A DNA stretch of 64,000 nt, from assembly GCA_045577985.1 (NCBI GenBank), contig JAZNJJ010000024.1, forward strand, positions 82,041-146,040. Direction: 5' to 3'. How positions within the stretch are numbered: the first letter of the stretch is position 1; each line of letters opens with the position of its first letter. The DNA is from Alphaproteobacteria bacterium. GTDB taxonomy: Bacteria; Pseudomonadota; Alphaproteobacteria; RF32; CAG-239. A program made the translations under genes and the position numbers. This document shows, in pieces, positions 1-64,000 of the stretch. The notes under the pieces were generated by a model. The model made no database searches. It saw only the letters and a list, made by a program, of their open reading frames with translations, and was not told the DNA's origin.

Positions 1-1
1 A

Positions 2-631
2 CTTAATGATATATTACGGATTGGTATGGATTCACTTAAAATTGAAGGTCGAAATAAAACAGAATATTATGCAGGAACGGTTGCAAGAGCTTACAGAATG
101 GCTATAGATGACTATTATAAAAATCCACAAGAATGGGATTATAATAAGTATATGAATGATTTGTATGCATTACAAAATAGAGGATATTGTTTAGGTTTTC
201 ATGATGGGAAATTAACAAATATCAGTCAAAATTATGAATATACAAGAACGCTGGGTGAGTGGCTGTTTGCCGGTTCAATTGTTGATTGGCAAGGAGATGA
301 TGCTATTTTTGAAGTAAGGAATTATATAAATTCAGGAGAAACAATAGAATTTTTGGTGCCAAAATCTTTGGAGAATATTTCTTTAGTGTTGAATGAATTT
401 GAAGATGCTGTAAGTGGAGAAGTTTCATCTAAAGTTTCCGCAGGACAAGGTAAAAAAATAAGAATTAAAGCTAATGCTTGGAAACGAGATATTAAAGATA
501 TAAAAAGATTGTTACCTCAGTATGTTATAGCTCGAAAACTACAAGGATTGAACGGTCAAAATAAAGAAATGTATGAACGTAAAAAAGATGAATTTGAACA
601 ATTAATTGAGGGATGTCCTTTAGAGGAATAA
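2..631 (+). CDS. 3' part of a CDS cut by the window start (open in frame from nt 2); possibly the C-terminal domain of a U32-family peptidase
   Basis: The reading frame stays open back to the window edge and ends at a stop directly upstream of miaA. The U32 assignment rests on weak recalled similarity only. Confidence 0.35.
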   Translation, partial: LNDILRIGMDSLKIEGRNKTEYYAGTVARAYRMAIDDYYKNPQEWDYNKYMNDLYALQNRGYCLGFHDGKLTNISQNYEYTRTLGEWLFAGSIVDWQGDDAIFEVRNYINSGETIEFLVPKSLENISLVLNEFEDAVSGEVSSKVSAGQGKKIRIKANAWKRDIKDIKRLLPQYVIARKLQGLNGQNKEMYERKKDEFEQLIEGCPLEE

Positions 632-634
632 TTT

Positions 635-1570
635 ATGAATAATAATTTGGTTGTTGTTATCGCCGGTCCTACTGCATCAGGAAAGTCTTCTTTGGCTATA
701 GATTTAGCAAAAAATGTTAATGGAGTTGTGATTAATTGTGATGCAATGCAAATTTATAAAGATATTCCAATTATTGCGGCAACTCCATCAATTAACGATA
801 AAAAGATGGTTGAGCATCGGCTGTATGAAATTTATGATTGTTCTAAGCGGGGTAACGTTGTTGAATGGTTGGATTTATGTGTTCGTGAAATAAAGGATTT
901 GTGGAAAAATAATATGGTGCCAATCGTTGTCGGTGGTACGGGAATGTATATAGATGCTTTGATCAACGGAGTGACACCTATTCCTGAAGTTGATGAATGT
1001 GTACGTCAAGAAGTTCAAAGTTTGTTTAAGGAGAAAGGTTTAGGTTTTTTGTATAATTATTTGACTTCTATAGATGCGGAAATGGCTCAAAGATTGAGTG
1101 AAAATGATAAGACGAGAATTACCAGAGCTGTTGAAATTTATAAAGCAACGGGAAAGAAGTTATCTGATTGGTACAAAGTTCCAATGATTAAAAAAATTCC
1201 TGAAGCAAAATTTTTAGTTGTTAAAATTGTACCGGATTTGGATGATATAGAAAAAAGATGTAAAATCAGATTAGATAAAATGGTTAATGAATTAGGGGTG
1301 TTGAAAGAAATAGAATTACTTGTAAGGAAAAATTTATCTGCTGATTTGCCTGCGATGAAAGCCTTGGGGGTACCAGAATTAAGGAAATTTGTTGATGGAG
1401 AATTATCATTAAATGAGGCTTTGGATTTAGCTAAACTTCATACTAGGCAGTATGCTAAAAGACAACGTACTTGGTTGAAAAACAAGCTTGTTGCTGATAT
1501 TACTTTTGATAAAGCATATGACGGACAAGATAATTATTTACAACAGATTGTTAATACAATAAATTGGTGA
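635..1570 (+). CDS. miaA: tRNA dimethylallyltransferase
   Basis: N-terminal P-loop VVIAGPTASGKSSLA..., a length of about 310 aa, and the typical IPP-transferase layout. Confidence 0.9.
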   Translation: MNNNLVVVIAGPTASGKSSLAIDLAKNVNGVVINCDAMQIYKDIPIIAATPSINDKKMVEHRLYEIYDCSKRGNVVEWLDLCVREIKDLWKNNMVPIVVGGTGMYIDALINGVTPIPEVDECVRQEVQSLFKEKGLGFLYNYLTSIDAEMAQRLSENDKTRITRAVEIYKATGKKLSDWYKVPMIKKIPEAKFLVVKIVPDLDDIEKRCKIRLDKMVNELGVLKEIELLVRKNLSADLPAMKALGVPELRKFVDGELSLNEALDLAKLHTRQYAKRQRTWLKNKLVADITFDKAYDGQDNYLQQIVNTINW

Positions 1571-1628
1571 AAAATGCTATTATATCTTGCACATTAGATG
1601 AATCAGTTATAAAAATAATAAAAAATAA

Positions 1629-2687
<1,059 letters not shown>

Positions 2688-2718
2688 AAATTAAAGTTTT
2701 ATTTTAGAGGATAAGGAT

Positions 2719-3597
2719 ATGAAGCATCGGAAAGTCCTGCTTATAAAAATAGGCGAATTAAAGGTTTTGCTCCGTAGGTTTTTTATCCTTATCCTTTTTT
2801 TAGGTGCTTTTTTTTCAATACTGTTGAGTCGTTTTGATAGTTTTTTAGTAGATACCGTTCATAAAGTTGTCTTAGATGTTACTGGTCCGGTTATGCATGT
2901 TGTGGAATTTCCTTCTAGGGTTATTTACAAGGTTTATACTTATTTCTATGATTTGAGTCATATTTATTCGGAAAACAGGTCTTTACGTTTGGAAAATAAA
3001 CAAATGATGATTCTGCAGAATAAAGTTCGTACTTTAGAAGTAGAAAATCAACTTTTGGAGCGTTTATTGAATTATACGCCTCCTGCAGAAGCTACATTTA
3101 TAAGCGCTAAAATAATTGCAGAATCTGGAGATAATTTTACTCATACTCTCTTAGTATATATTGGTGATAATGATGTAAAAAAAGGACAGATTGTTCTAGG
3201 TGATGAGAGTGTTATTGGGCGTATAGATAAGGTTAGCGGTAAGTATGCAAAAGTTATTTTAGTAACTGATATTAATTCTAAAATTCCGGTTGTTGTTGAA
3301 AGAACAAGAGCTCGTGGAATTTTGAGTGGAAATAATACTTCTATGCCATTATTGATTTTTACTCGTTCTACAGCGGATATTCAAGAAGGAGATGTTGTTG
3401 TTACTTCAGGAGTTGGCGGTATGTTTCCTGCAGGTTTACCTGTTGGATTTATAAGTTCAATGAAAAAAGGTGAAATTGAAGTTGAAACAATGGCTGATAT
3501 TAGTAGAGTTGAATATGTTAGAATTGTTGACTATGGTTTATCTAATGAAGACGAATCTTTATCTAAGATGTTAGAGAGTGGTGATAATGCAAGATAA
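2719..3597 (+). CDS. mreC: rod shape-determining protein MreC
   Basis: N-terminal TM segment, coiled coil, then a beta-rich C-terminus; lies between mreB and mreD. Confidence 0.8.
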   Translation: MKHRKVLLIKIGELKVLLRRFFILILFLGAFFSILLSRFDSFLVDTVHKVVLDVTGPVMHVVEFPSRVIYKVYTYFYDLSHIYSENRSLRLENKQMMILQNKVRTLEVENQLLERLLNYTPPAEATFISAKIIAESGDNFTHTLLVYIGDNDVKKGQIVLGDESVIGRIDKVSGKYAKVILVTDINSKIPVVVERTRARGILSGNNTSMPLLIFTRSTADIQEGDVVVTSGVGGMFPAGLPVGFISSMKKGEIEVETMADISRVEYVRIVDYGLSNEDESLSKMLESGDNAR

Positions 3598-4114
3598 CTG
3601 GAAAGAAAAATTGCAGTTGTTTTTGCGTCATCGTATTCCTTTGGTGGCTAGTATATTTTTTATGTTTATTTTTTTTGTACCACTAAATTCTTTAGAACTA
3701 AATTATTTTCGTCCTGCAGTTGGAATGATTTGTGTTTATTATTGGACTTTAAAAAGAGGTTATATGTTTAACTATATATCTTCTTTTATTATAGGTTTTT
3801 TGATTGATATTTATAGCTCAACACCTTTGGGTATTAATATTTTAATAATGATGTTGTTGGTTTTTATTGTTGATTTTCTAGCAAGATATTTTAAATATGC
3901 ATCGTTTTATGTTAGTTGGTTGATGTTTGTTTTTGTTGGTTTACTTGTTACGTTTGTTAAATGGTTATTGTTTGTTGTTTATTATAAACAGTTTGTATCC
4001 ATTGCAGAAATAATGTTGAGCTTTGCATCTACAGTAATGTTTTATCCGTTAATCGTATATTTTAATATTTGGATACAGAATAGTTTGTTGCTTCAAGAGA
4101 GAATAAATGAGTAG
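3578..4114 (+). CDS. mreD: rod shape-determining protein MreD
   Basis: Small polytopic membrane protein that overlaps mreC and mrdA, consistent with translational coupling. Confidence 0.7.
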   Translation: MVIMQDNWKEKLQLFLRHRIPLVASIFFMFIFFVPLNSLELNYFRPAVGMICVYYWTLKRGYMFNYISSFIIGFLIDIYSSTPLGINILIMMLLVFIVDFLARYFKYASFYVSWLMFVFVGLLVTFVKWLLFVVYYKQFVSIAEIMLSFASTVMFYPLIVYFNIWIQNSLLLQERINE

Positions 4115-5915
4115 AAATAATGAGAAAGTGAGAGTGTTAAATCGCAGAATGATTTTTATCATTTTGTTTAATTTATTATCTTTTATTCTTATCATTTCGA
4201 GACTTTATTTTTTACAAGTTTATGAGTCAGATAAGTATAGAATGTTGTCTGATGAAAATAGAATATCTACACGTTTTTTAGTCCCTCCAAGGGGTATTGT
4301 TTATGATAGAAATGGAGAATTAATTGCTAGAAATGAACAGGATTTTCATGCTTTAATGATTGCAGAGCAAACGCCGGATGTTAATGAAACTTTAGATAAA
4401 TTACGTACGTTAATTGATTTGACTCAGGAAGATGAAGGAAAAATTACAAAAGAGATAAAAAATAAAAAACGTTTTCTTCCTGTTAAGATAAAAAATAATT
4501 TGAATTGGGAAGAGGTTTCTAAAATATTATTAAATGCTCCTGATTTACCCGGGGTAGAAATTAGTGAGGGGTTAAGTAGATATTATCCATATTCTTCGCT
4601 ATATGCTCATGTGTTGGGTTATGTTGGACCTGTATCAGATAAGGATAAAAAAGATAATCCTTTGTATATGGTTCCAGGATTTAAAATTGGAAAATCGGGG
4701 TTAGAACGGTTTTATGATGGTCGTTTACAAGGAAAAGGTGGAACTGTAAAATTAGAAGTTAATGCATATGGTAGAGTAATGAAAGAAATTGAACGAAATA
4801 CCGGTGAAGAAGGTGATAGTTTAATTTTGACTGTCGATTCAAGATTGCAAGAAGCTGCTTATGAAGCATTTAGAGATGAAAGTGGAGCAGCTGTTGTGTT
4901 AGACGTTCGAACTGGTGAAATACTCGCGTTGGTTTCTACACCATCTTTTGATCCAAATTTATTTACGAATGGTATAAGTCATAAACATTGGAATTCGTTG
5001 TTAAATAACGAAAAAACACCTTTAATAAATAAAGCTGTTTCCGGACAATATTCTCCAGGTTCAACTTTTAAGATTGTTGTTGCTTTGGCTGCATTAGAGG
5101 CGGGAATCATAAATGCAAATACAAGATTTAATTGTACGGGAGGTATAAATATCGGAAATATCCGTTTCCATTGTTGGAAACATGCAGGTCATGGAAGTTT
5201 GAATCTTGTTGAAGCGTTAAAGTATTCTTGCGATGTTTATTTTTATGAAGTGGCAATGAAAGTAGGTATTGATAAAATCAGAGATATGGCTTTAAAGTTA
5301 GGAATGGGTGATGTTCTTAATGTTGGTTTAGATAATGAGAAAAGAGGATTGATTCCTTCAAAAGAATGGAAAAAGTCAAAATATGGAGTTTCGTGGACTT
5401 ATGGTGATGCTGCTAATTCTGGAATTGGACAAGGGTATGTCTTAACTACTCCTATTCAGTTAGCAACTATGTTGGCTAGGGTAGTGAATGGGGGATATGC
5501 AGTTAATCCTACATTTGTAAAAATGTCAGAGGAAGATTTGAATAAAATCAATCGCTTAGATATATCAACAAAAAATATAGAATTAATAAAAAAAGGACTG
5601 TTTGAAGTCGTTAATGGAAGTGGTGGGACGGCTGCTAGCGCAAGGTTTAATTTAAATGGTGATAAAATGGGGGGGAAAACTGGAACAACTCAGGTACGAC
5701 GTATTTCTATGAAAGAACGGCAAACAGGTATTATTAAGGATGAAGATTTACCATGGAAATTAAGAAATCATGCTTTGTTTGTTGGATTTGCTCCTGTTGA
5801 TAATCCACGTTATGCAGTGGCAGTTGTTGTTGAGCATGGTTCTTCCGGATCAGGTGTTGCTGCACCTATTGCAAGTCTAATTTTGCAAACTGCTTTAGAA
5901 TTGAGAATTGAATAG
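4107..5915 (+). CDS. mrdA: peptidoglycan D,D-transpeptidase PBP2
   Basis: STFK (SxxK) and KTGT motifs, an N-terminal TM anchor, and position just upstream of rodA. Confidence 0.9.
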   Translation: MSRNNEKVRVLNRRMIFIILFNLLSFILIISRLYFLQVYESDKYRMLSDENRISTRFLVPPRGIVYDRNGELIARNEQDFHALMIAEQTPDVNETLDKLRTLIDLTQEDEGKITKEIKNKKRFLPVKIKNNLNWEEVSKILLNAPDLPGVEISEGLSRYYPYSSLYAHVLGYVGPVSDKDKKDNPLYMVPGFKIGKSGLERFYDGRLQGKGGTVKLEVNAYGRVMKEIERNTGEEGDSLILTVDSRLQEAAYEAFRDESGAAVVLDVRTGEILALVSTPSFDPNLFTNGISHKHWNSLLNNEKTPLINKAVSGQYSPGSTFKIVVALAALEAGIINANTRFNCTGGINIGNIRFHCWKHAGHGSLNLVEALKYSCDVYFYEVAMKVGIDKIRDMALKLGMGDVLNVGLDNEKRGLIPSKEWKKSKYGVSWTYGDAANSGIGQGYVLTTPIQLATMLARVVNGGYAVNPTFVKMSEEDLNKINRLDISTKNIELIKKGLFEVVNGSGGTAASARFNLNGDKMGGKTGTTQVRRISMKERQTGIIKDEDLPWKLRNHALFVGFAPVDNPRYAVAVVVEHGSSGSGVAAPIASLILQTALELRIE

Positions 5916-7062
5916 GATTTATATTATGTATGATCTAAGTTTTTCTAATAAAAAATTATCGTTGAGAGATAAACTTTGCAATTTGAATTATTTATATATT
6001 TTCTTAATCATTATTCTCTCTTTTATAGGTGCTGTAACATTGTATTCTGCCGCGAATGGTTCTTGGGAACCATGGGCTATCAAGCATGTTATTCGTTTTG
6101 GTTTTGCGTTTTCAATTATGATCTTTTTATCATTATTAGATGTAAAATATTATTATAAATTATCTTATTTATTTTATTTTGGTTCATTAGTTTTGCTTAT
6201 TGCAGTAGAAGTTACTGGGCATATAGGTATGGGAGCCCAAAGATGGATTAATTTTGGGATATTTAGAATACAACCTTCTGAATTGATGAAAATTGGTATG
6301 GTTTTATTTTTAGCCAGATATTTTAGTTCTATGACTATGCAAAGTATTAGGTCTGTGAGAGGGGTAATTATTCCGACTGTTATGGCTTTGATTCCTGTTG
6401 CTTTGATTATCTTGCAACCTGATTTAGGTACTGGTTTAATGCTTTTATTTACAACAACTATTTTATTATTTGTAATAGGGGTCCAATGGTGGAAATTTGC
6501 TTCTGTTGGTGTTATTATTGTTACATTATTGCCTATTGCATGGAATTTTTTACATGAATATCAAAGAAATAGAGTGTTAACTTTTTTAAATCCTGAAAGA
6601 GATCCTTTAGGTGCAGGATATCATATAATTCAATCAAAAATAGCTTTTGGTTCAGGTGGAATATTTGGAAAAGGTTTTTTACATGGAACACAAACACATT
6701 TAAATTTTTTACCTGAAAAACATACTGATTTTATTTTTACAATGTTTTCGGAAGAGTTCGGAATGGTCGGGAGTGTTTTTATTGTATTAATTAATATGCT
6801 TGTTATAGCAATGGGATATATGTTTGCTTTTAAAACGAAAAATTATTTCGCAAAGTTGGTTATTATCGGATTAAATACTAATTATTTTTTGTATGTATTT
6901 ATAAATATCGCTATGGTTATGGGATTATTGCCTGTTGTGGGAGTTCCATTACCTCTAATTTCTTATGGTGGAACAGTTATGTTTTCGATTATGGTAAGTT
7001 TTGGAATCATTTTGTGTATGTATGTAAATCAAAATAATAATATGAATGTAGATGATGATTAA
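5908..7062 (+). CDS. mrdB: peptidoglycan glycosyltransferase RodA (SEDS family)
   Basis: FtsW/RodA polytopic pattern; overlaps the mrdA stop codon. Confidence 0.9.
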   Translation: MNRIYIMYDLSFSNKKLSLRDKLCNLNYLYIFLIIILSFIGAVTLYSAANGSWEPWAIKHVIRFGFAFSIMIFLSLLDVKYYYKLSYLFYFGSLVLLIAVEVTGHIGMGAQRWINFGIFRIQPSELMKIGMVLFLARYFSSMTMQSIRSVRGVIIPTVMALIPVALIILQPDLGTGLMLLFTTTILLFVIGVQWWKFASVGVIIVTLLPIAWNFLHEYQRNRVLTFLNPERDPLGAGYHIIQSKIAFGSGGIFGKGFLHGTQTHLNFLPEKHTDFIFTMFSEEFGMVGSVFIVLINMLVIAMGYMFAFKTKNYFAKLVIIGLNTNYFLYVFINIAMVMGLLPVVGVPLPLISYGGTVMFSIMVSFGIILCMYVNQNNNMNVDDD

Positions 7063-7118
7063 TTGAAAAACTCCGAATGTAGATTATTTATAATATATAA
7101 TTATCTAGGAGTTTAATT

Positions 7119-7523
7119 ATGAAAACATTGTTTATTATGAGTTTTATCTTTTTGTTATTCGCTTGTGAAACAGTTGGAAATTATAATGCTAATCTAAATA
7201 GATGGGTTGGAAAACCGGAAAAGAATTTAATATATGTATGGGGTGAACCTAATAGTATTTTTAAATTAGGGCAAAATGAAGAAATTATAACATATATTAA
7301 GAAAGATAGAGTTATTGTTCCTCCGCAAATCACTATGTATGATCCTGATTTTAATAGCGTTGATACATTATACGCTCCATTTAGTTATGATGAAGACTTT
7401 ACTTTGCCTCTGTCTGAAAGTAATGGCTATATTGTAAATAATATCTGTCGCACGTCTTTTCATATTAAAGATGGAATTATCCAATCTTGGCAATGGAAAG
7501 GCAATGATTGTGTTGCATTCTAG
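7119..7523 (+). CDS. hypothetical lipoprotein
   Basis: Signal peptide with lipobox LLFAC; no recognisable domain. Confidence 0.5.
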   Translation: MKTLFIMSFIFLLFACETVGNYNANLNRWVGKPEKNLIYVWGEPNSIFKLGQNEEIITYIKKDRVIVPPQITMYDPDFNSVDTLYAPFSYDEDFTLPLSESNGYIVNNICRTSFHIKDGIIQSWQWKGNDCVAF

Positions 7524-8713
7524 CTAATTCTCGACTGAGACATATGATTAATAAGCCTCGTTGGAAGATTATTTAATAAAGTTTTTTTATTTAAATTGTG
7601 ATTAGTTTGATTTAGCAGATTTTCTTTTGCTTTGGTCATACTTTTAGCTATGATGATTGTTTGTAAATCAGCAGGTAGACTTTTTACATAATCAGAGCTT
7701 GTATTGATTTTTTCGCCATTATATGATTGATATGGCACATTATTTATACTACATACTACCATGAACATTTGTCTTAATTCAGCCGGCATAGGATGACAAT
7801 CATTGGAAGCAAGATTTTGTAAGTTTAAACCAATATTTTCTTTTTTAGCAATTTGTACAATTTCTTGTATTTTTGTTGGTATATTAGTTAAATTATTATT
7901 GTTATAATTACTAATAAGTTGGTGTATTTTGGCCTCAAGGGGTATTGTTTTCAATATATTTTTATTGTGTTGTTTTTGTTCGAAATTCGGCAGAACGGTT
8001 TTTGTTAACAATTCTATTGTTTCTGGCTTAAAGTGGTATAACTTTGCCTGTATACGAGGATCTTTCATGTAATTAAGAAATGTTTCCTGACGATTTTCTC
8101 TTTCTATTTTTTGCATTAAATCAGTTACTTTAGGTAATAGCTCATCTTGGGTAATTTTTCCTCGATTATATAAAGCAAATAAATGTAGTAACATTTTTTC
8201 AGGTTGATTTTTAGCACAATCTTTCTCAATGATATCCTTAGTCTTTTTCCGACTTTCCTCCCATAACTTCTTTTCTTCTTTGGTCATTGTTTGCGTTATA
8301 GCTTTTGTTCGTAAGGTATTTCGGAATAAACTTTCTTTTGCGAGTTCTTTTGAAGCTTGGAGACTATATCCAGCTATCGCGGCAGCAACAAAAGGAGGTG
8401 AAGTTACAATTTCTTTATAATCAGGGATGTATGATGATTGTTTTTCTTCATATGGATCTTTATTATATTCAATTTTTCGTAATGCTTCAAAATTATCTTT
8501 GGCTGCTAATTCTATAATTTCATAAGGTAAGCGTCCACCATATCTTAGGCGGATTGAGGCAGGTACTTTTATCCAATTCTGAAAGTAATTGTTGTAATCA
8601 CTATATATGCGAGATAAAGTTTCCGGTTTTACATCATCCGACATGGCTTTGTAATAATCGGTTGTATGATTTGTTTTTAGAAACTCTATAAAGTCATCAC
8701 TAAAACCATGCAT
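7520..8713 (-). CDS. hypothetical protein (orphan, 397 aa)
   Basis: Long ORF preceded by a plausible RBS. No TM segment, signal peptide or known motif was recognised. Confidence 0.5.
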   Translation of the reverse strand: MHGFSDDFIEFLKTNHTTDYYKAMSDDVKPETLSRIYSDYNNYFQNWIKVPASIRLRYGGRLPYEIIELAAKDNFEALRKIEYNKDPYEEKQSSYIPDYKEIVTSPPFVAAAIAGYSLQASKELAKESLFRNTLRTKAITQTMTKEEKKLWEESRKKTKDIIEKDCAKNQPEKMLLHLFALYNRGKITQDELLPKVTDLMQKIERENRQETFLNYMKDPRIQAKLYHFKPETIELLTKTVLPNFEQKQHNKNILKTIPLEAKIHQLISNYNNNNLTNIPTKIQEIVQIAKKENIGLNLQNLASNDCHPMPAELRQMFMVVCSINNVPYQSYNGEKINTSSDYVKSLPADLQTIIIAKSMTKAKENLLNQTNHNLNKKTLLNNLPTRLINHMSQSRIS

Positions 8714-8743
8714 TTTATTTACCTCATATTATGTTTAGGTATG

Positions 8744-10093
8744 TTATCTACCATCCTTACTAAATTTATTTGTTAATCTAGCTATTGTTTCAGGTTTTAA
8801 CATCCCTTTATAATTTTCAAGTTCTTTTCCTTCTAAAGCTTTTACTTCATTACCTTTGTACTCTACTTTTGCATCTTTAGGAGCAATTCCTAAACGTGCA
8901 GCCATGATAAGATCTCGTTGATCTTCCTTTTTTTGTTGTTCAGCGGTTTGCTCAGGAGACATTTTAGCTCGTAGAGATTCTATTTGTTGTTTACGTAAAG
9001 CTTCATTTGTCGTTTTTTGTTCGTCTGTTTCTAGTTTAGAACCTAAAATTGTCTTTTTATCACCATCTTTACCAATTTCGGTTTCTTTTCGCTCTCCAGC
9101 ATTGGTATTCAATGCTTCTTGAATAATTTCCTTTACTAGTTCAGGGTTAGTTTTATATTGTTCCGCTAAGAAAGCTTTTCTGGCGTTTTCTTTTTCTTTC
9201 AATGCGAGATATTTATCTAAATCTTCTTTTGTTCCTCTTGTAGGATGAACGGTTGGCATTTGTTTATCACCTTGACCTATAAATGCTATTTTACCATTTA
9301 ATAGTTTCGCCATTTCTACTTCTTCACTTAGGGCATTTTTGATATCTTCTTTAGTTTTTTCCTCCGAAGAAGGTGTCTCAATTTCTTTTTTATTTTGAGG
9401 TTGAAGTTTGGCAAATTCATCTTTTACTTGTTGGATTTGTTCAGGAGATAATCCGCTATTTGCTAATGTTTGCTCATCTAGTTCTTTAGGAATTGCTCCT
9501 TGAACTTTATTACCATTTATTATGCAAGCAGCATACATATTAGTAGCAGTTTCTTTGGACGCATTTTCCGGAAAAATTACTGGACGACCTTTATTGTCAG
9601 GATCCTTTAGCATTGTATCAAAGGTGTTATAATCAGAATCTTTTGCAACAGTTACTGTATCCATATCTGTATAGTGTACACTTCCACCTTTGAAGGAAGC
9701 AGCAAATCCAGGTTTACTTTCATCTCTAACGTAATCTTGTATTTTTCCTTCAGTAGCTAAGGAATTATAATATTCGTTTTTACGGGCTATCCAATCATCA
9801 TTTTCGATGCTTTTGTCTTCATCTTTTTTACCAAAGGTATAGGTATCTCCTTCACTCTCTTTGGTTTTGTTATCATCTTTTTCTGTGTTATTTTTGTCTG
9901 ACTGATCGGGTTTTGGGTTTTTATCTTTATCGGAGTTTGAAGTATCTATAACAGGGGTATCTTTATGTTTGTCTTTTAAAGTTTCTAAATCTTCTTTATT
10001 TTGAATATTTGACCATTCTGCTTCTGGAATTCCTCTGTCAGTAAAGAATTTTTTATCTTCGTCCGTTAATTGAAAAGTTGGTGTATCAGTCAT
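8744..10093 (-). CDS. hypothetical K/D/E/T-rich, probably disordered protein (449 aa)
   Basis: Long ORF of highly charged, low-complexity sequence with no TM segment or signal peptide. Confidence 0.5.
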   Translation of the reverse strand: MTDTPTFQLTDEDKKFFTDRGIPEAEWSNIQNKEDLETLKDKHKDTPVIDTSNSDKDKNPKPDQSDKNNTEKDDNKTKESEGDTYTFGKKDEDKSIENDDWIARKNEYYNSLATEGKIQDYVRDESKPGFAASFKGGSVHYTDMDTVTVAKDSDYNTFDTMLKDPDNKGRPVIFPENASKETATNMYAACIINGNKVQGAIPKELDEQTLANSGLSPEQIQQVKDEFAKLQPQNKKEIETPSSEEKTKEDIKNALSEEVEMAKLLNGKIAFIGQGDKQMPTVHPTRGTKEDLDKYLALKEKENARKAFLAEQYKTNPELVKEIIQEALNTNAGERKETEIGKDGDKKTILGSKLETDEQKTTNEALRKQQIESLRAKMSPEQTAEQQKKEDQRDLIMAARLGIAPKDAKVEYKGNEVKALEGKELENYKGMLKPETIARLTNKFSKDGR

Positions 10094-10140
10094 CTTAATA
10101 ATCCTTTCTAATAAGAGAATTTTTATCTTATAGTTTCATT

Positions 10141-11379
10141 TTAGCATGTTTTTCGACTTTTGTCTATGCTTTTTGTGTAAAATGAGGTTATTTTATTGTT
10201 GTCAAAATCAGAGTTGGTTATTCCAATGTAATTGATTAAGGTTTTATCTATTTGTTCTTTTGCTATATTATATTGTTCTAAGGCTTTATCGTAAATTTTT
10301 CCTATTTGTGTTTTGTGGTAATCTATATGGTAGCTTTCCTCAACAATATTTCGTATTTTGCCCATTTCTTCTTCAGGAGATAATGTGGTAAGAGGGGGAT
10401 TTTGTGGAGATGGGCATTCTTCTAAATATTTTGTTTCCAAAGCGTTTCTAACGCCTTCTAAATAACATAATTTGGCAAATTCATTAAACATTGTTTGTGC
10501 CGCATCTTTTATGGCAATGATGTCATCGAGATTTGGTGAATGTCTTTGATTGCAAAAGTCTTTAAATGATTGATTAAATTCTTTCTTATTGTTTAAGAAA
10601 AGATTTATGAGGTTCAGTAAAGACGAATTATTAGACATTATTTTTATTAAAGATATTAATTTAATCATACTATTTCTATATCTTTCTGAGTATTTTTTTA
10701 GATATCTAGATTTATGACCAATGAAATTATGCTTTATTTCAAAATCAATGGAGATGTCTCCAAACTTTGTTATTTCTTCTAATGCGATACATAGATATTT
10801 ATGAAGATAGATTTTATTATAGAATAATAATATATCTGAGTAGTGAAAGTGTTTTATAATTTGAGAATATGTTTTAACAAAATCTTCTACTAGTGTAATT
10901 TCTACTTCATTTAAATTTTCTTCTTTGCATACTTGTATTTTTTCGAGTGATTTTCGATAATTTATTTCCAGATCAAGTAAGTTTTCTTTAAAATTTGGGG
11001 GCATGATAGTTGAAATTACACATTTTTTTTGGGCGCTTTGTCTACTTACAGATGTTAATCCTAACCAGAGTCTCAAGGATTGAACTTTAGGTGTTTGTTC
11101 TGGAATAATAATATTTTCTTCAAAATAGTGTTTGAATTGTTTATACTCTTTGTTTAATGATGATGAGTGTTTTATATCATAATGTGCTGCTTGAATGTAT
11201 TCTTTTATTTGGTGATGAAATATGATATAAGGAGATAATTGGCATGTGCTTTTATCAGCGATAACAAAATTGCCGGATGAATCCTGACAAAATGCAAAAT
11301 CAATATTATTGAAGTTTTTAAGAATCGGCTGTAAAAAAGACTTTTCTAGAGCTTGTTGTAAAAATAATTGATTATTCAT
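10141..11379 (-). CDS. hypothetical protein (orphan, 412 aa)
   Basis: Long ORF on the same strand as the two upstream orphans; no recognised domain. Confidence 0.5.
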   Translation of the reverse strand: MNNQLFLQQALEKSFLQPILKNFNNIDFAFCQDSSGNFVIADKSTCQLSPYIIFHHQIKEYIQAAHYDIKHSSSLNKEYKQFKHYFEENIIIPEQTPKVQSLRLWLGLTSVSRQSAQKKCVISTIMPPNFKENLLDLEINYRKSLEKIQVCKEENLNEVEITLVEDFVKTYSQIIKHFHYSDILLFYNKIYLHKYLCIALEEITKFGDISIDFEIKHNFIGHKSRYLKKYSERYRNSMIKLISLIKIMSNNSSLLNLINLFLNNKKEFNQSFKDFCNQRHSPNLDDIIAIKDAAQTMFNEFAKLCYLEGVRNALETKYLEECPSPQNPPLTTLSPEEEMGKIRNIVEESYHIDYHKTQIGKIYDKALEQYNIAKEQIDKTLINYIGITNSDFDNNKITSFYTKSIDKSRKTC

Positions 11380-11540
11380 AGTTACCCCTCTGAGTAATAG
11401 TTTAAATTTTATTTATTATAAATTAGTTAATCATAAGGAAAATTGAGAAGTTTTGAGTATAATGATAAAAATATTTTGAATTTTTTTATTTTGTGTGCTA
11501 GTTTTAAGCAATTGTTGTTTTTTTAAAGGAGAGGACTAAA

Positions 11541-14018
11541 ATGTCAGGTAATGCCAGATATAATGGAAAAAATAGTTTTGATGAATGGCGTGAAGATTGG
11601 AAAATAGAGGATAGATATAATTTTAGAGCTATTGAGGAAAAATGGCAGAAAATTTGGGACGAGGAAAAGGCATATAAAGTTGAATTAGATACTAATAAAC
11701 CAAAGTTTTATGCTCTTGTGGAATTTCCATATCCATCTGGAGCAGGTCTGCATGTTGGACACCCTCGTTCATATACGGCATTAGATGTAATTTCTCGTAA
11801 GAAAAGAATGCAAGGATATAATGTTTTGTATCCAATGGGTTTTGATGCTTTTGGTTTACCTGCAGAAAATTATGCTATTAAAACAGGTGTTCATCCAGCA
11901 ATTTCAACAGAAGAAAATATAAAGAATTTTACGAGACAATTGAAGTCAATAGGTTTCAGTTTTGATTGGGATAGATGTATATCAACGTGTGATCCAGAAT
12001 ATTATAAATGGACACAGTGGATGTTTTTGAAGTTTTATGAAAAAGGATTGGCTTATAAATCAAAAATTGCTATTAACTGGTGTCCTAGTTGTAAAGTTGG
12101 ATTGGCTAATGAAGAAGTTGTTAATGGATGTTGTGAAAGATGTGGAGCGCAAGTTGTTCGCAAAGATAAAGAACAATGGATGATTGCTATTACAAAATAT
12201 GCAGATAGACTTATTGATGATTTGAACAATGTTGATTTTATTGATAGAGTTAAATCACAACAAATAAATTGGATTGGTCGCTCTGAAGGTGCAGAGCTTG
12301 ATTTTGAAATCACTGATAACAATGGCAATTCTTTAGGTAAAAATTTAAAAGTATTTACAACAAGAATTGATACTGCTTTTGGTGTAACATATATGGTTAT
12401 GGCTCCAGAACATGCATATGTTACTGAATTGAAAGATAGATTTGAAAATATTGATGAAATAAATAATTATGTTATTGAAGCGTCTAAAAAATCTGATTTA
12501 CAAAGAACAGCTAATGACTCTAAAACAGGTGTTGAGTTAAAAGGAATAAAAGCAAAGAATCCATTTAATGGAAAACTTATTCCTATATTTATTTCTGATT
12601 ATGTTTTAACAGGTTATGGAACTGGTGCAATTATGGCTGTTCCTGCTCATGATCAAAGAGATTATGATTTTGCCAAAGCTTTTAATTTACCAATTATTCA
12701 AGTGCTAGATGGTGGAGATATATCTGAAAAAGCATTTGAAGAAGATGGTCCTCATATTAACTCTGAATTCTTGAATGGGTTAGGTAAAGAAGATGGTATT
12801 AAAAAAGCTATTGAATATGCAAAAGAAAAAGGGATTGGAGAAGCTAAAGTAAACTTCAAACTACGTGACTGGGTATTCTCTCGTCAACGTTATTGGGGTG
12901 AACCTATTCCAATGGTGTATTGCAAACACTGTGGTTGGCAACCAATTCCAGAAACTCAATTACCATTAGAGCTTCCTGAAATATCTGATTTCTTACCAAA
13001 TGATGAGGGGGATTCACCTTTAGCTAAAGCCACAGACTGGGTTAATACAACTTGTCCTAAATGTGGAAAGGAAGCTAAAAGAGAAACAGATGTTATGCCA
13101 AACTGGGCAGGGTCTTCTTGGTATTTCTTGAGATATTGCGACCCACATAACGATAAAGAATTTGCATCTAAAGAAGCTCTTGATTATTGGATGAATGTTG
13201 ATTGGTATAATGGTGGAATGGAACACACAACACTGCACTTATTATATTCTCGTTTTTGGCATAAATTCTTGTATGATTGTGGATATGTTCCAACACCAGA
13301 ACCATATAATAAACGTACATCTCATGGGATGATTCTAGCATCAAATGGTGAAAAAATGTCAAAATCTCGAGGGAATGTTGTTAATCCAGATGATATTGTT
13401 GAAACTTTTGGTGCGGATACTTTTCGCTTATATGAAATGTTTATAGGGCCTTTTGATCAAGTAGCAATGTGGTCTGAAGAAAGTTTAAATGGAGTATATC
13501 GTTTTGTAAGTAAAGTATATGCTTTATTTAAAAAAACATTTGATGTTGAAATGTCTGATAAAGATTTGAGAGCTATGCATAAATGTATTATTGAAGTAAC
13601 GGAAAGAATTGATCAGATGAAATTTAATACAGCTGTTTCTTCTTTAATGACCTATGTAAATTATTTATCAGATATGGAAAAAGTGCCGGCAGAAATGTAT
13701 GCAACATTATTGAAATTACTTAGTCCTTTTACACCACATTTATCAGAAGAAATGTGGGCAAGGTTAGGTTTTCAAACGCTTGTTGTTGCAGAAGAATGGC
13801 CTGTTGGAGATCCAAAGCTTGCTGAAGATAATGTTGTTACTTTAGCAGTTCAAATAAATGGTAAAATGCGAGGAACTATTACTGTAGCTAAAGATGCTTC
13901 TAAAGAACAAATGGAAGCTGAAGCTCTGAGATTAGATAATGTTTCTCGTCAGATTGCTGATAAAACTTTGAAAAAAGTAATTGTTGTTCCAGGTAGGATT
14001 GTTAACATTGTTGTATGA
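11541..14018 (+). CDS. leuS: leucine--tRNA ligase
   Basis: HVGH (HIGH-class) and KMSKS motifs; 825-aa bacterial-type LeuRS. Confidence 0.95.
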   Translation: MSGNARYNGKNSFDEWREDWKIEDRYNFRAIEEKWQKIWDEEKAYKVELDTNKPKFYALVEFPYPSGAGLHVGHPRSYTALDVISRKKRMQGYNVLYPMGFDAFGLPAENYAIKTGVHPAISTEENIKNFTRQLKSIGFSFDWDRCISTCDPEYYKWTQWMFLKFYEKGLAYKSKIAINWCPSCKVGLANEEVVNGCCERCGAQVVRKDKEQWMIAITKYADRLIDDLNNVDFIDRVKSQQINWIGRSEGAELDFEITDNNGNSLGKNLKVFTTRIDTAFGVTYMVMAPEHAYVTELKDRFENIDEINNYVIEASKKSDLQRTANDSKTGVELKGIKAKNPFNGKLIPIFISDYVLTGYGTGAIMAVPAHDQRDYDFAKAFNLPIIQVLDGGDISEKAFEEDGPHINSEFLNGLGKEDGIKKAIEYAKEKGIGEAKVNFKLRDWVFSRQRYWGEPIPMVYCKHCGWQPIPETQLPLELPEISDFLPNDEGDSPLAKATDWVNTTCPKCGKEAKRETDVMPNWAGSSWYFLRYCDPHNDKEFASKEALDYWMNVDWYNGGMEHTTLHLLYSRFWHKFLYDCGYVPTPEPYNKRTSHGMILASNGEKMSKSRGNVVNPDDIVETFGADTFRLYEMFIGPFDQVAMWSEESLNGVYRFVSKVYALFKKTFDVEMSDKDLRAMHKCIIEVTERIDQMKFNTAVSSLMTYVNYLSDMEKVPAEMYATLLKLLSPFTPHLSEEMWARLGFQTLVVAEEWPVGDPKLAEDNVVTLAVQINGKMRGTITVAKDASKEQMEAEALRLDNVSRQIADKTLKKVIVVPGRIVNIVV

Positions 14019-14574
14019 TAAAAAAAATTTTGTAATTATCTTATTGTTATTGATAATTTCATCTTGTGGATTTGAACCATTATATGTTGAGAGAACATCT
14101 GATGGTGGAACGTGGTTTTATGATAATGAATATGATAATGATATCGTTAAAGAGATGGCTCAAATAAAAATAGAAGCAGTTTCTGATAGAATTGGTCAGA
14201 TGATTAAAAATGAATTAATCGATTCATTTAGTCCTTATGGTGAAAGTAAGCAAGCAAAATATTTTTTGAAAATACAACCTGTTAGTAAACATATTGTGCA
14301 ACAAGCCCTTAGAGATGATATAACAGCTACCCGTGAAAAAGTTAAGTATTCTGTTAATTATTCTTTATGGAGTAATGATAAAGGACAATTAGTGAGTGGA
14401 AATACTTGGATTTATTTGAGTTATGATCTTTTAGATAACCCTTATTCAACAACAATGGATAAAAAGAAAGTTGAGAAAGATGGTGCTAAAATTATTGCAA
14501 ATGATATTGCTTTAAGAATTGGTGCTTATTTTCATTCAGTAAAAACAAATCGTGGAAATCCAGATGAATTTTAA
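13981..14574 (+). CDS. lptE: LPS-assembly lipoprotein LptE
   Basis: Lipobox IISSCG and the conserved leuS-lptE-holA gene order. Confidence 0.6.
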   Translation: MLFQVGLLTLLYDKKNFVIILLLLIISSCGFEPLYVERTSDGGTWFYDNEYDNDIVKEMAQIKIEAVSDRIGQMIKNELIDSFSPYGESKQAKYFLKIQPVSKHIVQQALRDDITATREKVKYSVNYSLWSNDKGQLVSGNTWIYLSYDLLDNPYSTTMDKKKVEKDGAKIIANDIALRIGAYFHSVKTNRGNPDEF

Positions 14575-15589
14575 ACCTGCACAAATGGAAAGTTATTTTA
14601 ATAGTCCTGGTATAGGGATTAAATGTATTGTCCTGTTTGGAAATAATGAGGGGGAAATAGCTTCTTTACAAAAGAAGTGTGCTGAAGCGGTTTGTGGGGA
14701 TGTAAAAGATGCTTTTAGATATACTTCTCTAGAAATGGAAAAAATTTCTAAGGACGGACAGGAGATATATGCCGAGTTTTTTGCTCAATCACTAATAGGT
14801 GGGCGTCGAGCTATAGTTGTGAAAAATATTGATAATACTTTGCTCACTATATTAAAAAATATGATACCAGAAACTAATTCTGAAAATCTTTTAATTTTAA
14901 CATCTTCTTCTTTGAATACAAAATCATCTTTGATTACTTGGGCAAAGGATAGAGATGATGTTATTATCGTTGGTTGTTATGAAGATAGAGAAGAAAATAT
15001 TGCTGACGCAGCTAACAAGATGCTAAAGGAATATGGTCTATCTGCAGATGTTCCTGTTTTGCAAGTTTTATGTTCTCGTCTATCTCCAGATAGAAAAGTT
15101 AGTCAGAGTGAAATTGATAAGTTGGCAATGTATATTGGAGATAGAAAAAATGTAGAGATTGAAGATGTTTTATCGGCTATCAGTGATGTGGCAGGGGCTT
15201 CATATGAGGATTTGTGCTATTATATAGCCGGTGGAGATGTTTTGAAATCTTGTAATATGTATAATCGTTTAATAAATGAAGGTGAAGAACCTGCAAGTAT
15301 AGTGCGACAAATATCATATCATTTTTTTAAGTTGCTAAGTTGTGTAGCAATATTAGAAAAAGGGGCTAGTATTGATGAAACTATTAGATCTTTACGCCCT
15401 CCGTTGATGTTTTATCGAAAAAAATCTTTTGAAATGCAGTTAAAAGTTTGGAATAAGGAGCGTCTATTTAGTGTTTTAAATATGCTGTATGAATGTGAAC
15501 GTGATTGTAAGTCTACAAACTTTCCTGCAGAGCAGTGTGTTAGCTATACTATAATGAGAATTAGCGGAGCCGTGAAAAAATTTCATTAA
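14552..15589 (+). CDS. holA: DNA polymerase III delta subunit
   Basis: Length of about 340 aa and conserved position after leuS-lptE; the clamp-loader delta fold is presumed from context. Confidence 0.6.
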   Translation: MEIQMNFKPAQMESYFNSPGIGIKCIVLFGNNEGEIASLQKKCAEAVCGDVKDAFRYTSLEMEKISKDGQEIYAEFFAQSLIGGRRAIVVKNIDNTLLTILKNMIPETNSENLLILTSSSLNTKSSLITWAKDRDDVIIVGCYEDREENIADAANKMLKEYGLSADVPVLQVLCSRLSPDRKVSQSEIDKLAMYIGDRKNVEIEDVLSAISDVAGASYEDLCYYIAGGDVLKSCNMYNRLINEGEEPASIVRQISYHFFKLLSCVAILEKGASIDETIRSLRPPLMFYRKKSFEMQLKVWNKERLFSVLNMLYECERDCKSTNFPAEQCVSYTIMRISGAVKKFH

Positions 15590-15605
15590 AGTTCAGATTA
15601 TTTTG

Positions 15606-15932
15606 TTATTTTTTATCTGCTGGATTAAAGATATTTAGTATATTTGATAATATTTTTCTGTTTTTTGTTGTTTTTGAATTTCTTGATACGTACTCTGCAT
15701 ATCCTGATGCACAACACACGCTACGATAGCGCATAGCTATTTTTTCATCAATAATTTCAGGTTTTTTTTGGATATATTCTACATATTCATTATGCAAAAC
15801 TTTGATGTTTTCAACGGTTTTGAAAGATGTATATATTTTTTTAGCATCACGTATAATGGTTTGATCTACTTTTCCTCCATTATCGTAGCTTTTATATCCT
15901 TTAAAATATTCATCAAAGTTTTTTATTGCCAT
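15606..15932 (-). CDS. hypothetical protein (108 aa)
   Basis: ORF with basic termini and no recognised domain. Confidence 0.4.
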   Translation of the reverse strand: MAIKNFDEYFKGYKSYDNGGKVDQTIIRDAKKIYTSFKTVENIKVLHNEYVEYIQKKPEIIDEKIAMRYRSVCCASGYAEYVSRNSKTTKNRKILSNILNIFNPADKK

Positions 15933-16016
15933 TTTAATTTCCTTATTTGTATTTTATATATATAATATTTTCAACAAAGAATCAAGAGATTATTTGTTGA
16001 AAATATTATAAAAGTA

Positions 16017-16046
16017 TACACTCCCATTATGGGAGTGTATTTTTTT
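16017..16046. terminator. hairpin tacactcccattatgggagtgta followed by a T-run; probable intrinsic terminator (bidirectional?)
   Basis: Perfect inverted repeat with a T7 tract immediately downstream of the stop of the 16062..17453 gene. Confidence 0.5.
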
Positions 16047-16061
16047 GTCGGGAGGACAAAA

Positions 16062-17453
16062 CTATTTTCCTGCCAGAATTGCTTCAAACAATTCGTGTAC
16101 ACTAGGAATATTGTTATTGGCATAGAGAGGATCTAATCCAAAATGATATACATTGTGTCCTGCAAATGCCAAATTATTTTCTACATCATCACCATGACCT
16201 ATTGCCATAAGTGTTTTATGAATGCAATATGTACGAGGGTCTGGAATTTTTCCTGTATTGCCATTAGCTCTAGACCAACTAGAAAATTGGCATTGAGATA
16301 AGCAACCAACGCATTCTGCTCTATCTTTTTGCATTTCCACCCACTCTGTTGGGGTTAGGAATACAAGAGTAGAATCTGGTGTTTCTTTTATAATACTGTA
16401 GCCTAGTTCTCGTTGATTTATTACGTGAGACATATCTTGTGATTTGATATAAACCGTTTTAACTGGAGATATCGGTAATTCTGTTGTCATCTCTTCATTC
16501 TTTTCAGAACTATATGGAATCTCATTTTCCTTACGATTTAATAAAGAACTTAAAAATTTATTTTTTATAGCGGAAGAATAAAATCCTGTAGGACTAAATT
16601 GTTGCAATACAACATCACCCTTTTTGGTATTTAACATTAATTTTTTCCATGCATCGCTAACAGGACTTTCTTTGGTAATCATTGGTCTTGTACCAAATTG
16701 AAAAGCTACATTTCCTAATTCTGGATTATCAATGTAATCTTGCCAATCGCTTAGGCTCCAAACGCCTCCAGCAATAATTATTGGTAGATTTGGTAATCCG
16801 ATACTGATTAATGCCTTTCTTAGTTCTACCAATCTTTCATATGGTCTTTGTGGTTCATTAGGATTTTCAGCGTTTGATAATCCATTGTGTCCACCTGCCA
16901 ACCAAGGATCTTCATAAACAACACCACCTAAAAATTCTACATAGTTTTTATAAGCTCGTTTCCATAAAACTTGGAGAGCTCTAGCAGATGAAACTATAGG
17001 ATAGTAATATACCCCATGAGATGAAGCAATTTCACCAAGATTGTAAGGCAATCCAGCTCCACAAGTTACTCCGTGAACAAGACCTTTAGCTCCATCTAAT
17101 ACACGGGTTATTACTTCTTGCGAATCGGCCATTTCCCACAGCATATTCATATGAATTCTACCGTTGTTACCTGCTATATCATGAGCAATTTGTGCTTGTG
17201 ATATTCCTCCTTTAACGGCATATTCCACCATCTCACGATGTCTGTTTTCTCTTAGTTTTTCTTGAAATATTTCAGGTATTATAGAACCATCTGTAGATAA
17301 AGCTGTGGCACTGACCATAGATATAGTACCAATACCACCTTCTTTTGCCCAATAGCCAGAGCTCTTACCATCAGTTCCGTTTATTCCTTTTCCTCCTTCT
17401 ATTAAAGGATAAACCATTGCTCCAGAAATATTTTGTTTGTTTATTATTTTCAT
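16062..17453 (-). CDS. nitronate monooxygenase (NMO/2-nitropropane dioxygenase)-family FMN TIM-barrel oxidoreductase with a Cys-containing C-terminal extension
   Basis: GGKGINGTDG... and PIIIAGGV motifs typical of the NMO/FabK/IMPDH-like barrel, plus an extra C-terminal region of about 120 aa containing CVGCLSQC. Confidence 0.65.
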   Translation of the reverse strand: MKIINKQNISGAMVYPLIEGGKGINGTDGKSSGYWAKEGGIGTISMVSATALSTDGSIIPEIFQEKLRENRHREMVEYAVKGGISQAQIAHDIAGNNGRIHMNMLWEMADSQEVITRVLDGAKGLVHGVTCGAGLPYNLGEIASSHGVYYYPIVSSARALQVLWKRAYKNYVEFLGGVVYEDPWLAGGHNGLSNAENPNEPQRPYERLVELRKALISIGLPNLPIIIAGGVWSLSDWQDYIDNPELGNVAFQFGTRPMITKESPVSDAWKKLMLNTKKGDVVLQQFSPTGFYSSAIKNKFLSSLLNRKENEIPYSSEKNEEMTTELPISPVKTVYIKSQDMSHVINQRELGYSIIKETPDSTLVFLTPTEWVEMQKDRAECVGCLSQCQFSSWSRANGNTGKIPDPRTYCIHKTLMAIGHGDDVENNLAFAGHNVYHFGLDPLYANNNIPSVHELFEAILAGK

Positions 17454-17558
17454 TGTATCCTCTTATATTATAATTCATAAAATATGATTATAATATTTTT
17501 CGTTAAAAGAAAAGTAGGCACTTATAAGTGGTATAGTTTCTCTGGAGATACTATAATG

Positions 17559-19025
17559 TTATTGAGCTAATTTAAGTGTATCTAGGGATATCTCGTTTTG
17601 TGAAATAAAAGCAATAATAATGCATATAATTGCGTATATTTTTAACATGCTCTGTAGGTTTATATTTTTTAAGTTCGGAAAATATTTTGTAAGAAAAGTG
17701 AGTATTTTGCTTATTCCTGATGTGCAAATAATTAAGATGATTATTTGGGCAAAAATACCAATATTTTGTAATAAGTGAGATATGGGAGAAATGATTTTAG
17801 ATAGGAATGTAAATATAATGATGTATAGTGCAAGAAACATATAATAGCTATAGAATAAGATATTATTTAATTGTTTTTTCTCTAACTCTTTTTTCTGTAT
17901 ATTTTGTATGGATAATGTTTTTATATCTACTCCTCTAATTGTTTGGGGTTCTTCTTGTTGTTTTTTGAAGTTGTTAATTTTGTTTTTGAATTTTTCGTTG
18001 ATTATACATAAGCCACATCCTTTCGGGGTGAAATATGCATGATTAGCATCCTTTTTACATTGTTTAAGATGCTTTAAGATGTATTCTAATTGATTTTGCC
18101 ATTCAATTGCTGTAGGTCGTTCATTTCCCTTAACAAAGGCTCTTTCAAATAAGCTCATTGTTTTTTTATCAAAATAATCGTGCATACTATAAGGATGTGG
18201 TGCTTGATATGTGTCAGGCCATATTCCGTAAGCATAATGATTGTTTATAATCCGCTCTTGGATTGATAACATATTTTCATTTTTTCTAGGTATTCCTGAA
18301 AATGGATGTATTCCGTCATTTAATAATTTAAATATAATTACGGCAAGAGCAAATTTATCTTGTTCTTCGCCCATTTCTTCACAATTTTGTTGCATACCTT
18401 CTGGATAGATATATTCTTCACTAACGTATTCTGCAGGATATCTTGAGTGTTCTTCTCCATTGATAGAAAAGCCGTCACAGTCAAATAATGCCACAAGCAT
18501 AGTTTTTTTATATATAAATACATTGGATGGTTTTAAATCTACAACATAGTGATTACAAGCGTGTAAAGCGGCAACAACCGATGTTATGTTATACGCGGCA
18601 AAAATTCTATCAATATATTTTTCAGATAAATTCAGTTTTTTGCGAACAGCTTTTTGAATTAGATAATCTAGTGATATTGCTTCTTCTGTATCTATTTTAG
18701 GCATCAAATATCCAACACAAAATCCTTCATCATCTTCAAGTAATGCTGTCGGCCAAGCAATTTGAAAATACTCCTTTCCTTCATAAGGAATTGTTGGAAT
18801 ATTAGGTTTATTGAGGAGCATAGCTTCTAATTTTTTACGATTTGTTTCACTTTTATTTTTATCGTGAAATATTTTAGCTACACTATTTGGATGGCTATTA
18901 TCTATATATATTTTACCAGCAGCTCCTCCTTTATTTAGCAGAGATCCTAGTGTTATTTTTTCGTGATGTCCATCTGGGTATAGGGCATTATATGTAGATT
19001 CTTTGTTTGTCATAGTTTTGCCCAT
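17559..19025 (-). CDS. eukaryotic-like Ser/Thr protein kinase with a C-terminal multi-TM anchor
   Basis: Gly-rich loop GGAAGKIY, VAKIF (beta3 Lys), catalytic loop HYVVDLKPSN, a DFG-like FDCDGF, and three to four hydrophobic helices in the C-terminus. Confidence 0.75.
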   Translation of the reverse strand: MGKTMTNKESTYNALYPDGHHEKITLGSLLNKGGAAGKIYIDNSHPNSVAKIFHDKNKSETNRKKLEAMLLNKPNIPTIPYEGKEYFQIAWPTALLEDDEGFCVGYLMPKIDTEEAISLDYLIQKAVRKKLNLSEKYIDRIFAAYNITSVVAALHACNHYVVDLKPSNVFIYKKTMLVALFDCDGFSINGEEHSRYPAEYVSEEYIYPEGMQQNCEEMGEEQDKFALAVIIFKLLNDGIHPFSGIPRKNENMLSIQERIINNHYAYGIWPDTYQAPHPYSMHDYFDKKTMSLFERAFVKGNERPTAIEWQNQLEYILKHLKQCKKDANHAYFTPKGCGLCIINEKFKNKINNFKKQQEEPQTIRGVDIKTLSIQNIQKKELEKKQLNNILFYSYYMFLALYIIIFTFLSKIISPISHLLQNIGIFAQIIILIICTSGISKILTFLTKYFPNLKNINLQSMLKIYAIICIIIAFISQNEISLDTLKLAQ

Positions 19026-19777
19026 AAAATAGTTTTATCATCGGAGTTTATTCGTTGAGCCCTATTATTATTTAAGGTGTTTTTCAGAGCTTGTATTGCA
19101 TATGTTTTACGTTTTTCTTTTTCAAGATATTCAATAATAGGTATTAAGAATTTTTGATGAATTTTGAAATAATCATCAGAAAATGCAAAACTTGTTACAC
19201 CGTCTGTCATTAGCAATATTCTATTTGCGTTTTCAAAACTTTTAAATCTAAGACAATCTAGCCATTCGTCCATTGTATAAAAATAGGTTTCACAAGAAAA
19301 TGTTCCATTTTCTGGTTCAGAAACTATAAAATTATTGTACTCTCCTTTTTTGAAAGCTATTCCTGCACCATCTCCTATATGGAAAAACATTCCTTTGTTT
19401 TTATGATAAAATACACCTACAATTGTTGCCGAAAAATTAATTAAATCTAGTTGACTTTTACTTTTGTTATGTTTGTGTAAAATAAGTTTTTGACGGGCTA
19501 TTTTTATGGCATTTGATACGTCTTTTTTTATATTTTTTATATCTGAGTTAATCAATATATCACATAAGGTGTTACATATGATTTTTGCTCCGATTTTGCT
19601 ATACTTAGCGGAGCCTGCTCCATCGGATACAACAGCAACCAGTTTATTTTGATTTGTTTTAGAACAACTATAATCTTGGCAAGGTATAGATTTTGCTCTA
19701 TGCAATGCTCCTTTAACACTTGTCGATAATACTTGTATTTGCTGTTTGGGTTTCATTATTATTTCTTTTCGTTCCAA
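19010..19777 (-). CDS. PP2C-family Ser/Thr protein phosphatase
   Basis: PP2C-like metal-binding motifs VVSDGAGSA, HIGDGAG and LLMTDGV; 16-nt overlap with the kinase gene. Confidence 0.65.
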   Translation of the reverse strand: MERKEIIMKPKQQIQVLSTSVKGALHRAKSIPCQDYSCSKTNQNKLVAVVSDGAGSAKYSKIGAKIICNTLCDILINSDIKNIKKDVSNAIKIARQKLILHKHNKSKSQLDLINFSATIVGVFYHKNKGMFFHIGDGAGIAFKKGEYNNFIVSEPENGTFSCETYFYTMDEWLDCLRFKSFENANRILLMTDGVTSFAFSDDYFKIHQKFLIPIIEYLEKEKRKTYAIQALKNTLNNNRAQRINSDDKTILWAKL

Positions 19778-20442
19778 TCTGTTATATCATCAAGGTAGTG
19801 GTTGGCATTTGGGACAGCTTTTGAAATACAGGATACACTACGGCTTAACCATAAGAAAAATTCGGTAAATTTCAATCCAGTCAATCTTTTAGGTGGTAAA
19901 ATAGAAAATTTTGCTAATTTTTCTAAATTTGCACCTTGCGTTCCTATAGCGTGTATAACAACTTTTTTATTCTTTTGAGCATATATACATAATTCAGCAG
20001 AATCCTCCCAGCCATAATCTGTAGGTTCTCCATCACTAATCAAAAAAATCCAAGGACGTTTAGAAGTTATACCACAGCTGTCATATAAACATTTTTGTTC
20101 CTCTATTTTTTTTAGAGCAAGTTCCATTGCTTTTCCTAAAGGTGTTAATCCTCCTGCATCCATTTCTGGAGCTGAAAAATTCATTGCATCAGTCCAATCT
20201 GATGAAACTAATACTTCATCTTTACCAAAAGCTTTTATGATTAATATTTGAACTCTAGAGCTGGCATCAATGTCTTCTTTCAATTCTTGTTCAAGAGCCT
20301 GAAGACCTGCATTGAGTTGTTTTATTGCTTCTCCCCTCATTGATCCTGAACAATCTAGAACAAGAACACAGGGGGTTCTTTCATTAGCATTATCTGCAAA
20401 TTCTACATAAGGAATTATGTTATCTGTATCTTTTTTATTCAT
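19759..20442 (-). CDS. von Willebrand factor A (vWA) domain protein (TerY-like); start moved to the internal Met
   Basis: MIDAS motif LVLDCSGSM. The listed N-terminal extension (20443..20532) overlaps an upstream small lipoprotein ORF in another frame, and an AAGGAAA RBS sits 7 nt before the Met at 20442. Confidence 0.75.
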   Translation of the reverse strand: MNKKDTDNIIPYVEFADNANERTPCVLVLDCSGSMRGEAIKQLNAGLQALEQELKEDIDASSRVQILIIKAFGKDEVLVSSDWTDAMNFSAPEMDAGGLTPLGKAMELALKKIEEQKCLYDSCGITSKRPWIFLISDGEPTDYGWEDSAELCIYAQKNKKVVIHAIGTQGANLEKLAKFSILPPKRLTGLKFTEFFLWLSRSVSCISKAVPNANHYLDDITDWNEKK

Positions 20443-20449
20443 TTTATTT

Positions 20450-20587
20450 TCCTTAATATTTAGGGTATGAATGAGGATATTCACTACCAGGAATAGGAGA
20501 TGGTTCTGAGTATCTACCGCATGCGGATACATTTAATAAAATTCCTAGTATTAGTAATGTTACAATTATTTTATTTGTAGATTTCAT
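20450..20587 (-). CDS. small lipoprotein (45 aa), not in the supplied ORF track
   Basis: Translation MKSTNKIIVTLLILGILLNVSAC GRYSEPSPIPGSEYPHSYPKY has a signal peptide and lipobox VSAC. Its stop lies 8 nt before the vWA start. Confidence 0.4.
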
Positions 20588-20684
20588 TTGTTAACCTTTT
20601 TTTTGCTCTATTTGTGGTATTATATATCACATTGTATATGAAGATTAAAGAATATTTATGTTTTTATCAGAAAGTTATTAATGA

Positions 20685-21215
20685 ATGAATAAATTTTTTA
20701 AAATTGTTTGTATTTTATTGTTTTTATTGTTGGGAAATATTTCAAATGGAAATGCAGGTTTGAATATTTTTCCTCAACCAAGATATATTCCTAAGTTAAG
20801 TTTTTATGGGGATAGTGGAAAATCGTATACAGTTGATAATTTTAAATCTGATTTATTAATGGTGATGATTTGGTCAAGATATTGTGGACCATGTATTGGT
20901 GATATGAAGCATATGGATTCTTTTGCTCAAAAAATGAAAGATAAGGGAGTTAGAGTTATAATAATTTCTCCAGCTAGCGAATGGAAAAGTATTGATGAGC
21001 GTAGAACATTTTTAAAACGTATTGGCGCTCCTAATTTGGTTAGTTATTTAGATAAAAAGGCTAACTTTATGTTGGGGATGGGAGTTATGTCAACACCAAC
21101 TGTTATATTGATAAATAACCGTTCTGAAGAGGTTGGGCAAATATCAGGGTCTGTTGAATGGGATGAACCTGAAGTTATTGATTATATATTAAAATTGAAG
21201 AAAAGTTTATATTAA
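20685..21215 (+). CDS. thioredoxin-like thiol:disulfide oxidoreductase (TlpA/ResA/DsbE family)
   Basis: Signal peptide and WSRYCGPC (CxxC) thioredoxin-fold motif. Confidence 0.7.
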   Translation: MNKFFKIVCILLFLLLGNISNGNAGLNIFPQPRYIPKLSFYGDSGKSYTVDNFKSDLLMVMIWSRYCGPCIGDMKHMDSFAQKMKDKGVRVIIISPASEWKSIDERRTFLKRIGAPNLVSYLDKKANFMLGMGVMSTPTVILINNRSEEVGQISGSVEWDEPEVIDYILKLKKSLY

Positions 21216-21805
21216 ATCAATTTTATCAGCATAAATCCCCCAATTAAGAGGATTAAAAATAATATAGATAGCCATCCAAGATTTTTTTCGATGAATGTAC
21301 GCATTTTTTCGCCGTATACTTTAAGTAACCATGCAATTAAGAAGAAACGCATTCCTCTTGCTATTATAGAGGCAACGGTGAATACGACAATATTCAGATG
21401 AACAACGCCGCTTGCTATAGTGATTATTTTATATGGAAATGGTGTTATTCCAGCACCAAAGACAATCCAAGCTCCATATTCTTTGTATAAATCCTTAAAC
21501 GAATCGAATTTTTCTAAATAACCATAAAAATTAAGCAATGGTTCAGCAATTACGTTGAAAAAGAATACGCCGATAATATAACCTAGATATGCTCCTAGTA
21601 CGCTGGCTATGGTGCATGTTCCCGCGATTTTCCATGCTTGCTTAGGTGTTGCTAAAATCATTGGAATTAGCATGATATCCGGAGGAATCGGAAAAAATGA
21701 GCTTTCAATAAAAGAGATTATAAAAAGCCACACTAAGGCATGTTTATTCTCAGATAAATGAATTACTCCATCATATATTTGACGAACAAATTTTGAAAAC
21801 CACAT
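21212..21805 (-). CDS. DedA/YqaA-family membrane protein
   Basis: Polytopic membrane pattern with an N-terminus typical of the DedA (SNARE-associated) family. Confidence 0.55.
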   Translation of the reverse strand: MWFSKFVRQIYDGVIHLSENKHALVWLFIISFIESSFFPIPPDIMLIPMILATPKQAWKIAGTCTIASVLGAYLGYIIGVFFFNVIAEPLLNFYGYLEKFDSFKDLYKEYGAWIVFGAGITPFPYKIITIASGVVHLNIVVFTVASIIARGMRFFLIAWLLKVYGEKMRTFIEKNLGWLSILFLILLIGGFMLIKLI

Positions 21806-21840
21806 AAATTCCTCCTTAATACAGCGTGTATTAAGTAGTA

Positions 21841-22473
21841 TTAGTGTAAAAAATTTTGTATTTCAGTAATATATTGATCTCTATCCACATAAAAAATATG
21901 TTTATGGTTTAAGTGATGTCTGGCTGTGATATAAGGTAATGAATATTCAATACAGACTATTTTGGGAGTATTTTTTGCTAGATACAATCTAGCAGCATCT
22001 TCATTATGTACTTCAAAGTATGAATAATTTAATGAATCCAATTGTTGTCGAAATTTACCAGGTTTTTCATTATATGAACCGAGTAACATTATATCATGTT
22101 GTTTATTTCCCACGCAGTAGCTTTCTAAAATATCTATAAATTTTGGCATATTTAATGGTGTGTGTAGATAATGAGCTATTTGTGGAAATACCTTAAATTT
22201 GTATGATTGCGGTTTTAAAACAATTATAGGATATTTTTCTGGATTTATTTCTCGTCCCATGTGATTTATAGTTGATGTAGCTGCTGTATAATTTTCTTCT
22301 ATGTCAAAAATCATAACATCTGGGGTTATTTCTTTTGCATATTGAAGTAATTGATAGACATTATCTGTTCCAAACATTTGAAATGCATGCGAAGTGAAAA
22401 TATCCTTAAAAGCAGATAACATTGGTTTATTATCGTCATATATAAAAATACGTCCTAATGAAGATTGTTGCAT
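21841..22473 (-). CDS. hypothetical protein with an N-terminal receiver (CheY-like)-like domain
   Basis: IFIYDDNKP (acidic pair), DVMIFDIE (candidate phospho-Asp), PIIVLK; no HTH or other output domain seen. Confidence 0.3.
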   Translation of the reverse strand: MQQSSLGRIFIYDDNKPMLSAFKDIFTSHAFQMFGTDNVYQLLQYAKEITPDVMIFDIEENYTAATSTINHMGREINPEKYPIIVLKPQSYKFKVFPQIAHYLHTPLNMPKFIDILESYCVGNKQHDIMLLGSYNEKPGKFRQQLDSLNYSYFEVHNEDAARLYLAKNTPKIVCIEYSLPYITARHHLNHKHIFYVDRDQYITEIQNFLH

Positions 22474-22520
22474 ATTTCTATCCTTTCTTTTGATAGAAAT
22501 ATAATTACTATTTTGGAAGT

Positions 22521-23369
22521 TTAAACGGATGCATGTTGAAGAATGTAACCTTCATATGTATTTTGTAGAAGCATTGCTATTGTCATAGGTCCAACTCCTC
22601 CAGGTACAGGAGTTATTGCCTTGGCGTAGTCTTGTATATCTTCAAAGTCTATATCGCCACAAATTTTTCCATTTAATCTGTTTATACCAACATCAATAAG
22701 AATTGCATCTCTTTTTATCCAGTCTTTTTTTACAAGATTTGCAACTCCGCATGCTGCTACTATTATGTCAGCTTTTTGGGTTAAATCTTTAATATTTTTT
22801 GTATGAATGTGTGTTATTGTTACAGTGCATTCTTGGTTGAGCAATAATGTGGCTAGTGGTCTACCAACGATTAGAGAGGCTCCAATTATAACTACATTTT
22901 TACCTGTCAAATTAGGGTATTTTTCTTTTATCAGAGTCATTATTCCTAATGGAGTTGCGGCAACAAAATATGGTTTTTCGTTGTTCTGAAGCATACCGGT
23001 ATTGTATGGATGAAAACCATCAACATCTTTTAATGGGGATATTTTGTTTATGATGCGATTAGTGTTTAAGTGTTCTGGTAGAGGAAGCTGAACGATTATA
23101 CCATTTATATCTGGATCATTATTCATATCTTCAATGATATTTGTTATTTTTTCTTCTGAACATGATGTGGGGAAATGAAATAATTTCGTTTCAATCCCTA
23201 TTTCTTTTGCTGATTTTTGTTTGTTTTTTACGTAAATTAAACTAGCTTCATCGTCTCCTGCTAAAATAATTGCTAGTTTAGGTGTGATATTTTTTTCAGA
23301 TATTTTTAATCTTAAATCTTCTTTGATTTTATTAGATATTTTTCGACCATCAATAATTTGTGTTTTCAT
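22521..23369 (-). CDS. folD: bifunctional methylenetetrahydrofolate dehydrogenase/cyclohydrolase
   Basis: Length of about 282 aa with conserved FolD N-terminal and Rossmann motifs (GRKISNKI..., VVIIGASLIVGRPLA). Confidence 0.9.
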   Translation of the reverse strand: MKTQIIDGRKISNKIKEDLRLKISEKNITPKLAIILAGDDEASLIYVKNKQKSAKEIGIETKLFHFPTSCSEEKITNIIEDMNNDPDINGIIVQLPLPEHLNTNRIINKISPLKDVDGFHPYNTGMLQNNEKPYFVAATPLGIMTLIKEKYPNLTGKNVVIIGASLIVGRPLATLLLNQECTVTITHIHTKNIKDLTQKADIIVAACGVANLVKKDWIKRDAILIDVGINRLNGKICGDIDFEDIQDYAKAITPVPGGVGPMTIAMLLQNTYEGYILQHASV

Positions 23370-23370
23370 T

Positions 23371-23688
23371 TTATTTTTCCTTTTGTAAGGCTGATAATTT
23401 TAACGATGATGTTTCGCATTGTTCTATTGATATGTATATTTTTTTTAAATGATCAGTTTCACCACTTATTATTGATATAGTGTTTTTGGGGGTTTTTAAT
23501 TTTTTTGATAGCATCTTTATTAATTCTTTATTTGCCTTTCCTTTTTCCGGAGCGGTGGTTACATAAGCTTTTAAATATTTTATACCTTTTTCGTCTACAT
23601 AAATATTCCTAAATTCGCATAAAGATGCACTAGGAGTAAGTTTTATACGTATTATGTATCCTGTTTTATATAATTCAAAAAAACTCAT
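23371..23688 (-). CDS. DUF167 (YggU)-family protein
   Basis: Size of about 105 aa and adjacency to a yggT homolog, as in the yggT-yggU pair. Confidence 0.5.
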   Translation of the reverse strand: MSFFELYKTGYIIRIKLTPSASLCEFRNIYVDEKGIKYLKAYVTTAPEKGKANKELIKMLSKKLKTPKNTISIISGETDHLKKIYISIEQCETSSLKLSALQKEK

Positions 23689-23690
23689 TA

Positions 23691-24008
23691 TTACATATAT
23701 TGTTCAATCCAACGACTTAAATGAGTGATAAATGAACCAATAAATGCGATTATTAGTAATAGAGCGTATGGTGAAACATCATATCCAGAAATAGGGGGAA
23801 CTTTTTTGCTCACAAATTTATATGCGGGTTCTGTACAATTTTTGAGAATGGTCATTAATTTTTCTGCATATTTGTTACGAACTTCCAAAATGTTATAGTG
23901 TATTGCCCAGTACAATATAATATCAACTGCAACAACTTTAAAATATATATTTACAGCAAAGCCTAATATATCTAAAAATGGCATTAAAATTAATCCGATA
24001 ACCCCCAT
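23691..24008 (-). CDS. YggT-family membrane protein
   Basis: Small two-TM protein with YggT-like sequence (VDIILYW...). Confidence 0.55.
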   Translation of the reverse strand: MGVIGLILMPFLDILGFAVNIYFKVVAVDIILYWAIHYNILEVRNKYAEKLMTILKNCTEPAYKFVSKKVPPISGYDVSPYALLLIIAFIGSFITHLSRWIEQYM

Positions 24009-24118
24009 AATTTATCTCCTTGAAACTTTTATTTGTTAACTATTGAAGTACTCTTTGTTTTTTCTATCATAATAAAATTATTGATGTCAAACTTTCTTTT
24101 GCTATTATCACATTTAAT

Positions 24119-24838
24119 TTAATCTGTATTGCAATTTAGTATTTCCATTCTCAATTGGAATAACATGATTTTTGTTAGCCATTTTTTATATGAATAATTG
24201 ATGTTTAGATCTAAATCATTTTTATGGTCTATATTTAAATTTGTTCGTTCTTGCATACTGAGTGAATAATCATATCCTAAAGATTGAAGGGATTTAAGTA
24301 ACTTATATACAGCCTTAGCGGCTTCATATTCAGTTTTATCGGTTTTTACATTTTCTGAATTTCGTGTAAAGTTTTTTATTAAATCGTTTATTCCTCTAAG
24401 TCGACGGATATTAAGAGTTATTTCATCATAATCAGGAGAAGATAGATTATTAGATGTTTTAAGAAGTGATAAAGCGGAAAATAGGGTAAACTCAGTGCGT
24501 TCAATTTGAGTTATAAAATCACATCTTTCTTTATAATCTGATGATGAAATATATCCATCATTCATATTTTTTATTATGGAAGATGCTTCTTGTATGATTG
24601 TTTCATAGATGTCTTTAGGTGAATCTTTATAGCATTCGTGTAATAATGTTTTTCCGACACATTGCAATACTTCTTGGGGAATATAAGTTTTTTGCTCTAA
24701 ATTTATTACATAATTATCATAAGCAAAAATACTTTCTATAAGCAATATATGTGAGATTTTATCTTCTAAAAAAGGATAAGTTTTTTGAACAGCATTGTAT
24801 ATTATATTAAAATATTTACAATCGTCATAACGATTCAT
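24119..24838 (-). CDS. hypothetical protein (239 aa), translationally coupled to the upstream TerB-like gene
   Basis: Its start overlaps the stop of the 24838..25278 gene; no known domain. Confidence 0.45.
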   Translation of the reverse strand: MNRYDDCKYFNIIYNAVQKTYPFLEDKISHILLIESIFAYDNYVINLEQKTYIPQEVLQCVGKTLLHECYKDSPKDIYETIIQEASSIIKNMNDGYISSSDYKERCDFITQIERTEFTLFSALSLLKTSNNLSSPDYDEITLNIRRLRGINDLIKNFTRNSENVKTDKTEYEAAKAVYKLLKSLQSLGYDYSLSMQERTNLNIDHKNDLDLNINYSYKKWLTKIMLFQLRMEILNCNTD

Positions 24839-25278
24839 TAATCGTTCTCCTCAAAAATCAGCTTTGCTTGTTCAATCCAAATTATGCGATCAATAATCCA
24901 GTTACTAATTTGTTCAATTTTTTCCAGTTCTATTCCCATTTGTAAACCAACTTTTCCTATGAACATAACTTCTTTTTCGGATAGTATATTGTCAATGTGT
25001 GATAGAATACATAGTTCTCTTATAAGTTCCATTGCTAAATGGCGGTTTTTTATAATTTTTAAATCTTGGATAACCTTTTCTTCATTAATATTTTGAAAAA
25101 TATCATCAATGTTTTTGATTCCATGTGAAAAAGCTATATCTTTTATAAAATTTGTTTCTGATATATCTTTTATTCCATCAATTTGAGCTAAACATATTAG
25201 AGTTTGAAAAAAAACTTCTTTTTCTTTGGTTGAAGCTTGCGATAAATATGATGGTAAGATATTACTGATGTCTGACAT
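24838..25278 (-). CDS. TerB-like (tellurite-resistance TerB / DjlA N-domain-like) helical protein
   Basis: Two D-G/N-x5-E repeats (AQIDGIKDISETNF and SHIDNILSEKEVMF) in an all-helical protein of about 146 aa, as in PF05099; assigned from memory, not searched. Confidence 0.4.
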   Translation of the reverse strand: MSDISNILPSYLSQASTKEKEVFFQTLICLAQIDGIKDISETNFIKDIAFSHGIKNIDDIFQNINEEKVIQDLKIIKNRHLAMELIRELCILSHIDNILSEKEVMFIGKVGLQMGIELEKIEQISNWIIDRIIWIEQAKLIFEEND

Positions 25279-25406
25279 TGTAAACTCCTTAAGATATTAT
25301 GTTTAATAATATAGAGAATAAGAATATTTTGCAATATAAAAAAATGTTTGAAAAATATTAAGGATTAGCGTAGATAATGATATTATAATTAAATAAGGAT
25401 ATTGAA

Positions 25407-26741
25407 GTGGTGAAGAAATATTTTATAAAAACTTTCGGTTGTCAAATGAATGTATATGATTCTTCTCGGATTGCAGATATGCTAAAAAAAGAAGGATATG
25501 AAGAAACTCCGAAACAGTTTGAAGCAGATGTGGTATTATTTAATACTTGCCATATCAGAGAAAAGGCATCAGAAAAATTATTCTCTGATTTAGGACGTGC
25601 TAATTTGATAAAGTTAGAAAGAGCTGAATTAGGAAAAAGAACAATAATAGGTGTTTCAGGTTGTGTGGTTCAAGCTGAAGATGAGCAGATTATTAAAAGG
25701 GCTCCTTTTGTTGATTTTGCAGTGGGGCCGTTGATGTATCATAAGATTCCTGAAATATTAAGAAAAATCGAAACTCAAAAAGATTATGAAAGTATTGTAA
25801 ATACTGATTTCCCTGCAGATAGTAAATTTGATTTTCTACCAAAGAATAAAGCTCAAGGAGCTTGTTCTTATTTGGCTGTTCAGGAAGGATGTAACAATTT
25901 TTGTACTTATTGTGTTGTTCCATATACTCGTGGGGCTGAATATTCCCGTCCTGTTTGTGATGTAATAGAAGAAGCAAAGAGATTGGTAGAAACTGGAACT
26001 TTAGAAATTAATTTATTGGGGCAAAATGTTAATTCTTACCATGGAGAAGATGAAACTGATAAAGAACGTAATTTGGCTTATTTGTTGCACAGAATTGCGG
26101 AAATAGACGGATTGAAGCGTATTAGATATACAACATCTTATCCTGCAGATGTTGATGACGATCTGATTTCTTGTCATAAAGATATTGATATTTTGATGCC
26201 TTATTTACATTTACCAATTCAGTCCGGTTCTGATAAGATATTGAAGGCTATGAACAGAAGACATAATTCATCTGATTATCTACGAATCGTTGAAAAATTA
26301 CAAAACGCAAATTCTAATTTGCGGATGTCATCTGATTTTATTGTTGGTTTTCCAGGGGAAACAGATGCAGATTTTCAAGCTACTTTAGATATCGTCAATA
26401 AAGTAAAATATATTCAGGCTTTTTCGTTTAAATATAGTAGAAGACCAGGTACACCTGCTGCCGTTATGGATAATCAAATTGAAGAAAAAGTGAAAAAAGA
26501 ACGTTTGGATATATTACAAACACTCTTATTCTCATATCAAGAAAAGTTTAATAAATCGTGTGTAGGAAAAGTAATGCCCGTTTTATTTGAACAAAAAGGA
26601 CGACATAAAGGGCAAATTATTGGACGTACTCCTTATATGCAAAATTTGCATATAGAAACAAAAAGTGATAATATGAATAAAATAGTTGATGTTAAGGTGA
26701 CAGAAGCTACAACAAACTCTCTTAGTGGAAAGGAATTATGA
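25407..26741 (+). CDS. miaB: tRNA-2-methylthio-N6-dimethylallyladenosine synthase
   Basis: Radical-SAM CNNFCTYC motif plus UPF0004 and TRAM domain layout. Confidence 0.9.
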   Translation: MVKKYFIKTFGCQMNVYDSSRIADMLKKEGYEETPKQFEADVVLFNTCHIREKASEKLFSDLGRANLIKLERAELGKRTIIGVSGCVVQAEDEQIIKRAPFVDFAVGPLMYHKIPEILRKIETQKDYESIVNTDFPADSKFDFLPKNKAQGACSYLAVQEGCNNFCTYCVVPYTRGAEYSRPVCDVIEEAKRLVETGTLEINLLGQNVNSYHGEDETDKERNLAYLLHRIAEIDGLKRIRYTTSYPADVDDDLISCHKDIDILMPYLHLPIQSGSDKILKAMNRRHNSSDYLRIVEKLQNANSNLRMSSDFIVGFPGETDADFQATLDIVNKVKYIQAFSFKYSRRPGTPAAVMDNQIEEKVKKERLDILQTLLFSYQEKFNKSCVGKVMPVLFEQKGRHKGQIIGRTPYMQNLHIETKSDNMNKIVDVKVTEATTNSLSGKEL

Positions 26742-27708
26742 TATGGCGGAATTATGTTTTGAATTGTTTAATAATCAATTGGTTCAGCAACTAGTTGGTG
26801 CTGCAGATAGTAATTTGAAATTAATTGAGAAAATGTTAAATGTTGAAATACTAAGTTTTGGTAATCAAATTACGGTAAAAGGTGCGCAAAGTGACGTGGA
26901 AAATGCAAAAACTGCTATAGAGATTTTGTATAATAAAGTAAGTAAAGGAATCGATGTAGGAGAGCAAGAAGTTAAAGCTGCTGTGAGAATGAGTGGAGAT
27001 TGTCATACAGAAGATGAAAAACATAATTTAAACGATATTGTGTTAAAAACTAAAAAAAGATATATTTATCCTCGTTCAGCAACACAAGCTAAGTATATTC
27101 AAGAGATGATGAAAAATGAATTGGTTTTTGGCTTAGGACCAGCGGGTACAGGTAAAACTTATTTGGCTGTGGCTCTTGCCGTATCGATGATGTTAGAGGG
27201 GACAATTGATAAAATTATTTTATCTCGTCCTGCTGTCGAAGCTGGTGAAAATTTAGGATTCTTACCAGGGGATTTGAAAGAAAAAGTGGATCCATATTTA
27301 CGTCCATTATATGATGCATTGTATGAAATGCTTCCAGCTGAGCAAGTAGATAAAAAATTGGCATTGGGAGAAATTGAAATTGCTCCTTTAGCTTTTATGC
27401 GTGGTAGAACTCTTTCCAATTCATTTATTATACTAGATGAGGCTCAGAATACTACGCCTATGCAGATGAAGATGTTTCTGACTCGTTTGGGTGAAAATTC
27501 TAGAATGGTGGTAAATGGTGATTTGAGCCAAGTTGATTTGCCTCGTGGTGTAATATCAGGTTTGAGAGATGCTTTAGAAACATTGCGTAATGTTTCTAAT
27601 ATATCATCTGTATCGTTTAGTTCTACTGATGTAGTTAGACATGGGTTAGTTGCTAAAATTGTTCAAGCATATGAAGAAAAAAGTAAAAAACAGCAGGAAA
27701 ATGACTGA
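26725..27708 (+). CDS. ybeZ: PhoH-like ATPase (YbeZ)
   Basis: Walker A GPAGTGKTYLAVA and the conserved miaB-phoH-ybeY order. Confidence 0.9.
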   Translation: MERNYDMAELCFELFNNQLVQQLVGAADSNLKLIEKMLNVEILSFGNQITVKGAQSDVENAKTAIEILYNKVSKGIDVGEQEVKAAVRMSGDCHTEDEKHNLNDIVLKTKKRYIYPRSATQAKYIQEMMKNELVFGLGPAGTGKTYLAVALAVSMMLEGTIDKIILSRPAVEAGENLGFLPGDLKEKVDPYLRPLYDALYEMLPAEQVDKKLALGEIEIAPLAFMRGRTLSNSFIILDEAQNTTPMQMKMFLTRLGENSRMVVNGDLSQVDLPRGVISGLRDALETLRNVSNISSVSFSSTDVVRHGLVAKIVQAYEEKSKKQQEND

Positions 27709-28222
27709 TATAATATTAGATACTACGATTGATAATGAGCGTTGGTGTAGAGCTATCAACGATGTTGAGGGTTTGATTAATAAAGTAAAAGATATTACTT
27801 TTTCATATTTACTGGAAAATGAAAATATTACTATTTTAAGAAGTGAAAAGATTAAAAGAATATCTATTTGTTTAAGTGATGATGCCCATATTTGGGCATT
27901 GAATAAGGAATTTAGAGGAATTGATAAACCAACAAATGTGTTATCTTTTGCAAATATAGATTTTGAAAATTTTGCTTCAGAAAATGATATTTTTTCCGAA
28001 ATTGAAATTGGAGATATTATTATTGCTTTAGAAACTTTAGAAAGAGAAGCATCTTTAGAAAAGATTTCATTAGAAGATCATTTTTGTCATCTATTATTGC
28101 ATGGTTTTTTGCATTTATGTGGCTATGATCATATGGATGATGAAGAGGCTGAATATATGGAAAATTTAGAAATAAAAATATTAGCAATGTTAAATATAGG
28201 TAATCCATATCAGGAGAAATAA
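27650..28222 (+). CDS. ybeY: rRNA maturation endoribonuclease YbeY
   Basis: HGFLHLCGYDH zinc-binding motif. Confidence 0.85.
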   Translation: MLKLFKHMKKKVKNSRKMTDIILDTTIDNERWCRAINDVEGLINKVKDITFSYLLENENITILRSEKIKRISICLSDDAHIWALNKEFRGIDKPTNVLSFANIDFENFASENDIFSEIEIGDIIIALETLEREASLEKISLEDHFCHLLLHGFLHLCGYDHMDDEEAEYMENLEIKILAMLNIGNPYQEK

Positions 28223-28224
28223 TA

Positions 28225-29121
28225 ATGGACGATAACAAGCAAGATAATGTGGGATTTTGGAATTGTATTTGCCAGTATTTTAGTCATAAAGAAACTGTTC
28301 GTGAAACTATTGAAGATTTAATAGAAGAAGCAGGGGGAGCAGGAGAACACTGCCAATTTAGTGAGCATGAGCAATTATTGTTAAATAATATTCTTTATTT
28401 GAAAGATAAAAAATGTTCTCAAGTTATGGTTCCAAGAGCAGAAATTATTGCTTTTCAAAAAGATGGAAATGTTGAAGAACTTGCTAAGTTAATGATTGAA
28501 AGAGGTCATTCTCGTATACCTGTATATGGTGAAACATTAGATGATATTTTAGGCATAGTTCATATTATTGATGTAGCAAAATATTTAATGAAGGGAAATA
28601 ATAAAATAAAAGCAGAAAATTTGATAAGTAATAAGGTCAAATTTGTTTCTCCGGCAATGAGAGTGTTAGATTTGTTGCGCGATATGCAAAAAAACAAAGT
28701 TCATATTGCTATGGTCGTAGATGAATATGGAGGAATTGATGGTTTAGTGACTATTGAAGATTTATTAGAAGAAATTGTTGGTGATATTGAAGATGAGTAT
28801 GATATTGATGTTGAACCTGAGATCACTATTCAATCTAAAAATGTCATAATAGCAGATGCAAAAGCTGAGTTAACAGATTTGGAAGAAAAGACAGGATTAA
28901 ATCTACGCGATAATATTGAAGAAGATGAAGAAGGTGAAGTTGATACTTTAGGTGGATTGGTGTTTTTAATGATTGAACGAGTTCCTCAACGAGGTGAGGT
29001 TATTGAAGGAAAAAATGGTATAAGATTTAGAATCCTAGATGTTGATTCTCGTCATATAAAGAAAATTATGATTGTAAAGAAGAATGAAGATAATGTTGAT
29101 GGAGATAGTGAAAAAAATTGA
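28225..29121 (+). CDS. corC: CBS-pair / CorC_HlyC transporter-associated domain protein
   Basis: CBS domain pair plus C-terminal CorC/HlyC domain, in its conserved position after ybeY. Confidence 0.8.
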   Translation: MDDNKQDNVGFWNCICQYFSHKETVRETIEDLIEEAGGAGEHCQFSEHEQLLLNNILYLKDKKCSQVMVPRAEIIAFQKDGNVEELAKLMIERGHSRIPVYGETLDDILGIVHIIDVAKYLMKGNNKIKAENLISNKVKFVSPAMRVLDLLRDMQKNKVHIAMVVDEYGGIDGLVTIEDLLEEIVGDIEDEYDIDVEPEITIQSKNVIIADAKAELTDLEEKTGLNLRDNIEEDEEGEVDTLGGLVFLMIERVPQRGEVIEGKNGIRFRILDVDSRHIKKIMIVKKNEDNVDGDSEKN

Positions 29122-30634
29122 AAAAATTTTTTTCACTAAGAGGAAAAGTAGTGCCGTTATTTTAGGAATGATGCTTTCAGGAGCTCTACCTCCGTATTTT
29201 CAATTGTGGATGGCTATAGTTTCTTTTTCTGGTTTAATTTATCTTCTATCAAAAGAAGATAAATTAAAGAAATTATTTGTAATTGGTTATTGTTTTGGTT
29301 TTGGTTTCTTTTCTTGTGGTTTTTATTGGATTGGTAATGCTTTATTGGTTGATATGGTACATACGGGATGGTTATATCCAATAGTATTATTTCTAAATGG
29401 TGCTTTTTTTGGTTTATTTATAACTATTCCAGCGATGATAACTGTATTTGGAAAAAATATTTTATCAAAAGTTCTGTTTTTTGCTGCATCGTGGGGAATT
29501 TTTGCAGAGTGGTTTAGGGGATTTTTTCTTACGGGTTTTCCTTGGAATCCTATTAGTTCTGTTTTGTCTTTTAGTTATGAGATGTTACAGATATTGGCAA
29601 TTTTCGGGACATATGGCACGTCGATATTGGTTGTATTATTTTCTTCTTTACCGGTTATTTATTTGGTTAAAAGGAATAAAATAATAATTTTTCTGTTTCT
29701 CTTTTTTCCGTTCGCCGTATGGTTGTATGGATATTATAATTTTGTTCCATATGATGAGGCGGCTTCTGAAAGAAATATAAAAGTTAGACTTGTTCAGCCG
29801 AGTATTCCTCAAGAAATTAAATGGGACAAGCAGACAATAGAAAATAATTTTAATAAATATATAGATTTGAGTGTGAAAAAAGATAATTCAGATGTAGATT
29901 TTATTGTATGGGGTGAAACTGCATCACCATTTGATTTTATTTATGATATGGAACATCGTATTTCAGCTGCTTCAATTGTTCCCCAAAAAGGCTACCTTAT
30001 AAGCGGTTTTCTACGACGAGAATTTAATGGTAATTATTATATACCATATAATTCTTTGGCGGTTATTAATGCTGATGCAAATGTAATTGATTCATATGAT
30101 AAAAGCCATTTAGTTCCTTTTGGGGAATATATTCCGTTTCGAAAGATTTTACCAAATTGGATTAGACCTATTGCGAATAATGTTGCGGAATTTGGTCGAG
30201 GTATTAAGTACCAGACGATTAATATCGGTAATTTCCCGACAATGGCACCTCTTATTTGTTATGAGATAATTTTTTCAGATAATATAGTGCGTAAAAAGGA
30301 TAATCCGTTATGGGCAGTGGTTTTAACAAATGATGGATGGTATGGTATAAGTTCTGGGCCTTATCAGCATTTAGTTGCTGCGCAGATGCGAGCAATTGAA
30401 GAAGGAATATCTATAGTAAGGAGCGCAAATAGTGGTATAAGTGCTGTTATTACTCCGTATGGTGAAATATTAGGAGAAATTCTTTTGGCTGAAGAAGGAT
30501 TTTCTGATGTTGTAATTAAGGTTGATATGGCTCACGAAACATTATTTGGATCTTATGGAAATACTATTCCAATTTTATTAGGTATTTTCATATTGATACT
30601 TGCTTGGATGTTTCAATATTTAAAATTATATTAG
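29084..30634 (+). CDS. lnt: apolipoprotein N-acyltransferase
   Basis: N-terminal multi-TM region followed by a CN-hydrolase domain (LICYEIIF catalytic Cys region). Confidence 0.85.
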   Translation: MKIMLMEIVKKIEKIFFTKRKSSAVILGMMLSGALPPYFQLWMAIVSFSGLIYLLSKEDKLKKLFVIGYCFGFGFFSCGFYWIGNALLVDMVHTGWLYPIVLFLNGAFFGLFITIPAMITVFGKNILSKVLFFAASWGIFAEWFRGFFLTGFPWNPISSVLSFSYEMLQILAIFGTYGTSILVVLFSSLPVIYLVKRNKIIIFLFLFFPFAVWLYGYYNFVPYDEAASERNIKVRLVQPSIPQEIKWDKQTIENNFNKYIDLSVKKDNSDVDFIVWGETASPFDFIYDMEHRISAASIVPQKGYLISGFLRREFNGNYYIPYNSLAVINADANVIDSYDKSHLVPFGEYIPFRKILPNWIRPIANNVAEFGRGIKYQTINIGNFPTMAPLICYEIIFSDNIVRKKDNPLWAVVLTNDGWYGISSGPYQHLVAAQMRAIEEGISIVRSANSGISAVITPYGEILGEILLAEEGFSDVVIKVDMAHETLFGSYGNTIPILLGIFILILAWMFQYLKLY

Positions 30635-31069
30635 CTTTTCTATTTCAGTTTTTATTTCTACAGGAATTCTAGTTGGTTTATGGGTTGCAATGTTCATGTG
30701 GACAGCTTTTATCTCAATAGAAGCTAAAATTTCGTCATTTCTGATAATATTTTGTTGCATAATTATATATGCTCCACCAATTTCTATAACTTTACAACTC
30801 ACTACTAAAGTATCATCTAAGAAGGCTGAAGATAGATATTCAACATGGCATGAACGGACGACAAATCCGGTTTGTGTCGTTTCTAATTTATCTTGCTGAC
30901 TAATATTGATTATTCTCAAAAATTCAGTTCTTGCTCTTTCTGCAAATTTTAGATAATTTGCATAGTAAACAATTCCTCCCGCATCTGTATCTTCATAATA
31001 AATGCGTATGGGGTAAACGAAAGTTTTTTCAATAATTTTTCCACTTGTTGGTGAGATATCATAAGACAT
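30626..31069 (-). CDS. ybgC: YbgC-type acyl-CoA thioesterase (4HBT fold)
   Basis: Hot-dog fold motifs and position immediately downstream of ruvB. Confidence 0.7.
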   Translation of the reverse strand: MSYDISPTSGKIIEKTFVYPIRIYYEDTDAGGIVYYANYLKFAERARTEFLRIINISQQDKLETTQTGFVVRSCHVEYLSSAFLDDTLVVSCKVIEIGGAYIIMQQNIIRNDEILASIEIKAVHMNIATHKPTRIPVEIKTEIEKLI

Positions 31070-32127
31070 TATTGGTTCTCCAATGTTTCTAAGAGTTCGT
31101 ATTGTTTAATTTGTTTTTGAGGCATTTTCAGACCGAGATATTTATATCCCAGTTGTGAAACAATTCGTCCTCTGGGAGTTCGTTGTAAAAAACCTAGTTT
31201 TAGTAAGAATGGTTCTACAACCTCTTCAATAGTATCTCTTTCTTCAGAGAGTGCTGCTGCTAGAGTATCTGCTCCAACAGGTCCGCCTCCATAATTTTTA
31301 GCAATACAGTTTAGGTATCGTCTATCAAAGTTATCTAATCCAAAATCATCAACATCTAGGCGTTTAAGAGCGGTGTCAGAGATGTTTGAATCTATAATTT
31401 CCTTTGAAGCAATAGCTCCAAAGTCTCTAACTCTGCGTAATAATCGTCCGGCAATACGAGGAGTGCCTCTTGAACGTTTTGCAATTTCAAGAGCTCCATC
31501 TTCAGATATTTCAATATTTAATAATTTTGCATTTCGTTGAACAATTTTTTTTAGGTCATCATGAGAATAAAATTCTAATCTTAAGGGGATGCCGAAACGT
31601 TCTCTTAGAGGTGTTGATAGTAATCCTGAGCGAGTTGTCGCTCCTACTAAAGTGAATGGTTGAAGATCTATACGAACAGATCGGGCAGAAGGTCCTTCCC
31701 CTATAATTATATCAAGTTGAAAATCTTCCATAGCGGAATAAAGAACTTCTTCTATGGCAGGATTCAAACGATGTATTTCATCAATGAAAAGTACATCATT
31801 ACATTCCAGATTTGTTAAAATAGCAGCCAAATCTCCTGATTTAGAGATCATTGGTGCAGATGTTGCTCTAAAACCAACACCTAGTTCTTTTGCTATTATT
31901 GATGATAAAGTTGTTTTACCTAATCCCGGAGGACCAAACAATAAAACATGATCAAGGGCTTCTTTTCTTTGTTTGGCAGCTTCAATGAAAACTTTTAAAT
32001 TTTCACAGACTTCTTTTTGTCCGACAAAATCGTCGAGGGAAGAGGGGCGTAAACTTACTGGATTGTTTCCCACTAATTTATCTTCTTCTTGCATTTGAGG
32101 ACTGATTATTCGTGTATCTTCTTTCAT
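31069..32127 (-). CDS. ruvB: Holliday junction branch-migration ATPase RuvB
   Basis: AAA+ Walker [11 protein letters not shown] and sensor motifs. Confidence 0.95.
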
Positions 32128-32129
32128 AA

Positions 32130-32771
32130 TTAGTATTCCTTATTAGCAAATTCCTTTAGTGATAAACGAATTAGGGTTGATATATTAGAATCGGGATTTT
32201 CACTCATAACTTTGGATACTACTCTGTATGCTTCAATGCGTTGATATCCTAAATTTATAAGTGCAGATAGTACATCCTCACTTTTGGAATAATCTTCACT
32301 GGAAGATATTTGCGGTTTGGTATTTTCTTGAGTAGCAGATAGTGCTTCTAAAGAATTAGAGTTTACAGGTATTGTAACAATTTTATCTTTTAACTCAGTT
32401 ATAATTCTGGCGGCTAGTTTTGGACCAACTCCTGTAGCTTGGCAGAATGACGATTTATCTTGTGCTCCAATAGCTTGAGATAATTGAATTGGTGTTAAAA
32501 CTGATAAAATGTTTAAGCATACCTTAGCTCCAACACCTTGTACCTTTGTTAATGTGTTAAACCACTCTTTTTCCCATGCATCGGCAAAACCGAAAAGGGA
32601 TATATTATCTTCTCGAACAATCATCTCTGTAAGTAAAATTGCTTCGTTTCCTATAGATAATTTACAAAGAGTTTTAGATGATGAATATACTAAATAACCA
32701 ATTCCATTTACATCTATGATACAATAGTCATCGTATATACTATCAATAATCCCTCGTAGTTTTGCTATCAT
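32130..32771 (-). CDS. ruvA: Holliday junction DNA helicase subunit RuvA
   Basis: HhH motifs; lies upstream of ruvB. Confidence 0.9.
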
Positions 32772-32876
32772 TTTAACTCCTTTGTTTTTTTTAAGGTAAA
32801 CAAAATATTGACTTGTGGCAAGAGTTTTGTTGCATTTCTACAAAGTATAATTTATAAAAATAGATGAGAGGGATGT

Positions 32877-33422
32877 ATGAATTTTCTAGAAATATTTTGT
32901 TTATCTTTAGCCTTAGCAGTTGATGTTTTTGTTGTATCTTTTGCTTATGGAATTATAATGAAACGTAATTACTTTTATGTAATGTTTAGATTGGCCTTAA
33001 TTTGTGGCTTTATGCAAGGTTTTATGTCTTTTATCGGTTATTATGGAACATCTTTTATAGGTTTTTTATTTGAAGGTTATGTAAATATTTTAGTATTTAT
33101 TGTTTTTATGTTATTAGGAGGAAATGTATTTATAGATGCTTTGAAGCCTGAAAACAAAAGAAAAGTTCAAAAATTGACTTTGAAAGTTTCATTAGCAATA
33201 AGTATAATTACTAGTATTGATGCATTGGTTAGTGGCGCTATGCTTTATTTAACAAAGACTTCGTTATTTTGTTCTGTGTTAATTATAGGAATTGTTTCTT
33301 TTTTATCAACTATATTAGCTTTTAATTTAAATTGTTGTTTTAAAAAAGTTCCTGAAAAATATTTACAATTGTTTTCCGGTACTATTTTGGTTGGTTTAGG
33401 AATAAAAAACTTATTTTATTAA
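32877..33422 (+). CDS. mntP: MntP-family manganese efflux pump
   Basis: ALAVDVFVVSF resembles the MntP DAFA motif; about 181 aa with six TM segments. Confidence 0.6.
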   Translation: MNFLEIFCLSLALAVDVFVVSFAYGIIMKRNYFYVMFRLALICGFMQGFMSFIGYYGTSFIGFLFEGYVNILVFIVFMLLGGNVFIDALKPENKRKVQKLTLKVSLAISIITSIDALVSGAMLYLTKTSLFCSVLIIGIVSFLSTILAFNLNCCFKKVPEKYLQLFSGTILVGLGIKNLFY

Positions 33423-34159
33423 TACATTACTTTGTTTAGGTATAGTCCGCAGGCAGGAGCGCTAATACCGGCTTTAGTTCTGTCTTTGGCTTCTAAAATA
33501 AGCTTTACATCTTCAGGGGAAATTCTTTTGTTTCCCACTTCTTTTAGTGTTCCGACCATGTTGCGAACTTGATGATATATAAAAGAACGTGCTTCGACAG
33601 TAAATATAATTTCATCTCCAATTCGTTCAATATCTAATTTATCTAAAGTTTTAATAGGAGAGCGAGCTTGACAGCCAGCTCCTCTGAACGAACTAAAATC
33701 ATGATTTCCAAGTAAATATTTTGCTCCTTCTTTCATGATATTTACATCGAGATTGTACGGCACAAGCCAAACACGGTTTGTCAAGAGAGGGCTAGGAGCT
33801 CTTCTGTTTAATATTCTGTAAATATATCCACGTCCTTTTGCGGAGAAACGAGAATGAAAATTTTGATCTACTATTTCTGTTTTAATAACGCTTACTGGTG
33901 CAGAAAGTTCTCTTAAAAGGGCGTTAATACTTTCTTGAATTTTAAATTCATCTTTGTTTGAAGCGAGATCAAAATGAGCAATTTGTTCTAAGGCATGTAC
34001 ACCAGCATCAGTTCGTCCTGCTCCGTATACTTCAACATTTTGATGAGAGAATCCCTTAATGGCCTTTTCTAAAAATTCTTGAACGCTTGGGCCGTCTTTT
34101 TGTTTTTGCCATCCAACAAGATTTGTTCCGTCATATTCTACAGTTATTTTGTATCGCAT
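33419..34159 (-). CDS. truA: tRNA pseudouridine(38-40) synthase
   Basis: Catalytic GRTDAGVHA motif. Confidence 0.9.
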   Translation of the reverse strand: MRYKITVEYDGTNLVGWQKQKDGPSVQEFLEKAIKGFSHQNVEVYGAGRTDAGVHALEQIAHFDLASNKDEFKIQESINALLRELSAPVSVIKTEIVDQNFHSRFSAKGRGYIYRILNRRAPSPLLTNRVWLVPYNLDVNIMKEGAKYLLGNHDFSSFRGAGCQARSPIKTLDKLDIERIGDEIIFTVEARSFIYHQVRNMVGTLKEVGNKRISPEDVKLILEAKDRTKAGISAPACGLYLNKVMY

Positions 34160-34211
34160 TGTTTATCCTTCGTTACAGTAAGTTTAGAAATAAATTTATT
34201 AATGTCAAATA

Positions 34212-34241
34212 AAAAAAACTCTGCTATCAGCAGAGTTTTTT
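34212..34241. terminator. intrinsic terminator hairpin aaaaaaactctgctgatagcagagtttttt
   Basis: Perfect stem flanked by an A-run and a T-run, 17 nt after the stop of the 34258..35289 gene. Confidence 0.6.
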
Positions 34242-34257
34242 GAAAGATCGGATGTAT

Positions 34258-35289
34258 TTAAGCGACTTTTAATAAATTATCTTCTTCAGTTTTCTCTAAG
34301 AAACCTAATTTTTCTTGTACGGTCCAAATAACTCTTAATGCAGCTAATGCATCTTCTCCGCCAACTCTAGGAGTAGCTTCTCCATTAACACATTTTATGA
34401 AGTGCGTTAATTCGGCTTGAAGAGGTTGGTTTGTTGGAATAAATAATTGTTCAACACTACCTTTTAAGCCATAATTCATCCAATCAGGAATTTCTTCTTG
34501 ATTAACAAAAGGCATACGGCCTTGAGAATGTACATTTATGCTTTGGTTGATAAAATCCATATCAATGTAATTAGTGTCTGTCGTAACTGTTAATGTCCGT
34601 ACACGAGATTGAGTTATTCTACTAGCAGTGATGTTTGCTGTTGCTCCATTTTCAAATTCAAGCAATGCTGTAATATAATCTTTTCCCATAGGGCTTTCTT
34701 TTGTTTTTACAGAAGATGTTTGAACTTTAATCACTGGTGATTTTACGAGAGATTGGATTACTTCTACATCGTGTATCATTAAATCCATAGAAACATCAAC
34801 ATCAGTAATTCTTCCACTTGCTGCAGACATACGTTGGGCTGTTATTGAGCGAATTTTTGATGTATCAGAAAGAAGTTTTCCCATTTGTTCAACAGCAGGG
34901 TTAAATCTTTCAATATGACCAACCATTAGTACAACGTTGTTATTTTTAGCTGCATTAATTAATCTCATGCAACCTTCTTCTGTTGTTGCGAGAGGTTTTT
35001 CCATCATGCAGTGGATACCTTTATTCATGAAGAACTCGCCAACATCAGCATGAGTTATAGATGTTGTTACAACACTAACTGCATCGACGTTTGCTGCAAC
35101 TTCTTCCATTGATGTAAATGCCTTTATCCCAAAAGTTTCTGCAGCAGATTTTGCAGCTTCAGGAAATACATCATATACGCCAACGAGTTCAATTCCTTGC
35201 ATGGATTTATATGTTTTTATATGATTTTTTCCCATCATTCCTGCGCCAATTACGGCGACTTTAACGATATTATTCATAAAATACCTCAC
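34258..35289 (-). CDS. Gfo/Idh/MocA-family NAD(P)-dependent oxidoreductase
   Basis: N-terminal Rossmann motif VAVIGAGMMG and the typical family architecture. Confidence 0.75.
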   Translation of the reverse strand: MRYFMNNIVKVAVIGAGMMGKNHIKTYKSMQGIELVGVYDVFPEAAKSAAETFGIKAFTSMEEVAANVDAVSVVTTSITHADVGEFFMNKGIHCMMEKPLATTEEGCMRLINAAKNNNVVLMVGHIERFNPAVEQMGKLLSDTSKIRSITAQRMSAASGRITDVDVSMDLMIHDVEVIQSLVKSPVIKVQTSSVKTKESPMGKDYITALLEFENGATANITASRITQSRVRTLTVTTDTNYIDMDFINQSINVHSQGRMPFVNQEEIPDWMNYGLKGSVEQLFIPTNQPLQAELTHFIKCVNGEATPRVGGEDALAALRVIWTVQEKLGFLEKTEEDNLLKVA

Positions 35290-35397
35290 ATATTTAGCTA
35301 ATTACGTGTTTTATATGAGAGTTCATTAGCATATTTAAATTAAAATTGCTTTTAAAAATATGTTACAGATTGTTACAAATTGAAAGGAGTAATTGAA

Positions 35398-35991
35398 TTA
35401 TAGTTCTTTGCGAGCATTTAAAGCTAATTGAATGGTGCCATCATCCATATAATCTAATTCAGCCCCTATAGGTATTCCTTGAGCTAAGGTCGTTATTTTT
35501 AATGGTATTTCTTTTAGTCTAGATAACAGATAGTGTGATGTTATTTGTCCATCAATAGTTGCGGGTAAAGCCAAAATAACTTCTTTAATTGGTTCTTTTT
35601 TTAGTCTTACAAATAACGTTTCTATATTTAAATCATCAGGAGTTATCCCGTCAAGAGCTGATAAAATGCCTCCTAAGATATGATATTGCCCTTTATATTG
35701 GCCAATTCTTTCCATCGCCCATAGGTCGGCAACATCTTGAATAATACATATAGTTTCTTTATCCCTTGAGTTATCGCTACAAATATTGCAGATTGCTTCT
35801 GTATCATAATTTCCACATATAGGACATTTTATTACATTATCTGAAACATCTTGTAGAGCATTTATTAAAGGAAGCATTACAGCTTCTTTTTTCTTTAACA
35901 AGTGTAGAACGATGCGACGAGATGATCTAGCTCCCAATGCAGGGAGCTTAGACATTACTTTTATTAACTTTTCAATTTCTTTTCCTTGCAA
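35398..35991 (-). CDS. recR: recombination protein RecR
   Basis: C4 zinc finger CPICGN...CNIC and a Toprim domain; dnaX-ybaB-recR context. Confidence 0.9.
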   Translation of the reverse strand: MQGKEIEKLIKVMSKLPALGARSSRRIVLHLLKKKEAVMLPLINALQDVSDNVIKCPICGNYDTEAICNICSDNSRDKETICIIQDVADLWAMERIGQYKGQYHILGGILSALDGITPDDLNIETLFVRLKKEPIKEVILALPATIDGQITSHYLLSRLKEIPLKITTLAQGIPIGAELDYMDDGTIQLALNARKEL

Positions 35992-36000
35992 TTCTATATC

Positions 36001-36321
36001 CTAAAATGGAAGTTTTAATCCACCAAGGCCAACGCCATTTGTTGCATCTTTCATGCCCTCTTCCATCATGACGTCTATTTTATGATGGGCATCATTATAT
36101 GCGGCTAAAATTAAGTCCTCTAACATATCTATCTCATCGATATTTATTAAAGATTTATCGATGCTTATGCTTTTCATTTCAGATTTTCCATTAAGGACTA
36201 CCTTTACTAAGCCTCCTCCACTAGTACCTTCTCTTTCTTCTTGTCCTAGTTTTTCTTGTGTTTCTTGCATTTTGCGTTGCATTTGTTGTGCTTGTTTCAT
36301 TAATCCTTGAATGTTTAACAT
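36001..36321 (-). CDS. ybaB: nucleoid-associated protein YbaB/EbfC
   Basis: Length of about 106 aa and a conserved slot between dnaX and recR. Confidence 0.85.
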   Translation of the reverse strand: MLNIQGLMKQAQQMQRKMQETQEKLGQEEREGTSGGGLVKVVLNGKSEMKSISIDKSLINIDEIDMLEDLILAAYNDAHHKIDVMMEEGMKDATNGVGLGGLKLPF

Positions 36322-38013
36322 TTAATTTTCCTCATCTTCATAATTTTCATTATTGAATTCTTGAGCTATGAAATCAGAACTATCATCAAGTTCTGAATCT
36401 TCTAAAGCTTTACGAATAATTGTTTCTATCTTAGCACCACTAAATTCACTAAGTATAGCTTTTACTAATGGATATTCAGAGATATTTTTCTTATCTTTTT
36501 CTAAATCCTTGCTTTCTTTGAAGGCTAATGTTTCACCTAACGGTTCGTAATCAACATCTATAGTCCACTGTAATCCTGTTTCGGATTTTAGAAAATTACG
36601 GAGATTGGTTAAAAGGTTCTTGTCTGACTTTTCAGATAAAGCTATTTTCATTTTACCATTAGTAAATTCTTTAAATGACATATCATTTTTTACGGAATAT
36701 AGTAGTAGCATTTGTCTTTTGGCTGTTAATAACTTAACTAAATCTTCAGGAGAGGACAGTATCAGTGAATCGTCATTTGTAATAAGTTCTGATTCAATAT
36801 GATTGTTTGAATTTTGATTTGTTATTTGAGTGTTCACTTTAATAGTGGTTGATTTTTTTTTTACTTCCTTCAGTAATTCTGCAGGAGTTGGAAGATTTGC
36901 TGAGTAAGCTATTCTAATTAAAACCATTTCCAAAGCATCAATTTGTACATTTGCATATTGTATCTCATTAAGGCCTTTAATGAGCATTTGCCAAATTTTT
37001 GAAAGGATTGCTATTGGAGCTCCACATAATTTCTTGCACATATTGCGATCGTTTTCGCTAATTGATGCATCATTAATATATTCTGGTAAAATTTTAACTT
37101 TTGCTAAAAGATGTGTTATATCAATAAGATCTTGCAATATTACAAGAGGAGTTGCTCCATTTGTATATTGTTTTTGAATATTTTCTAAGACAGCGGAAAC
37201 ATCGCCTTCTAATAATTTTTCATATAAAGTGAATGTTTGCAATCTATCGGCTAAGCCAAGCATATTGTTTACTGTTTCTGCTTTGATTTTTCCGTCACCT
37301 AGAACTATAGCTTGATCTAACATTGATAATCCATCACGTGCAGAACCATCCGCTGCACGAGCAATCATTTGTAAAGCTTCTTCTTCTGTAGGAATGTTTT
37401 CTTTTTGTAGAATCTTATTAAACAGATTAATCAATGTTTCAACACTCAAACGTTGTAAATCAAAACGTTGACATCTAGATAATATTGTTACGGGAACTTT
37501 TCTTATTTCTGTTGTTGCAAATATAAATTTTACATGAGCAGGCGGTTCTTCTAGTGTTTTTAGTAATGCATTGAAGGCGCTTTTGGAAAGCATGTGTACT
37601 TCATCTATGATATAAACTTTAAAGCGAGCATTCGTTGGTTTATATCTTACCCCATCTAAAATTTCGCGCATATCATCAACGCCGGTTTTTGAAGCCGCAT
37701 CAAGTTCTATTACATCAATATGTCTATCAGCTGCAATTGCTTTACAGTTTTCACATACTCCACAAGGGTGTATTGTTGGACCACTATTTCCATCTTGGCC
37801 TAAACAATTTATTGCTCTGGCAATTAAACGTGCTGTTGTTGTTTTTCCTACACCTCTTATTCCGGTTAGAATATATGCATGATGTAATCTGTTATTTTTT
37901 ATAGCATTTGTTAATGTTTGTACTAAAGCATCTTGCCCCAATAAATCTTCAAAATTTTGAGGTCTGTATTTACGTGCTAATGCTATATATTGATTATCAT
38001 TAACTTTTGCCAT
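36322..38013 (-). CDS. dnaX: DNA polymerase III subunit tau (gamma possible via slippage)
   Basis: Walker A GIRGVGKTTTARL and a Zn-module Cys cluster; the internal A10 tract is noted separately. Confidence 0.9.
   Translation of the reverse strand: MAKVNDNQYIALARKYRPQNFEDLLGQDALVQTLTNAIKNNRLHHAYILTGIRGVGKTTTARLIARAINCLGQDGNSGPTIHPCGVCENCKAIAADRHIDVIELDAASKTGVDDMREILDGVRYKPTNARFKVYIIDEVHMLSKSAFNALLKTLEEPPAHVKFIFATTEIRKVPVTILSRCQRFDLQRLSVETLINLFNKILQKENIPTEEEALQMIARAADGSARDGLSMLDQAIVLGDGKIKAETVNNMLGLADRLQTFTLYEKLLEGDVSAVLENIQKQYTNGATPLVILQDLIDITHLLAKVKILPEYINDASISENDRNMCKKLCGAPIAILSKIWQMLIKGLNEIQYANVQIDALEMVLIRIAYSANLPTPAELLKEVKKKSTTIKVNTQITNQNSNNHIESELITNDDSLILSSPEDLVKLLTAKRQMLLLYSVKNDMSFKEFTNGKMKIALSEKSDKNLLTNLRNFLKSETGLQWTIDVDYEPLGETLAFKESKDLEKDKKNISEYPLVKAILSEFSGAKIETIIRKALEDSELDDSSDFIAQEFNNENYEDEEN
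36853..36862 (-). other. A10 homopolymer (T10 on the + strand) inside dnaX at codons KKK about position 385; candidate programmed slippage site
   Basis: Coding strand reads gta aaa aaa aaa tca. The -1 frame gives INHY-stop and the +1 frame gives QPLLK-stop. Confidence 0.45.
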
Positions 38014-38029
38014 TTGAATCTCTTTTGTT

Positions 38030-38125
38030 GAGGCGAAGGGACTTAGACCTTATTCTTTTCGTTACGGCTGCTTTCTTCCGAACCTGACCGGATTGGCGAA
38101 TTCATAACCCCAAGCCCTTCATTGA
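38030..38125 (-). ncRNA. ffs: signal recognition particle RNA (small 4.5S-type SRP RNA)
   Basis: The minus-strand sequence contains GGUCAGGUUCGGAAGAAAGCAGCC, matching the SRP RNA domain IV consensus. Terminal GAAGGG/CCCUUC pairing closes the helix, and the gene sits immediately upstream of dnaX as in many bacteria. Confidence 0.7.
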
Positions 38126-38171
38126 ACTAATATAATAATGAGCAAATAAAAGAACTTTGCAAGCGAAAAAT

Positions 38172-39536
38172 TTATTGTTGTGAGTTCTTTAGATTGTTAA
38201 GTAGCTCTTCTGGACTTTTTCCAAATATTTGCGGCATGTTGGTTTTCCAATCTTCTTCATCTGAAAAATTTTTTGAGTATTCAGGGTGTAGACTGTAGAA
38301 TTTTTGGGGAGCTGATTCTACTACCTTTTGTCCTGTTGATGTAACTCTTACGACATCTAGTCCATGTTCATTTTTTCCATTTTCAAATATTCTAAAGATA
38401 CCACTCATTCCGTAATATCCATCTAGATTAGTGATGTTTTGATAAATATTACTATCTTTCTTACGAGATAAGCCTGATGCTAGTGCAATTGCATCATATG
38501 CAAAAATTCCTAACCCATTTGGTCTTTCTCCGAACATTTCGTTATATTTTTGAGAAAAACGAGCCATTCTCGCTAATGACATGACTGGATAAACAGCACC
38601 ATATAATTCAGTTTCTTTATTTAAATTTGTATTTGCCCAAACGGATGTACCCATGAACAATATTTCCGGAGCAGATACATCGTAATAACTAAACATAGAT
38701 GTTATTGATTTTAATCTATTACCAGATTCTGGTACTAGAACGACATCAAAATCAAGTTCTACAGGTTCTAGTGGTTCTTCTAATTTTTCGATATCTTCTG
38801 GTTTCATTTGTGATATTTTGACTCTGTCCTCGCCAATTATATCAGCAACTAATTTTGAAAATTCCATGGCATCCGGTTGATAAAAGCCCGCTTTTACAAG
38901 TGTTACACCATATGATTGAGCCGAGTTGATTGCTGATTTAAACATATTTATTCCACTTTTATTGTCGGGTAGAACTATCGCTAGGCGTGTGCGATTTTTT
39001 GAAGCGGCGTATTTAATTATTTTATCGATTTGTTCTTCATTTAGTAAACCTAAAGAATATATGCCAGTTTGTAATACATCGGGAGCTGTAGAAAAAGATA
39101 TAACGGGGATATTATCATCCTTAGCTTCTTCGCTAATTGCCGAAACTTCTTCACTTAATAAGGGTCCTAAAATTAAATCACTTTTAGAATTTAAGGCATT
39201 CTTGATAGCTATTCTTGCGCCACTTGCGGAGCTTTGTGTATCAAAAAATTGTACAACTAGGTTATTATTATTTAAATCTCCGACAGCCATCATTGCGGCA
39301 TTTTTCATACTATTTCCCATGGCTTCAACTTTTCCGCTTAAAGGTAAAAGCATTGCAACACGAAAGCTTTCTTTATTTCCTAAATCAACGAAACTATAAT
39401 CTGTAGTTTCTACCATATTTAACGGAGATTGTTGGCCATAATTATAATTAATTCCGACATTTTCATTTTTTATAAGACTACAACCGGATATGTACATAAA
39501 GCATAAAATAATGTAGATTTTTTTTAACACTTGCAT
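38172..39536 (-). CDS. lipoprotein with a periplasmic-binding-protein type 1 fold; possibly an LpoA/LppC-like penicillin-binding-protein activator
   Basis: Lipobox YISGCS and a Leu/Ile/Val-binding-like fold; divergent from rsmI-yraN as in the E. coli lpoA locus. Confidence 0.45.
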   Translation of the reverse strand: MQVLKKIYIILCFMYISGCSLIKNENVGINYNYGQQSPLNMVETTDYSFVDLGNKESFRVAMLLPLSGKVEAMGNSMKNAAMMAVGDLNNNNLVVQFFDTQSSASGARIAIKNALNSKSDLILGPLLSEEVSAISEEAKDDNIPVISFSTAPDVLQTGIYSLGLLNEEQIDKIIKYAASKNRTRLAIVLPDNKSGINMFKSAINSAQSYGVTLVKAGFYQPDAMEFSKLVADIIGEDRVKISQMKPEDIEKLEEPLEPVELDFDVVLVPESGNRLKSITSMFSYYDVSAPEILFMGTSVWANTNLNKETELYGAVYPVMSLARMARFSQKYNEMFGERPNGLGIFAYDAIALASGLSRKKDSNIYQNITNLDGYYGMSGIFRIFENGKNEHGLDVVRVTSTGQKVVESAPQKFYSLHPEYSKNFSDEEDWKTNMPQIFGKSPEELLNNLKNSQQ

Positions 39537-39605
39537 TTTCCCTTAAAATATAAAACAATATACAAGTAATAGCTTTAAATATTTTTTTTGTAAAGTTTAA
39601 ATGAG

Positions 39606-40439
39606 ATGTTAAAAAATGGACTTTATATAATTTCTACTCCTATTGGTAATATTAAAGATATATCACAAAGAGCAATAGAGGTTCTGACGGAAGCTCAGTT
39701 TATTGCTTGTGAAGATAGTAGGGTAACTAAAAAACTTTTTTCTTTTTTGGGTATTTCTTTGCAGAAAAAATTTATAAAATGTGAAGATCATAGTGAAGAA
39801 AAACAAGCAGATAAATTTATCAGTTTAATTAAAGAGGGGAATATTGTTGCCTTGGTTAGTGATGCTGGATCTCCTCTTATTTCTGATCCTGGTTATAAAG
39901 TTGTGAAAAGATGTCAAGATCAAGGTGTTTATGTAACAGTTGTTCCCGGAGCTTGTGCTGTTATATGTGCTTTGCAGTTGTCTGGACTTCCTTCGAATCG
40001 TTTTATGTTTGCTGGATTTATTCCTAATAGAGATAAAGCTAGAATAGATCTGTTTAATGAATTAAAGAATATAAATACGACTCTTATTTTTTATGAAACA
40101 GCACCAAGATTATTAAAGTCTTTAGAGTGCGCTCAAGAATTTTTTGTTTCAAGGAAGATTTCTGTTATTAGGGAAATTACAAAATTATATGAAGAAGTTA
40201 TAACCGGTGAAATTAATGAAGTATTGGAACATTTTCGTAATAATGCACCTAAAGGAGAGTTTGTTTTTGTTGTTTCTCCACCAGAAAATATTAAAAAATC
40301 AATTGAAGATATAAGAGTTATATTGAAAGAAAAGTTAGCAGAAATGTCATTGAAATGTGCGGTAAAAGAAGTTTCTGATAAATATGGTGTAAATAGAAAT
40401 GATGTTTATACCTTAGCATTAGAGTTAAAAAATGAATAA
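39606..40439 (+). CDS. rsmI: 16S rRNA (cytidine1402-2'-O)-methyltransferase
   Basis: Tetrapyrrole-methylase fold with the N-terminus LYIISTPIGNIKDIS. Confidence 0.85.
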   Translation: MLKNGLYIISTPIGNIKDISQRAIEVLTEAQFIACEDSRVTKKLFSFLGISLQKKFIKCEDHSEEKQADKFISLIKEGNIVALVSDAGSPLISDPGYKVVKRCQDQGVYVTVVPGACAVICALQLSGLPSNRFMFAGFIPNRDKARIDLFNELKNINTTLIFYETAPRLLKSLECAQEFFVSRKISVIREITKLYEEVITGEINEVLEHFRNNAPKGEFVFVVSPPENIKKSIEDIRVILKEKLAEMSLKCAVKEVSDKYGVNRNDVYTLALELKNE

Positions 40440-40788
40440 TTATGTAAGCGGAAAAATTGCAGAAACAGTAGCTTGTTTATATATGATATTGAAGGGGTAT
40501 CATATTGTTTGTCGAAATTATGTGTCAGGTAAGGGGTTGGGGGCAGGTGAAATAGATTTTATTGCTACAAGAAGGAAAACATTAGTATTTATCGAGGTTA
40601 AAAAAAGAAAAACTTTAGATGATGCATCTTATGCAATTTCAAAAAAACAACAAGAAAGAATTATTCGCGGTGCAAAAAATTTTGTGAAACGGAATCCTTT
40701 TTATCGAGATTATGATATGCGTTTTGATGCTTTATTGGTTGCTTTTCCTTTTTATGTAAAACATCTTGCTAATGCATGGTCGGAGTGA
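40432..40788 (+). CDS. yraN: YraN-family (UPF0102) predicted endonuclease
   Basis: GEIDFIATRRKTLVFIEVKKR motif; overlaps the rsmI stop codon. Confidence 0.75.
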   Translation: MNNYVSGKIAETVACLYMILKGYHIVCRNYVSGKGLGAGEIDFIATRRKTLVFIEVKKRKTLDDASYAISKKQQERIIRGAKNFVKRNPFYRDYDMRFDALLVAFPFYVKHLANAWSE

Positions 40789-40889
40789 TGGAAAATAAAA
40801 TTAAATATGTTAGTTAAAAATTTATAGGACTTGAAATGATAAAAACTATGTGATATGTTCCATCGTATAATTTTGTTGGGAGCAAAAAA

Positions 40890-41231
40890 ATGATTGAAAT
40901 GCCAGAAAATTTAGTCGAGATGGCGTTGAAAACGATGGGTGACCGTTGGAAAGTTATGATTATTCAAGAATTGATGGACGGTACAAAACGTTTTGGTGAA
41001 ATAAAGAAAGAACTTGGTGATATTACTCAAAAAGTATTAACGTCAAACTTGCGTGCATTAGAGGAAAAAGGAATTTTGATTCGCACGGTATATGCTCAAA
41101 TTCCTCCGCGAGTTGAATATACTCTTACAAATTTAGGGTATAGTTTGAAACCTGTACTAGATTCTATGCGTGCATGGGCAGAAGAATATTATAATCAAAA
41201 TGTTAAAACGTTGATGCCAGATTTAGGATGA
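40890..41231 (+). CDS. HxlR-family winged-helix transcriptional regulator
   Basis: HxlR-type HTH (RWKVMIIQELMDGTKRFGEI...LTSNLRALEEKGIL). Confidence 0.75.
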   Translation: MIEMPENLVEMALKTMGDRWKVMIIQELMDGTKRFGEIKKELGDITQKVLTSNLRALEEKGILIRTVYAQIPPRVEYTLTNLGYSLKPVLDSMRAWAEEYYNQNVKTLMPDLG

Positions 41232-41240
41232 AGATTAAAA

Positions 41241-41267
41241 TAAAACTCCGCAAAGCGGAGTTTTATT
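41241..41267. terminator. bidirectional intrinsic terminator aaaataaaactccgcaaagcggagttttatttt
   Basis: Stem CTCCGC/GCGGAG flanked by A- and T-runs, between convergent genes. Confidence 0.65.
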
Positions 41268-42809
41268 TTAATCTAAGAATTTAGAGGTATCAATATTCCA
41301 TATATTTTCTCTATCGGTCATTTGTTGAGAAATATTTTCAGCTACTGCGATACCACTTAAAACTACATGGTCTATATTAATGTATTTATGCATACCAGCT
41401 CGACCGATTAAATATAAATTATTTATGCTATCTGTATAGTTTTTTAATACGTCAAAGTTTTTATAACTTCCAAAGTATGCGGGATATGCCTTTTCTAATT
41501 TTGCGGAGGTTACATCAATAACATCTTTTTCTTCAATAATTCCTATTTTAGAGGCTTCTTTAATAGCAAGTTGTTCAAATTCATTATTAGGCATTGTCCA
41601 TATTTTATCGTTGTCTCCTCCAAAATACTCGAATCCAATCCATACTTTATTTGTATCATTAACCAGATATGGTGACCAATTGTTGTATAACTGCATTCGT
41701 CCCATTAATACATCACTTTCTTGGATATACACCCATGTATCAGGTAAAATATTATTGACCGTTTTTATCTTACCAGTATTTTTTATTTTTAATTTATCAA
41801 GTAATACAGCGGCAGATCTAAAGTTTCTATACATTAAACCGTCAGATACTTTTTTTACATCGGAAGGAATGTCATTCATCATATTGAATAAATTTTGCAT
41901 TGGTAATGATGAAATTATGTAATCTGCTTGTAAAACTTCCTCTTCATTTTTAGAATTGCGAATCGTGATTGATTTAATGATTTTATTTTCTGAATGGATT
42001 TTAATTACTTCACAATTTAGTCTTATTTCTCCACCTAGGGATTCTATTTGGTCTGTTACGATATTCCATATTTGTCCTGGTCCCAATTTTGGGTATAAAA
42101 ATGGATCTTCTGGTTTAGGTTTTCTTATAAATATATTTTTTATTAAAGATATGACTGTTTCCCAAAAATAAATACCTCTAATCCGCTCTCTACCCCATTC
42201 AGCGGATATTTCTTTACATTCTATACCCCATAATTTTTCAGTATATTCTTTGAAGAATGTTTTGTATAATTCTTTTCCAAATGTATTTATTAAAAAATCT
42301 TCAGCGGTTTTTTCGGGCTTAATTTTAAATAATTTTGCTTTTGTGTATGACAAAAATATTTTAGTCATACGTATTATACCTAAGCCCCAAATTGTAGCGA
42401 AGTTAATTGATACAGGATAATCAAAAAATTTACGCAAATAATAAATTCTTGTAAATTTAAAACGTTTTAACATTACGTTATCTTCTTTTTCAGGATCAGC
42501 ACTATAATGTTCGTTTGTTTGAAGTTTTAAATCGCGGTTTAGTATTATGTCATCTTTAGATGGTGATGTTTGCAATGGTAAGAATTGTAACCACCAATTT
42601 TTTACTTTGTTGAATTTAGTAAAGTAACGATGTCCACCTATATCCATTATATTCCCTTTGTAATGTACAGATACGCACATTCCTCCAGTTGTATCAGATT
42701 TTTCGAGAATAATTGGTTTAATGTCTGTTTTTTTTAATAGTTCATATGCAGCTGTTAATCCAGCTGGGCCACCACCAATAATTAATGCTATTTTTTTATT
42801 CTCTGACAT
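41268..42809 (-). CDS. FAD/NAD(P)-binding oxidoreductase (amine-oxidase/desaturase-like fold)
   Basis: N-terminal dinucleotide-binding motif [18 protein letters not shown] and a C-terminal flavin-binding region. Confidence 0.6.
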
Positions 42810-42949
42810 AATTTTTCTCCATAAATATGTTTTTATTTTAAGGCGAAATATTTAATATATTCTAAAAATTATGAGGAAACAAAAAGATTGAATGTTTTTT
42901 TTAATTATGATATAATCATAGTGTTAAACGTAATTTTTTATATATATTT

Positions 42950-43600
42950 ATGGCAAAAAAGATTTTTTTCTTTGTTTTAGCGACCGTCGTTGGTATTTCA
43001 TCGATTTTCGGTCAGTCGTTTACACAGGTCAAGACGACAATGAAGTACAAAAAAGCGTTTTATGTTTGTACTGCTGATACTCTGTTTGAGGTTAGTGCCT
43101 GCAAGTATTCAGTGGTGTCAAAATCACCTCGCGATTTTTATATCGCGGAATTTAATTCTACTAAAGATGGCTTTAGGGTGGTGGTTCATAAAAATGAATT
43201 TTTGTCAGAACTTACTACTATTGATTCTTTGGGGATATCCAATGATCAGGTCGTAGAGGTTTATTTGGCTAATGATAGTGTATATCGAACTAAGAATGAA
43301 AAGTGGTTGGAGACCAGTGTCGGGCAAAGTGTTGTTCATACAAAAATTTTATGTTCTCAACGCTCCTTTGAACGGTATCGTACTATTACAGAAGATGAAC
43401 GTGTCTCTTTTAAGGAAAATATTCCAGATAAAGTTGCACCATATGCTTTTCCAGGTGTTTCACCTATGGCAACAAAAGCATCTACCGATAAAAAACAATC
43501 TGTAGTAACTCCTGTAAATGCGAATCGATCTTCAAGGAAAGGTAAGGAAAAAAGCGTAACTTATGAGGTTTTAAAACAAGTTAACCTCATTGAAAGTTAG
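42950..43600 (+). CDS. hypothetical secreted protein (216 aa) with locally higher G+C
   Basis: Signal peptide MAKKIFFFVLATVVGISSIFGQ and no recognised domain. GC-ending codons (gtc, tcg, cgc, acg) are visibly more frequent than in neighbouring genes. Confidence 0.5.
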   Translation: MAKKIFFFVLATVVGISSIFGQSFTQVKTTMKYKKAFYVCTADTLFEVSACKYSVVSKSPRDFYIAEFNSTKDGFRVVVHKNEFLSELTTIDSLGISNDQVVEVYLANDSVYRTKNEKWLETSVGQSVVHTKILCSQRSFERYRTITEDERVSFKENIPDKVAPYAFPGVSPMATKASTDKKQSVVTPVNANRSSRKGKEKSVTYEVLKQVNLIES

Positions 43601-43901
43601 TGTTTGATCGCTCATGTCTATTTTATATAGAGATGAGCGATTTGTTTTTAATAAGCACAATAGGTGTGAATGTTTCTATATTGTAAAAATACTATAACCT
43701 ATAAATTAATTAATTTGGTTAAAACTATTGACCTTTATGAAAAATTGATGTATTTTTCCTTGAGTTAATTAAAAGAGATTAAAAGATGAGAAATTTTTTT
43801 ATACATTTAACTATTAATATTATCCCTTAGGGGATTATGGCATCTTTTACATAAAATAATTTAATCTAAATTTTAATCATTAATTTTATAGGTATTCGAA
43901 T

Positions 43902-46900
43902 ATGACTAAATACTATGCTGAAGTAAAAGCAAAACCTGATTTTGTAGAATTAGAAAAAGAAGTTTTGAAATTTTGGGAAGAAGATAAAACATTTGAAAAA
44001 TCTGTTAAAAATAGAGACGGGGCGGCAGAATTTGTGTTTTATGATGGTCCTCCTTTTGCAAATGGTACTCCACATTATGGACATATAATGGTGTCATATG
44101 TTAAAGATGTTGTTGCTCGTTTTCAGACAATGAATGGAAAAAAAGTTGAAAGAAGACTAGGTTGGGATTGTCATGGATTACCAGCTGAAATGGCTGCAGA
44201 AAAGCAATTAGGTGTTTCAGGTCGTAAACAAATTGAAGAATATGGTGTTGAAAAATTTAATAATTTCTGTCGTTCTGATGTTTTAAAATATTCTGGAATT
44301 TGGGTCGATATGTTCAAACGTATTGGTCGTTGGGTTGATTTTAATAATGACTATAAAACAATGAATTTATCATTTATGGAAAGTGTTATTCACAATTTTA
44401 AATCACTTTATGATAAGGGTTTAGTTTATGAAGATTATCGCGTTTTGCCATATTCATGGGCAGCAGAAACACCTCTATCTAATTTTGAAGTAAATTTAGG
44501 ATATAAAGATAAAACGGATAATGCTATAACCGTTCTTTTTAAGTTGGAAAACGGTCAAAAAATTTTGGTTTGGACAACAACTCCTTGGACGTTGCCATCA
44601 AATTTAATGTTGGCTGTTGGAGAAGATATTGATTATGTAATTATGGAAGAAAATGGTGAGCAATATATTCTCGCAGAAGCTCGTTTAGCAAGTTATAAAA
44701 AACAATTAGAAAATGCAACATTAGTAGGCAGAATTAAAGGTTCTGATTTATTAGGAATGTCTTATGAACCAATGTTCGGGTATTTTGCTAATTTAAAAGA
44801 AAAAGGTGCATTTAAGGTGTTGGCGGGTGAGTTTGTCTCTACCGAAGATGGTACGGGAGTGGTTCATATTGCTCCGGGATTTGGTCAAGATGACTTTGAT
44901 GCATGTAGAATGTATGATGAAAATTTCCCTGTTGTATGTCCAGTTGATGAAGCTGGAAAATTTACGTCAGAGGTTTCTGATTATGAGGGAATGCAAGTTT
45001 TTGAAACAAATGAACCAATTATGCAAATGTTAAAGGCAAATGGTTTGTTAGTGAAAAAAGAACAATATACACATTCATATCCATTTTGTTGGAGAACAGA
45101 TACTCCTTTGATTTACAAGGCAATGAGTTCTTGGTTTGTTAAAGTTACTGACTTTAGAGATGATATGGTTAAGAATAATCAAGAAATTAATTGGATACCA
45201 GGACATATTAAGGATGGACGTTTCGGAAAATGGTTAGAAGGGGCAAGAGATTGGTCTATTTCAAGAAATCGCTTTTGGGGTACTCCTATTCCTGTGTGGA
45301 AATCTGATAATCCTAAATTTCCAAGAGTTGATGTTTTCGGTTCTATTGCGGAGTTGAAAGAAAAAACAGGTTTTGATGTTACGGATTTACATAAACCTTA
45401 TATTGATGATGTTGTTTATCCAAATCCTGATGATAAAAGTGGTCAAACGATGATGCGTAGAGTAAGTGATGTTTTCGATTGTTGGTTCGAATCAGGTTCT
45501 ATGCCTTACGCTCAAGTACATTATCCTTTTGAAAATAAAGAATGGTTTGAAAATCATTTTCCTGCGGATTTTATTGTTGAAGCAATCGATCAAACTAGAG
45601 GATGGTTTTATACATTAACAGTATTATCTACAGCTTTACATAATAAACCTGCTTTTAAGAACTGTATTTGTACAGGTTTATTAATGGCAGAAGGAGGACA
45701 AAAATTATCTAAAAGATTGAAGAATTATCCTGATCCAAATGATATTTTAGATACAATAGGTTCGGAAGCTTTGCGTTGGTTCTTAGTTTCATCTCCGGTA
45801 TTAAAAGGCGGTAATCTCGCCGTTGACAAAGAAGGAAAAGAAATTGCAAAAGCATCAAGAGCAGCTATGATACCTTTGTGGAATGCTTTTTATTTCTTTA
45901 CTTTATATGCAAACGCAGAAGATTATAAAGCAAAAGAGATTTCTTCATCTACAGAACCTATGGATAATTATATTTTATCTAAACTTAAAAAATTATCTCA
46001 AGTTACTAAGCATGGATTAGAAACTTATGATGTTTCTTTGGCATGCTCTGAAATCGTTAAATTTATGGAAATTTTAAATAACTGGTATATACGTCGTACA
46101 CGTGAACGTTTTTGGGAAGGTGATGCTCAAGCTTTTGATACTTTATATACGGTTTTAGTAAATGTTAGTAAATTGATAGCTCCTTTGATGCCATTTATTA
46201 GTGAATACATTTATAAAAATTTAACTAAGGAAAATTCTGTACATTTGTGTGATTATCCAATGTTAGATAATATTGTTACAGATGAAAAATTAATGGTGGA
46301 TATGGATTTTGTTCAGGATTTATGTTCTACAGGTAAATTTATTCGTGAGGAAAAGAATTTACGAAATCGTTTGCCTTTAGCAAGTCTGACAATTATAGGT
46401 GCGACTTTATCTTCTGAATATAAAGAAATTGTTAAAGATGAATTGAATGTTAAAGATGTTAAATTTGATGATAATTTATCTAATTATGCTTCAAAAAATG
46501 TTTATCTATACACACCTCTTTTAGGTAAAACTTTGGGTAAAGATATGGGGGCTGTTATGGCAGCATATAAACAAGGTAAATGGTTATTAAATGATGACGG
46601 CACTTTGTTGATTGCAGAAAAGACTTTAACTCCAGATTTGTTTGAAGTTAGACTGGATATGAAAGAAGGCGTGGCAGGTCAGGCATTTAATAATAACAAG
46701 GCTGTTTTAACTTTAGATACAGTTGTTACAGATGAATTAAAGCGCGAAGGAATGGCTCGTGATTTTGTTCGTTTAATACAAACACTTCGTAAAGATAAAG
46801 ATTTTAATATTTCAGATAGAATAGAATTGAATTACCAAACTTCTGATGCTGAATTAGCGAAAGCTTTATTGGAAAATGAAAAGTATATTTCAGAACAAGT

Positions 46901-46991
46901 TTTGGCAGTTAAAGTTGTTTCTAATTGTGATTCACAAAATTCTGCTGAAATTGATGGCGCTGTTGTGTATTTTGATGCAAAAGTTGCATAA
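43902..46991 (+). CDS. ileS: isoleucine--tRNA ligase, eukaryote/archaeal-like type 2
   Basis: 1029 aa with N-terminus YDGPPFANGTPHYGH and a KMSKS-class KLSKR motif; this is the type 2 (mupirocin-insensitive-like) architecture. Confidence 0.95.
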   Translation: MTKYYAEVKAKPDFVELEKEVLKFWEEDKTFEKSVKNRDGAAEFVFYDGPPFANGTPHYGHIMVSYVKDVVARFQTMNGKKVERRLGWDCHGLPAEMAAEKQLGVSGRKQIEEYGVEKFNNFCRSDVLKYSGIWVDMFKRIGRWVDFNNDYKTMNLSFMESVIHNFKSLYDKGLVYEDYRVLPYSWAAETPLSNFEVNLGYKDKTDNAITVLFKLENGQKILVWTTTPWTLPSNLMLAVGEDIDYVIMEENGEQYILAEARLASYKKQLENATLVGRIKGSDLLGMSYEPMFGYFANLKEKGAFKVLAGEFVSTEDGTGVVHIAPGFGQDDFDACRMYDENFPVVCPVDEAGKFTSEVSDYEGMQVFETNEPIMQMLKANGLLVKKEQYTHSYPFCWRTDTPLIYKAMSSWFVKVTDFRDDMVKNNQEINWIPGHIKDGRFGKWLEGARDWSISRNRFWGTPIPVWKSDNPKFPRVDVFGSIAELKEKTGFDVTDLHKPYIDDVVYPNPDDKSGQTMMRRVSDVFDCWFESGSMPYAQVHYPFENKEWFENHFPADFIVEAIDQTRGWFYTLTVLSTALHNKPAFKNCICTGLLMAEGGQKLSKRLKNYPDPNDILDTIGSEALRWFLVSSPVLKGGNLAVDKEGKEIAKASRAAMIPLWNAFYFFTLYANAEDYKAKEISSSTEPMDNYILSKLKKLSQVTKHGLETYDVSLACSEIVKFMEILNNWYIRRTRERFWEGDAQAFDTLYTVLVNVSKLIAPLMPFISEYIYKNLTKENSVHLCDYPMLDNIVTDEKLMVDMDFVQDLCSTGKFIREEKNLRNRLPLASLTIIGATLSSEYKEIVKDELNVKDVKFDDNLSNYASKNVYLYTPLLGKTLGKDMGAVMAAYKQGKWLLNDDGTLLIAEKTLTPDLFEVRLDMKEGVAGQAFNNNKAVLTLDTVVTDELKREGMARDFVRLIQTLRKDKDFNISDRIELNYQTSDAELAKALLENEKYISEQVLAVKVVSNCDSQNSAEIDGAVVYFDAKVA

Positions 46992-47002
46992 ATTGTAATA
47001 AT

Positions 47003-47037
47003 AACCTCCTTCTAAGCAAACTATAGAAGGAGGTTAT
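47003..47037. terminator. bidirectional terminator hairpin taacctccttctaagcaaactatagaaggaggtta between convergent ileS and acpS
   Basis: 12-bp perfect stem with an A/T-rich flank on both sides. Confidence 0.6.
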
Positions 47038-47039
47038 TA

Positions 47040-47432
47040 TTATTTTTCAATTATGACAACAGCTTGAGCATATGGATAGTCATCACTTAAAGTTATATGT
47101 AAGTTATATTTGGGGGACATTTTTTGTAATATATTTAGAGCTTCTCCCGCTATTTTTAATTCTGGCTTTCCAAGATTGTTGTGTATAATCTGGATATCTT
47201 TTAAATATATGCCATTTCGAAATCCTGTACCTAATGCTTTTGAGAAGGCTTCTTTTCCGGCATAATATTTTGCTAGAGAACAGGCTAATTCTTTGTATGT
47301 AATAGGTCCGATATTATTTAATTCTGATAGTTCTTCTGTTCCTAGAATTTTATTTTTGAAACGCTCTAAAAAATCAGCAGATTTTGTTATTCTTTCAATG
47401 TTAGTAATATCACATCCAATTCCAATTATCAT
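47040..47432 (-). CDS. acpS: holo-[acyl-carrier-protein] synthase
   Basis: N-terminal MIIGIGCDI motif, length of about 130 aa. Confidence 0.8.
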   Translation of the reverse strand: MIIGIGCDITNIERITKSADFLERFKNKILGTEELSELNNIGPITYKELACSLAKYYAGKEAFSKALGTGFRNGIYLKDIQIIHNNLGKPELKIAGEALNILQKMSPKYNLHITLSDDYPYAQAVVIIEK

Positions 47433-47947
47433 TATGAAGCACTTTCTTTTATTTGTTGAGATTGTTTACGAGTTTGAATTTTTTCCATAGTTTTTTTAAT
47501 TAATAGATAAGACGATAACCATGAGATAATATAATAAGGAATACAACCTATCATCATTGGAAAAATTATAGGCCATACATCTTTACCAAAATTTTTAAAA
47601 TTTAAATTCAATAAAGAATCTGTTGCTATTTTAAATGTATGTAAGAAATCTATATTGTTATTTCCTTCAAGTCCTAAGAAAAATTGCCCTGTATATAAAA
47701 CAGATATCCAAATAAAAGGAAAGGTCCAAGGATTGCCTATTAATGTTCCGATAGCAGAGGATATAATATTTCCCCTAATTAACCATGATGTTGCTGCGGC
47801 TAATATAATATGAAAACCGACGAAAGGTGTAAATGATATTGCTACACCGCAAGCAAAACCAGCGGCTATAGAGTATGGTGTTCCATGTAATTTTTTCAAA
47901 TTAATAAGTATTTTTTTACTATATTTATTGTAATATTTTGTTATCAC
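47432..47947 (-). CDS. small integral membrane protein (possibly DUF2062-like)
   Basis: Four predicted TM helices; its start overlaps the acpS stop. Confidence 0.4.
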   Translation of the reverse strand: MITKYYNKYSKKILINLKKLHGTPYSIAAGFACGVAISFTPFVGFHIILAAATSWLIRGNIISSAIGTLIGNPWTFPFIWISVLYTGQFFLGLEGNNNIDFLHTFKIATDSLLNLNFKNFGKDVWPIIFPMMIGCIPYYIISWLSSYLLIKKTMEKIQTRKQSQQIKESAS

Positions 47948-47956
47948 AATGTACCT

Positions 47957-50095
47957 CTATTTTGTTGCTCTAGCTACGTAACTAATGGATTTAGAAGCTT
48001 TTAGAGCTAATACCAAACTGTTTAATTGATCAACATTTCTTACTTCAATATCTAAAAGTATTTCAAAATAACTTAATGTTCGGTACGTAATATTCAAGTT
48101 TATAATATTAGATTCTGTTTTAGCTACAATATTTGCAACATCTGCTAATGCTCCAGGTTCATTGCTTAGCATGAGTTTTAATCGTGCTGTGTGTTTTTCA
48201 TTTTCAGCATCTACACCCCATTCTATATCTAACCAGCGTTCAGGTTCTTTTTCATAATTTTTTAGTGATGGGCAATCAATTGTATGTATGGTAACTCCTT
48301 TTCCAGTGGTAACAATACCAACAATTCTATCTCCAGGAAGCGGGTGACAACATCCGGCAAAATGTACAGCCATACCATCAATTAATCCTTTTATTTTTAA
48401 TGCATCTTTTTTGGAATTTTCTTTTTTGAAACCTGGTAACTTAAACGAATTAACCATTTTTTCCAGTTTTGATTGTTTGTATGCAGGATGAACTGCTCTT
48501 AAAACATCCCAACCAGTGATTAAACCTTCTCCAACTTTGGCATAAATATCGTCAACAGTTTCGGCTTCAAAATTTGATAAAACATTTACTAATCCTTTTT
48601 CAGAAAAATCCTGATCTTCAGATTTAAATAATTTTTCTAATATTTCTTTACCTAATGTTATGAATTGTTCTCTTTTATTTATTCGTATATATCTGCGAAT
48701 TGCGGCTTTTGCCTTACCTGTAACAACGAATCTATCCCATTCCAATGACGGATGTTGATTTTTTGCGGTGAGGACTTCTACTTGATCACCATTTTGGAGA
48801 ATTGTTCTAAGGGGTTTTATTTCACCATTTATTTTAGCTCCAACACAAGTATCTCCAACATTAGAATGGACAGCGTAAGCAAAATCTACGGGGGTTGAGC
48901 CCATCGGTAAACCTATAAGATCTCCTTTAGGTGTAAAACAAAATACTTGATCGTTATACATTTCAAGTTTTGTATTCTCAAGAAATTCGTCAGGATTTTG
49001 GGCCTGATCAAGAATTTCAAGAAGTTCACGAATCCAGCGAAAATTTTTCCCTTCAGTTCTTTGGCCTTGTTTATATGCCCAGTGAGCAGCAACACCTTTT
49101 TCATTAACTTCATGCATTTCATATGTGCGAATTTGAACCTCAATGCGGACATCAAATGGGCCGATTACACCAGTATGAAGTGATTGATAACCATTAGGTT
49201 TTGGGGTGGAAATATAGTCTTTGAAACGTCTAGGAACCATATGATATTTACTATGAATTATTCCGAGAGCTTGATAACAATCAGCAACAGAATTTACACA
49301 AATTCGAAATGCCATAATATCTGAAAGTTGTTCGAAAGATGCGTTTTTTAACTGCATTTTTCGCCATATAGAATAAGGGGCTTTTTCTCTTCCTGTTATG
49401 GAACAGTGAATGCCATTATCATTCATATCCTTTTCTAATTGCTTTAATATTTTAGGAACAACATCGTTACCTTGTTCACGTAAGAAATTTAGTCTGGCAA
49501 CAATCGAATCGTGAGCTTCTTTATATAATTCGGCAAATGCAATATCATCCATTTCTTCTTTAATTTCTTGCATTCCGATACGTTCTGCAAGAGGGGCATA
49601 TATATCAAGTGTTTCTTTTGCTATGCGCGCTCTTTTCTCTGGAGCACAGAAATGCAATGTACGCATATTATGTAGTCTGTCAGCCAATTTTATCAATAAA
49701 ACACGGATATCTTCAGACATTGCGAGCAATAGTTTGCGAAAGTTTTCAGCCTGTTTACTGGAACCGGATTTTTGTTCGATCATTGCTAATTTTGTTAGAC
49801 CATCAACTAATTGGGCAACTTGATCACCAAAAAGATTTTTTATTTCATCTAATGTTGTATCTGTATCTTCTACAGTATCATGTAGTAAAGCTGCAATTAT
49901 TGAGGCACAATCTAAACGAAAACGTGTTAAAATACCTGCGACTTCAATCGGATGAGAGTAATATGGATCTCCAGATGTTCTTAATTGTGAACCATGTTTT
50001 TTTAATGCAAAAACATATGCTCTGTTTAAAGCATCTTCGTCTGCATATGGATCATAAGACTTTACTAAATCAACTAATTCATATTGTCGTAACAT
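47957..50095 (-). CDS. spoT: bifunctional (p)ppGpp synthetase/hydrolase RelA/SpoT family
   Basis: HD hydrolase motif HDTVEDT, synthetase domain, and TGS and ACT C-terminal domains in a full-length 712-aa protein. Confidence 0.9.
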   Translation of the reverse strand: MLRQYELVDLVKSYDPYADEDALNRAYVFALKKHGSQLRTSGDPYYSHPIEVAGILTRFRLDCASIIAALLHDTVEDTDTTLDEIKNLFGDQVAQLVDGLTKLAMIEQKSGSSKQAENFRKLLLAMSEDIRVLLIKLADRLHNMRTLHFCAPEKRARIAKETLDIYAPLAERIGMQEIKEEMDDIAFAELYKEAHDSIVARLNFLREQGNDVVPKILKQLEKDMNDNGIHCSITGREKAPYSIWRKMQLKNASFEQLSDIMAFRICVNSVADCYQALGIIHSKYHMVPRRFKDYISTPKPNGYQSLHTGVIGPFDVRIEVQIRTYEMHEVNEKGVAAHWAYKQGQRTEGKNFRWIRELLEILDQAQNPDEFLENTKLEMYNDQVFCFTPKGDLIGLPMGSTPVDFAYAVHSNVGDTCVGAKINGEIKPLRTILQNGDQVEVLTAKNQHPSLEWDRFVVTGKAKAAIRRYIRINKREQFITLGKEILEKLFKSEDQDFSEKGLVNVLSNFEAETVDDIYAKVGEGLITGWDVLRAVHPAYKQSKLEKMVNSFKLPGFKKENSKKDALKIKGLIDGMAVHFAGCCHPLPGDRIVGIVTTGKGVTIHTIDCPSLKNYEKEPERWLDIEWGVDAENEKHTARLKLMLSNEPGALADVANIVAKTESNIINLNITYRTLSYFEILLDIEVRNVDQLNSLVLALKASKSISYVARATK

Positions 50096-50181
50096 CGTAT
50101 TCCTCTATTTAGAGATAAAAAAAGCAAAACATACTGACATTATAATATGCTTTGCTTTAATAATTGTTAATTTCAATTAAA

Positions 50182-50658
50182 TTAATCTATATCATCAAAT
50201 CCGTCATCACCGAAAGAATCATCTAATGAGTCATCACCAAAATCACTATCATCTAATTCAAGATCAGAACCTTCAGCATCTAAATCAATATCTTCATCAT
50301 CTCCATGAATTTGCATAACTTCGGTTAAATCCTCATCGCTGATCATATCACTAGAAAATTGTTCATCAAGATCAGACAATTCTTTTTCTGCAGCAAGAAT
50401 TTCAACTTCTTCATCTTCAGGTTCTTCAACTTCAACATAATGTTGTAATCCCATAACCAAAGATTTTTGTAAATCCTCAATACTAACTTTATTTTCTGAA
50501 ATTTCACGTAATGCAACAACAGAATTCTTATCATTATCTCTGTCTACGCACAAATGTGAACCAGCAGAAATATCTCTAGCTCTTTGAGCTGAGATTAAAA
50601 CTAAATCATAACGATTAGGAATTTTATCTATACAATCTTCAACAGTAACTCTTGCCAT
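50182..50658 (-). CDS. rpoZ: RNA polymerase omega subunit with an acidic C-terminal tail
   Basis: N-terminus [28 protein letters not shown], and its position upstream of spoT. Confidence 0.8.
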
Positions 50659-50738
50659 TTTTTATACCTTCATATGAAATTATCTTTTAGATGTTTATAC
50701 ATAGTATATTTCTTAAATGCAACATATTTTTTATAAAA

Positions 50739-51980
50739 TTATGGAATTACAATAGGTGTTCCTGTGTAATGAGAGTTAAATTCAAATAATTTATCTCGCA
50801 ATGTGTAAATAAATGGTTTTACCGCTTCTATATCATTGTTATTTGTATTAAATATTTGTATTGTTGCTTCTATGAAATATTTATATTGTTGTTTTTCTTC
50901 TGGCGTATAATCATATGCATCTATCATTTCATATAAATAACCTTTTCTTAATAATCTTAATGTTGTTGCATAGGCATTGGAAATGTTTGCGACTCTGTAA
51001 GCTTTTATTGTTTTATCACAAGTATAGGCCCAATCATCAATGCCAAACGATTGTTCTCCTATAATATCTTGAAATTCGGATTGTAATCCTGTCCATTTTA
51101 TTTTTCGGGCAATTGTCTGACAAGGATTTACTAATCCTTTTAAAAAGGCTACATGAGTATTTGTTCCATTTTTTTCATCCCAATAATTTATTATAGGATC
51201 AATCATTATCATACGAATTTCATTTTTATTTGTAGCTTTGAATTTATGCAATCCATCTAATGTGGCCATAAAAGCTTTAACGTCGGCACTACTGAGAGGA
51301 GTATTTTTATCAGCGTAATAGTGGCGAATCCCGAGATTGGGTTCATTTTTATCATTGCCTAAAGCATAATCAGATACAGGGACTTTTTCTTTCACTTTTT
51401 TTATAAATTCCGGATTTATTCGTATCTTGTTTGTGTCTGGGGGGACATTTATTGGTTTGGGTATTTCTATTTTTTCCATGTCTTCACCCCAAAACAAAGG
51501 ACTTAAATATACGTACATAGCTGGAGAAGCAAATTCTATATCAGGGATTGACTGCATTCTTTTAGCAATTTTTTCTGGAAATTTATTTTTTGTTTCTTTT
51601 ATACCGGGCAAGTCTAAAATTTTGCCAGATAATCCCTTTGTTTGGTGTAATAATGGGCCAATATAAGGATACATTGATTTCGGCATACGTTTTATTGTTT
51701 GTAATATCTTTTCTTCGTCTGGATCATTTATTCTTTTTTCAATGGTTCCAAAATTAATGATGTTTTGTTTGAATTCCGTATCAAATATCGTTGGCATATC
51801 CCAACTGTATCGATATTTCCAATCATAATTTGAGTGTTTTCTTCTGTATTCTCTTTCTAATCGCCATATAAGAGGTAATTCTTCATTTAAATCTACGTCG
51901 TATAGATGTTCGTATTCTTTTAATTGTGCATTACATGGTATTGATATTAATAAAGCAATAAGAAAAAGTATTAAGTGCAT
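50739..51980 (-). CDS. hypothetical secreted protein (413 aa)
   Basis: Signal peptide MHLILFLIALLISIPCNAQ; no recognised domain. Confidence 0.5.
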   Translation of the reverse strand: MHLILFLIALLISIPCNAQLKEYEHLYDVDLNEELPLIWRLEREYRRKHSNYDWKYRYSWDMPTIFDTEFKQNIINFGTIEKRINDPDEEKILQTIKRMPKSMYPYIGPLLHQTKGLSGKILDLPGIKETKNKFPEKIAKRMQSIPDIEFASPAMYVYLSPLFWGEDMEKIEIPKPINVPPDTNKIRINPEFIKKVKEKVPVSDYALGNDKNEPNLGIRHYYADKNTPLSSADVKAFMATLDGLHKFKATNKNEIRMIMIDPIINYWDEKNGTNTHVAFLKGLVNPCQTIARKIKWTGLQSEFQDIIGEQSFGIDDWAYTCDKTIKAYRVANISNAYATTLRLLRKGYLYEMIDAYDYTPEEKQQYKYFIEATIQIFNTNNNDIEAVKPFIYTLRDKLFEFNSHYTGTPIVIP

Positions 51981-52109
51981 GACATTCTCCTTTACATCAT
52001 TATTCTAGCGGATAAATGTTAAAAAAAAATGATAAATTTAAAAATTATTACTAGACATAACTTAAAAAATTGGATAGACTTCGAAAAAAGTGTTTTCTGG
52101 AGGATATGA

Positions 52110-52562
52110 ATGGCTTGGACTGAAGAAATGGTTGAAGGACTTCGCCAAATGTGGGTTGAAGGTTTAACAGCTAATGAAATTGCAAAGAGATTGGGTGTTT
52201 CTAAAAATTCTATTGTTGGGAAAGTACATCGTTTATGTTTAAAAGCTCGTCCTTCCCCTATTAAGAAGAAAGTTGCTCCACAAGAGGTTAAAGTTGAAAC
52301 ATCTGTCGAAACAGAAGTTGTTGAAGAAGTTGTTACTGAAAATGTTGTTGAGGAAGTTCAAAAAGAAAGTGTTGTTAATTCTAAAGTAGTAGCTAATGAG
52401 GAAAATATAAAATTAGTGCAATTAGATAGTCATACGTGTCGTTGGCCTATCGGCGATCCTCGTGACGATGATTTTTGTTTTTGTGGTAGAAAAGTTAGGA
52501 TGGGACAAACATATTGCGATGAACATTCTGCAGTAGCATATGTAAAGGCAGGAAAAAAGTAG
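52110..52562 (+). CDS. gcrA: cell-cycle transcriptional regulator GcrA
   Basis: N-terminus MAWTEEMVEGLRQMWVEGLTANEIAKRLGVSKNSIVGKVHRL and the conserved C-terminus CRWPIGDP...FCG. Confidence 0.85.
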   Translation: MAWTEEMVEGLRQMWVEGLTANEIAKRLGVSKNSIVGKVHRLCLKARPSPIKKKVAPQEVKVETSVETEVVEEVVTENVVEEVQKESVVNSKVVANEENIKLVQLDSHTCRWPIGDPRDDDFCFCGRKVRMGQTYCDEHSAVAYVKAGKK

Positions 52563-52574
52563 TTGTTTTATAAA

Positions 52575-52605
52575 AAAAGAGGCTCAGCCTCTTTTTTTTA
52601 TACAT
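52575..52605 (+). terminator. intrinsic terminator aaaaaagaggctcagcctctttttttt after gcrA
   Basis: Stem GAGGCT/AGCCTC followed by a T8 tract, 13 nt after the gcrA stop. Confidence 0.65.
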
Positions 52606-52655
52606 TTAAAGCATATATCAAAATAGTCGTTGTTTTAACAAAAAGGATATATGCT

Positions 52656-53807
52656 ATGGTTAGGTTTAATTATATAGGACTATTAAGTTTGTTGACAATT
52701 GGTATGATTTCAACAACAGCGAATGCTTCATCTTCTTTAGGTGAGGATTATACCAAATTTAAAAATTTATTAAATGAAAAATATGGATTTAATTACAATT
52801 TAAGTTATTCCGTTTTAGGTCAACATGCTTCACCGGGTGGAAAATATAATGCAGTACAATCGTACTTTTCTCCATCATTTACATGGACTAATTTTGATAA
52901 TGAATATGGAACAGGAGCATTGAATTTTTCATATAATAGTGTTTTCTATGGTCGTCATAATGCTGAAGATATTCAAAATAGAACAGGAATGGTAACACCT
53001 ATAAATGATTTTGATGATAATGCTCAGGAATTTGCTAATTTATATTATACATATCAATTTCCTAGAAAACTTAATTGGTTGACATTGGGTGTTGGTCAAT
53101 ATGGAATTTCTATGTTTGATGGAACAGCATATGATAATAACCAGCAAGTTAATTTTGTAAATTTTGCATTGTCTCAAAATGCAACATCAACATATTCTAC
53201 AGCTGGTCTGGGTTTCTTTATTCAAGCTAATCCTGGGAACTGGTCTTTTGTTGCAGGTGCTCAAGATGCAACAAATATTTCAGGTCCAAGTATCAGATTT
53301 AACCATTTGAATGAGGAACATTATGCCACATTTGGTTCAATCGGTTATAATCCTAATATTCCAAAATTAGGAAAAGGACAATACTCTGTATTGGTATATA
53401 ATCAGCCATATGTTAATGAGCAAAAACAATCAACAACAGGATGGTCAATAAATTTATCTCAAAATATTGGAGAGAAATTAAATTTGTTTGGTAGAATTAA
53501 TGGGGTAAATGGTAGTGTTTCTTCTATAAGTCAATCTTATGTTGCAGGCTTGGCTTATAATGATCCTTTAGATAGAAATGAATTGGATCAAATTGGTTTT
53601 GCTTATTCTTATAATAAAATTGATAAAGGTGCTGTTGGACAAGAATTGCATCATGATGCAGAACAAGTTTTAGAAGCTTATTGGGCTTGGGGTATCTCCA
53701 AGTGGGCAACGATTACTCCTGATTTTCAGTTCTATATTAATCCTGCTTTGAATAAAGGTTCTGATTATGGAACGGTTAGTTCTGTCAGATTAACATTATT
53801 CTTCTAA
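52656..53807 (+). CDS. outer-membrane beta-barrel porin-like protein; start corrected to MVRFNY
   Basis: Signal peptide ...TTANASSS and alternating beta-strand pattern with a C-terminal LTLFF (terminal Phe). The gcrA terminator lies inside the listed N-terminal extension, and an AAAGGA RBS sits 9 nt before nt 52656. Confidence 0.5.
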   Translation: MVRFNYIGLLSLLTIGMISTTANASSSLGEDYTKFKNLLNEKYGFNYNLSYSVLGQHASPGGKYNAVQSYFSPSFTWTNFDNEYGTGALNFSYNSVFYGRHNAEDIQNRTGMVTPINDFDDNAQEFANLYYTYQFPRKLNWLTLGVGQYGISMFDGTAYDNNQQVNFVNFALSQNATSTYSTAGLGFFIQANPGNWSFVAGAQDATNISGPSIRFNHLNEEHYATFGSIGYNPNIPKLGKGQYSVLVYNQPYVNEQKQSTTGWSINLSQNIGEKLNLFGRINGVNGSVSSISQSYVAGLAYNDPLDRNELDQIGFAYSYNKIDKGAVGQELHHDAEQVLEAYWAWGISKWATITPDFQFYINPALNKGSDYGTVSSVRLTLFF

Positions 53808-53908
53808 AATTAATGATAAAAATGTGAAACCGGCTGTTAATTAGTCGGTTTTTTTTTGTTTTTTTCTTTACATTGTGCAAATAAATGTGAATATTAAAAT
53901 GTTAATAT

Positions 53909-54457
53909 ATGTGTTTTGAGGACTTTATGAAGAAACTGAATATTTTTCTTTTTTTATTTGTATTGTGTGGCTGTACTAACAATAATGTTAAGTTAGTTCC
54001 AGGAATAGTTCCCAATTCAGCTAAAGAAAAACAAGTGGTGGAAGTAATGCCTAATAATATAATTGGAGAAATTGAACCTATTTACTTATTACCAATGAAA
54101 ACTCCTTTTTTATCGAGAATTGATACAGGAGCGGCAACCTCTTCTCTTGATGCAGAAGATGTTAAACATTTTGAGAGAGATGGTAATAAATGGGTTTCTT
54201 TTGTTATCGTTAATAGGGTTACTGGTGAAAGAGTTTTTTTTGAAAAACCAATCGAGCGTAGAACAAAAATTAAACGAATCGGAGATTATGAACGAAGAAC
54301 TATTGTAGAAATGGATGTGAAATTCGGTGGAGAATTTTTTAAGGCGGATTTTTCCATTGCGGAAAGAGAAAAATTTGAGTATCAGGTGTTAATCGGAAGA
54401 AATATTCTTAATGGTAGAGCTATAGTAGATGTTTCTCTTTCAAATACTTTAAAATAA
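53909..54457 (+). CDS. retropepsin-like aspartic protease-fold lipoprotein (the family annotated as 'ATP-dependent zinc protease', RimK-associated)
   Basis: Lipobox VLCGCT and the catalytic-type signature RIDTGAATSSLDA (D-T-G-A). Confidence 0.6.
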   Translation: MCFEDFMKKLNIFLFLFVLCGCTNNNVKLVPGIVPNSAKEKQVVEVMPNNIIGEIEPIYLLPMKTPFLSRIDTGAATSSLDAEDVKHFERDGNKWVSFVIVNRVTGERVFFEKPIERRTKIKRIGDYERRTIVEMDVKFGGEFFKADFSIAEREKFEYQVLIGRNILNGRAIVDVSLSNTLK

Positions 54458-54477
54458 TTTATGCATGGGACTTTTTT

Positions 54478-56013
54478 ATGAAAAAAATATTTTCAGTACG
54501 TGGTGTTTTAGTTGTTCTGTTGCTTTTAACAACGTTTTTTTCTGTATGGGCTACATATTATAAAATTAATTATTGGGGATTTAGTCTAAATCCAAACAAA
54601 GAAACAGATGTTTGGACGGTTGATGCTCATATTTCTTTTGAGCCAACAGGTGATGATATTGAGGTTTCTTTATCTATTCCTAGTATTAGCGAGGAATATA
54701 GGATATTAAGTGAAGATGTTGTTGCTCCAGGGTATGATATTGTTAAAGATGATGAAAAACATAGATTAAGATTGTTTTCAAAAGCTCAAGAATTAAAACA
54801 GGATTTATATTATAGGATAATGATTTATGATAATAAAGAATCCGATGCTGTTGTTAAAAATTATGAACAAGATGAGATAAAGATTGAAGAACCAAAGTTT
54901 TCTGATGAATTACAAGAAGGTATGGTTAATGAAATTTGGAATTTGGCTAATGAATATGAAGGTAGTGATGCCAGTAAAATAATTAAATTACTTAATGAAA
55001 AGCCGTTAAAACCACAAGTTGATTCTTTTTTGCCAATTCATAAAAATCAAAGAATTATGGCCGATAGTATTATTTATCTGTTATCTGTTAAGGGGATTCC
55101 GGCAAGAGTTGTTCGTGGTATAAAATTGACGGAGAAAAGAAAATCGGCGAAAGCTGATTTAATGATAGAAGTGTTTGAAAAGAAAAAATGGAAAGTTTAT
55201 AATATTGAAAACGGAAAATCAGGATTGCCTAAAAATTTTATTCTTTTTCAAAGAGGTGGTGTTTCTTTATTAGATGTTGTAGGTGGAGAAAAATCTAAAG
55301 TTAAATTTTCTGTGTTAAAATCTGTTGTTTCTTCATTTAAAATGGCGGGAAGACGTGCAAAATATGCAGAAAGTAAATTATTTGATTATACAATCTATAA
55401 TTTACCAATGTTAGAGCAAAATACTTTGAAATGGTTGATGATTTTTCCTCTAGGTATTTTGTTGGTTGTTTTAATGAGAAATGTTGTGGGTATTCGCACG
55501 ATGGGAACATTTACTCCCATGTTAATTGCAATGTCTTTAGTGAAAACGGGATTTGGCGCAGGGCTTGTTTGTTTTTCTTTAATTATCATTATGGGATTGC
55601 TAATAAGGTCTGCATTGACACGTCTTAATTTATTATTGGTTCCTCGAATTTCTGCTGTAGTGATTTGTGTTATTCTTATTATTCAAATGTTGACAATATT
55701 TGGGTATATCTCAAATTTTGTTATTGCTTCATCAGCGGTGTTCTTTCCAATTATTATTACAGCGTGGATTATTGAACGAGCCTCAATCACATGGGAAGAA
55801 GAAGGAGCTAAAAATGCATTTAAGCAGATTCTAAATAGTGTAATTGTGGCTATTTTTACGTATTTTGTTATTAGTAATGAAAATATTCGTCATATTATGT
55901 TTGCCTTTAACGAATGGAATTTAGTTATCTTGTTTATTATAATGCTTCTCGGTACATATACGGGGTATCGTCTGACTGAGTTAAAACGTTTTGCTCCTTT
56001 ATTAAAGGATTAA
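54478..56013 (+). CDS. transglutaminase-like extracytoplasmic domain fused to a C-terminal 7-TM module (the 'inactive transglutaminase fused to 7TM' family)
   Basis: N-terminal TM segment, an extracytoplasmic domain of about 300 aa, then about seven C-terminal TM helices; lies next to a RimK-like ligase. Confidence 0.55.
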   Translation: MKKIFSVRGVLVVLLLLTTFFSVWATYYKINYWGFSLNPNKETDVWTVDAHISFEPTGDDIEVSLSIPSISEEYRILSEDVVAPGYDIVKDDEKHRLRLFSKAQELKQDLYYRIMIYDNKESDAVVKNYEQDEIKIEEPKFSDELQEGMVNEIWNLANEYEGSDASKIIKLLNEKPLKPQVDSFLPIHKNQRIMADSIIYLLSVKGIPARVVRGIKLTEKRKSAKADLMIEVFEKKKWKVYNIENGKSGLPKNFILFQRGGVSLLDVVGGEKSKVKFSVLKSVVSSFKMAGRRAKYAESKLFDYTIYNLPMLEQNTLKWLMIFPLGILLVVLMRNVVGIRTMGTFTPMLIAMSLVKTGFGAGLVCFSLIIIMGLLIRSALTRLNLLLVPRISAVVICVILIIQMLTIFGYISNFVIASSAVFFPIIITAWIIERASITWEEEGAKNAFKQILNSVIVAIFTYFVISNENIRHIMFAFNEWNLVILFIIMLLGTYTGYRLTELKRFAPLLKD

Positions 56014-56017
56014 TTAT

Positions 56018-56968
56018 ATGATGAATTTATTTAACATTTTTTCATATTCTAGAAGACTAAAAGAAAAGGGTATTCTTGGTATGAATGCTCGTAATTATAA
56101 TATAATTGCAAAAAATAATAAGCGTTCATTGTATCCGTTAGTAGATGATAAAGTTCAAACAAAAAAACTTGCAAATTCCATAGATATAAATACGCCAAAG
56201 ATGATAGGTGTTATTGAACATCAATATGAAGTTGAAAATTTATTTGAGATTATTGAAGGATATTCAGAGTTTGTTATCAAACCTTCACATGGTAGTGGAG
56301 GTAAGGGAGTTTTGGTAATATGTCATTATGAACGAGGCGTTTTTATAACGCCGTCCGGAAAAGAGTTAACGTTTAAGGAAGTATATCAGCATATTTCGAA
56401 TATCTTGAGTGGTTTATATAGCTTAGGTGGTCAAGATGATGTGGTTTTAATTGAAGAACTTGTACATTTTAGTGATGTTTTTGAATGTTTTAGCTATCAG
56501 GGAGTTCCGGATGTTAGAGTGATTGTGTATAAGGGATATCCTGCTTTAGCTATGACTCGTTTAGCAACAAAGGAATCTGGCGGAAGAGCTAATTTACACC
56601 AAGGTGGCGTTGGTGTTGGATTAGATATAAAAACGGGGAAAACATTAAATGCAGTATGTCATAATTTACCAATTAAAAATCATCCGGATACAGGCGTTAA
56701 TTTAATGGACTTGCAGGTTCCATTGTGGCGAGAGCATTTGTTAATTGGGGCTCAGGCTTATGATATGACTGGATTAGGATATTTAGGAGCAGATATTGTT
56801 TTAGATAGAGATAGAGGTCCAATGTTATTGGAATTAAATGCTCGTCCAGGGTTAGCTATACAAATAGCAAATGGTCGTGGATTGCAATTTATATTAGATA
56901 AAATTGAAAAAACATATCCTAAAAATCTTTCAGCAAAAGAAAGAGTAGATTTTGTCTTGAATAATTAA
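56018..56968 (+). CDS. RimK-like ATP-grasp 'alpha-L-glutamate ligase-like' protein
   Basis: ATP-grasp motifs (FVIKPSHGSGGKGV, LLELNARPG) in a protein of about 316 aa. Confidence 0.75.
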   Translation: MMNLFNIFSYSRRLKEKGILGMNARNYNIIAKNNKRSLYPLVDDKVQTKKLANSIDINTPKMIGVIEHQYEVENLFEIIEGYSEFVIKPSHGSGGKGVLVICHYERGVFITPSGKELTFKEVYQHISNILSGLYSLGGQDDVVLIEELVHFSDVFECFSYQGVPDVRVIVYKGYPALAMTRLATKESGGRANLHQGGVGVGLDIKTGKTLNAVCHNLPIKNHPDTGVNLMDLQVPLWREHLLIGAQAYDMTGLGYLGADIVLDRDRGPMLLELNARPGLAIQIANGRGLQFILDKIEKTYPKNLSAKERVDFVLNN

Positions 56969-57001
56969 AATTAACTTCCTAAATATTGGATAGGAAATAT
57001 A

Positions 57002-57622
57002 ATGAAAGGAAGAAATATGACTGACTTATTAGAAAAATCAGAAACAAAAAATATAGCAAAACCAGATACAAAGAATATAGAGGATGCAGATACAAAAAAA
57101 TTAGAAATGAGTGAAAGTCGGGCTAAAAAGATTAAACATTCATATAGTGTTAAAGATGCTGAAAATTCTTTATTATTAAAAACTGAAAGAGGTGATGTTG
57201 TTATTGAGATGTTTCCTGATGTTGCACCAAACCATGTAGCAAGAATAAAGGAATTAGTGCGTCAAGGATATTATAATGGATTGAGGTTTCATAGAGTTAT
57301 TGAAGGCTTTATGGCTCAGGCTGGTTGTCCAAAAGGTGATGGAACAGGTGGAAGTGGTGTTAAACTAAAAGCAGAATTTAATCGTATTCGTCATACACGA
57401 GGAATAGTTTCTATGGCTAGAGCTATGGATCCGGATTCTGCGGATAGTCAATTTTTTATTTGTTATGCTGATTGTCCTTGGTTGGATGGGCAATATACAG
57501 TTTGGGGTGAAGTTACTGCCGGAATGGAATATATTGATATGCTGAAAAAAGGCGGTGGAGCAAGTGGAATGGTTGCAAATCCCGATATTATTGTTTCAAT
57601 GACAGTTATTGCAGATATTTAA
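57002..57622 (+). CDS. ppiB: cyclophilin-type peptidyl-prolyl cis-trans isomerase
   Basis: RFHRVIEGFMAQAGCPKGDGTGGSG motif; the N-terminus carries a K/D-rich extension of about 45 aa. Confidence 0.85.
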   Translation: MKGRNMTDLLEKSETKNIAKPDTKNIEDADTKKLEMSESRAKKIKHSYSVKDAENSLLLKTERGDVVIEMFPDVAPNHVARIKELVRQGYYNGLRFHRVIEGFMAQAGCPKGDGTGGSGVKLKAEFNRIRHTRGIVSMARAMDPDSADSQFFICYADCPWLDGQYTVWGEVTAGMEYIDMLKKGGGASGMVANPDIIVSMTVIADI

Positions 57623-57643
57623 TAATATACGTTAATTAACAGA

Positions 57644-57677
57644 ATGTCCGAAAAAAGGGATCCCTTTTTTCGGACAT
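57644..57677. terminator. perfect 34-nt palindrome ATGTCCGAAAAAAGGGATCCCTTTTTTCGGACAT (copy 1); probable ppiB terminator
   Basis: Exact self-complementarity, located 22 nt after the ppiB stop and followed by T-rich sequence. Confidence 0.55.
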
Positions 57678-57750
57678 AAATTTACTATTTTTCTTTTTTC
57701 TCATTTATCATAAATTCAATATGTTAAAAAAATATTTACGCTCTAAAAAA

Positions 57751-57782
57751 TGTCCGAAAAAAAGGATCCTTTTTTTCGGACA
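57751..57782. promoter_or_regulatory. perfect 32-nt palindrome TGTCCGAAAAAAAGGATCCTTTTTTTCGGACA (copy 2) in the pilin-like gene leader, 19 nt upstream of its start
   Basis: Second copy of the copy-1 motif with a symmetric G>A / C>T change on both arms that preserves perfect pairing; it ends 7 nt before the AGGAGA RBS. Confidence 0.5.
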
Positions 57783-57800
57783 ATGGAAAGGAGAATAATA

Positions 57801-58439
57801 ATGAATAAAATGTGTAGAACCAATATTCAATCAGGTCGTTCAATGATTGAAATGCTTGGAGTTTTAGCGATTATCGGCGTGTTATCTGTAGGTGGTATTG
57901 CAGGTTATTCAAAAGCGATGATGAAATATCGAATCAATAAAACGATTGATCAAGTTACGCAAATTTCGCAAAATGTTAGAACTTTATATGCCAGATATAA
58001 ACAATATCGTAATTTAAATGAGAGAATTGCATATAAAGCTAATTTAGCCCCAAAAGAAATGTTCTATATGGCCTCTCGTGGTGTTTACGATATGACCAAT
58101 GATTGGGGAGGATATTTTTCTGTGCATTCAACGGGTTTTGATGTAAAAAGTTTTACAGTTGAAACCTCGAATTTACCGAATGAGGCATGCATAGAACTTG
58201 CTACGCAAGATTGGGGAAACCTAGATACTACTGGATTAATTTCAGTAAGTGTTACTAATGGGGATGATTTGGATCTACCAACCGAAGATGATTTAGTAGG
58301 AAATTGTTCTGGTAAAATAGGTAATGGTTATGCTATTGCTTGTTCCGGAGGATCTGTTGTTTCCATACCTATGCCAGTTGAAGTGGCGGTTGATGCTTGT
58401 GGAAATAAGAAGGGCAATATTATGTGGATTTTTCAATAA
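57801..58439 (+). CDS. type IV pilin-like / pseudopilin-like protein (prepilin-type N-terminal cleavage/methylation domain)
   Basis: MNKMCRTNIQSG | RSMIEMLGVLAIIGVLSVGGIAGY has a short basic leader, Gly at -1, Glu at +5 and a hydrophobic helix. The C-terminus has paired Cys residues (NCSG...IACSGG, DACGN). The start is set at the Met with an AGGAGA RBS, and the listed upstream extension crosses the palindrome. Confidence 0.55.
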   Translation: MNKMCRTNIQSGRSMIEMLGVLAIIGVLSVGGIAGYSKAMMKYRINKTIDQVTQISQNVRTLYARYKQYRNLNERIAYKANLAPKEMFYMASRGVYDMTNDWGGYFSVHSTGFDVKSFTVETSNLPNEACIELATQDWGNLDTTGLISVSVTNGDDLDLPTEDDLVGNCSGKIGNGYAIACSGGSVVSIPMPVEVAVDACGNKKGNIMWIFQ

Positions 58440-58472
58440 TTAAAAATTCTTTTTTTATTGTAAATAAATTTG

Positions 58473-59141
58473 TTATTGGTAGCTTCCAGTCATAAAACCT
58501 CCATCAACGATTATATCTTGTCCATTGATATAATGGTTTTGAGGCGAAGCCAAAAAATAGACTATATCAGCAATGTCTTCAGGTTTAGCTAAGCGGTTTA
58601 GAGGTATCTTTGAGGCTAAATAGGTGCGTTTCTCCTCGTTATTGTTGGCACGAAACATCTTTGTATCAACGAACCCTGGAGAAACGGTGTTGCATAAAAT
58701 ATTATATTTTCCCAATTCTAGGGTTAGTGTTTTGATTAAACCTGTTAATGCGTGTTTCGACGATGTGTAAGCCACTCGCCCTTCTCTAGATATAGATGCG
58801 TAAAGGGAACCTATTCCTATTATGTATCCAAATTTTTGTTTAGCAAAATGGGGAATTATCTGCTGGCAGATAGTTAAAAGAGATGTAACATTGATGTTTT
58901 GTGTTTTGTTAAATTCATCCAGGCTAATTTCTTCAATATTTAAGGGATTGTTGTAACCTGCAGAATGAATTATTACATCAAAGTTATTACCATTTTTTTG
59001 AAAATAGGTTTGAATATCTTTAGAATTATTCAAATCTAATTCTTTGCTTGAAGGTGATATAACTTCGTGTCCTTCTTTTTGGAACTTTTCTCTTATGGCG
59101 CTTCCAATTCCACCATTTCCACCAGTCATAAATATTCTCAT
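58473..59141 (-). CDS. short-chain dehydrogenase/reductase (SDR) family oxidoreductase
   Basis: N-terminal TGGNGGIGSAI (TGxxxGxG) and catalytic YTSSK (YxxxK). Confidence 0.8.
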   Translation of the reverse strand: MRIFMTGGNGGIGSAIREKFQKEGHEVISPSSKELDLNNSKDIQTYFQKNGNNFDVIIHSAGYNNPLNIEEISLDEFNKTQNINVTSLLTICQQIIPHFAKQKFGYIIGIGSLYASISREGRVAYTSSKHALTGLIKTLTLELGKYNILCNTVSPGFVDTKMFRANNNEEKRTYLASKIPLNRLAKPEDIADIVYFLASPQNHYINGQDIIVDGGFMTGSYQ

Positions 59142-59306
59142 TTATTTTTTCCTATGTTGTTTTTCTTTATTTAATTATGAAAAAATTAATAAAAATTTAC
59201 CGTTGTGAATTATTTTGTAAAAAATATTTAAAATTATCTTATTGATTTTTCGTTTAATTATTAAAAATTATCAAAAAAAATCGAACAAAAGTAGAACAGT
59301 TAATAA

Positions 59307-59354
59307 AATACTAAAAAATACCATTGAATCCCATAAAATACCATGTTATACCAT
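59307..59354 (+). promoter_or_regulatory. array of 10-bp-phased direct repeats (AATACCAT / AATCCCAT / AATACCAT / TATACCAT, plus a degenerate AATACTAA) upstream of mraZ; candidate MraZ operator
   Basis: Repeat starts at 59317, 59327, 59337 and 59347 with exactly 10-bp spacing, and a weaker unit at 59307. The array ends 36 nt before the mraZ start. Confidence 0.45.
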
Positions 59355-59389
59355 AAATATGAGTTAACCCATTTTTAAGGAATCTGATT

Positions 59390-59851
59390 ATGAGAAAAGT
59401 TTTTCTCTTTATGGATACCATATTTAACAAAGTAGATGCGAAAGGTCGTGTCTCTTTGCCATCAGATTACCGCGCAATGGTTAAAGAATTATCAACAGAA
59501 ATTGTTTGCTATCGCAGTTTGACATCCCCTTGTATTGAGGGATGTTTAGAGGATTTATTGGATAAACTTGCAACGGAAATAGAGGATTCGACAGATTTTT
59601 TCTCGGAAAAACAAGATAATTTAACTAATTTAATTTTCGGAGATGCAAAACGTTTTATGTTTGATAGTACAGGTCGAATTGTGTTGACAGAAAAATTATT
59701 AAATCATGCTCAGATTACAGATATGGCTGTGTTTGTGGGTAAAGGACGTAAATTTCAGATATGGAACCCTGAAAATTGGGAAAAAGAAGAAGCTCGAATA
59801 AGAGCAGAAGTTTTAGCGAATCGCCCTGTTTTGAAAAAGGATGCTGAATAA
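59390..59851 (+). CDS. mraZ: transcriptional regulator MraZ
   Basis: Duplicated MraZ/SpoVT-AbrB-type domains (DAKGRVSLP, DSTGRIVL). Confidence 0.85.
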   Translation: MRKVFLFMDTIFNKVDAKGRVSLPSDYRAMVKELSTEIVCYRSLTSPCIEGCLEDLLDKLATEIEDSTDFFSEKQDNLTNLIFGDAKRFMFDSTGRIVLTEKLLNHAQITDMAVFVGKGRKFQIWNPENWEKEEARIRAEVLANRPVLKKDAE

Positions 59852-60765
59852 TGTTAGAACAAAAGCAAAGACATATTCCAGTTATGTTGGCGGAGGTTCT
59901 TCGTTATTTGGAACCTAAAAATGGGGAAATTTATGTTGATGCGACTTTTGGAAATGGAGGGTATAGTAGAGCAATTTTAGAAAAAGCAAATTGTAAGGTA
60001 ATTGCTTTGGATAGAGATCCAAATGTCGTAGTTAGAGCAAATGAAATGAAAAATTTGTTCGGGGATCGTTTTGAGTTTAGAAAGGGTCAATTTGGTGATT
60101 TTAATGATTTGATTCCGGAAAAGGTTAATGGAGTTGTTTTTGATATAGGCGTTTCTTCAATGCAATTGGATGAGGCAGAGCGTGGATTTTCCTTTTCTAA
60201 AGATGCTGTTTTGGATATGAGAATGTCTTGTGAAGGAATTTCTGCGAAGGAGATTGTAAATACATTTGAAGAAAAAAAATTGGCTGATTTGATTTATGAA
60301 TATGGTGAAGAAAGAAAATCGCGCCAGATTGCGCAAAGAATTGTTGAATATCGTAGAAAAAAAGAAATTGAAACAACTCGTGAATTAGCTGAAATAATTT
60401 ATCAGGTTATTCATAAAAAAGTGGGAGAAATAGATCCGGCAACGAGAACTTTTCAAGCTTTAAGAATTGCAGTCAATGATGAATTGGGTGAGTTATCTAG
60501 AGGTCTTGAGGGAGCTTCTAGACAATTGTTGAAGGGTGGTAGGCTTGTTGTTGTCGATTTTCATTCGTTGGAAGATAGAATCGTTAAGATATTTATGAGA
60601 GATAATGGCGGTAAAAAAGTTAGAATTTCTAAATATGCACCAGATTTGGTGAAAGAAAATAGCTTGTTTACTGAAGTGTCAAAGGTAATAGTGCCAACAG
60701 TTGAAGAGTGTCATAAGAATCCGCGGGCACGTTCAGCTAAGTTAAGATATGCGGTTAGGGGATAA
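59851..60765 (+). CDS. rsmH: 16S rRNA (cytosine1402-N4)-methyltransferase
   Basis: SAM-binding motif DATFGNGGYS; lies directly after mraZ. Confidence 0.9.
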   Translation: MLEQKQRHIPVMLAEVLRYLEPKNGEIYVDATFGNGGYSRAILEKANCKVIALDRDPNVVVRANEMKNLFGDRFEFRKGQFGDFNDLIPEKVNGVVFDIGVSSMQLDEAERGFSFSKDAVLDMRMSCEGISAKEIVNTFEEKKLADLIYEYGEERKSRQIAQRIVEYRRKKEIETTRELAEIIYQVIHKKVGEIDPATRTFQALRIAVNDELGELSRGLEGASRQLLKGGRLVVVDFHSLEDRIVKIFMRDNGGKKVRISKYAPDLVKENSLFTEVSKVIVPTVEECHKNPRARSAKLRYAVRG

Positions 60766-60768
60766 ATT

Positions 60769-61134
60769 ATGAGCAGTATCAAAACGGCAATGGTTGTTCT
60801 GTGGCTTACTTTAACTCTTTTTGTGGCTTTAGGGTCTTCTGTTTTGAAAAATAGAGTGCAGATTTTAGAAAAAAGATTGGCTACTATAAATGAAAATATT
60901 CAAAAGGATATTCAAAATATTCATGTATTGAAAGCTGAGTGGAGCCATTATAATACTCCTGATCGATTGCAAAAATTGGCATATGAACAATTATCTTTAG
61001 AAAAAGCAAAACCTGAACAAATTATTAACTATTCTGCTTTACACTTTAATTATGAAGATGAAAAATTAGGTGGTAAAGTTTCAGCAAATAAAAAAAGGTT
61101 GACAACTTTAGTAAAAGCAGAAGTTAAGAGATAA
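60769..61134 (+). CDS. ftsL: cell division protein FtsL-like
   Basis: Single TM segment plus a coiled coil; about 121 aa between rsmH and ftsI. Confidence 0.55.
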   Translation: MSSIKTAMVVLWLTLTLFVALGSSVLKNRVQILEKRLATINENIQKDIQNIHVLKAEWSHYNTPDRLQKLAYEQLSLEKAKPEQIINYSALHFNYEDEKLGGKVSANKKRLTTLVKAEVKR

Positions 61135-61139
61135 GAAAA

Positions 61140-62891
61140 ATGGGGTTTAATGTAAATTTTTCTAAAAGAAATACAGAGAGATTTTATCTTCCGGGACAGG
61201 AAATAAAAATTTCTAGGGGAATGGTTTCTCAGAAAAATTATACTACAGAAAGTGATAATGTGTTGACTTGTAGAAACAGAACATGGTTCTCTATGTGCTG
61301 TTTTGTTTTTATGTATATTGTTTTAGCTTTGCGTGTGAGCTATGTTTGTTTAAGCAATGGTATAAATATTGATACAGCTATTTCTAATGAACAACTCGTT
61401 GATGCTGATACTATTAAATTTAAAAATCCTGTTAAACGTGCTGATATTCAAGATCGAAATGGGGAAATTATTGCAACTTCTTTGCCTACCGTTAATTTGT
61501 ATGCTAATACAAAAAAAATAAAACAACCAAAGGACGTTGCGGAAAAGCTTAATTTTATTTTTCCGGAAATAAAATATGAGCGCTTTTTAGAGTTATTGAA
61601 CAGACGTAGTGCTTTTATTTATTTAAAGAGAAATCTGTCTCCTGCTCAACAATCTCAAGTTAATTCATTGGGAATTCCTGGTTTGGAATTTGAAAGTTGT
61701 GAGAAAAGAGTATATCCTCATAAGAATTTATTTTCGCATGTTTTAGGTAATACAAATATTGATAATGAGGGGATATCAGGACTAGAGCGGTATATGGATG
61801 AAAGATTGACATCATCTACAAAACCTCTAGATTTATCTGTTGATTTGGGTGTACAAAGTACAATTAGAGAAGAACTTTTAGCAGGTGTTAAGCAATTTGA
61901 TGCAGCTGGAGCTTCTGCTGTTTTAATGGATGTGAATAATGGTCATGTTTTAGCAATGGTATCTGTACCAGATCATGATCCAAATGAAGGGGTGAAGGAA
62001 ACATTTAATTTCGCGACTAAAGGTGTTTATGAAGCCGGTTCTGTGTTTAAGGTATTTAATACGGCTTTATGTTTAGATAGTGGAAAAATTAAGGTATCCG
62101 ACAGATTTGATACATCTGAACCTATTTATTTTGGTAGATATAGAGTGTCTGATCCTCATGGATCTAATAAAAAATTAACTCCAGAAGATATTTTAGTAGA
62201 ATCGTCAAATATTGGTTCAGCTTTAGAGGTAATGAAAGTTGGAAAAGAATATCAGCGTAAGTTTATGCAAAAAATAAATATGGATAAAGAGTTGAGCAAT
62301 TTTGAATTGATTGAAACAGCAAAACCTTTATTCTTGGATGAAAAACGATGGACAGATCATTCTATGGCTACAATAAGTTACGGTTATGGTATTTCTGTTA
62401 CTCCACTTCATATTGTTTCTGCTTTTTCTGCAATGGTAAATGGTGGAATTTATTATGAACCTACACTTATTAACCAAAGTGTACGTGAAGGAAAAAAAGT
62501 AATTTCGGAAAAAACATCAAAATCTATGCGAAAACTTTTGCGTGCAGTTGTTGTTAAAGGTACAGGAAAAAGGGCAAATGTTGATGGTTATCAGGTTATT
62601 GGAAAAACAGGAACTGCTAATAAACTTGTGAATGGTAAGTATGACCATAAAAAAAGTATTTCTACTTTTATATCTGCATTTCCAGAGAATAATCCGAAAT
62701 ATGCATTATTAGTAGTGGTTGATGAGCCTAAGGGAAGTAAGGATACTTGGGGACATACAGAAGCAGGTTGGAATGCGGTGCCTATTACTAATAATATAAT
62801 TACGGCTATTGCTCCTCAATTAAATGTTAAAGTTGATTTTGATTTGGATAAGCAAAAGAGTATTGTTGATGCAGCATATATAAAAGATTAG
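61140..62891 (+). CDS. ftsI: peptidoglycan D,D-transpeptidase FtsI (PBP3)
   Basis: SVFK (SxxK), SSN and KTGT motifs with an N-terminal TM anchor. Confidence 0.85.
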   Translation: MGFNVNFSKRNTERFYLPGQEIKISRGMVSQKNYTTESDNVLTCRNRTWFSMCCFVFMYIVLALRVSYVCLSNGINIDTAISNEQLVDADTIKFKNPVKRADIQDRNGEIIATSLPTVNLYANTKKIKQPKDVAEKLNFIFPEIKYERFLELLNRRSAFIYLKRNLSPAQQSQVNSLGIPGLEFESCEKRVYPHKNLFSHVLGNTNIDNEGISGLERYMDERLTSSTKPLDLSVDLGVQSTIREELLAGVKQFDAAGASAVLMDVNNGHVLAMVSVPDHDPNEGVKETFNFATKGVYEAGSVFKVFNTALCLDSGKIKVSDRFDTSEPIYFGRYRVSDPHGSNKKLTPEDILVESSNIGSALEVMKVGKEYQRKFMQKINMDKELSNFELIETAKPLFLDEKRWTDHSMATISYGYGISVTPLHIVSAFSAMVNGGIYYEPTLINQSVREGKKVISEKTSKSMRKLLRAVVVKGTGKRANVDGYQVIGKTGTANKLVNGKYDHKKSISTFISAFPENNPKYALLVVVDEPKGSKDTWGHTEAGWNAVPITNNIITAIAPQLNVKVDFDLDKQKSIVDAAYIKD

Positions 62892-63076
62892 CTTTATTTA
62901 TAACTTTAGTATTATAAAATAATGCACATTTTTTAACTTTATTGCTATTTTTTTTGTTTTTGTTATTGAAAAATTTACTATTATTTCTTAAGTTGTTTAT
63001 TGTATTAGTTGTAATGCAATTAAGTTAACTTTCGTAGAAATACGATAAATTGTAAAAACCATATGGAGAAAATAAG

Positions 63077-63541
63077 ATGAAAAAACTTTTAAGTTTGTTC
63101 GTAGCTCTTGTAGCATTATCTGGTTGTTCAGCTTTAGGTATGGACGGCGGTTTATTTGGTGGTGCTGATTGCCAATCAAGATTAGCACGTGATTTTGCTG
63201 AAAATTCAACAGATACAGTATTTTTCGCATTTGATAGTTCTGCATTATCTGCAGAAGCTAGAGCTGCTTTAGATACTCAAGTTGAGTGGTTGAAAGATCA
63301 TGAAGATGTTCATGCTGTTGTTCAAGGTTATTGCGATGAGAGAGGTACTCGTGAATATAACTTAGCTTTGGGTGAGCGTCGTGCAAATGCTGTTAAACAG
63401 TATTTAGTATCTCAAGGCATTGAAGAAGATAGAATTTCTACAATTTCTTATGGTAAAGAAAGACCTGCAGTTTTGGGTAGTAATGAAGCTGCTTGGGCTC
63501 AAAACCGTCGTGCTGTAACAGTTGTTAGTGCTGTTGAATAA
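63077..63541 (+). CDS. pal: peptidoglycan-associated lipoprotein (OmpA-family), Pal-like
   Basis: Lipobox LSGCS and an OmpA C-like domain (ends with NRRAV); about 154 aa. Confidence 0.7.
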   Translation: MKKLLSLFVALVALSGCSALGMDGGLFGGADCQSRLARDFAENSTDTVFFAFDSSALSAEARAALDTQVEWLKDHEDVHAVVQGYCDERGTREYNLALGERRANAVKQYLVSQGIEEDRISTISYGKERPAVLGSNEAAWAQNRRAVTVVSAVE

Positions 63542-63565
63542 TTTCGGTTTTTTTTACCAATTATA

Positions 63566-63592
63566 ACGCATCCGAATCGGATGCGTTTTTTA
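63566..63592 (+). terminator. intrinsic terminator aacgcatccgaatcggatgcgtttttt after pal
   Basis: Perfect stem followed by a T-run. A second hairpin at 63601..63632 (aaaaagacttggttttataccaagtcttttt) serves the convergent minus-strand gene. Confidence 0.6.
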
Positions 63593-63634
63593 TATTAAAT
63601 CAAAAAGACTTGGTTTTATACCAAGTCTTTTTGA

Positions 63635-64000
63635 TTTAATCATGGAAGGCAGCAATAATGTTTACTATGAATGCAATGACTAGTATTCCCACTATAGCCT
63701 TTAGAGATAGGGATACAACTTTTTTGATGAAACAATCGCGAGTAGCTTCTATCATTTCTGTTTTAAGCCAATTACCATTCGCAAAAATACGTATATCCGG
63801 TTTATGGTTAGTTCCGTAGTTAGCAATGGTTACAGTTTCTCCTGCATGTGGCTCTCTCTGGCCTCCGAATCGTGTATATACCTTAGAAACAGGATATTTT
63901 GTTGAATTGACTGTGACGAATGCTTCTCCTCGTTCAACCTTAATCCGTTCTACACCAATATATTCAATATTGCGATTGCAGCTTGTTAATGTCAGGCCTA
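63635..64000 (-). CDS. 3' part of a CDS that enters the window from its end (C-terminal TM helix ...LKAIVGILVIAFIVNIIAAFHD)
   Basis: Open minus-strand frame reaching the window edge, with a stop TAA at 63635..63637 and a terminator hairpin downstream. Confidence 0.4.

Follow-up and report, generated by a model that had tools for sequence, protein, structure and literature searches.

The locus described here lies within a 64,000-nucleotide stretch of DNA (the window) from an AT-rich gut or rumen alphaproteobacterium, and encodes a vWA protein, a PP2C phosphatase, and a membrane Ser/Thr kinase. The most probable reading, to which we assign a probability of roughly 0.6, is that these genes form a chromosomal and vertically inherited TerY-P triad of the yegL-pphC-yegI sub-type, serving a resident cellular role in regulation, probably tied to the envelope, as opposed to a mobile antiphage cassette. 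This preference for a resident function follows from the conserved synteny of the locus, its slow evolution, and its housekeeping surroundings. By homology the system is of a kind already known, and the TerY-P assignment holds because the three core proteins are homologous to the TerY, PP2C, and kinase of ter plasmids. An original prediction, made from the DNA sequence alone, had proposed a TerY-P-like triad in a probably host-associated alphaproteobacterium, and both proposals agree with the present analysis: the TerY, PP2C, and kinase of Klebsiella ter plasmids are all homologs of the window proteins, down to a zinc ribbon after the kinase domain. Judged by sequence comparison, however, the closest characterized relative is E. 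coli YegL-PphC-YegI, which that prediction did not name and to which all three proteins are more similar than to the ter-plasmid proteins.

Organization of the locus

Five co-directional genes on the minus strand, recognized from open reading frames (ORFs) and profile matches, encode a small lipoprotein, the vWA protein, the phosphatase, the kinase, and an NMO-family flavoprotein. All features cited in the original prediction were located on this strand at the positions it gave, its motifs were present in the translations (DCSGSM in the vWA protein; DGAGSA, GDGAG, and TDGV in the phosphatase; GGAAGK, VAKIF, DLKPSN, and DCDGF in the kinase), and profile searches recovered the vWA, PP2C, and kinase domains. 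A terminator-like hairpin with an 11-bp stem (16016..16040, minus strand), detected by a consensus scan 3' of the flavoprotein gene, marks the end of the block. The GC content of the locus is that of its flanks.

The vWA gene (19759..20442, minus strand; 227 aa) is assigned the ATG at 20442 as its start, and not the first ATG of the ORF at 20532. This choice is supported by a Shine-Dalgarno sequence (AAGGA), by orthologs that measure 226-232 aa, and by a contig of identical sequence in which the gene was called independently. Ten nucleotides separate the lipoprotein stop from this ATG. The phosphatase gene (19010..19756, minus strand; 248 aa) starts at the ATG at 19756, 2 nt past the vWA stop, and the kinase ORF (17559..19025, minus strand; 488 aa) overlaps the phosphatase stop by 16 nt, or by 4 nt (ATGA) if the start is Met5 (19013; 484 aa).

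The lipoprotein gene (20453..20587, minus strand; 44 aa) is preceded by a weak Shine-Dalgarno sequence, and its product combines a signal peptide and a VSAC lipobox with ~21 aa of mature peptide (CGRYSEPSPIPGSEYPHSYPKY). The same ORF was called in the identical contig. By tblastn, essentially every clade locus has it 5' of the vWA gene, and a simple rule recovered a lipobox ORF in 68 of 79 loci, with the consensus CG[KR]xSxPxPxEGSGYPHxYP and invariant residues C23, G24, P38, H39, Y41, and P42. The family comprises 342 clusters of 41-52 aa from Alphaproteobacteria MAGs, all labeled "hypothetical protein," and no Pfam domain was found in it. The tiny ORF pointed out in the original prediction is by these measures a real, conserved gene that is coupled to the operon, and it is a clade-specific addition to the known triad.

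Features of the three core proteins

The vWA protein matches PF13519 VWA_2 (3.2e-06) and PF00092 VWA (9.2e-06), both above the Pfam cut-offs. Its MIDAS is intact (D30-x-S32-x-S34, T100, D137), and the alignment revealed a C-terminal motif of invariant columns, F196..W198-x-S200-x-S202-x4-S207 (the source alignment numbers these residues one higher than here). The MIDAS and the C-terminal Ser motif are common to YegL and archetypal TerY. Identity is 42% to E. coli YegL over the full length (E 3e-48) and ~32% to the TerY paralogs of ter plasmids (E 7e-15). Hydropathy analysis detected no hydrophobic or transmembrane (TM) segment in either the vWA or the PP2C protein and no signal peptide in the former.

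The phosphatase, of the PphC/YegK type, matches PP2C_2 (6e-38) over profile positions 2-208 of 209. Over its full length it shares 25% identity with E. coli PphC (E 3e-16), and with the ter-plasmid PP2C the figure is 26% (E 1e-12); its metal-site residues are invariant (D28, D45-G-A-G-S49, G128-D129-G130, D185-G186, D239-D240).

The kinase, a Hanks-type enzyme (Pkinase, 2e-12), consists of a kinase domain (residues 1-320), a CHCC zinc ribbon (C323/H329/C337/C340), a basic helical linker, and three hydrophobic segments (389-415, 424-442, and 457-481) that hydropathy predicts to be TM helices, in agreement with the membrane anchor originally proposed. No extracytoplasmic sensor domain is predicted from its sequence. 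It shares 29% identity with YegI residues 1-317 (E 4e-28) and 22% with the ter-plasmid kinase, zinc ribbon included (E 5e-10). Catalytic residues are intact, and G34, G37, K51, D163, K165, N168, D182, D184, E209, D223, and the CHCC set are invariant or nearly so. An AlphaFold2 model (pLDDT 81.5) retrieved only protein kinases in Foldseek.

Conservation and neighboring genes

Conservation was counted per species-representative genome of an uncultured gut/rumen alphaproteobacterial clade, with 79 informative loci for the triad, 77 for the redoxin, and 76 for the NMO gene. The triad is colinear in all 79, and the order vWA, PP2C, kinase is kept in out-group loci of 45-73% GC, in Azospirillum, in E. 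coli, and on ter plasmids. The vWA gene is the slowest-evolving of the neighborhood, with a median identity of 85% across the 79 species compared to 82% for LeuS, 70% for FolD, 62% for the kinase, and 59% for the phosphatase. Surrounding genes are of the housekeeping type: PBP2/RodA, LeuS-LptE-HolA, DedA, FolD, and MiaB-PhoH-YbeY-CorC-Lnt.

The most constant neighbor of the triad is one that the original prediction missed, a divergent gene for a TlpA-like periplasmic thiol-disulfide oxidoreductase (20685..21215, plus strand; 176 aa; Redoxin 2.3e-11, AhpC-TSA) with a hydrophobic N-terminal signal or anchor and a CGPC motif. This redoxin gene shares its promoter region with the lipoprotein-triad operon and directly adjoins it in every one of the 77 informative loci, including those with dissimilar outer flanks.

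Downstream, the NMO gene (16062..17453, minus strand; 463 aa; NMO profile 1.6e-12) directly follows the triad in 65 of 76 informative loci, lies elsewhere in 4, and is absent from 7. Its product is a FabX-like FMN flavoprotein: by sequence, the top PDB match is FabX of H. pylori (7e1q, 9lt5; 1e-21), and with an AlphaFold2 model (pLDDT 81.6) Foldseek placed FabX (3e-17) ahead of FabK (6e-11). The protein carries an insert of ~85 aa (residues about 300-385) and a C-terminal motif, C381-x2-C384-x3-C388-x21-C410, whose four Cys, like H189, are invariant in 33 homologs. Between the kinase and NMO genes, a 105-nt spacer (17454..17558, minus strand) contains an imperfect stem-loop after the kinase stop, a conserved box (AAGTGCCTACTTT; 17511-17523), and a TATAAT-like box. 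The conserved box recurs in 38 of 50 aligned species spacers and has one exact copy in the window; a consensus scan of the spacer found no terminator. The NMO gene thus probably has its own promoter and probably forms a separate transcription unit, and because of this probable promoter it is regarded as a frequent neighbor and not a component. The original prediction was right about an NMO-family gene with a C-terminal Cys region directly 3' of the triad, but its view of this gene as an extension of the module did not hold, given the promoter-like spacer and the gene's absence or displacement in 11 of 76 loci. Like the TlpA-like redoxin, the FabX-like flavoprotein is a conserved neighbor and, at most, a putative component.

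Proposed mechanism

To our knowledge, no YegL-type triad has been assigned a substrate, signal, or phenotype. The original statement that such triads lack an established function accordingly stands for the physiological role of this type, but not for the wider group: a TerY-P-like branch with an OB-fold kinase was shown to confer protection from T7-like phages (Gao et al., 2020; cited in PMC11090510 and PMC7699616), and kinase and phosphatase activities have been demonstrated for E. coli YegI and PphC (10.1101/819920, 10.1101/303594). YegI is an active, staurosporine-sensitive kinase that autophosphorylates with second-order kinetics; it crosses the inner membrane twice and has no sensor domain (10.1101/819920). 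It is dephosphorylated by PphC (10.1101/303594), and both yegI and pphC are barely expressed in laboratory conditions (PMC13232886).

For the window triad, we infer the substrate, the signal, the role of the lipoprotein, and the physiological output as follows. The kinase would sit in the inner membrane via its three predicted C-terminal TM helices, with the kinase domain and zinc ribbon in the cytoplasm, and its activation would probably proceed by oligomerization and autophosphorylation, as shown for YegI. Once active, it would phosphorylate Ser/Thr residues. Its most likely partner or output would be the soluble TerY-like vWA protein, with its intact MIDAS and invariant W-x-S-x-S-x4-S motif, and the co-translated phosphatase would reset the switch. 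Within the clade, the lipidated ~21-aa peptide would likely serve as a periplasmic-side accessory or input. Both the phosphorylation of the vWA protein and the link between lipoprotein and kinase are proposals drawn from gene coupling and conserved motifs. A role in sensing stress, the envelope, or the host, as the original prediction put forward, would be plausible.

Alternative explanations

An antiphage function is unlikely. In such a system, phage infection would trigger the kinase, phosphorylation of phage or host proteins would abort the infection, and the vWA protein would act as the sensor or the effector (Gao et al., 2020). The triad shares its broad family with the validated TerY-P-like systems (PMC11090510, PMC7699616), and clade-wide conservation is compatible with a defense role, a related branch being proven antiphage. 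The company kept by other triads also points this way: out-group triads adjoin conflict genes (DUF4062-NACHT-TPR at L088, an MkoA-like helicase at L173), and those of H. pylori and of CoCoNuTs lie inside restriction islands (PMC4978471, PMC11090510). By contrast, the window triad keeps to one site in at least 79 species among housekeeping flanks, with no nuclease, helicase, integrase, or transposase nearby, and its vWA gene changes more slowly than LeuS, whereas defense genes turn over rapidly. No relatives were found among IMG/VR viral contigs, and the only closely matching "phage" record, flagged UNVERIFIED, is a virome scaffold on which this same bacterial block lies. Although the kinase weakly matches the PADLOC defense kinases PD-T4-6 (1.4e-05) and mad6 (1.4e-04), it has TM helices where the validated systems have an OB fold (PMC11090510). 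The PADLOC scan yielded no convincing defense match at the locus (none for the vWA protein, and only E 0.0055 for the phosphatase against the PP2C model), a weak negative because the TerY and PP2C models are narrow and miss archetypal ter-plasmid TerY and E. coli YegL.

Equally doubtful is a six-gene unit (the triad with the lipoprotein, redoxin, and NMO genes) for envelope or membrane-lipid homeostasis, in which a kinase equipped only with TM helices would register the state of the membrane and, via the vWA protein, adjust either envelope redox maturation or the synthesis of unsaturated fatty acids. Such a unit would account for the persistence of the block as its flanks change, for two species (L053, L061) in which the NMO gene has moved yet still adjoins the block, for the membrane or periplasmic nature of the lipoprotein, kinase, and redoxin, and for FabX, a fatty-acid dehydrogenase/isomerase (PMC8626469), being the closest structural relative of the NMO protein. 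Yet out-group triads lack the lipoprotein, redoxin, and NMO genes, seven species loci lack the NMO gene, the promoter-like spacer with its own box suggests independent regulation, and the NMO protein departs from FabX in its insert and Cys spacing. Adjacency within one clade may be plain inheritance, and the redoxin and NMO synteny could be phylogenetic inertia.

Less probable still is a sensor of metal or xenobiotic stress, the original TerY-P proposal (summarized in PMC11090510), in which a metal-sensing phosphorylation switch is tied to tellurite-resistance genes. The vWA protein does retain its MIDAS metal site and has a homolog in the TerY of the ter operon, whose genes for TerY, TerD/TerX, TerY-C, PP2C, and a kinase are contiguous, but it is nearer to YegL. 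Genes for TerD, TerB, TerC, TerZ, TerA, and TerW were not found nearby; the sole hint is a 146-aa ORF 4.4 kb away that matched TerB non-significantly (E 0.086; cut-off 24.4 bits).

Chance adjacency of three unrelated genes, or an annotation artifact, is refuted by the synteny across the clade and distant out-groups, together with significant domain E values and coding sequences that overlap or abut, and no point in its favor was found.

Comparison with known systems

The resident, TerY-P reading of the locus can be set against four known systems. H. pylori FabX (7E1Q) bears on the NMO gene only: the folds are alike, with a TM-score of 0.71-0.75 on the target, the catalytic His (H182) and FMN-binding Glu (E175) align with H189 and E181, and both proteins have a C-terminal 4-Cys cluster region (PMC8626469), whereas identity is only 20-22%, FabX has the spacing C-x3-C-x3-C-x11-C, and the ~85-aa insert belongs to the NMO protein.

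The antiphage TerY-P-like systems (Gao et al., 2020) and the TerY-P modules of Type II/III-A CoCoNuT McrBC systems follow the same three-domain logic (PMC11090510, PMC7699616). They differ in the OB fold after the validated kinase and, for CoCoNuTs, in being embedded in nuclease/helicase operons; the window triad shows core-like inheritance and no significant match to PADLOC TerY or PP2C models.

The ter-cluster triad (Anantharaman, Iyer and Aravind 2012; Klebsiella IncF/IncHI plasmids) likewise combines a TerY-like vWA protein, sharing the MIDAS and the C-terminal W-x-S-x-S motif, with a PP2C phosphatase and a zinc-ribbon kinase. It is plasmid-borne, with three vWA paralogs (one with TerY-C), TerD/TerX, TerW, a 577-aa PP2C, and a soluble kinase, in contrast to the single vWA gene, minimal phosphatase, TM-anchored kinase, and fixed chromosomal site of the window.

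In E. coli, yegL-pphC(yegK)-yegI matches the window triad in both protein set and gene order, and its kinase also shares the CHCC zinc ribbon, although it is without an upstream small lipoprotein, adjacent redoxin, or NMO gene, all three of which the window has. YegI (648 aa) pairs two TM helices with a lengthy C-terminal region in the cytoplasm, while the window kinase ends 7 residues past its third helix; JGI annotators have labeled relatives "helix-hairpin-helix protein with protein kinase domain." The catalytic-loop Asn is missing from YegI, which reads DSDSF where the window kinase has DCDGF; the window kinase retains N168 and the family consensus. Inner-membrane location without an extracytoplasmic sensor domain is experimental for YegI (10.1101/819920) and predicted for the window kinase. 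Both loci are chromosomal, and yegL-pphC is present at one copy per chromosome in 5415 of 5426 complete E. coli genomes; together with its presence in 79 of 79 clade species, this indicates that the YegL sub-type behaves like a core gene in each of two distantly related lineages.

Gene Organization and Genomic Context

The five minus-strand genes of the original prediction were confirmed at window positions 16062-20587, with slight changes to gene boundaries. In order of transcription, these encode a small lipoprotein (44 aa; 20453-20587), a vWA protein (227 aa; 19759-20442), a PP2C phosphatase (248 aa; 19010-19756), a protein kinase (488 aa; 17559-19025), and an NMO-family flavoprotein (463 aa; 16062-17453). 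The vWA ORF begins mechanically at 20532; its real start was assigned to the ATG at 20442 based on an AAGGA Shine-Dalgarno sequence, orthologues of 226-232 aa, and an independent call on an identical contig. Only 10 nt separate the lipoprotein stop from the vWA ATG and 2 nt the vWA stop from the PP2C ATG, while the PP2C and kinase ORFs share 16 nt, or only 4 nt (ATGA) with a kinase start at Met5. The triad genes are translationally coupled, and the kinase, PP2C, and MIDAS-bearing vWA genes are intact. A 105-nt spacer (17454-17558, minus strand) lies between the kinase and NMO genes. In a consensus scan for promoters and terminators, the number of promoter-like matches equaled the shuffled expectation and these matches are therefore uninformative; the sole notable feature was a strong hairpin after the NMO gene (16016-16040). 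Divergent from the lipoprotein-triad operon, on the plus strand, is a gene for a TlpA-like periplasmic redoxin with a CGPC motif and an N-terminal anchor (20685-21215).

The surrounding genes have housekeeping functions (PBP2/RodA, LeuS-LptE-HolA, DedA, FolD, MiaB-PhoH-YbeY-CorC-Lnt, and RuvB) and GC content is uniform across the locus and the window. Modules for ter, DNA processing, restriction, or secretion were not found next to the triad; such associations are a contextual tendency of the TerY-P family rather than a requirement. Elsewhere in the window, the only Rfam match was a small SRP RNA (RF00169, 57 bits) at 38029-38123 on the minus strand, and a tRNA scan of the 64 kb identified no tRNA genes. 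Three consecutive minus-strand ORFs of 397, 449, and 412 aa (7520-11379), located between RodA and LeuS, had no Pfam match at E<=1e-5, and both GC skew and AT skew depart from those of the flanks there (8-10 kb bin). A minus-strand gene at 21841-22473 encodes a 210-aa protein whose similarity to a response-regulator receiver domain is confined to the first half of that domain (E 2e-06, short of the Pfam cut-off). This protein is conserved but fast-evolving in the nearer sub-clade (36-50% identity), and could represent a receiver that is degenerate or atypical.

Protein Features and Family Assignment

Pfam searches recovered all four domains that had been predicted, namely vWA (VWA_2, 3e-06; VWA, 9e-06; both above cut-off), PP2C (PP2C_2, 6e-38), kinase (Pkinase, 2e-12), and NMO (1.6e-12), and every motif quoted in the original prediction is present in the translations. 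Alignment of the vWA protein indicated that the MIDAS residues D30-x-S32-x-S34, T100, and D137 are kept and invariant. A C-terminal F..W-x-S-x-S-x4-S motif is likewise invariant among clade homologues, Escherichia coli YegL, and plasmid TerY. Hydropathy analysis identified neither a signal peptide nor a transmembrane (TM) segment in this protein. In the phosphatase, the metal-site aspartates (D28, D45, D129, D185, D239, and D240) are all kept and invariant. For the kinase, an alignment of 33-34 diverse homologues that included YegI and extended down to 29% identity showed invariant or nearly invariant residues in the glycine loop (G34, G37), at the ATP-binding lysine (K51 of VAKIF), in the catalytic loop (D163, K165, N168), and at the Mg-binding aspartate (D182 of DCDGF), the APE-like E209, and D223. 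Just C-terminal of the kinase domain is a zinc-ribbon signature (C323/H329/C337/C340) that is invariant in the homologues, including YegI. An AlphaFold2 model of the kinase (pLDDT 81.5) comprises three regions (the kinase fold, one long helix, and a C-terminal bundle of three helices), and a Foldseek search with this model returned only protein kinases, of a generic eukaryotic-like kind without a specific relative. Hydropathy placed TM segments at 389-415, 424-442, and 457-481, along with a basic juxtamembrane stretch, and the model and hydropathy together indicate that the loops between the TM helices are ~8-14 residues long and the tail 7. These short loops and the basic stretch predict a cytoplasmic kinase domain and no extracytoplasmic sensor domain.

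As relayed in PMC11090510 and PMC4978471, Anantharaman et al. (2012) defined TerY-P by three proteins: a TerY-like vWA protein, a PP2C phosphatase, and a Ser/Thr kinase with a zinc ribbon fused to its C-terminus. The window locus encodes a TerY-like vWA protein with a MIDAS, an adjoining PP2C, and a kinase with a C-terminal zinc ribbon, and is identified as a TerY-P triad since it matches all three parts of the definition in PMC11090510. The match to TerY-P proposed from the sequence is further borne out by homology. A tblastn search of plasmids returned 2330 records, most of which are ter plasmids of enterobacteria, each with three matches to the vWA protein, and one annotated ter plasmid has the archetypal TerY-P order TerW, VWA, TerD-family, VWA, TerY-C, PP2C, kinase. 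All three window proteins are homologous to proteins of this plasmid: the vWA protein is 32% identical (E 7e-15) to the TerY paralogues of the annotated ter cluster, PP2C matches its plasmid counterpart at E 1e-12, and the kinase matches the ter-locus kinase at E 5e-10 in an alignment that passes through the zinc-ribbon Cys motif.

Because JGI labels on kinase homologues suggested YegI, the E. coli K-12 locus was also compared. All three proteins of yegL-pphC-yegI are homologous to those of the window and the gene order is identical. By BLASTP, the vWA protein is 42% identical to YegL (E 3e-48) and PP2C 25% identical to PphC (E 3e-16), both over their full length, while the kinase is 29% identical to residues 1-317 of YegI (E 4e-28) with no BLASTP similarity past residue 317. 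Both kinases are inner-membrane proteins without an extracytoplasmic sensor domain, a topology that is predicted for the window kinase and experimental for YegI (10.1101/819920). However, YegI has a long cytoplasmic C-terminal region after its TM hairpin (about 436-648), whereas the window kinase ends at residue 488, right after TM3. Assignment to the TerY-P / YegL-PphC-YegI family is made with high confidence.

Distribution and Conservation of the Triad

When GTDB species were scanned with one genome each, 493 stretches encoding a relative of the kinase were identified. All of the best 80 belong to the same clade of uncultured gut and rumen Alphaproteobacteria as the window, which includes CAG:495, Candidatus Scatocola, and "uncultured Azospirillum/Rhodospirillaceae", with loci from the guts of humans, ruminants, horses, and chickens. 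Close kinase homologues (n=568), all of about 485 aa, likewise derive from gut and rumen Alphaproteobacteria MAGs. Genomes of the clade may be small; the longest contig seen for one clade species is 1.87 Mb. Among the best 80 of the 493 stretches, tblastn with the window proteins found the triad to be colinear in 79 of 79 informative loci, so that the synteny expected in the original prediction is upheld. The divergent TlpA-like redoxin gene is directly upstream in 77 of 77 loci, even where every other flanking gene differs. The NMO gene is directly downstream in 65 loci, elsewhere in the locus in 4, and absent in 7 (4 loci were uninformative), and the outer flanks (DedA/VTT, FolD, and LeuS) are common to the nearer sub-clade only. 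Median identity to the window is 85% for the vWA protein (minimum 78%; tblastn, clade loci), followed by LeuS (82%), DedA (80%), FolD (70%), NMO (66%), the kinase (62%), PP2C (59%), the lipoprotein (49%), and the redoxin (46%). The vWA gene is thus the slowest-evolving gene in the neighborhood, its product being more conserved even than LeuS.

Scanning metagenomes for out-group kinases returned mostly the same clade, and only four short contigs were clearly outside it, as judged by low identity and a GC content of 45-73%; context outside the clade is therefore thinly sampled. In all four the triad runs vWA, PP2C, kinase; vWA identities are still 51-58%, and none of the contigs carries the lipoprotein, redoxin, or NMO gene. 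One (L087) has two tandem TerY-like vWA genes at 1622-3036, and in another (L088) the kinase gene is followed by one for a DUF4062-NACHT-TPR STAND protein (4261-8106). The nearest out-of-clade kinases have ankyrin, Sel1, or FG-GAP repeats beyond the zinc ribbon. The triad is also present in Azospirillum brasilense, and of 5426 complete E. coli genomes, 5415 have a single chromosomal copy of yegL-pphC.

A pattern scan of IMG/VR viral contigs detected no kinase relatives, and the two close vWA matches in a phage collection are UNVERIFIED virome scaffolds (MT836238.1 and the 4-kb MT839721.1). The longer scaffold, MT836238.1, comes from a human fecal virome and is bacterial chromosomal DNA with the redoxin-lipoprotein-triad-NMO block. 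A further human fecal virome scaffold deposited as "UNVERIFIED: Bacteriophage sp." (MT835511.1, 25231-37869) carries a different TerY-P-like triad, with a vWA protein 29% identical to that of the window, followed by an MkoA-like helicase (PADLOC 1.8e-99), which is a defense-type context.

Small Lipoprotein and FabX-Like Neighbor

The lipoprotein ORF, originally predicted at 45 aa as an extra of the triad, proved to be a genuine 44-aa gene, which precedes the vWA gene in loci across the clade. The mature peptides share the consensus CG[KR]xSxPxPxEGSGYPHxYP, in which C, G, P, H, Y, and P are invariant. A profile search recovered 342 clusters of 41-52 aa, all from Alphaproteobacteria MAGs, annotated as "hypothetical protein", and without a Pfam domain. 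Identity with LptM (YifL) was considered and rejected: the best match to LptM_cons (PF13627) had E 0.017 and 15.4 bits against a cut-off of 27.3 bits, and 4 of 22 family members matched at E<=1 with the lipobox alone covered. The gene is absent upstream of the out-group triads, and the lipoprotein is treated as a clade-specific operon component.

The best PDB match of the NMO protein is Helicobacter pylori FabX, both in the sequence search (1e-21) and in the search with the predicted structure (3e-17, versus 6e-11 for FabK). FabX is an FMN/[4Fe-4S] acyl-ACP dehydrogenase-isomerase that binds its [4Fe-4S] cluster through four Cys (PMC8626469). The two share an NMO-type FMN TIM barrel in which the catalytic H182 of FabX corresponds to the invariant H189 of the window protein and the FMN-binding E175 to E181. 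The window protein has four invariant Cys as well (C381, C384, C388, and C410); however, their spacing differs from that in FabX (C300, C304, C308, and C320), the window protein has an insert of ~85 aa relative to FabX, and model confidence is low at the Cys motif (pLDDT <50 at 385-388 and 390-402). For these reasons an Fe-S cluster is considered only likely. This FabX-like variant is widespread in gut Alphaproteobacteria MAGs, with 8000 candidate homologues, of which the best 120 are 65-100% identical. The locus extends predicted FabX-like FMN/Fe-S enzymes to gut-associated Alphaproteobacteria, although FabX homologues have been considered rare in the healthy human gut flora (PMC8626469).

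Non-coding elements in the spacer between the kinase and NMO genes are strongly conserved in 38 of 50 species. Past the kinase stop is an imperfect stem-loop, TAGTTTCC-N4-GGAAACTA, whose 3' arm is better conserved than its 5' arm. An invariant AAGTGCCTACTTT box (17511-17523, minus strand), present at a single place in the window and containing an inverted repeat of 5 bp, is followed about 20 nt downstream by a TATAAT-like box. The pattern suggests a regulated promoter/operator of the FabX-like gene. With a putative promoter of its own, the NMO protein is regarded as a frequent neighbor of the triad and not as a component.

Proposed Mechanism and Alternatives

A model of how the triad might operate, to which we assign a probability of roughly 60%, begins with clustering of the kinase in the membrane, which would lead to autophosphorylation. 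The kinase would then phosphorylate or recruit the vWA protein, for which the invariant C-terminal serines are candidate sites, and PP2C would reset the system. Through its MIDAS site, the vWA protein would bind a conserved cellular target in a metal-dependent manner, and such a MIDAS-mediated contact would explain its slow evolution. The lipidated peptide would provide input from the periplasmic side. We are much less confident of the specific substrate and signal than of the family assignment.

A more detailed version, offered as speculation that we think rather improbable as a whole, is that the ~21-aa lipidated peptide serves as a dedicated periplasmic input that docks on the three-helix anchor of the kinase and reports envelope state, with the kinase-PP2C pair setting the phosphorylation state of the highly conserved vWA protein, which in turn would act on a core cellular target. 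The envelope state reported could be lipoprotein trafficking, redox (via the TlpA-like redoxin), or lipid status. If true, the YegL-type triad would be a housekeeping envelope-to-cytoplasm signaling pathway rather than a defense system, and the locus would provide a first physiological handle on E. coli YegL/PphC/YegI.

Among the alternatives, an antiphage role has precedent in a TerY-P-like system that was validated experimentally against phages (Gao et al., 2020), whose kinase, as described in PMC11090510, has a C-terminal OB fold. The original statement that such triads have no established physiological function is consequently outdated for the family, while it is a fair one for the YegL sub-type. 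Where the antiphage kinase has its OB fold beyond the ribbon, the window kinase has instead a helical linker and three TM helices, and the housekeeping neighbors and core-like inheritance of the locus also speak against such a role, which we judge unlikely here. PADLOC searches with six locus proteins gave no match for vWA, only PDLC02222 at E 0.0055 for PP2C, and weak generic kinase matches for the kinase. The PADLOC TerY and PP2C models are narrow, in that they also miss their counterparts from E. coli (YegL, PphC) and from the ter plasmid (TerY, PP2C), and the negative result is weak evidence only. Similarly doubtful is that the FabX-like and redoxin genes join the other four in a six-gene unit for envelope or lipid homeostasis, against which the conserved spacer points to a separate NMO promoter. 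Less probable still is a Ter-type metal stress sensor, as a 146-aa ORF (24838-25278, minus strand), the relative of which in a related contig carried a "faint" TerB flag, matches TerB in the window only non-significantly (Pfam E 0.086); a link to Ter systems via this ORF is not supported. Chance adjacency is refuted by the colinearity of the triad across the clade. The conservation pattern argues for a resident cellular function of the operon, beside the antiphage role of another branch of the family.

Comparison with Known Systems

The kind of triad described here is already known, and its closest characterized relative is in E. coli K-12. There, YegI has been shown to be an active Ser/Thr kinase that is sensitive to staurosporine, autophosphorylates with second-order kinetics, and spans the inner membrane twice without having a sensor domain (10.1101/819920), and PphC to be an active PP2C-like phosphatase that dephosphorylates YegI (10.1101/303594). 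The substrates and signals of YegI/PphC, and even the conditions of their expression, are still unknown (PMC13232886), as is the role of chromosomal YegL/PphC/YegI-type triads in general, even in E. coli, and the locus offers comparative leverage on this problem. It shows that, in no fewer than 79 species of uncultured Alphaproteobacteria from gut and rumen, triads of this sub-type can form a fixed gene set on which strong purifying selection acts, and provides leads in the form of the invariant vWA Ser motif, the unnamed small-lipoprotein family, and the envelope-related neighbors. What is new is that the triad has become fixed as a core module across a large clade of uncultured gut Alphaproteobacteria, that it is coupled to an unnamed small-lipoprotein family, and that its neighborhood is envelope-flavored. 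The locus is thus a comparative data point rather than a new system, and leaves current understanding in place.

Follow-up and report, generated by a model that had tools for sequence, protein, structure and literature searches.

A very probable orthologue of the Pseudomonas rloABC envelope stress operon in an uncultured gut or rumen alphaproteobacterium

Three consecutive, co-oriented + strand genes in the analysed window, a 64,000-nucleotide stretch of DNA from an uncultured gut/rumen alphaproteobacterium of low GC content (~31%), almost certainly represent an orthologue of the rloABC operon. The open reading frames were confirmed at exactly the coordinates proposed in the first-pass annotation, namely 53909–54457 (182 aa), 54478–56013 (511 aa) and 56018–56968 (316 aa), with 20 nt separating rloA from rloB and 4 nt separating rloB from rloC. 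They encode, in order, a retropepsin-like lipoprotein, an inner-membrane protein combining an inactive transglutaminase-like domain with a 7TM module, and an amide ligase, predicted to be cytoplasmic, from the alpha-L-glutamate-ligase-like family of ATP-grasp enzymes. According to later papers, the triad goes back to a prediction by Iyer et al. 2009. The statement in the same annotation that product and function of the triad have yet to be found no longer stands, as rloABC has been named and has been studied genetically, structurally and biochemically (PMC12239564). A joint reading, in which the locus is an rloABC orthologue that acts by synthesis, export and trimming of a product, is considered fairly probable.

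The rloABC genes (PA1768–PA1766; PA14_41700–41730) form an envelope stress operon of P. aeruginosa, described with an emphasis on Gammaproteobacteria (Lormand et al., mBio 2025; PMC12239564). The secreted RloA proteases cut stretches of at least eight Glu residues in engineered substrates in vitro (PMC12239564). Cells deprived of the three RloA paralogues together die in medium of low osmolarity, and the triple deletion also causes biofilm, beta-lactam and cell-shape defects; deletion of rloB or rloC suppresses these phenotypes, and mutation of the Glu-coordinating arginines of RloA abolishes complementation in vivo (PMC12239564). The present locus shares with the P. aeruginosa operon the three protein families, their order and their orientation, an exported RloA with the DTGA motif and basic Glu-binding residues, a full-length RloB of matching architecture and an RloC belonging to TIGR02291/PF14397. 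It differs in its host, a low-GC gut/rumen alphaproteobacterium, in an RloA that is a lipoprotein whose mature domain lacks cysteines and hence a disulfide, and in an appended cyclophilin gene, with a porin gene preceding the operon in part of the clade.

Comparison of 87 loci gathered through RloB alone, with adjacency counted wherever a locus had room, shows that rloB has rloA as its immediate upstream neighbour in 85/85 testable loci and rloC as its immediate downstream neighbour in 82 of 83. The rloA-rloB-rloC order spans Alpha-, Beta- and Gammaproteobacteria, Desulfobacterota, and Verrucomicrobiota-like and Planctomycetota-like metagenome-assembled genomes. The linkage of the three genes is far beyond chance. 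That they are functionally unrelated neighbours brought together by accident is a reading of negligible probability, refuted by this adjacency across phyla, with gaps of 4–20 nt, and by the epistasis demonstrated in Pseudomonas.

The upstream limit of the transcription unit is marked by an intrinsic-terminator-like hairpin on the + strand (53826..53852; an 11-bp stem with four GC pairs, followed by TTTTTGTTTT) that lies 3' of the porin gene upstream of rlo. Between this hairpin and rloA lies a promoter-like element, TTTACA-17-AATATT (53867..53895, + strand), with 9/12 matches; such sites are as common in shuffled sequence as here, so that its position is the sole argument for what is at best a weak candidate promoter. 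At the other end, a cyclophilin-type peptidyl-prolyl isomerase gene (57002..57622, + strand; PF00160, E = 3e-43) follows rloC after 33 nt, with no terminator-like site in the gap, and is probably co-transcribed with rloABC. Its product has a charged N-terminal extension of ~55 aa and lacks a signal peptide. A perfect 34-nt palindrome (57644..57677, unstranded), situated 22 nt 3' of the cyclophilin stop codon, is likely to form the 3' end of the transcription unit; a second copy with three mismatches occurs at 57750–57783. A cyclophilin gene directly 3' of rloC is present in 29 of the 36 alphaproteobacterial loci and in 0/39 of the others. It is a clade-specific neighbour that may belong to the rlo system. 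An OprB/AaxA-like porin gene lies 5' of the operon in part of the clade.

The first-pass annotation had identified the product of the first gene as a DTGA lipoprotein of the family labelled 'ATP-dependent zinc protease', and this was borne out by a match to PF05618 (E = 4e-31) and by a lipobox: the N-terminus MKKLNIFLFLFVLCGC fits the lipobox pattern, with VLCGC as the lipobox itself. The true start of rloA (+ strand) is probably 53927 (53927..54457, 176 aa) rather than the alternative 53909 (182 aa), since the former is preceded, at a distance of 4 nt, by a GAGGA Shine-Dalgarno sequence and an independent gene call on a near-identical contig (L001) begins at the equivalent position. The DTGA motif occupies residues 72–75 when counted from 53909 or 66–69 when counted from the second start (M7). 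Among the operon-linked orthologues the active-site residues Asp66, Thr67 and Gly68 are conserved in 72/72 and Ala69 in 70/72. RloA aligns to the crystallized RloA proteins 9g58 and 9g59, and in the alignment to 9g58 its residues Arg64, Arg111, Arg124 and Arg147 correspond to Lys46, Arg92, Arg114 and Arg137 of RloA-Pa. These poly-Glu-binding positions are well preserved: the Lys46 equivalent is basic (Arg or Lys) in 71/72 orthologues and the Arg92 equivalent in 65/72, while Arg124 is conserved in 72/72 and Arg147 in 71/72.

Periplasmic Pseudomonas RloA orthologues contain a conserved cysteine pair that forms a disulfide (PMC12239564), and a pair spaced 47 residues apart is found in the Nitrosomonas, Thioalkalivibrio and Guyparkeria copies. 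No cysteine follows the lipobox in the present RloA or elsewhere in the alphaproteobacterial clade, throughout which the lipobox is kept; in addition, the flap is ~9 residues shorter than in Pseudomonas RloA. The missing disulfide looks like a subtype difference and not a ground for exclusion from rloABC. The best NCBIfam match of RloA is RloA3, at 99 bits. The NCBIfam RloA1–3 and RloB models are of the 'equivalog' or 'exception' type, tuned to close Pseudomonas relatives, and their cut-offs are not reached by RloA (RloA3, 99 against 210; RloA2, 69 against 250; RloA1, 64 against 280) or by RloB (275 against 900); the proteins are therefore distant orthologues and not name-level matches.

RloB (54478..56013, + strand) comprises an N-terminal transmembrane helix, an extracytoplasmic domain of ~300 aa and about seven C-terminal transmembrane helices. 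Matches to PF14400 (Transglut_i_TM; E = 5e-23) and PF14402 (7TM_transglut; E = 3.5e-82) agree with the proposed fusion of an extracytoplasmic transglutaminase-like domain (approximately residues 34–310) to a 7TM module (approximately residues 321–500). The label 'transglutaminase-like' holds for the fold and fails for catalysis. The only two cysteines, Cys365 and Cys397, both lie in transmembrane helices, and there is none between residues 23 and 320; the domain therefore has no Cys-His-Asp mechanism and, judging from its sequence, cannot be catalytic. The confident structure model likewise has a transglutaminase-like fold without a nucleophile, and the domain is predicted to be periplasmic. 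This absence of cysteine sets RloB apart from the putative cysteine protease 3isr, from TgpA of P. aeruginosa and from LapG, as does the fusion to a 7TM module that has no solved counterpart. RloB is 33–41% identical to its non-alphaproteobacterial (gamma/beta and other) orthologues in a set that contains no Pseudomonas locus. Charged residues (Arg and Glu) are invariant in the transmembrane core, and the periplasmic domain is poorly conserved. Arg334, Arg377, Arg390, Glu433/Arg434 and Arg504 lie in predicted cytoplasmic loops. The C-terminus was considered as an acidic acceptor in the manner of RimK or LysW and was rejected, as the tails of 83 orthologues are short, mostly basic and variable.

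A poorly conserved periplasmic domain on a conserved transmembrane core would also suit a signalling module, in which RloB is a 7TM envelope sensor with a periplasmic ligand-binding domain, RloA processes RloB or its ligand and RloC modifies a cytoplasmic target. In a related clade a divergent OmpR-type response regulator and a PhoQ-like kinase adjoin rloABC. The V. cholerae rlo operon is under VxrAB control, and P. aeruginosa rloA2 is predicted to lie in one operon with creBC (PMC12239564). Such two-component adjacency fits regulation of the rlo operon equally well, however. RloB has no output domain and its C-terminal tails have the features noted above, and the suppressor genetics point to the toxicity of a product and not to a relay of signals. 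A signalling role for the module is thus considered improbable.

RloC (56018..56968, + strand) has neither a transmembrane helix nor a signal peptide. It reaches 419 bits for TIGR02291 ('alpha-L-glutamate ligase-like'), whose cut-off is 314, and 281 bits (E = 1e-83) for PF14397, and is ~50% identical to gammaproteobacterial orthologues. The earlier label 'RimK-like' is therefore apt as to an alpha-L-glutamate-ligase-like ATP-grasp enzyme and wrong as to RimK proper, since the RimK family model TIGR00768 gives only 40.5 bits against 143.4 and the S6 ligase model PRK10446 gives 19 against 331. Residues invariant in 84 RloC orthologues are Lys88, the Gly92/Gly95/Gly97 loop, Glu146, Arg167, Arg181, Asn192/His194/Gly196, Asp259, Glu272 and Asn274. 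Among them, Lys88, Gly92/Gly95/Gly97, Glu146, Asp259, Glu272 and Asn274 align to the RimK motifs (the ATP lysine, the glycine-rich loop, the hinge glutamate and the Mg-binding Asp/Glu/Asn), so that the ATP-grasp catalytic residues, whose absence would have spoken against the original assignment, are all present. The pre-ATP-grasp domain is missing, the ATP-grasp core beginning at residue ~43 compared with ~99 in RimK. The N-terminal segment is unstructured, with residues 18–41 disordered in the AF2 model, yet contains the invariant residues Gly18, Asn23, Arg25, Asn26, Asn34 and Arg36. The best PDB matches of this model, which was built on a comparatively shallow alignment, are RimK, ArgX/LysX and cyanophycin synthetase. 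LysX/ArgX with LysW, and cyanophycin synthetase, belong to the same neighbourhood of ATP-grasp folds and attach an amino acid to the carboxylate of a peptide or protein; RloC is only 14–17% identical to these enzymes, and the nearby genes include none for a carrier protein or primer.

With RimK as the best structural match, the pairing of a ligase and a retropepsin recalls RimABK, in which a retropepsin-like endopeptidase cleaving poly-alpha-glutamate is the partner of an ATP-grasp ligase (PMC11957791, PMC12239564), and distant homology links RloC to RimK and RloA to RimB. RimABK, however, works in the cytoplasm on ribosomal protein S6, without a membrane partner. Here RloA carries a lipoprotein signal peptide and would be exported, the gene for an integral membrane protein lies between those for the protease and the ligase, RloC lacks the N-terminal domain of RimK and falls below the RimK and S6 ligase cut-offs, and RloA reaches only 58 for the RimB model, whose cut-off is 200. 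The window contains no additional RloA, RimB or RimK paralogue, and rimB shows no genetic interaction with the rloA genes in Pseudomonas (PMC12239564). That the triad is a RimABK-type cytoplasmic system polyglutamylating S6 is thus very improbable, being refuted at the level of both family membership and localization.

The synthesis, export and trimming mechanism, considered on its own, is a serious possibility that falls somewhat short of probable. With its catalytic residues conserved, RloC would be an active cytoplasmic ATP-grasp ligase. Its product is most likely an acidic, alpha-linked oligo- or polyglutamate, either free or attached to a carboxylate acceptor; a Glu chain is favoured because the closest relatives of RloC are RimK and LysX/ArgX and because of the specificity of RloA. 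Genetics in Pseudomonas showed that RloB is needed if the RloC product is to act in the envelope, and the 7TM core most likely translocates this product or presents it at the periplasmic face, with the transglutaminase-like domain most likely serving as a binding module and not as an enzyme. RloA, with its catalytic and Glu-binding residues conserved, would be a lipid-anchored periplasmic retropepsin that forms a dimer, has a basic channel for its substrate and cleaves poly-Glu stretches, and its trimming would keep the RloBC product below toxic levels, a logic shown in Pseudomonas by the suppressor genetics. The physiological output would be envelope homeostasis, manifested in osmotic tolerance, cell shape and vesiculation. 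The first-pass proposal, which links an ATP-dependent ligation of Glu type to handling and cleavage at the membrane, within the envelope, agrees with this working model. No paper identifying the chemical product of RloC in any organism was found in the literature to mid-2026. A genome-encoded poly-acidic substrate near the operon was rejected, as reading frames of at least 80 aa across the whole window contain no run of five or more Glu or of seven or more Asp/Glu residues. A role of the triad in anti-phage defence was likewise rejected, PADLOC giving no match for RloA, RloB or RloC.

RloC might instead join an amino acid or an amine to an envelope precursor outside the peptide class, such as a sugar, a lipid-linked intermediate or a peptidoglycan stem. 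RloB would flip or handle this precursor, and the physiological substrate of RloA would be some acidic protein or peptide that has no relation to what RloC makes. The Pfam name of PF14397, 'Sugar-transfer associated ATP-grasp', hints at non-peptide acceptors, the pre-ATP-grasp domain with which RimK positions its acceptor is missing from RloC, and the cell-shape and beta-lactam phenotypes in Pseudomonas point to the cell wall. Against this, the Glu-coordinating arginines of RloA are invariant in operon-linked orthologues, and since mutants in these arginines fail to complement in vivo, poly-acidic cleavage is linked to function. That protease and ligase strictly co-occur is best understood if one trims the product that the other makes, and the closest structural relatives of RloC are peptide-carboxylate ligases. 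A non-peptide acceptor is accordingly regarded as rather unlikely, and a glutamate chain remains the preferred product.

A more specific proposal, tentative and less likely than not, is that RloC and RloB constitute a new synthase–exporter pair making poly-alpha-glutamate or a similar polyanion that would act as a periplasmic fixed-charge or osmotic buffer, the length of which RloA would set. The N-terminal segment of RloC may dock on the 7TM core of RloB from the cytoplasmic side. Gut and rumen Alphaproteobacteria may have added a dedicated cytoplasmic cyclophilin to this system, and some members of the clade an OprB/AaxA-like porin as well.

The locus represents the correct annotation of an already described system and not a discovery. 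The P. aeruginosa rlo system touches osmotic tolerance, beta-lactam sensitivity, biofilm formation and cell shape. The invariant residues of the RloB 7TM core and of the RloC N-terminus offer handles for work on its mechanism, as do the division of RloA into a lipoprotein subtype and a soluble one with a disulfide and the clade-specific linkage to a cyclophilin. A complete rlo module, with catalytic and substrate-binding residues intact, has been kept in the small low-GC genomes of uncultured gut/rumen Alphaproteobacteria, so that its function would be general to diderm envelopes and not a speciality of Pseudomonas or of the Gammaproteobacteria.

The three plus-strand open reading frames described in the first-pass annotation were recovered at exactly its coordinates, namely rloA (53909–54457, 182 amino acids), rloB (54478–56013, 511 amino acids) and rloC (56018–56968, 316 amino acids), separated by 20 and 4 nt in a region whose G+C content is about 31% and whose GC skew is positive throughout. 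Profile searches bore out all of its family assignments, with RloA matching PF05618 ('Zn_protease', now RimB-like; E = 4 × 10−31), RloB matching PF14400 (Transglut_i_TM; E = 5 × 10−23) and PF14402 (7TM_transglut; E = 3.5 × 10−82), and RloC matching PF14397 (ATPgrasp_ST; E = 1 × 10−83) and TIGR02291 ('alpha-L-glutamate ligase-like protein'; 419 bits, cut-off 314). Named NCBIfam models for RloA1–3, RimB and RloB ('osmotic stress tolerance membrane protein') provided the route to the literature. The triad is an orthologue of the Pseudomonas aeruginosa rloABC operon (PA14_41700–41730, PA1768–PA1766; Lormand et al., mBio 2025, PMC12239564), so the view that it had no known function is out of date, the operon being already named and partly characterized. 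No paper identifying the RloC product was found in the literature up to mid-2026. The window contains no paralogues of RloA or RloC elsewhere and encodes no poly-acidic stretch, and a PADLOC search gave zero hits.

The RloB family comprises 1677 representatives (50% clustering, E < 10−3), 382 of them with E < 10−30, and is uniform in length at about 510 residues. Gene neighbourhoods were compared in 87 loci, 80 from named genomes, retrieved through RloB alone, and seven from metagenome contigs. The sources are uncultured gut and rumen Alphaproteobacteria, the Gammaproteobacteria Shewanella, Endozoicomonas, Marinobacter, Zobellella and Thioalkalivibrio, Nitrosomonas, Desulfobacterales, and metagenome-assembled genomes (MAGs) labelled Victivallales, Opitutales and Phycisphaerae. 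Where the contig left room, rloA lies directly 5′ of rloB in 85/85 loci and rloC directly 3′ in 82/83, the sole departure being a Phycisphaerae MAG (L043). Adjacency by chance is effectively excluded by these counts, which across such groups indicate a conserved functional module. Two loci labelled Lachnospiraceae (L015) and Lactobacillaceae (L036) are probably mis-binned contigs, since these labels clash with the alphaproteobacterial-type rloABC (51–59% identity) that they carry.

The true start of rloA is likely to be the ATG at 53927, which has a GAGGA Shine–Dalgarno sequence 4 nt upstream and is also the start called independently on a metagenome contig (L001) of nearly identical sequence. 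The resulting 176-residue protein, whose numbering is used here, begins with MKKLNIFLFLFVLCGC, a textbook lipoprotein signal. Alignment with the crystallized proteins 9g58, 9g59 and 2pma places Lys46, Asp48, Arg92, Arg114 and Arg137 of P. aeruginosa RloA at Arg64, Asp66, Arg111, Arg124 and Arg147. Among 72 operon-linked orthologues Asp66, Thr67 and Gly68 are invariant, Ala69 is present in 70, Arg124 in all and Arg147 in 71, while positions 64 and 111 are basic in 71 and 65, respectively. Mutation of Arg114 or Arg137 abolished activity and complementation in Pseudomonas (PMC12239564). The flap is about nine residues shorter than in the crystallized proteins, and the disulfide described for the periplasmic Pseudomonas orthologues (PMC12239564) is absent because mature RloA contains no cysteine. 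Across loci, operon-linked RloA falls into two subtypes. All alphaproteobacterial copies and many from gammaproteobacteria are lipoproteins that lack the cysteine pair, in some cases with long linkers; those of Nitrosomonas, Thioalkalivibrio and Guyparkeria are soluble, with an ordinary signal peptide and a pair of cysteines spaced by 47 residues, as in the crystallized enzymes.

The first-pass annotation had named absence of the ATP-grasp catalytic residues as an outcome that would refute its reading. All of the canonical residues are present, align with the RimK motifs and are invariant in 84 operon-linked orthologues: the ATP-binding Lys88 in VIKP, the GSGGKG loop, the hinge residue Glu146, Arg167 and Arg181, the RANLHQGG motif and the Mg-binding residues Asp259, Glu272 and Asn274. 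The nearest structural neighbour of the AlphaFold2 model (pLDDT 82) is RimK, followed by ArgX/LysX and cyanophycin synthetase, all ligases that extend peptide or protein carboxylates; a rival reading invokes a different chemistry acting on a non-peptide envelope precursor. RimK and RimB are a related cytoplasmic pair that makes and trims poly-α-glutamate (PMC11957791). RloC itself is not RimK, falling far below the RimK cut-offs and lacking its pre-ATP-grasp domain of about 95 residues, since the core starts only at residue ∼43, and a Rim-type ribosome-modifying role for rloABC is effectively excluded. The segment that replaces this domain has six residues invariant in the 84 orthologues (Gly18, Asn23, Arg25, Asn26, Asn34 and Arg36), yet residues 18–41 (56069–56140) are unstructured in the model (pLDDT < 50), suggesting a candidate partner-binding element that folds on its partner. 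For that partner, the obvious choice would be RloB, at its cytoplasmic face.

We regard the RloB topology predicted by hydropathy and the AlphaFold2 model (pLDDT 87.8, pTM 0.77) as established by this analysis: an N-terminal transmembrane helix, an extracytoplasmic β-rich and helical domain (residues ∼34–310), roughly seven transmembrane helices (residues 321–500) and a short, basic cytoplasmic tail. The same holds for the inactivity of its transglutaminase-like domain. The RloB tail was considered as an acidic acceptor and rejected, there being no conserved acidic tail.

In P. aeruginosa, crystal structures show RloA proteases as retropepsin dimers whose channel is positively charged, and RloA cuts stretches of at least eight glutamates in vitro. 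The triple rloA deletion mutant, devoid of every paralogue, dies in salt-free medium and is disturbed in biofilm formation, β-lactam tolerance and cell shape, and these defects are suppressed by deletion of rloB or rloC (PMC12239564). An exopolysaccharide suppressor screen had earlier picked up the operon (PMC7314104), consistent with an envelope role. The best-supported reading combines this poly-glutamate cleavage and epistasis, demonstrated in P. aeruginosa (PMC12239564), with the conserved catalytic machinery of RloA and RloC, the RloA export signal and the near-obligate linkage of rloA, rloB and rloC observed here. RloC would build an acidic chain, most likely α-glutamyl, in the cytoplasm; this product would depend on RloB, possibly as a transporter, to reach the periplasmic side or act there; and RloA, anchored in the periplasm, would cut it and so prevent toxic accumulation.

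Upstream of rloA, a terminator-like hairpin with a T-run (53826–53852) closes a plus-strand OprB-family porin gene (52563–53807, probable start 52656) and is followed by a weak promoter-like site (53867–53895). Among NCBIfam models the porin scores best against the chlamydial arginine porin AaxA (279 bits, under the cut-off of 600); no aaxB- or aaxC-like neighbours were seen, and such a porin gene lies immediately 5′ of rloA in 17 alphaproteobacterial loci. Further upstream, on the minus strand, are a 413-residue protein (50739–51980) that starts with a signal-peptide-like segment, has no Pfam match and is kept beside gcrA in the nearest relatives (L002, L006, L010–L012, L035, L038 and L039), and a 158-residue RpoZ (RNA polymerase omega) homologue (50182–50658) whose length is roughly double that of a typical omega and whose long C-terminal tail is strongly acidic, being rich in Asp and Glu. 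In a sister clade, whose RloB is 59% identical, the place of the porin is taken by a cluster divergent from rloABC (L004, 2805–5167; L005, 1682–4044) encoding a BOF-domain protein, an OmpR-type response regulator and a PhoQ-like histidine kinase. This echoes the links to VxrAB in Vibrio and CreBC in Pseudomonas (PMC12239564) and suggests that rloABC may be under envelope-stress control, as with VxrAB; a rival to the synthesis-and-cleavage reading is that rloABC is itself a signalling module.

Downstream, a cyclophilin gene (57002–57622) starts 33 nt after rloC with no terminator-like site in the gap. It directly follows rloC in 29 of the 36 alphaproteobacterial loci with room (gaps of 22–117 nt) and in 0/39 from other groups; the link to rloC is kept even where the remaining flanking genes change. 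The encoded cyclophilin, which lacks a signal peptide and is extended at its N-terminus by a charged stretch of about 55 residues, is a candidate extra member of the rlo system, in which it might play a role. A perfect 34-nt palindrome, ATGTCCGAAAAAAGGGATCCCTTTTTTCGGACAT (57644–57677), lies 3′ of the cyclophilin stop codon and a near-copy with three mismatches lies at 57750–57783, the pair flanking the intergenic stretch that separates the cyclophilin gene from the pilin gene; chance would be expected to produce none. The palindrome may terminate transcription in both directions or be a small palindromic repeat element. The listed ATG of the PilS/bundlin-like type IV pilin (57750–58439, plus strand) falls within the second copy, and translation probably begins instead at the downstream MNKM..., yielding a prepilin leader ..GRS/MIEMLGVLAIIG.

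The closest RloB relatives (50–72% identity) all come from rumen, gut or faecal MAGs that carry the labels Alphaproteobacteria, Rhodospirillales or 'Azospirillum sp.', the window also encodes the alphaproteobacterial cell-cycle regulator GcrA, and an ENA metagenome contig encodes an identical RloB. These findings place the host among uncultured, low-GC Alphaproteobacteria associated with the gut or rumen. Gammaproteobacteria were stressed in the Pseudomonas study of 2025 (PMC12239564), and the present copy is a modest extension of range. What is new relative to the known operon is confined to minor variants: a lipoprotein RloA without the disulfide, the appended cyclophilin gene and the alphaproteobacterial host. 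The interest of the locus is modest and lies mainly in the chemistry of the whole family rather than in features unique to this window.

Follow-up and report, generated by a model that had tools for sequence, protein, structure and literature searches.

The window, that is, the whole stretch of 64,000 nucleotides analyzed here, has a GC content of ~31% and carries a type IVb pilin gene among housekeeping genes (mreBCD, PBP2, rodA, leuS, ruvAB, dnaX, ileS, spoT and others). The pilin gene is preceded by genes for an RloB-like 7TM/transglutaminase protein, a RimK-related ATP-grasp ligase and a cyclophilin PPIase (57002–57622), and is followed by an opposite-strand SDR gene and then by mraZ and rsmH. 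Its 212-residue product begins with a prepilin leader, MNKMCRTNIQSG followed by RSMIEML..., and matches the Pfam families PilS_N (1.3e-11) and Bundlin (1.6e-08). The family to which this pilin belongs comprises more than 7,900 homologs, with several copies per genome. No pilus machinery, recombinase or obvious cognate transcription factor or other regulator is encoded in the 64-kb window. GcrA, encoded on contigs matching the window, and the names attached to distant pilin hits put the organism among the Alphaproteobacteria. Directly after the stop codon lies a short motif that is common to other paralogs; the terminator hairpin that usually follows this motif is missing in the window.

Two palindromes, A (copy 1) and B (copy 2), lie upstream of the pilin gene. 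Both are exactly self-complementary: 17 of 17 arm positions are complementary in copy 1 and 16 of 16 in copy 2, and a repeat search scored each at 100% with 0 nt between the arms. The preliminary description was thus right on this point, as it was on the G>A change with a matching C>T change that distinguishes the two copies, and on the 7 nt that separate the end of copy 2 from GGAG (57790–57793). The end of copy B lies 18 nt 5′ of the pilin ATG. A and B share the left arm TGTCCGAAAAAA and the right arm TTTTTTCGGACA; the 12-mer TGTCCGAAAAAA occurs exactly four times in 64 kb, in each case as an arm of copy 1 or copy 2, and no further copy of the palindrome exists in the window besides this pair. 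By our own estimate, only ~4e-5 perfect palindromes of 34 nt are expected by chance per 64 kb at 31% GC, which excludes a chance origin. GGATCC stands inside the centre of both palindromes, with GATC at the very middle of each. GATC is no more depleted than other 4-mer palindromes, and depletion as a hint of Dam methylation was therefore dropped. A mini-ORF in copy 1 (MSEKRDPFFRT followed by a stop codon) was likewise rejected, since the stop codon is gone in strains that are 98.8% identical.

Table 1 Features of the pilin locus, with coordinates in the window.
Feature	Position	Strand	Remarks
Palindrome A (copy 1)	57644–57677	.	34-nt perfect dyad ATGTCCGAAAAAAGGGATCCCTTTTTTCGGACAT, centre GGGATCCC
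AT-rich spacer, presumed pilin promoter region	57678–57750	+	73–74 nt across three classes
CATAAA, candidate −10 element	57709–57714	+	equivalent to CATAAC/CATAAT in other spacer classes; putative
IHF-consensus-like site ATTCAATATGTTA	57714–57726	+	consensus WATCAANNNNTTR, 1 mismatch; a sequence match
Palindrome B (copy 2)	57751–57782	.	32-nt perfect dyad TGTCCGAAAAAAAGGATCCTTTTTTTCGGACA, centre AGGATCCT
Leader with Shine-Dalgarno AAGGAG (57788–57793)	57783–57800	+	same leader in L123; one base different in L126
Type IVb pilin gene	57801–58439	+	
3′ cassette motif TTAAAAATTCTTT...	58440–58456	+	

The palindromes belong to a conserved control region of about 140–155 bp that fronts scattered pilin genes. 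Both copies, and the G/A difference between them, are also present on contigs with 98.8% identity to the window. An exact-protein search had a record for the neighboring ATP-grasp protein but none for the window pilin, with either of two alternative starts. More informative were the pilin homologs recovered by protein search at 56–71% identity, which sit in quite different neighborhoods: between PBP1A and the ihfA region (L118), between tig and uvrB (L120–122), between adenine glycosylase and rplO (L123–124), between hexapeptide transferase and proS (L125–130), and ahead of fabZ-lpxD (L119); L117 is a further locus on the list. The palindrome pair was found upstream of at least five pilin paralogs other than that of the window, in unrelated housekeeping contexts, and at least six different housekeeping contexts have a pilin paralog preceded by the module as a whole (A, spacer, B and ribosome-binding site). 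All full-length upstream regions have the same layout: A, an AT-rich spacer of 73 nt, B, 17–18 nt containing AAGGAG, and then the start of the pilin coding sequence (ATGAATAAAATG...), so that B stands 17–18 nt before the ATG at all paralogs. Copy A is identical to that of the window at L118, L120–122 and L123–124. In P0036, P0040 and P0055, copy B is translated within the called N-termini as MSEK[KR]DPFFRT. Because several of the contigs stem from the samples of the window strain, several of these loci are probably paralogs of one genome. The contig names of the related sequences point to ruminant-gut metagenomes; samples with the organism include SRR32129097, SRR12529280, SRR12529306, SRR24653881 and ruminant metagenomes of the SAMN158300xx series.

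Comparison of the loci also defined the boundaries of the shared block. Homology starts precisely with the first position of A, with unrelated sequence to its left, and stops after the short common 3′ motif and the terminator; the unit therefore looks like a single-gene cassette of ~0.9 kb. More distant pilin homologs have no palindromes, namely those at 80 metagenome loci with ≤51% identity and at L131 and L132. L131 is syntenic with L118 and yet is without them, which together with the distant homologs indicates that the module is lineage-specific. A decayed copy of the module is present upstream of a different pilin type at L214/L215.

Comparison of all copies revealed where the palindromes tolerate change. 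They amount to six distinct 32-nt sequences in which positions 1–12 and 21–32 are invariant, while the outermost (13th) pair is broken in some copies. Variation is confined to the 8-bp centre, which reads GGGATCCC, AGGATCCT, GGGATCCT, AGGATCCC, AGTATCCC or AGGAACCC; the centres other than the first two differ at positions 1 and 8 only. In every intact module, A and B have the same inner GGATCC, and GATC is lost in copy B of L125 and at L214/L215. In terms of a stem, 13 of 14 pairs do not change among the distinct copies, and the sole variable pair, 13:20, occurs as G:C, A:T, G:T and A:C (three A:C cells). Equal or higher covariation scores were obtained with 469 of 500 shuffles, and across the family copies there was no pairing-preserving covariation in excess of shuffles. 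The symmetric change between the two window copies had been taken to indicate selection for the hairpin or dyad over the primary sequence; given the range of states at 13:20, it is neither a general rule nor significant, and this interpretation did not hold. The case calls for caution of a more general kind: two copies that differ by a symmetric compensatory change do not by themselves speak for RNA structure, and further copies need to be compared first.

The invariance of the arms stands out against the divergence around them. The spacers between A and B fall into three classes with 55–63% identity to one another, and the pilin coding sequences downstream of the conserved N-terminal part (positions 151–600) are 61–76% identical between paralogs. 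The terminators of the same paralogs keep a hairpin and a T-run, with completely different stem sequences. Since these terminators, which are constrained in structure only, have drifted and the arms of A and B have not, the arms appear to be under sequence-specific constraint.

We also considered what the palindromes could do as RNA. The predicted hairpins have energies of −21.2 kcal/mol (copy 1) and −17.7 kcal/mol (copy 2), and −13.8 to −21.2 kcal/mol over all variants; their stems of 14–15 bp are stable and contain GC, as is expected of a terminator stem, and the region has a folding z-score of −6. On the + strand of the window, however, no U-run follows either stem (copy 1 continues as AUAAAUUUAC and copy 2 as AUGGAAAGG), and a terminator scan flagged both copies on the − strand only. 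In four of the five module classes, copy A is preceded by an A-run and followed by T6–7, and there it looks like a bidirectional terminator. Copy 1 had been assigned as the terminator of ppiB. This assignment has to be given up because copy A stays with the pilin cassette whatever lies upstream, even next to a divergent gene: at L126, A abuts the ribosome-binding site of the divergent upstream gene in mirror image, so that a ribosome-binding site stands on each side of the module. Two roles suggested for copy 2 fared no better. Attenuation by B is not possible, because no U-run follows this copy at any locus, and a thermosensor is contradicted by the fold of the leader from copy B onward, in which the Shine-Dalgarno sequence and the AUG are unpaired. 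No Rfam family was matched at its gathering score; the best hit reached 36.8 bits against cut-offs of 120–140, and all hits were to plant miRNA-precursor models, i.e., generic long hairpins. A CsrA-type binding site, with ARGGAU at the hairpin apex and GGA in the Shine-Dalgarno sequence, was discarded, as it would explain copy B only; CsrA is not typical of Alphaproteobacteria.

Leader structure at the RNA level is nonetheless common in this pilin family. The pilin of L188, which is 40% identical to that of the window, has a B-like leader hairpin with a symmetric swap of G:C to C:G, and other lineages of the family have another type of leader, whose hairpin clearly covaries. A purely RNA-based account of the module can thus be formulated, in which A would be a bidirectional insulating terminator, B would serve as a stabilizer of the abundant pilin mRNA or a site for an RNA-binding protein in the 5′ UTR, and A and B would be identical because they arose by duplication and their stems evolve slowly. 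The stability of all variants, the A-run and T6–7 around A, the swap in L188 and the covarying leaders elsewhere are consistent with this account, as is the fixed end of B at 17–18 nt from the ATG, on the border of the ribosome footprint, with the Shine-Dalgarno sequence left free. In these respects, the module resembles 5′-UTR stabilizers such as that of ompA, where a stem-loop stands just 5′ of a free ribosome-binding site, and bidirectional terminators with an A-run on one side and a T-run on the other. In elements of that kind it is the structure that is constrained, whereas here the sequence itself is invariant and common to A and B. The account is further weakened by the A:C mismatches (on the + strand) at the one variable pair, by a covariation no better than that of shuffled alignments, by the free drift of the true terminators of the same paralogs, and by copy A of the window, which is still a perfect palindrome although it has no U-run. 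It also leaves unexplained the sequence shared by A and B, the maintained spacing between them and the motif midway. Taken together, we regard it as somewhat unlikely that the module acts through RNA only.

The geometry of the module is maintained more strictly than the sequence of its spacer. The centres of A and B are separated by 106 bp in the window and, in the other classes, by 105 bp, a distance kept by offsetting insertions and deletions; at 10.5 bp per turn, this corresponds to 10.0–10.1 helical turns. The motif TCAATAnnTTAA is found 23 nt before B, in forward orientation, in all spacer classes. Because it has the identical offset and orientation in the window, the possibility that the window spacer is an inverted form of the canonical one was rejected.

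The island marked by TCAATAnnTTAA, the sole conserved one of the spacer, is the IHF-consensus-like site. The match to WATCAANNNNTTR is perfect in L126, at the same offset; the window, L118, L120 and L214 deviate from it at one position each. The site starts at module position 69–70, and the midpoint between the palindrome centres lies at 69–69.5 (57713.5 in the window). Matches to the IHF consensus with up to one mismatch are common in AT-rich DNA such as this, at 0.0016 per position and strand, and the site is notable only because it is conserved and placed at the midpoint. On module-bearing contigs, IHF alpha scored 123.6 bits (cutoff 111) and IHF beta 114.9 bits, just below the cutoff of 115.

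A promoter shared by the cassettes must lie inside the module, because the left flanks are unrelated and the upstream gene of L126 is divergent; A is then upstream of the promoter and B downstream. No strong or convincing sigma-70 consensus promoter was found in the spacers. The best candidate is the conserved CATAAN together with TTTTCA or TTTATA abutting A, which in the L126 spacer was flagged as TTTATA-18-CATAAT. With CATAAN as the −10 element, A would lie near −60 and B near +50. Neither a sigma-54 pattern (GG-N10-GC) nor a CtrA pattern (TTAA-N7-TTAA) is conserved in the spacers, as read by eye.

We further asked whether the palindromes occur apart from pilin genes. A scan of ~766 kb, made up of the window and related contigs, detected no palindromic copy away from pilin genes; of the organism's own genome, ~0.15 Mb was inspected. 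The only extra copy in these ~766 kb is the diverged B-like hairpin of L188. A dispersed palindromic repeat family had been among the earlier suggestions, and the palindromes do form a repeated family, but one that is linked to pilin paralogs and not randomly placed. There were no relevant matches in viral contigs, plasmids or phage records, and no precedent for the sequence, or for such an element of pilin genes in Alphaproteobacteria, was found in the literature searched. A scan of a genome collection with the loose pattern GTCCGAAAAAN{2,24}TTTTTCGGAC returned at least 106 unrelated hairpins from many phyla, with a GGATCC centre in none among the matches listed. Palindromes of the form GTCCGAAAAA-N7-TTTTTCGGAC in Burkholderiales, located 5′ of an AbiEi-like antitoxin gene, are unrelated and a product of the search pattern.

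These distributions bear on the idea that the module is the relic of a selfish palindromic repeat, similar to BIME-1/RIP or to a Correia-like MITE, which inserted 5′ of an ancestral pilin gene, was copied with it and whose present function, e.g., the supply of a promoter, would be incidental. The E. coli BIME-1/RIP (RIB) elements and the Neisseria Correia elements share with the module two palindromic or terminal inverted units around an IHF consensus within ~100–155 bp (~140 bp for the palindromic unit, IHF consensus and palindromic unit here) and the capacity to form hairpins. The module of L126, which abuts a ribosome-binding site on both sides as a portable bidirectional promoter would, and the decayed copy 5′ of a different pilin type also fit this idea. 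Those elements are, however, high-copy, extragenic and independent of particular genes, whereas the module was found only with pilin genes and at a fixed distance from the start codon, with no copy elsewhere in the scanned ~766 kb or the 64-kb window and none in the viral contigs, plasmids or phage records searched. There is no target-site duplication; L118 has ATAAAA on both sides, which is not the case at other loci. Moreover, invariant arms next to diverged spacers argue for ongoing selection and not for decay. A relic of this kind is therefore, in our judgment, very unlikely.

A and B are the same in sequence and stand on opposite sides of the promoter, and a shared factor would most simply read them as DNA. 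Of the roles offered in the preliminary description, that of a target for a dimeric regulator still fits best in view of the invariant arms, with protein binding itself as a prediction. We propose, with a probability of roughly 0.4, that the palindromes are twin protein-recognition sites that flank the pilin promoter and, with an architectural bend between them, form a loop or switch. Protein and IHF binding, looping, the position of the promoter and the direction of regulation are all read here from sequence. Each palindrome would be the recognition site of a dimeric DNA-binding protein, composed of 12–13-bp arms and an 8-bp centre with GGATCC. About ten helical turns apart, A and B would bracket the promoter on the same face of the helix, and an IHF-type bend site would lie exactly midway between them. 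The factor bound to A and B, aided by the central bend, could then close a small loop over the promoter, and one trans-acting factor could control all paralogs, either coordinately or in a variegated manner. RNA-level functions may be superimposed as secondary roles: copy A with its T6–7 in most modules could insulate the cassette from upstream transcription, and copy B may be transcribed as a stable 5′-UTR stem-loop just outside the ribosome-binding site. Several points count against this proposal. The genes of the 64-kb window include no candidate regulator, and 32–34 bp is more than one would expect of an operator bound by a transcription factor, perfect dyads being more typical of hairpin elements. 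The lack of a convincing sigma-70 match in the spacers, the frequency of IHF-consensus matches in AT-rich DNA and the leader hairpins of L188 and other pilin lineages weigh in the same direction.

The closest analogue of the proposed loop is the gal repressosome of E. coli, in which the operators OE and OI are 113 bp apart and HU assists; looping between paired operators is also known from lac, deo and ara. As in gal, two like dyad sites flank a promoter (a putative one here) at an integral number of turns, 105–106 bp in this case, with a bend site midway. The differences are that the sites here are perfect palindromes of 32–34 bp instead of operators of ~16 bp, that the bend site is IHF-like and not one for HU, and that the module stands at every member of a family.

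The pap GATC-box pair and invertible promoters are close as well. In the pap fimbrial switch, two GATC sites 102–103 bp apart in inverted-repeat boxes are controlled by Lrp/PapI and Dam. The module likewise has two GATC-centred inverted-repeat boxes ~105 bp apart before a pilus gene, and as in pap the box is shared by several pilus loci. Unlike in pap, the host is an alphaproteobacterium without evidence of Dam, the frequency of GATC is unremarkable, two variant copies are without GATC, and the pili are of type IVb and not of the chaperone-usher type.

The arrangement is also reminiscent of site-specific recombination. Invertible promoters, or invertons, include those of the Bacteroides fragilis capsule loci under the global invertase Mpi and E. 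coli fimS, which works with IHF. By analogy, the palindromes could be 34-bp recombinase core sites of the loxP/FRT type (13-8-13) that flank a miniature invertible or excisable promoter, and expression across the pilin multigene family would then show phase variation, with synapsis assisted by IHF. The 12–13-bp invariant arms around an 8-bp centre that holds all variation are in line with such sites, as are the inner GGATCC common to A and B, the recurrence of the same inverted repeats around the putative promoters of many paralogous surface-protein genes, and the IHF-like site at the midpoint. The size of the module is within the range of invertons, more than 75% of which are shorter than 300 bases (PMC11602134). 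Inversion would yield ...TTTTTTCGGACA followed by the reverse complement of the spacer (in the window, TTTTTTAGAGCGTAAATA...), and deletion would yield a single palindrome followed by ATGGAAAGGAG. The spacer, however, always points the same way with respect to the pilin gene, at five loci and in ~15–20 assembled contigs from several samples. Unlike in invertons, each repeat is itself palindromic, and the centres (GGGATCCC, AGGATCCT; GGATCC), unlike those of loxP and FRT, are symmetric or nearly so and lack polarity, so that the promoter would be deleted as easily as inverted. In addition, 73 bp between the sites is very short, no recombinase or invertase is encoded in the window or in the annotated flanks of the inspected paralog loci, and contig breaks at the module could just as well reflect the difficulty of assembling repeats and palindromes. 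Recombination at these sites is thus distinctly unlikely.

A more elaborate version would join these analogies in a compact switch for a multigene family of surface antigens. One factor, a recombinase or a methylation-sensitive GATC binder, together with a U-turn induced by IHF midway, might flip, excise or heritably lock the promoter loop of ~105 bp, and cells would then express different subsets of at least 10 dispersed type IVb pilin paralogs, which would amount to phase or antigenic variation in an uncultured gut alphaproteobacterium. We consider this unlikely, and offer it as speculation.

If paired protein sites looping the promoter are the right reading, all genes of a pilin multigene family in poorly known gut and rumen Alphaproteobacteria are tagged by one short and easily recognized DNA module, which suggests that one factor decides which pilins are produced. 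The palindrome itself could serve as the probe with which to call inversions from reads, to call methylation and to map transcription starts. On the same reading, surface variation of uncultured commensals, be it by looping, inversion or methylation, would become testable in existing metagenomes.

Among the pilin loci compared (the window copy and the paralog loci L117, L118, L119, L120, L123 and L126), homology between loci is bounded on the left by the left edge of palindrome A and on the right by a common 3′ motif, AAAAATTCTTTCTTCTACAC, followed by a terminator. The stem sequence of this terminator differs at each locus, and the window's pilin copy has no terminator after the motif. Judged from this sequence comparison, the pilin paralogs seem to behave as single-gene cassettes of ~0.9 kb set among housekeeping genes. 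The paralog at L118 is adjoined by ihfA and a MerR-family gene, and the gene order MerR, IHF alpha, alr, tatD and rnhB is kept in a distant species (L131), whose pilin has no palindromes. Because the L118 synteny is retained at this palindrome-less locus, the paralog position is older than the module of palindrome A, spacer, palindrome B and leader.

Many metagenome contigs (L109, L112, L115, L117, L119 and L129) end within or beside the palindromes. Such breaks are expected for a multi-copy palindromic repeat in de Bruijn assemblies; population-level rearrangement would yield the same breaks.

Palindrome B also bears on where the pilin gene is taken to start. Two in-frame ATGs lie upstream in the window (57750–57800), one at 57750, inside copy B, and one at 57784, extending the ORF to 229 aa; neither has an RBS. 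The starts assigned by gene callers to the homologous proteins P0036, P0040 and P0055 are of this upstream type. We regard these upstream starts as probable annotation artefacts that arise because the palindrome has ATG...CAT at its ends.

B-like elements were also found with more divergent pilins. At L214 and L215, a pilin of a different type (P0058, leader MNHTNQSG), which has a leader of its own, is preceded at ~105 nt by a B-like palindrome with a degenerate remnant of an RBS; the element resembles a module that has decayed or recombined. At L188, where the pilin shares just 40% identity with that of the window, the leader hairpin shows a symmetric change of G:C to C:G, and its loop is not palindromic; it lies on a short contig that ends before the region where an A copy could show. 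A different leader is common to another lineage of the pilin family (L136, L140, L141, L157, L161, L163, L168 and L174). It lies about 70 nt ahead of the pilin ATG and comprises ACTTCC, then a GC-rich hairpin in which compensatory changes are clear, then a T-run; GGAAGA at its end is able to base-pair with ACTTCC, spanning the SD. The arrangement makes this leader a candidate for attenuation or for sequestering of the SD.

Coordinates of genes and palindromic elements in the window and the compared loci
Feature	Locus and position	Strand	Sequence
Pilin copy in cassette comparison	window 57801-58472		
Pilin paralog beside ihfA and MerR-family gene	L118 11323-12050		
Palindrome-less pilin locus in distant species, syntenic with L118	L131 6717-7447		
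B-like palindrome, centre GGAACC	L214 37-70; L215 16-49		
B-like leader hairpin	L188 50-96		AAGTGTCCCAAAAAACGACCGTTATTTGGGGACACTT
Region with start of divergent hexapeptide-transferase-like gene	L126 5830-5880	-	CGGACATTTTAGAGGTGTAACATG
Palindromes grouped with Burkholderiales loci	L057 404-469; L079 6992-7057		
Ser/Thr kinase gene cluster	window 17559-20532	-	

Palindromes of the form TTGTCCGAAAAA-N7-TTTTTCGGACAA recur in Comamonadaceae (Burkholderiales loci L002, L027, L049, L050 and others), and twin copies with 39 nt between them occur in Mesorhizobium and Labrenzia. The L027 copy lies immediately upstream of an AbiEi-like antitoxin/nucleotidyltransferase pair. These palindromes have no relation to the pilin module and are probably antitoxin operators. 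Elsewhere in the window, the products of one gene cluster are a Ser/Thr protein kinase, a PP2C phosphatase and a VWA-domain protein.

At L126, and likewise at L125, L127 and L130, 15 nt separate the left side of palindrome A from the start of a divergent hexapeptide-transferase-like gene. Since this placement mirrors the layout between B and the pilin gene, the module is a possible bidirectional promoter, in which case both transcripts would open with a hairpin.

Follow-up and report, generated by a model that had tools for sequence, protein, structure and literature searches.

The open reading frame at 57801–58439 on the forward strand encodes a protein of 212 amino acids and is the orphan pilin-like gene of the window, i.e. 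of the whole 64 kb stretch of DNA that was analysed. All close homologues begin with MNKMCRT, which supports the start codon, while an alternative in-frame ATG at 57750 (giving 229 amino acids) is inside a hairpin, has no ribosome-binding site and was rejected as a start. The leader contains two basic residues, Lys3 and Arg6, the hydrophobic stretch comprises 22 residues (M15–Y36) and there are four cysteines (C130, C169, C181 and C200), all of which are kept across the pilin family. The short basic leader, the hydrophobic helix of about 20 residues and the carboxy-terminal cysteines given in the preliminary description are therefore all present. After removal of the leader, the mature pilin is predicted to contain 200 residues; the pairing of its cysteines, i.e. 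which bonds with which, we infer. Exact-sequence look-ups for the window pilin, for P0010 and for the MiaA protein of the window gave no match. In the distant relative L001, the same gap, between the PPIase and SDR genes, contains a pilin gene that is inverted and shares only 49% identity. The features of the locus are listed in Table 1.

Table 1. Features of the pilin locus, in coordinates of the window
Feature	Position	Strand	Remarks
Hairpin 1, palindrome ATGTCCGAAAAAAGGGATCCCTTTTTTCGGACAT	57644..57677	+	22 nt past the PPIase stop codon
AT-rich spacer between the hairpins, 73 nt	57678..57750	+	block TCAATATGTTAA common to paralogues (alignment)
Hairpin 2, TGTCCGAAAAAAAGGATCCTTTTTTTCGGACA	57751..57782	+	ends 19 nt before the start codon
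Ribosome-binding site GGAAAGGAG	57785..57793	+	conserved in paralogues
Leader peptide M1–G12 (MNKMCRTNIQSG)	57801..57836	+	12 residues; ends in invariant Gly-1; family leaders mostly 7–12 residues
Gly-1 (G12)	57834–57836	+	
Arg13 codon CGT, predicted +1 of mature pilin	57837..57839	+	Arg in 122/122 genes; TcpA register
Glu+5 (E17)	57849–57851	+	
Amino-terminal assembly helix R13–Y36 (RSMIEMLGVLAIIGVLSVGGIAGY)	57837..57908	+	G12–M40 invariant in 23 sequences; synonymous sites vary freely
Rest of helix alpha-1 and variable globular head, to stop codon	57909..58439	+	PilS_N, Bundlin, AlphaFold model
Cysteine codons	58188, 58305, 58341, 58398	+	C130, C169, C181, C200

Upstream module and within-species variation

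The two hairpins upstream of the gene are near-identical 30-nt palindromes, with their centres 106 bp apart in the window and 105–106 bp apart in the window lineage. Two copies of the palindrome are observed in the window, where none is expected, and folding of the hairpin region gives a z-score of −8.3. As the twelfth pair of its stem, hairpin 2 of the window has A-T, where hairpin 1 has G-C and the paralogues have G.T. Behind the second hairpin, the ribosome-binding site has its AAGGAG core at 57788–57793, leaving a gap of 7 nt to the ATG at 57801. The same hairpin is present, at the same relative position, upstream of the paralogues in L081–L083, L085 and L086. When the hairpin GTCCGAAAAAARGGATCCYTTTTTTCGGAC was scanned in JGI metagenome contigs, no matches were obtained, so that the link between hairpin and pilin rests on the window and four loci (L081–L083, L084, L085 and L086). 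A search of Rfam with positions 57400–58700 gave no family at gathering score, the sub-threshold matches being generic long-hairpin models (plant miRNA precursors etc.).

Hairpin 1 marks the 5′ boundary of the sequence common to the paralogous pilin loci and is probably a terminator of the upstream gene as well, and the spacer presumably holds the promoter; a sigma-70 promoter scan of the stretch between the hairpins gave nothing convincing. More speculatively, hairpin 1 might, instead of terminating the upstream gene, insulate the pilin gene from it, while hairpin 2 might sit in the 5′ leader. Both hairpins, upstream of every copy in the lineage, might form a shared cis-element, perhaps a two-site operator with a spacing of about ten helical turns.

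The pilin gene has a GC content of 35.7% and a GC3 of 23.5%, like the neighbouring genes, and an orthologue of about 98% identity occupies this site in three further metagenomes. In these alleles both the assembly helix and the complete class III motif, with Glu+5, are strictly kept. The window species is present in ENA samples ERZ28018977 and ERZ28436055 and in run SRR12529278. Within the species, the head is enriched in differences that change amino acids: in the pilin gene 8 codon differences are nonsynonymous and 5 synonymous, compared to 1 and 13, respectively, in the flanking genes (Fisher p = 0.004).

The window pilin gene is live and native. It had been proposed to encode a recently acquired adhesin, and the position of one isolated gene among housekeeping genes that are convergent or unrelated, together with the hint of cassette-like turnover given by L001, might suggest arrival by horizontal transfer. 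However, no mobility genes were found nearby, the gene is stable at its site in four independent samples and, among the matches listed (the best 80 of 593 stretches), the family is confined to the clade. A foreign origin was rejected, GC and GC3 matching those of the neighbours, and we consider recent acquisition very unlikely.

Cleavage site and pilin class

The cleavage motif of the window protein is G12/R13-S-M-I-E17, where the slash indicates the predicted cut. The glycine comes after MNKMCRTNIQS and is invariant in the family; the glutamate at +5, followed by MLGVLAIIGVLSVGGIAGY, is part of a hydrophobic stretch about 21 residues long. In a profile alignment to mature TcpA (PDB entry 8uhf), M15-I16-E17 are opposite L3-L4-E5 of TcpA, which places R13 at the position of TcpA Met1 and confirms the register. 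With Gly-1 and Glu+5 invariant in this register, cleavage is predicted between G12 and R13, and the initial view stands that the protein is of the prepilin type and has a class III signal, in which +1 is Arg and +5 is Glu.

Arginine is the +1 residue in 122 of the 122 genes of related loci, in which Gly-1 and Glu+5 are invariant as well. All six arginine codons are used (CGT, CGC, AGA, CGG, CGA and AGG) and the 122 amino-termini correspond to 118 distinct DNA sequences, indicating selection on the protein and not homogenisation of the DNA; gene conversion as the source of the amino-terminal identity was rejected, since synonymous sites differ freely. A search restricted to the globular domain (residues 45–212), against 1.84 billion representatives, led to 471 clusters. 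When 145 new representatives from this search were examined, 114 had G/R, one had G/K and none had a hydrophobic residue at +1, i.e. among the readable cleavage sites of these relatives Arg is present in 114 of 115 and Lys in one. The remaining 30 contain no motif under the pattern used, most of them being amino-terminally truncated and a few having other architectures, although one of the 30, P0249 (...SGRSTIEML), does have G/R. Arg+1 had been described as atypical; in the sequences compared, it is a hallmark of the whole pilin family, at the position where a hydrophobic or aromatic residue (Phe, Met, Leu, Val, Trp etc.) serves as a criterion for pilins. To our knowledge, every characterised bacterial pilin starts with a hydrophobic residue, often N-methylated, and we know of no precedent for a charged +1 residue. 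Full-text literature searches for the peptides RSMIEML and RSMVEML gave no relevant paper, and neither did a literature search for pili of RF32-type gut Alphaproteobacteria.

The two N_methyl models give near misses at the correct position, with 15.0 bits against a threshold of 21.2 for PF07963 and 16.2 bits against a threshold of 16.3 for TIGR02532, which means that pilin finders based on motifs and HMMs miss real pilins. The preliminary description had proposed an N_methyl HMM match and a prepilin peptidase as a check; the former narrowly fails, while a peptidase and a type IVb operon are both present in related genomes (see below). Scores below threshold would also be expected if an ordinary signal-anchor helix resembled a prepilin signal by chance. 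This reading is refuted, to the point of a negligible probability, by the conservation of the motif across hundreds of clusters, the homology of the globular domain to type IVb pilins and the linkage to a pilus operon. The at least 7967 homologous database proteins, with a cleavage motif that is nearly invariant, put the resemblance far above what chance could produce.

The best Pfam match of the window protein is PilS_N (PF08805), covering residues 43–158 with 45.1 bits for a cut-off of 22, and Bundlin (PF05307) matches residues 44–141 with 35.3 bits for a cut-off of 22.3. When a profile of the family was compared to the PDB, BfpA was matched with an E-value of 6e-10, PilS of S. Typhi with 2e-4 and TcpA with 7e-3. 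The AlphaFold (AF2) model has a mean pLDDT of 78.8, with most of the head above 85. In a Foldseek search with this model, type IVb pilins account for all eight matches at E ≤ 0.001 and for the whole of the top 15: the ETEC type IVb pilus (9iuf), CofA, PilS and TcpA, with probabilities of 0.99–1.0 and TM-scores of 0.41–0.58. The 200 mature residues and four conserved cysteines agree with the size of type IVb pilins (about 180–200 mature residues) and their carboxy-terminal disulphide region. The leader, with 12 residues here, mostly 7–12 in the family and far more in some paralogues, compares with about 13–30 residues in classical type IVb pilins; according to reviews, leader length is no longer a valid criterion for the class (PMC4471445).

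The window protein is thus predicted to be a type IVb-class pilin, of the bundlin/TcpA/PilS kind, and not a pseudopilin of a type II secretion system (T2SS) or of competence. The latter had been suggested initially, and a T2SS major pseudopilin or a Com-type competence pseudopilin would share the class III signal and a leader of 12 residues, a length like that of type IVa pilins and T2SS proteins; the E. coli PpdD-type model also gives a weak match, of 19 bits for a cut-off of 158. However, no match of the window pilin to the T2SS_G or ComGC families was obtained in Pfam or NCBIfam, sequence, profile and fold searches all led to type IVb pilins, and the operons of the family are of type IVb, leaving the pseudopilin effectively refuted and with hardly any probability.

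A dispersed family and its probable pilus machinery

The family is very large and undescribed, and belongs to uncultured gut and rumen Alphaproteobacteria. One metagenome-assembled genome (MAG) has at least 31 distinct family genes, with a median identity of 45% beyond residue 32; copy numbers are lower bounds, since the contig profile search covered the best 80 of 593 stretches. Most copies stand alone among housekeeping genes: close paralogues (67–71% identity) are found singly between tig and uvrB, after the PBP1A gene, etc. These paralogues probably stem from the same genome as the window, as judged from the shared sample, the similar GC content and the lineage-specific hairpin. The initial view of a lone gene therefore holds for the window, but not as a peculiarity, as standing alone is usual for the family.

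Each copy is a full-length open reading frame with its own start codon, ribosome-binding site and conserved upstream module, which is not what would be expected of silent cassettes. Many paralogues with an identical amino-terminal protein segment and variable heads do recall storage copies that serve mainly as recombination donors to an expression locus, as the Neisseria pilS cassettes do. Furthermore, in the window's own species the assemblies of L087 and L088 are interrupted within the conserved 5′ portion of the pilin gene, and that of L086 begins only 473 nt upstream of it. Against such a role, which seems highly improbable to us, is also the freedom of synonymous sites to differ, with no sign of family-wide gene conversion.

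A Pfam scan of all window open reading frames of at least 100 amino acids revealed only housekeeping genes and no pilus, T2SS, gsp or com genes, and tblastn of ten type IVb operon and peptidase proteins from relatives against the window gave no match, confirming the earlier observation that assembly genes are absent from it. A type IVb pilus operon containing pilins of the window family is present in 12 related contigs. In L056 the order is TcpQ - Secretin - PAP_PilO - unknown - T2SSE - T2SSF - pilin-like - pilin with G/RSMVEML - short T2SSE, and 11 GTDB loci, as well as L090/L091, have conserved operons of this type. The operon ATPase has 2987 close homologues, which some sources name bfpD. 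No peptidase gene was found inside the related type IVb operons. An A24 peptidase is encoded at L012:16796–17548 (PF01478, 60.9 bits), and the same MAG contains the operon and the at least 31 pilin genes. Homologues of this peptidase number 318 on record, and among 120 listed nearly all are 226–245 amino acids long with PF01478 only; the A24 prepilin peptidase of the related MAGs is short and has no methylase domain. Two candidates for proteins of the window species, both picked by their low-GC-like composition, were rejected: P0505 as the peptidase (a contig of 34% GC from another sample, without the hairpin) and P0348 as the ATPase (a contig of 43% GC, with no tie to the species). In six relatives, the operon adjoins a PRT-Redoxin-VWA-PP2C-kinase-NMO block. 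The window contains most of this block, at 16062–21215, without the operon next to it, so that in the window species the machine has been moved or lost.

We consider it probable that the window gene encodes a functional type IVb-class prepilin, and that it belongs to a large family whose pilin genes are complete, have promoters of their own and are scattered over the chromosomes of uncultured gut and rumen Alphaproteobacteria. From established type IV pilin biology, the prepilin would enter the inner membrane via its hydrophobic helix. A short A24 peptidase without an N-methylase domain, of the kind known from related MAGs, would then cut between G12 and R13. The mature subunit would be polymerised by a type IVb machine like those of BFP, TCP and R64, encoded elsewhere in the genome and expected to consist of a TcpQ-like lipoprotein, a secretin, a PilO-type accessory protein, a BfpD-like ATPase, a platform protein and a PilT-like ATPase. 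With the amino-terminal 29 residues invariant, the various paralogues would all be able to enter one kind of filament core, while the divergent, disulphide-stapled heads would provide alternative surfaces, for adhesion or for escape from antibodies or phages. Speculatively, Arg1 most likely provides a positive charge as a partner for Glu5, either within the filament core or while the protein is in the membrane; another possibility is a specificity determinant for the peptidase or the platform protein of the clade. Such a role would suit a system in which pilins are probably not N-methylated.

A loss of the operon might instead have left the protein as a remnant, or it might be made but form no filament subunit here, acting as a pilin-like adhesin or regulator that is either anchored in the membrane or released. 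We regard this as rather unlikely. The lack of machinery in the window and the absence of the operon from its usual place beside the block fit such a role, fusion proteins with the same head domain but without a cleavage site exist (P0194, P0210 and P0261), and pilins of Haloferax volcanii that are held in the membrane have pilus-independent functions (PMC4371748). However, strict conservation of the full class III motif and of the helix, also in the alleles, would be unexpected without processing and assembly, and every related MAG open to examination contains the operon type, the peptidase or both.

For the functional prepilin, a more specific arrangement can be put forward as a tentative possibility. 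One type IVb machine might be combined with a dispersed library of interchangeable major pilins, at least 31 in the MAG mentioned, each under a control element that is specific to the lineage and present at every gene (here the paired hairpins), allowing expression one at a time or according to conditions and resulting in a new way of varying the pilus surface without gene conversion. In this arrangement, Glu5 would have Arg1 as its partner in place of the N-methylated hydrophobic residue of characterised pilins, next to a peptidase without a methylase domain.

Comparison with known pilus systems

The amino-terminus is part of what defines a type IV pilin, and thousands of sequences with a near-invariant Arg+1, apparently served by a methylase-less peptidase, constitute a natural experiment. 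A 2023 review names as open questions the purpose of the first residue and of its methylation, and how Glu5 is neutralised (PMC10191384); the Arg+1 family bears on both. Its hosts are uncultured bacteria that are common in the gut communities of humans, rodents and ruminants, and a choice among up to 31 or more pilus subunits would bear on adhesion and on immune and phage evasion. For the window gene itself the practical message is modest: it is an ordinary family member and not a stray acquisition.

Among solved structures, the best sequence match is BfpA of the EPEC bundle-forming pilus (PDB entry 1zwt, PF05307), in line with the Bundlin score above threshold. The likeness extends to the operon of the relatives, in which a BfpD-like ATPase is accompanied by a secretin, a platform protein and a second ATPase, similar to PilT/BfpF. 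The +1 residue of BfpA is Leu; the protein has a leader of 13 residues and is encoded by a single gene in a plasmid-borne operon. In contrast, the window family has Arg at +1, leaders of mostly 7–12 residues and dozens of chromosomal copies outside the operon, most of the dispersed copies having four cysteines.

The top fold matches are TcpA of V. cholerae and CofA of ETEC CFA/III (PDB entries 9iuf, 3s0t, 8uhf, 3hrv and 1oqv), with the helix in register with Glu5, and the TcpQ-like lipoprotein adjoining the secretin in the related operon is a further likeness to TCP. However, the identity is only 9–16%, and TcpA and CofA are single-copy major pilins inside their operons. They have N-methyl-Met at +1, leaders of about 25–30 residues and a bifunctional peptidase.

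PilS of the R64 thin pilus and of the S. Typhi type IVb pilus (PF08805; PDB entries 1q5f and 3fhu) is the best Pfam match, and PAP_PilO is common to both systems. The order ATPase - platform - pilin in the relatives follows pilQ-pilR-pilS of R64. R64 PilS has Trp at +1, and variation resides in the minor pilin PilV, via a shufflon, whereas in the window family it consists of many major-pilin paralogues.

The closest functional analogue of the dispersed arrangement is found in Haloferax volcanii, where PilA1–PilA6 have a near-identical hydrophobic amino-terminal domain, are unlinked to the assembly genes and can each be the major pilin (PMC4371748). The likeness is one of architecture only, without homology: these are six archaeal genes, compared to up to 31 or more, with unrelated sequences and a PibD-type signal. 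With the pilE/pilS system of Neisseria, the window family shares one conserved amino-terminus and many variable heads in one genome. The Neisseria pilS copies are promoterless, lack the 5′ part of the coding sequence and work through gene conversion, while the copies of the window family are complete and their synonymous sites are not homogenised.

The pilin of the window and its class

All the elements listed in the preliminary description are present in the pilin of the window: a short basic leader, Gly at -1, Arg at +1, Glu at +5, a hydrophobic helix of about 22 residues and carboxy-terminal cysteine pairs (cysteines 130, 169, 181 and 200). The amino-terminus reads MNKMCRTNIQSG before the cleavage site and RSMIE MLGVLAIIGVLSVGGIAGY... 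after it. An alternative ATG at 57750 lies inside a hairpin and lacks a ribosome-binding site, and all close homologues begin with MNKMCRT, so the start at 57801 was accepted. The gene is native in composition (GC 35.7%, GC3 23.5%).

The Pfam profiles PilS_N (residues 43–158, 45.1 bits against a cut-off of 22) and Bundlin (residues 44–141, 35.3 against 22.3 bits) match the protein. Profiles of the amino-terminal methylation site fall at the right position, but score just under threshold (PF07963, 15.0 against 21.2 bits; TIGR02532, 16.2 against 16.3 bits). When a profile of 23 family members was compared with all PDB sequences, BfpA (E = 6e-10), S. Typhi PilS (2e-4) and TcpA (7e-3) were matched; in the TcpA alignment, Met15-Ile16-Glu17 stand opposite Leu3-Leu4-Glu5 of the mature protein, which places Arg13 at position +1. 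An AlphaFold2 model has a mean pLDDT of 78.8; most of the head exceeds 85, and confidence is low for the 34 amino-terminal residues. Foldseek returned 8 matches with E ≤ 0.001 for this model; these, and the top 15 overall, are all type IVb pilins, among them the ETEC type IVb pilus, CofA, PilS and TcpA. The Pfam, PDB-profile and fold matches therefore identify the protein as a type IVb-class pilin and not as the type II secretion (T2SS) or competence pseudopilin first proposed. What had been observed in the gene stands, while its interpretation was only partly right.

Coordinates of the features described
Sequence	Feature	Position	Strand	Remarks
Window	Pilin ORF	57801–58439	+	212 aa
Window	Ribosome-binding site AAGGAG	57788–57793	+	7 nt ahead of ATG
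Window	Hairpin 1 palindrome	57646–57675		30 nt
Window	Hairpin 2 palindrome	57752–57781		30 nt
Window	Four adjacent ORFs	7119–11379		134 aa (+); 397, 449, 412 aa (-)
Window	Redoxin to NMO block	16062–21215
Window	Three-gene set	53909–56968
L001	Upstream tandem repeat	9367–9594		101-nt, 2.2 copies
L001	Downstream tandem repeat	10818–10996		86-nt, 2.1 copies
L056	Protein ahead of operon pilin	9271–9867		about 200 aa
L052	Protein ahead of operon pilin	8533–9195		about 200 aa
L090	Protein ahead of operon pilin	12819–13409		about 200 aa
L052	Tandem operon pilins	9337–11270
L090	Tandem operon pilins	13525–14844
L089	Response regulator and A24 peptidase genes	9301–10702

Dispersed copies, possible turnover and paired hairpins

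The window is devoid of pilus or T2SS machinery, as had been noted: when every ORF of 100 aa or more was scanned with Pfam, secretion ATPases, platform proteins, secretins and A24 peptidases were all missing, and tblastn of the machinery proteins of relatives gave no match in it. The ORFs with Pfam matches are housekeeping genes only (mreBCD, PBP2, rodA, leuS, ileS, ruvAB, dnaX, recR, spoT, gcrA, mraZ, rsmH, ftsI and others). In a scan of GTDB species, each represented by one genome, at least 593 matches were obtained, 575 of them confirmed; the 80 loci retained are mostly pilin genes that stand singly or in small clusters amid unrelated genes. The related metagenome-assembled genome (MAG) RGIG4773 contains at least 31 distinct copies in about 250 kb, with 33–80% identity past residue 32 (median 45%). 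The nearest relatives of the window pilin (67–71% identity) are found, for example, in the interval from tig to uvrB and behind a PBP1A gene. Most family members likewise have no adjoining machinery, so the "orphan" state is no oddity; the window pilin is typical of the family, and its solitary position calls for no separate explanation. Pilin contigs from bins named Bacteroidaceae bacterium and [Ruminococcus] gnavus (L010, L015, L027 and L030) are probably alphaproteobacterial contamination.

Elsewhere in the window, four adjacent ORFs have no Pfam match at 1e-5, the three large ones being rich in K, E and N and containing low-complexity stretches. Directly upstream of the PPIase gene, a conserved three-gene set encodes a putative ATP-dependent Zn protease, a 7TM protein fused to an inactive transglutaminase and an ATP-grasp (ATPgrasp_ST) enzyme.

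The pilin gene is flanked by the PPIase and SDR genes, and this locus is found in contigs of three other metagenomes, with flanking genes 98.4–100% identical (99.4–100% without SDR) and the pilin about 98%. In comparison with one of these, L086, 8 codon differences in the pilin are nonsynonymous and 5 are synonymous, against 1 and 13 for SDR, mraZ, rsmH and ftsI pooled (Fisher p = 0.004). The gene is clearly maintained in its species, and an intact, polymorphic, surface-type pilin gene argues for a working pilus system. Two independent same-species assemblies (L087, 1–638, and L088, 1–580) end inside the conserved 5' part of the pilin gene, as one would expect of a segment that had several genomic copies. 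Contig L001, from MAG RGIG9217, is collinear with window positions 47957–63541, with protein identities of 56–92%. Its PPIase–SDR gap also holds a family pilin, inverted with respect to the window, only 49% identical and flanked by tandem repeats, which suggests that pilin units are replaced or inverted at this fixed site.

Two near-identical palindromes precede the window gene, sharing the core GTCCGAAAAAA(G/A)GGATCC(C/T)TTTTTTCGGAC. None is expected by chance, and the leader region folds with z = -8.3. The pair is also present upstream of paralogues (L081–L083, L085) and, in L086, of the orthologue; L084, which begins too near the gene, has hairpin 2 only. The hairpin centres are 105–106 bp apart, about 19 nt separate the end of hairpin 2 from the ATG, and no further copies of the palindrome occur in the sequenced DNA examined from this lineage. 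Similarity between paralogous loci starts at hairpin 1 and stops at the stop codon, so that the repeated unit consists of hairpin 1, spacer, hairpin 2, ribosome-binding site and ORF. A single base pair of the stem varies: hairpin 1 has G-C there, and hairpin 2 has G.T in the paralogues and A-T in the window, a series consistent with a plus-strand RNA helix. In each case a co-directional gene lies ahead of hairpin 1, which probably acts as its terminator; hairpin 2 may be a 5'-leader structure or form, with hairpin 1, a two-site operator on one helix face. No Rfam family fits the hairpin region, and a promoter scan of it placed none for the pilin. In many of the RGIG4773 paralogues (loci L006–L072) the hairpin has another sequence, GACCGCCGTTTGGCGGTC, with a T-run behind it, and is located about 45 nt ahead of the ATG; a hairpin-containing upstream module may thus be general in the family, with a lineage-specific sequence.

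Arginine at position +1 and the pilus machine

A database search gave at least 7967 homologues, nearly all from gut or rumen metagenomes and MAGs named "Alphaproteobacteria bacterium". Residues Gly12 to Met40 are invariant in 23 aligned family members. In the DNA of related genomes, all 122 genes with the family amino-terminus encode Arg at +1, under a search pattern that permitted Arg or Lys. All six codons are used (CGT 82, CGC 17, AGA 14, CGG 5, CGA 3, AGG 1), Ser at +2 has TCN as well as AGY codons, and the 30 amino-terminal codons form 118 distinct DNA sequences. Given this variety, selection on the protein, and not gene conversion, keeps the amino-terminus identical.

To avoid circularity, the globular part (residues 45–212) was searched against 1.84 billion cluster representatives, giving 471 clusters at E ≤ 0.001. 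Among 145 new representatives examined, 114 have Gly-Arg at the cleavage site, one has Gly-Lys (P0250) and none has a hydrophobic residue at +1. The other 30 lack a cleavage motif under the pattern used, most being amino-terminally truncated and a few of other architectures; one of them, P0249 (...SGRSTIEML), nonetheless has Gly-Arg. Five large proteins (P0194, P0210 and P0261, of 696–841 aa, P0183 and P0226) carry the globular domain at their carboxy-terminus, behind a long region that has either YYPDGK-type repeats or additional membrane helices, and lack the Gly-Arg motif. Several pilin subfamilies of RGIG4773 have leaders far longer than 12 residues, up to about 60 (for example MNNLEIKNIK...ATQSG before the Arg).

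A GspE-type ATPase gene is located about 3 kb upstream of a family pilin in 11 of the 80 retained loci. In the operon of L056 the order is TcpQ-like lipoprotein, secretin, PAP_PilO, coiled-coil protein, T2SSE ATPase, T2SSF platform, pilin-like protein without Glu5, pilin with GRSMVEML (cleaved after Gly) and short PilT-like ATPase; all genes are kept across the 11 loci and L090 and L091. Of the 2987 close homologues of the ATPase, some bear the name bfpD at source. Just ahead of the Gly-Arg pilin, every type IVb operon encodes a protein with weak PilS and Bundlin matches, whose amino-terminus (..AIKG TLLQLV..) has neither Glu at +5 nor Arg at +1 and which may serve as a minor pilin at the tip or in initiation. 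In some MAGs the operon-linked pilin is duplicated or triplicated in tandem, the copies being near-identical over the amino-terminal two thirds and having two cysteines, not four.

RGIG4773 combines such an operon and its many pilins with an A24 prepilin peptidase of 250 aa (motifs DKRFMLLPD and GGGDIKLL; PF01478, 60.9 bits). The peptidase has 318 homologues; the 120 matches listed are nearly all of 226–245 aa, with the peptidase domain only, and therefore lack the N-methylase domain of PilD-type enzymes. In the low-GC relative L089, a stand-alone A24 peptidase gene directly follows that of a LuxR-type (Response_reg + GerE) response regulator.

In six relatives (L056, L052, L059, L067, L032 and L090) the genes behind the operon are, in order, those for PRT, Redoxin, VWA, PP2C, Ser/Thr kinase and NMO. 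The window contains Redoxin (divergent), VWA, PP2C, Ser/Thr kinase and NMO, with VTT, response regulator and FolD genes where the operon is expected; in this species the operon has accordingly been relocated or lost.

To our knowledge, no characterised type IV pilin has Arg at +1. Full-text literature searches with the amino-terminal peptide gave no relevant match, and the family appears to be undescribed in the literature searched. Reviews describe the stretch after Gly-1 as hydrophobic except for Glu5 (PMC4471445). The unusual features of the family are its invariant Arg at +1, the very large dispersed copy numbers, a peptidase without methylase and the lineage-specific paired hairpins.
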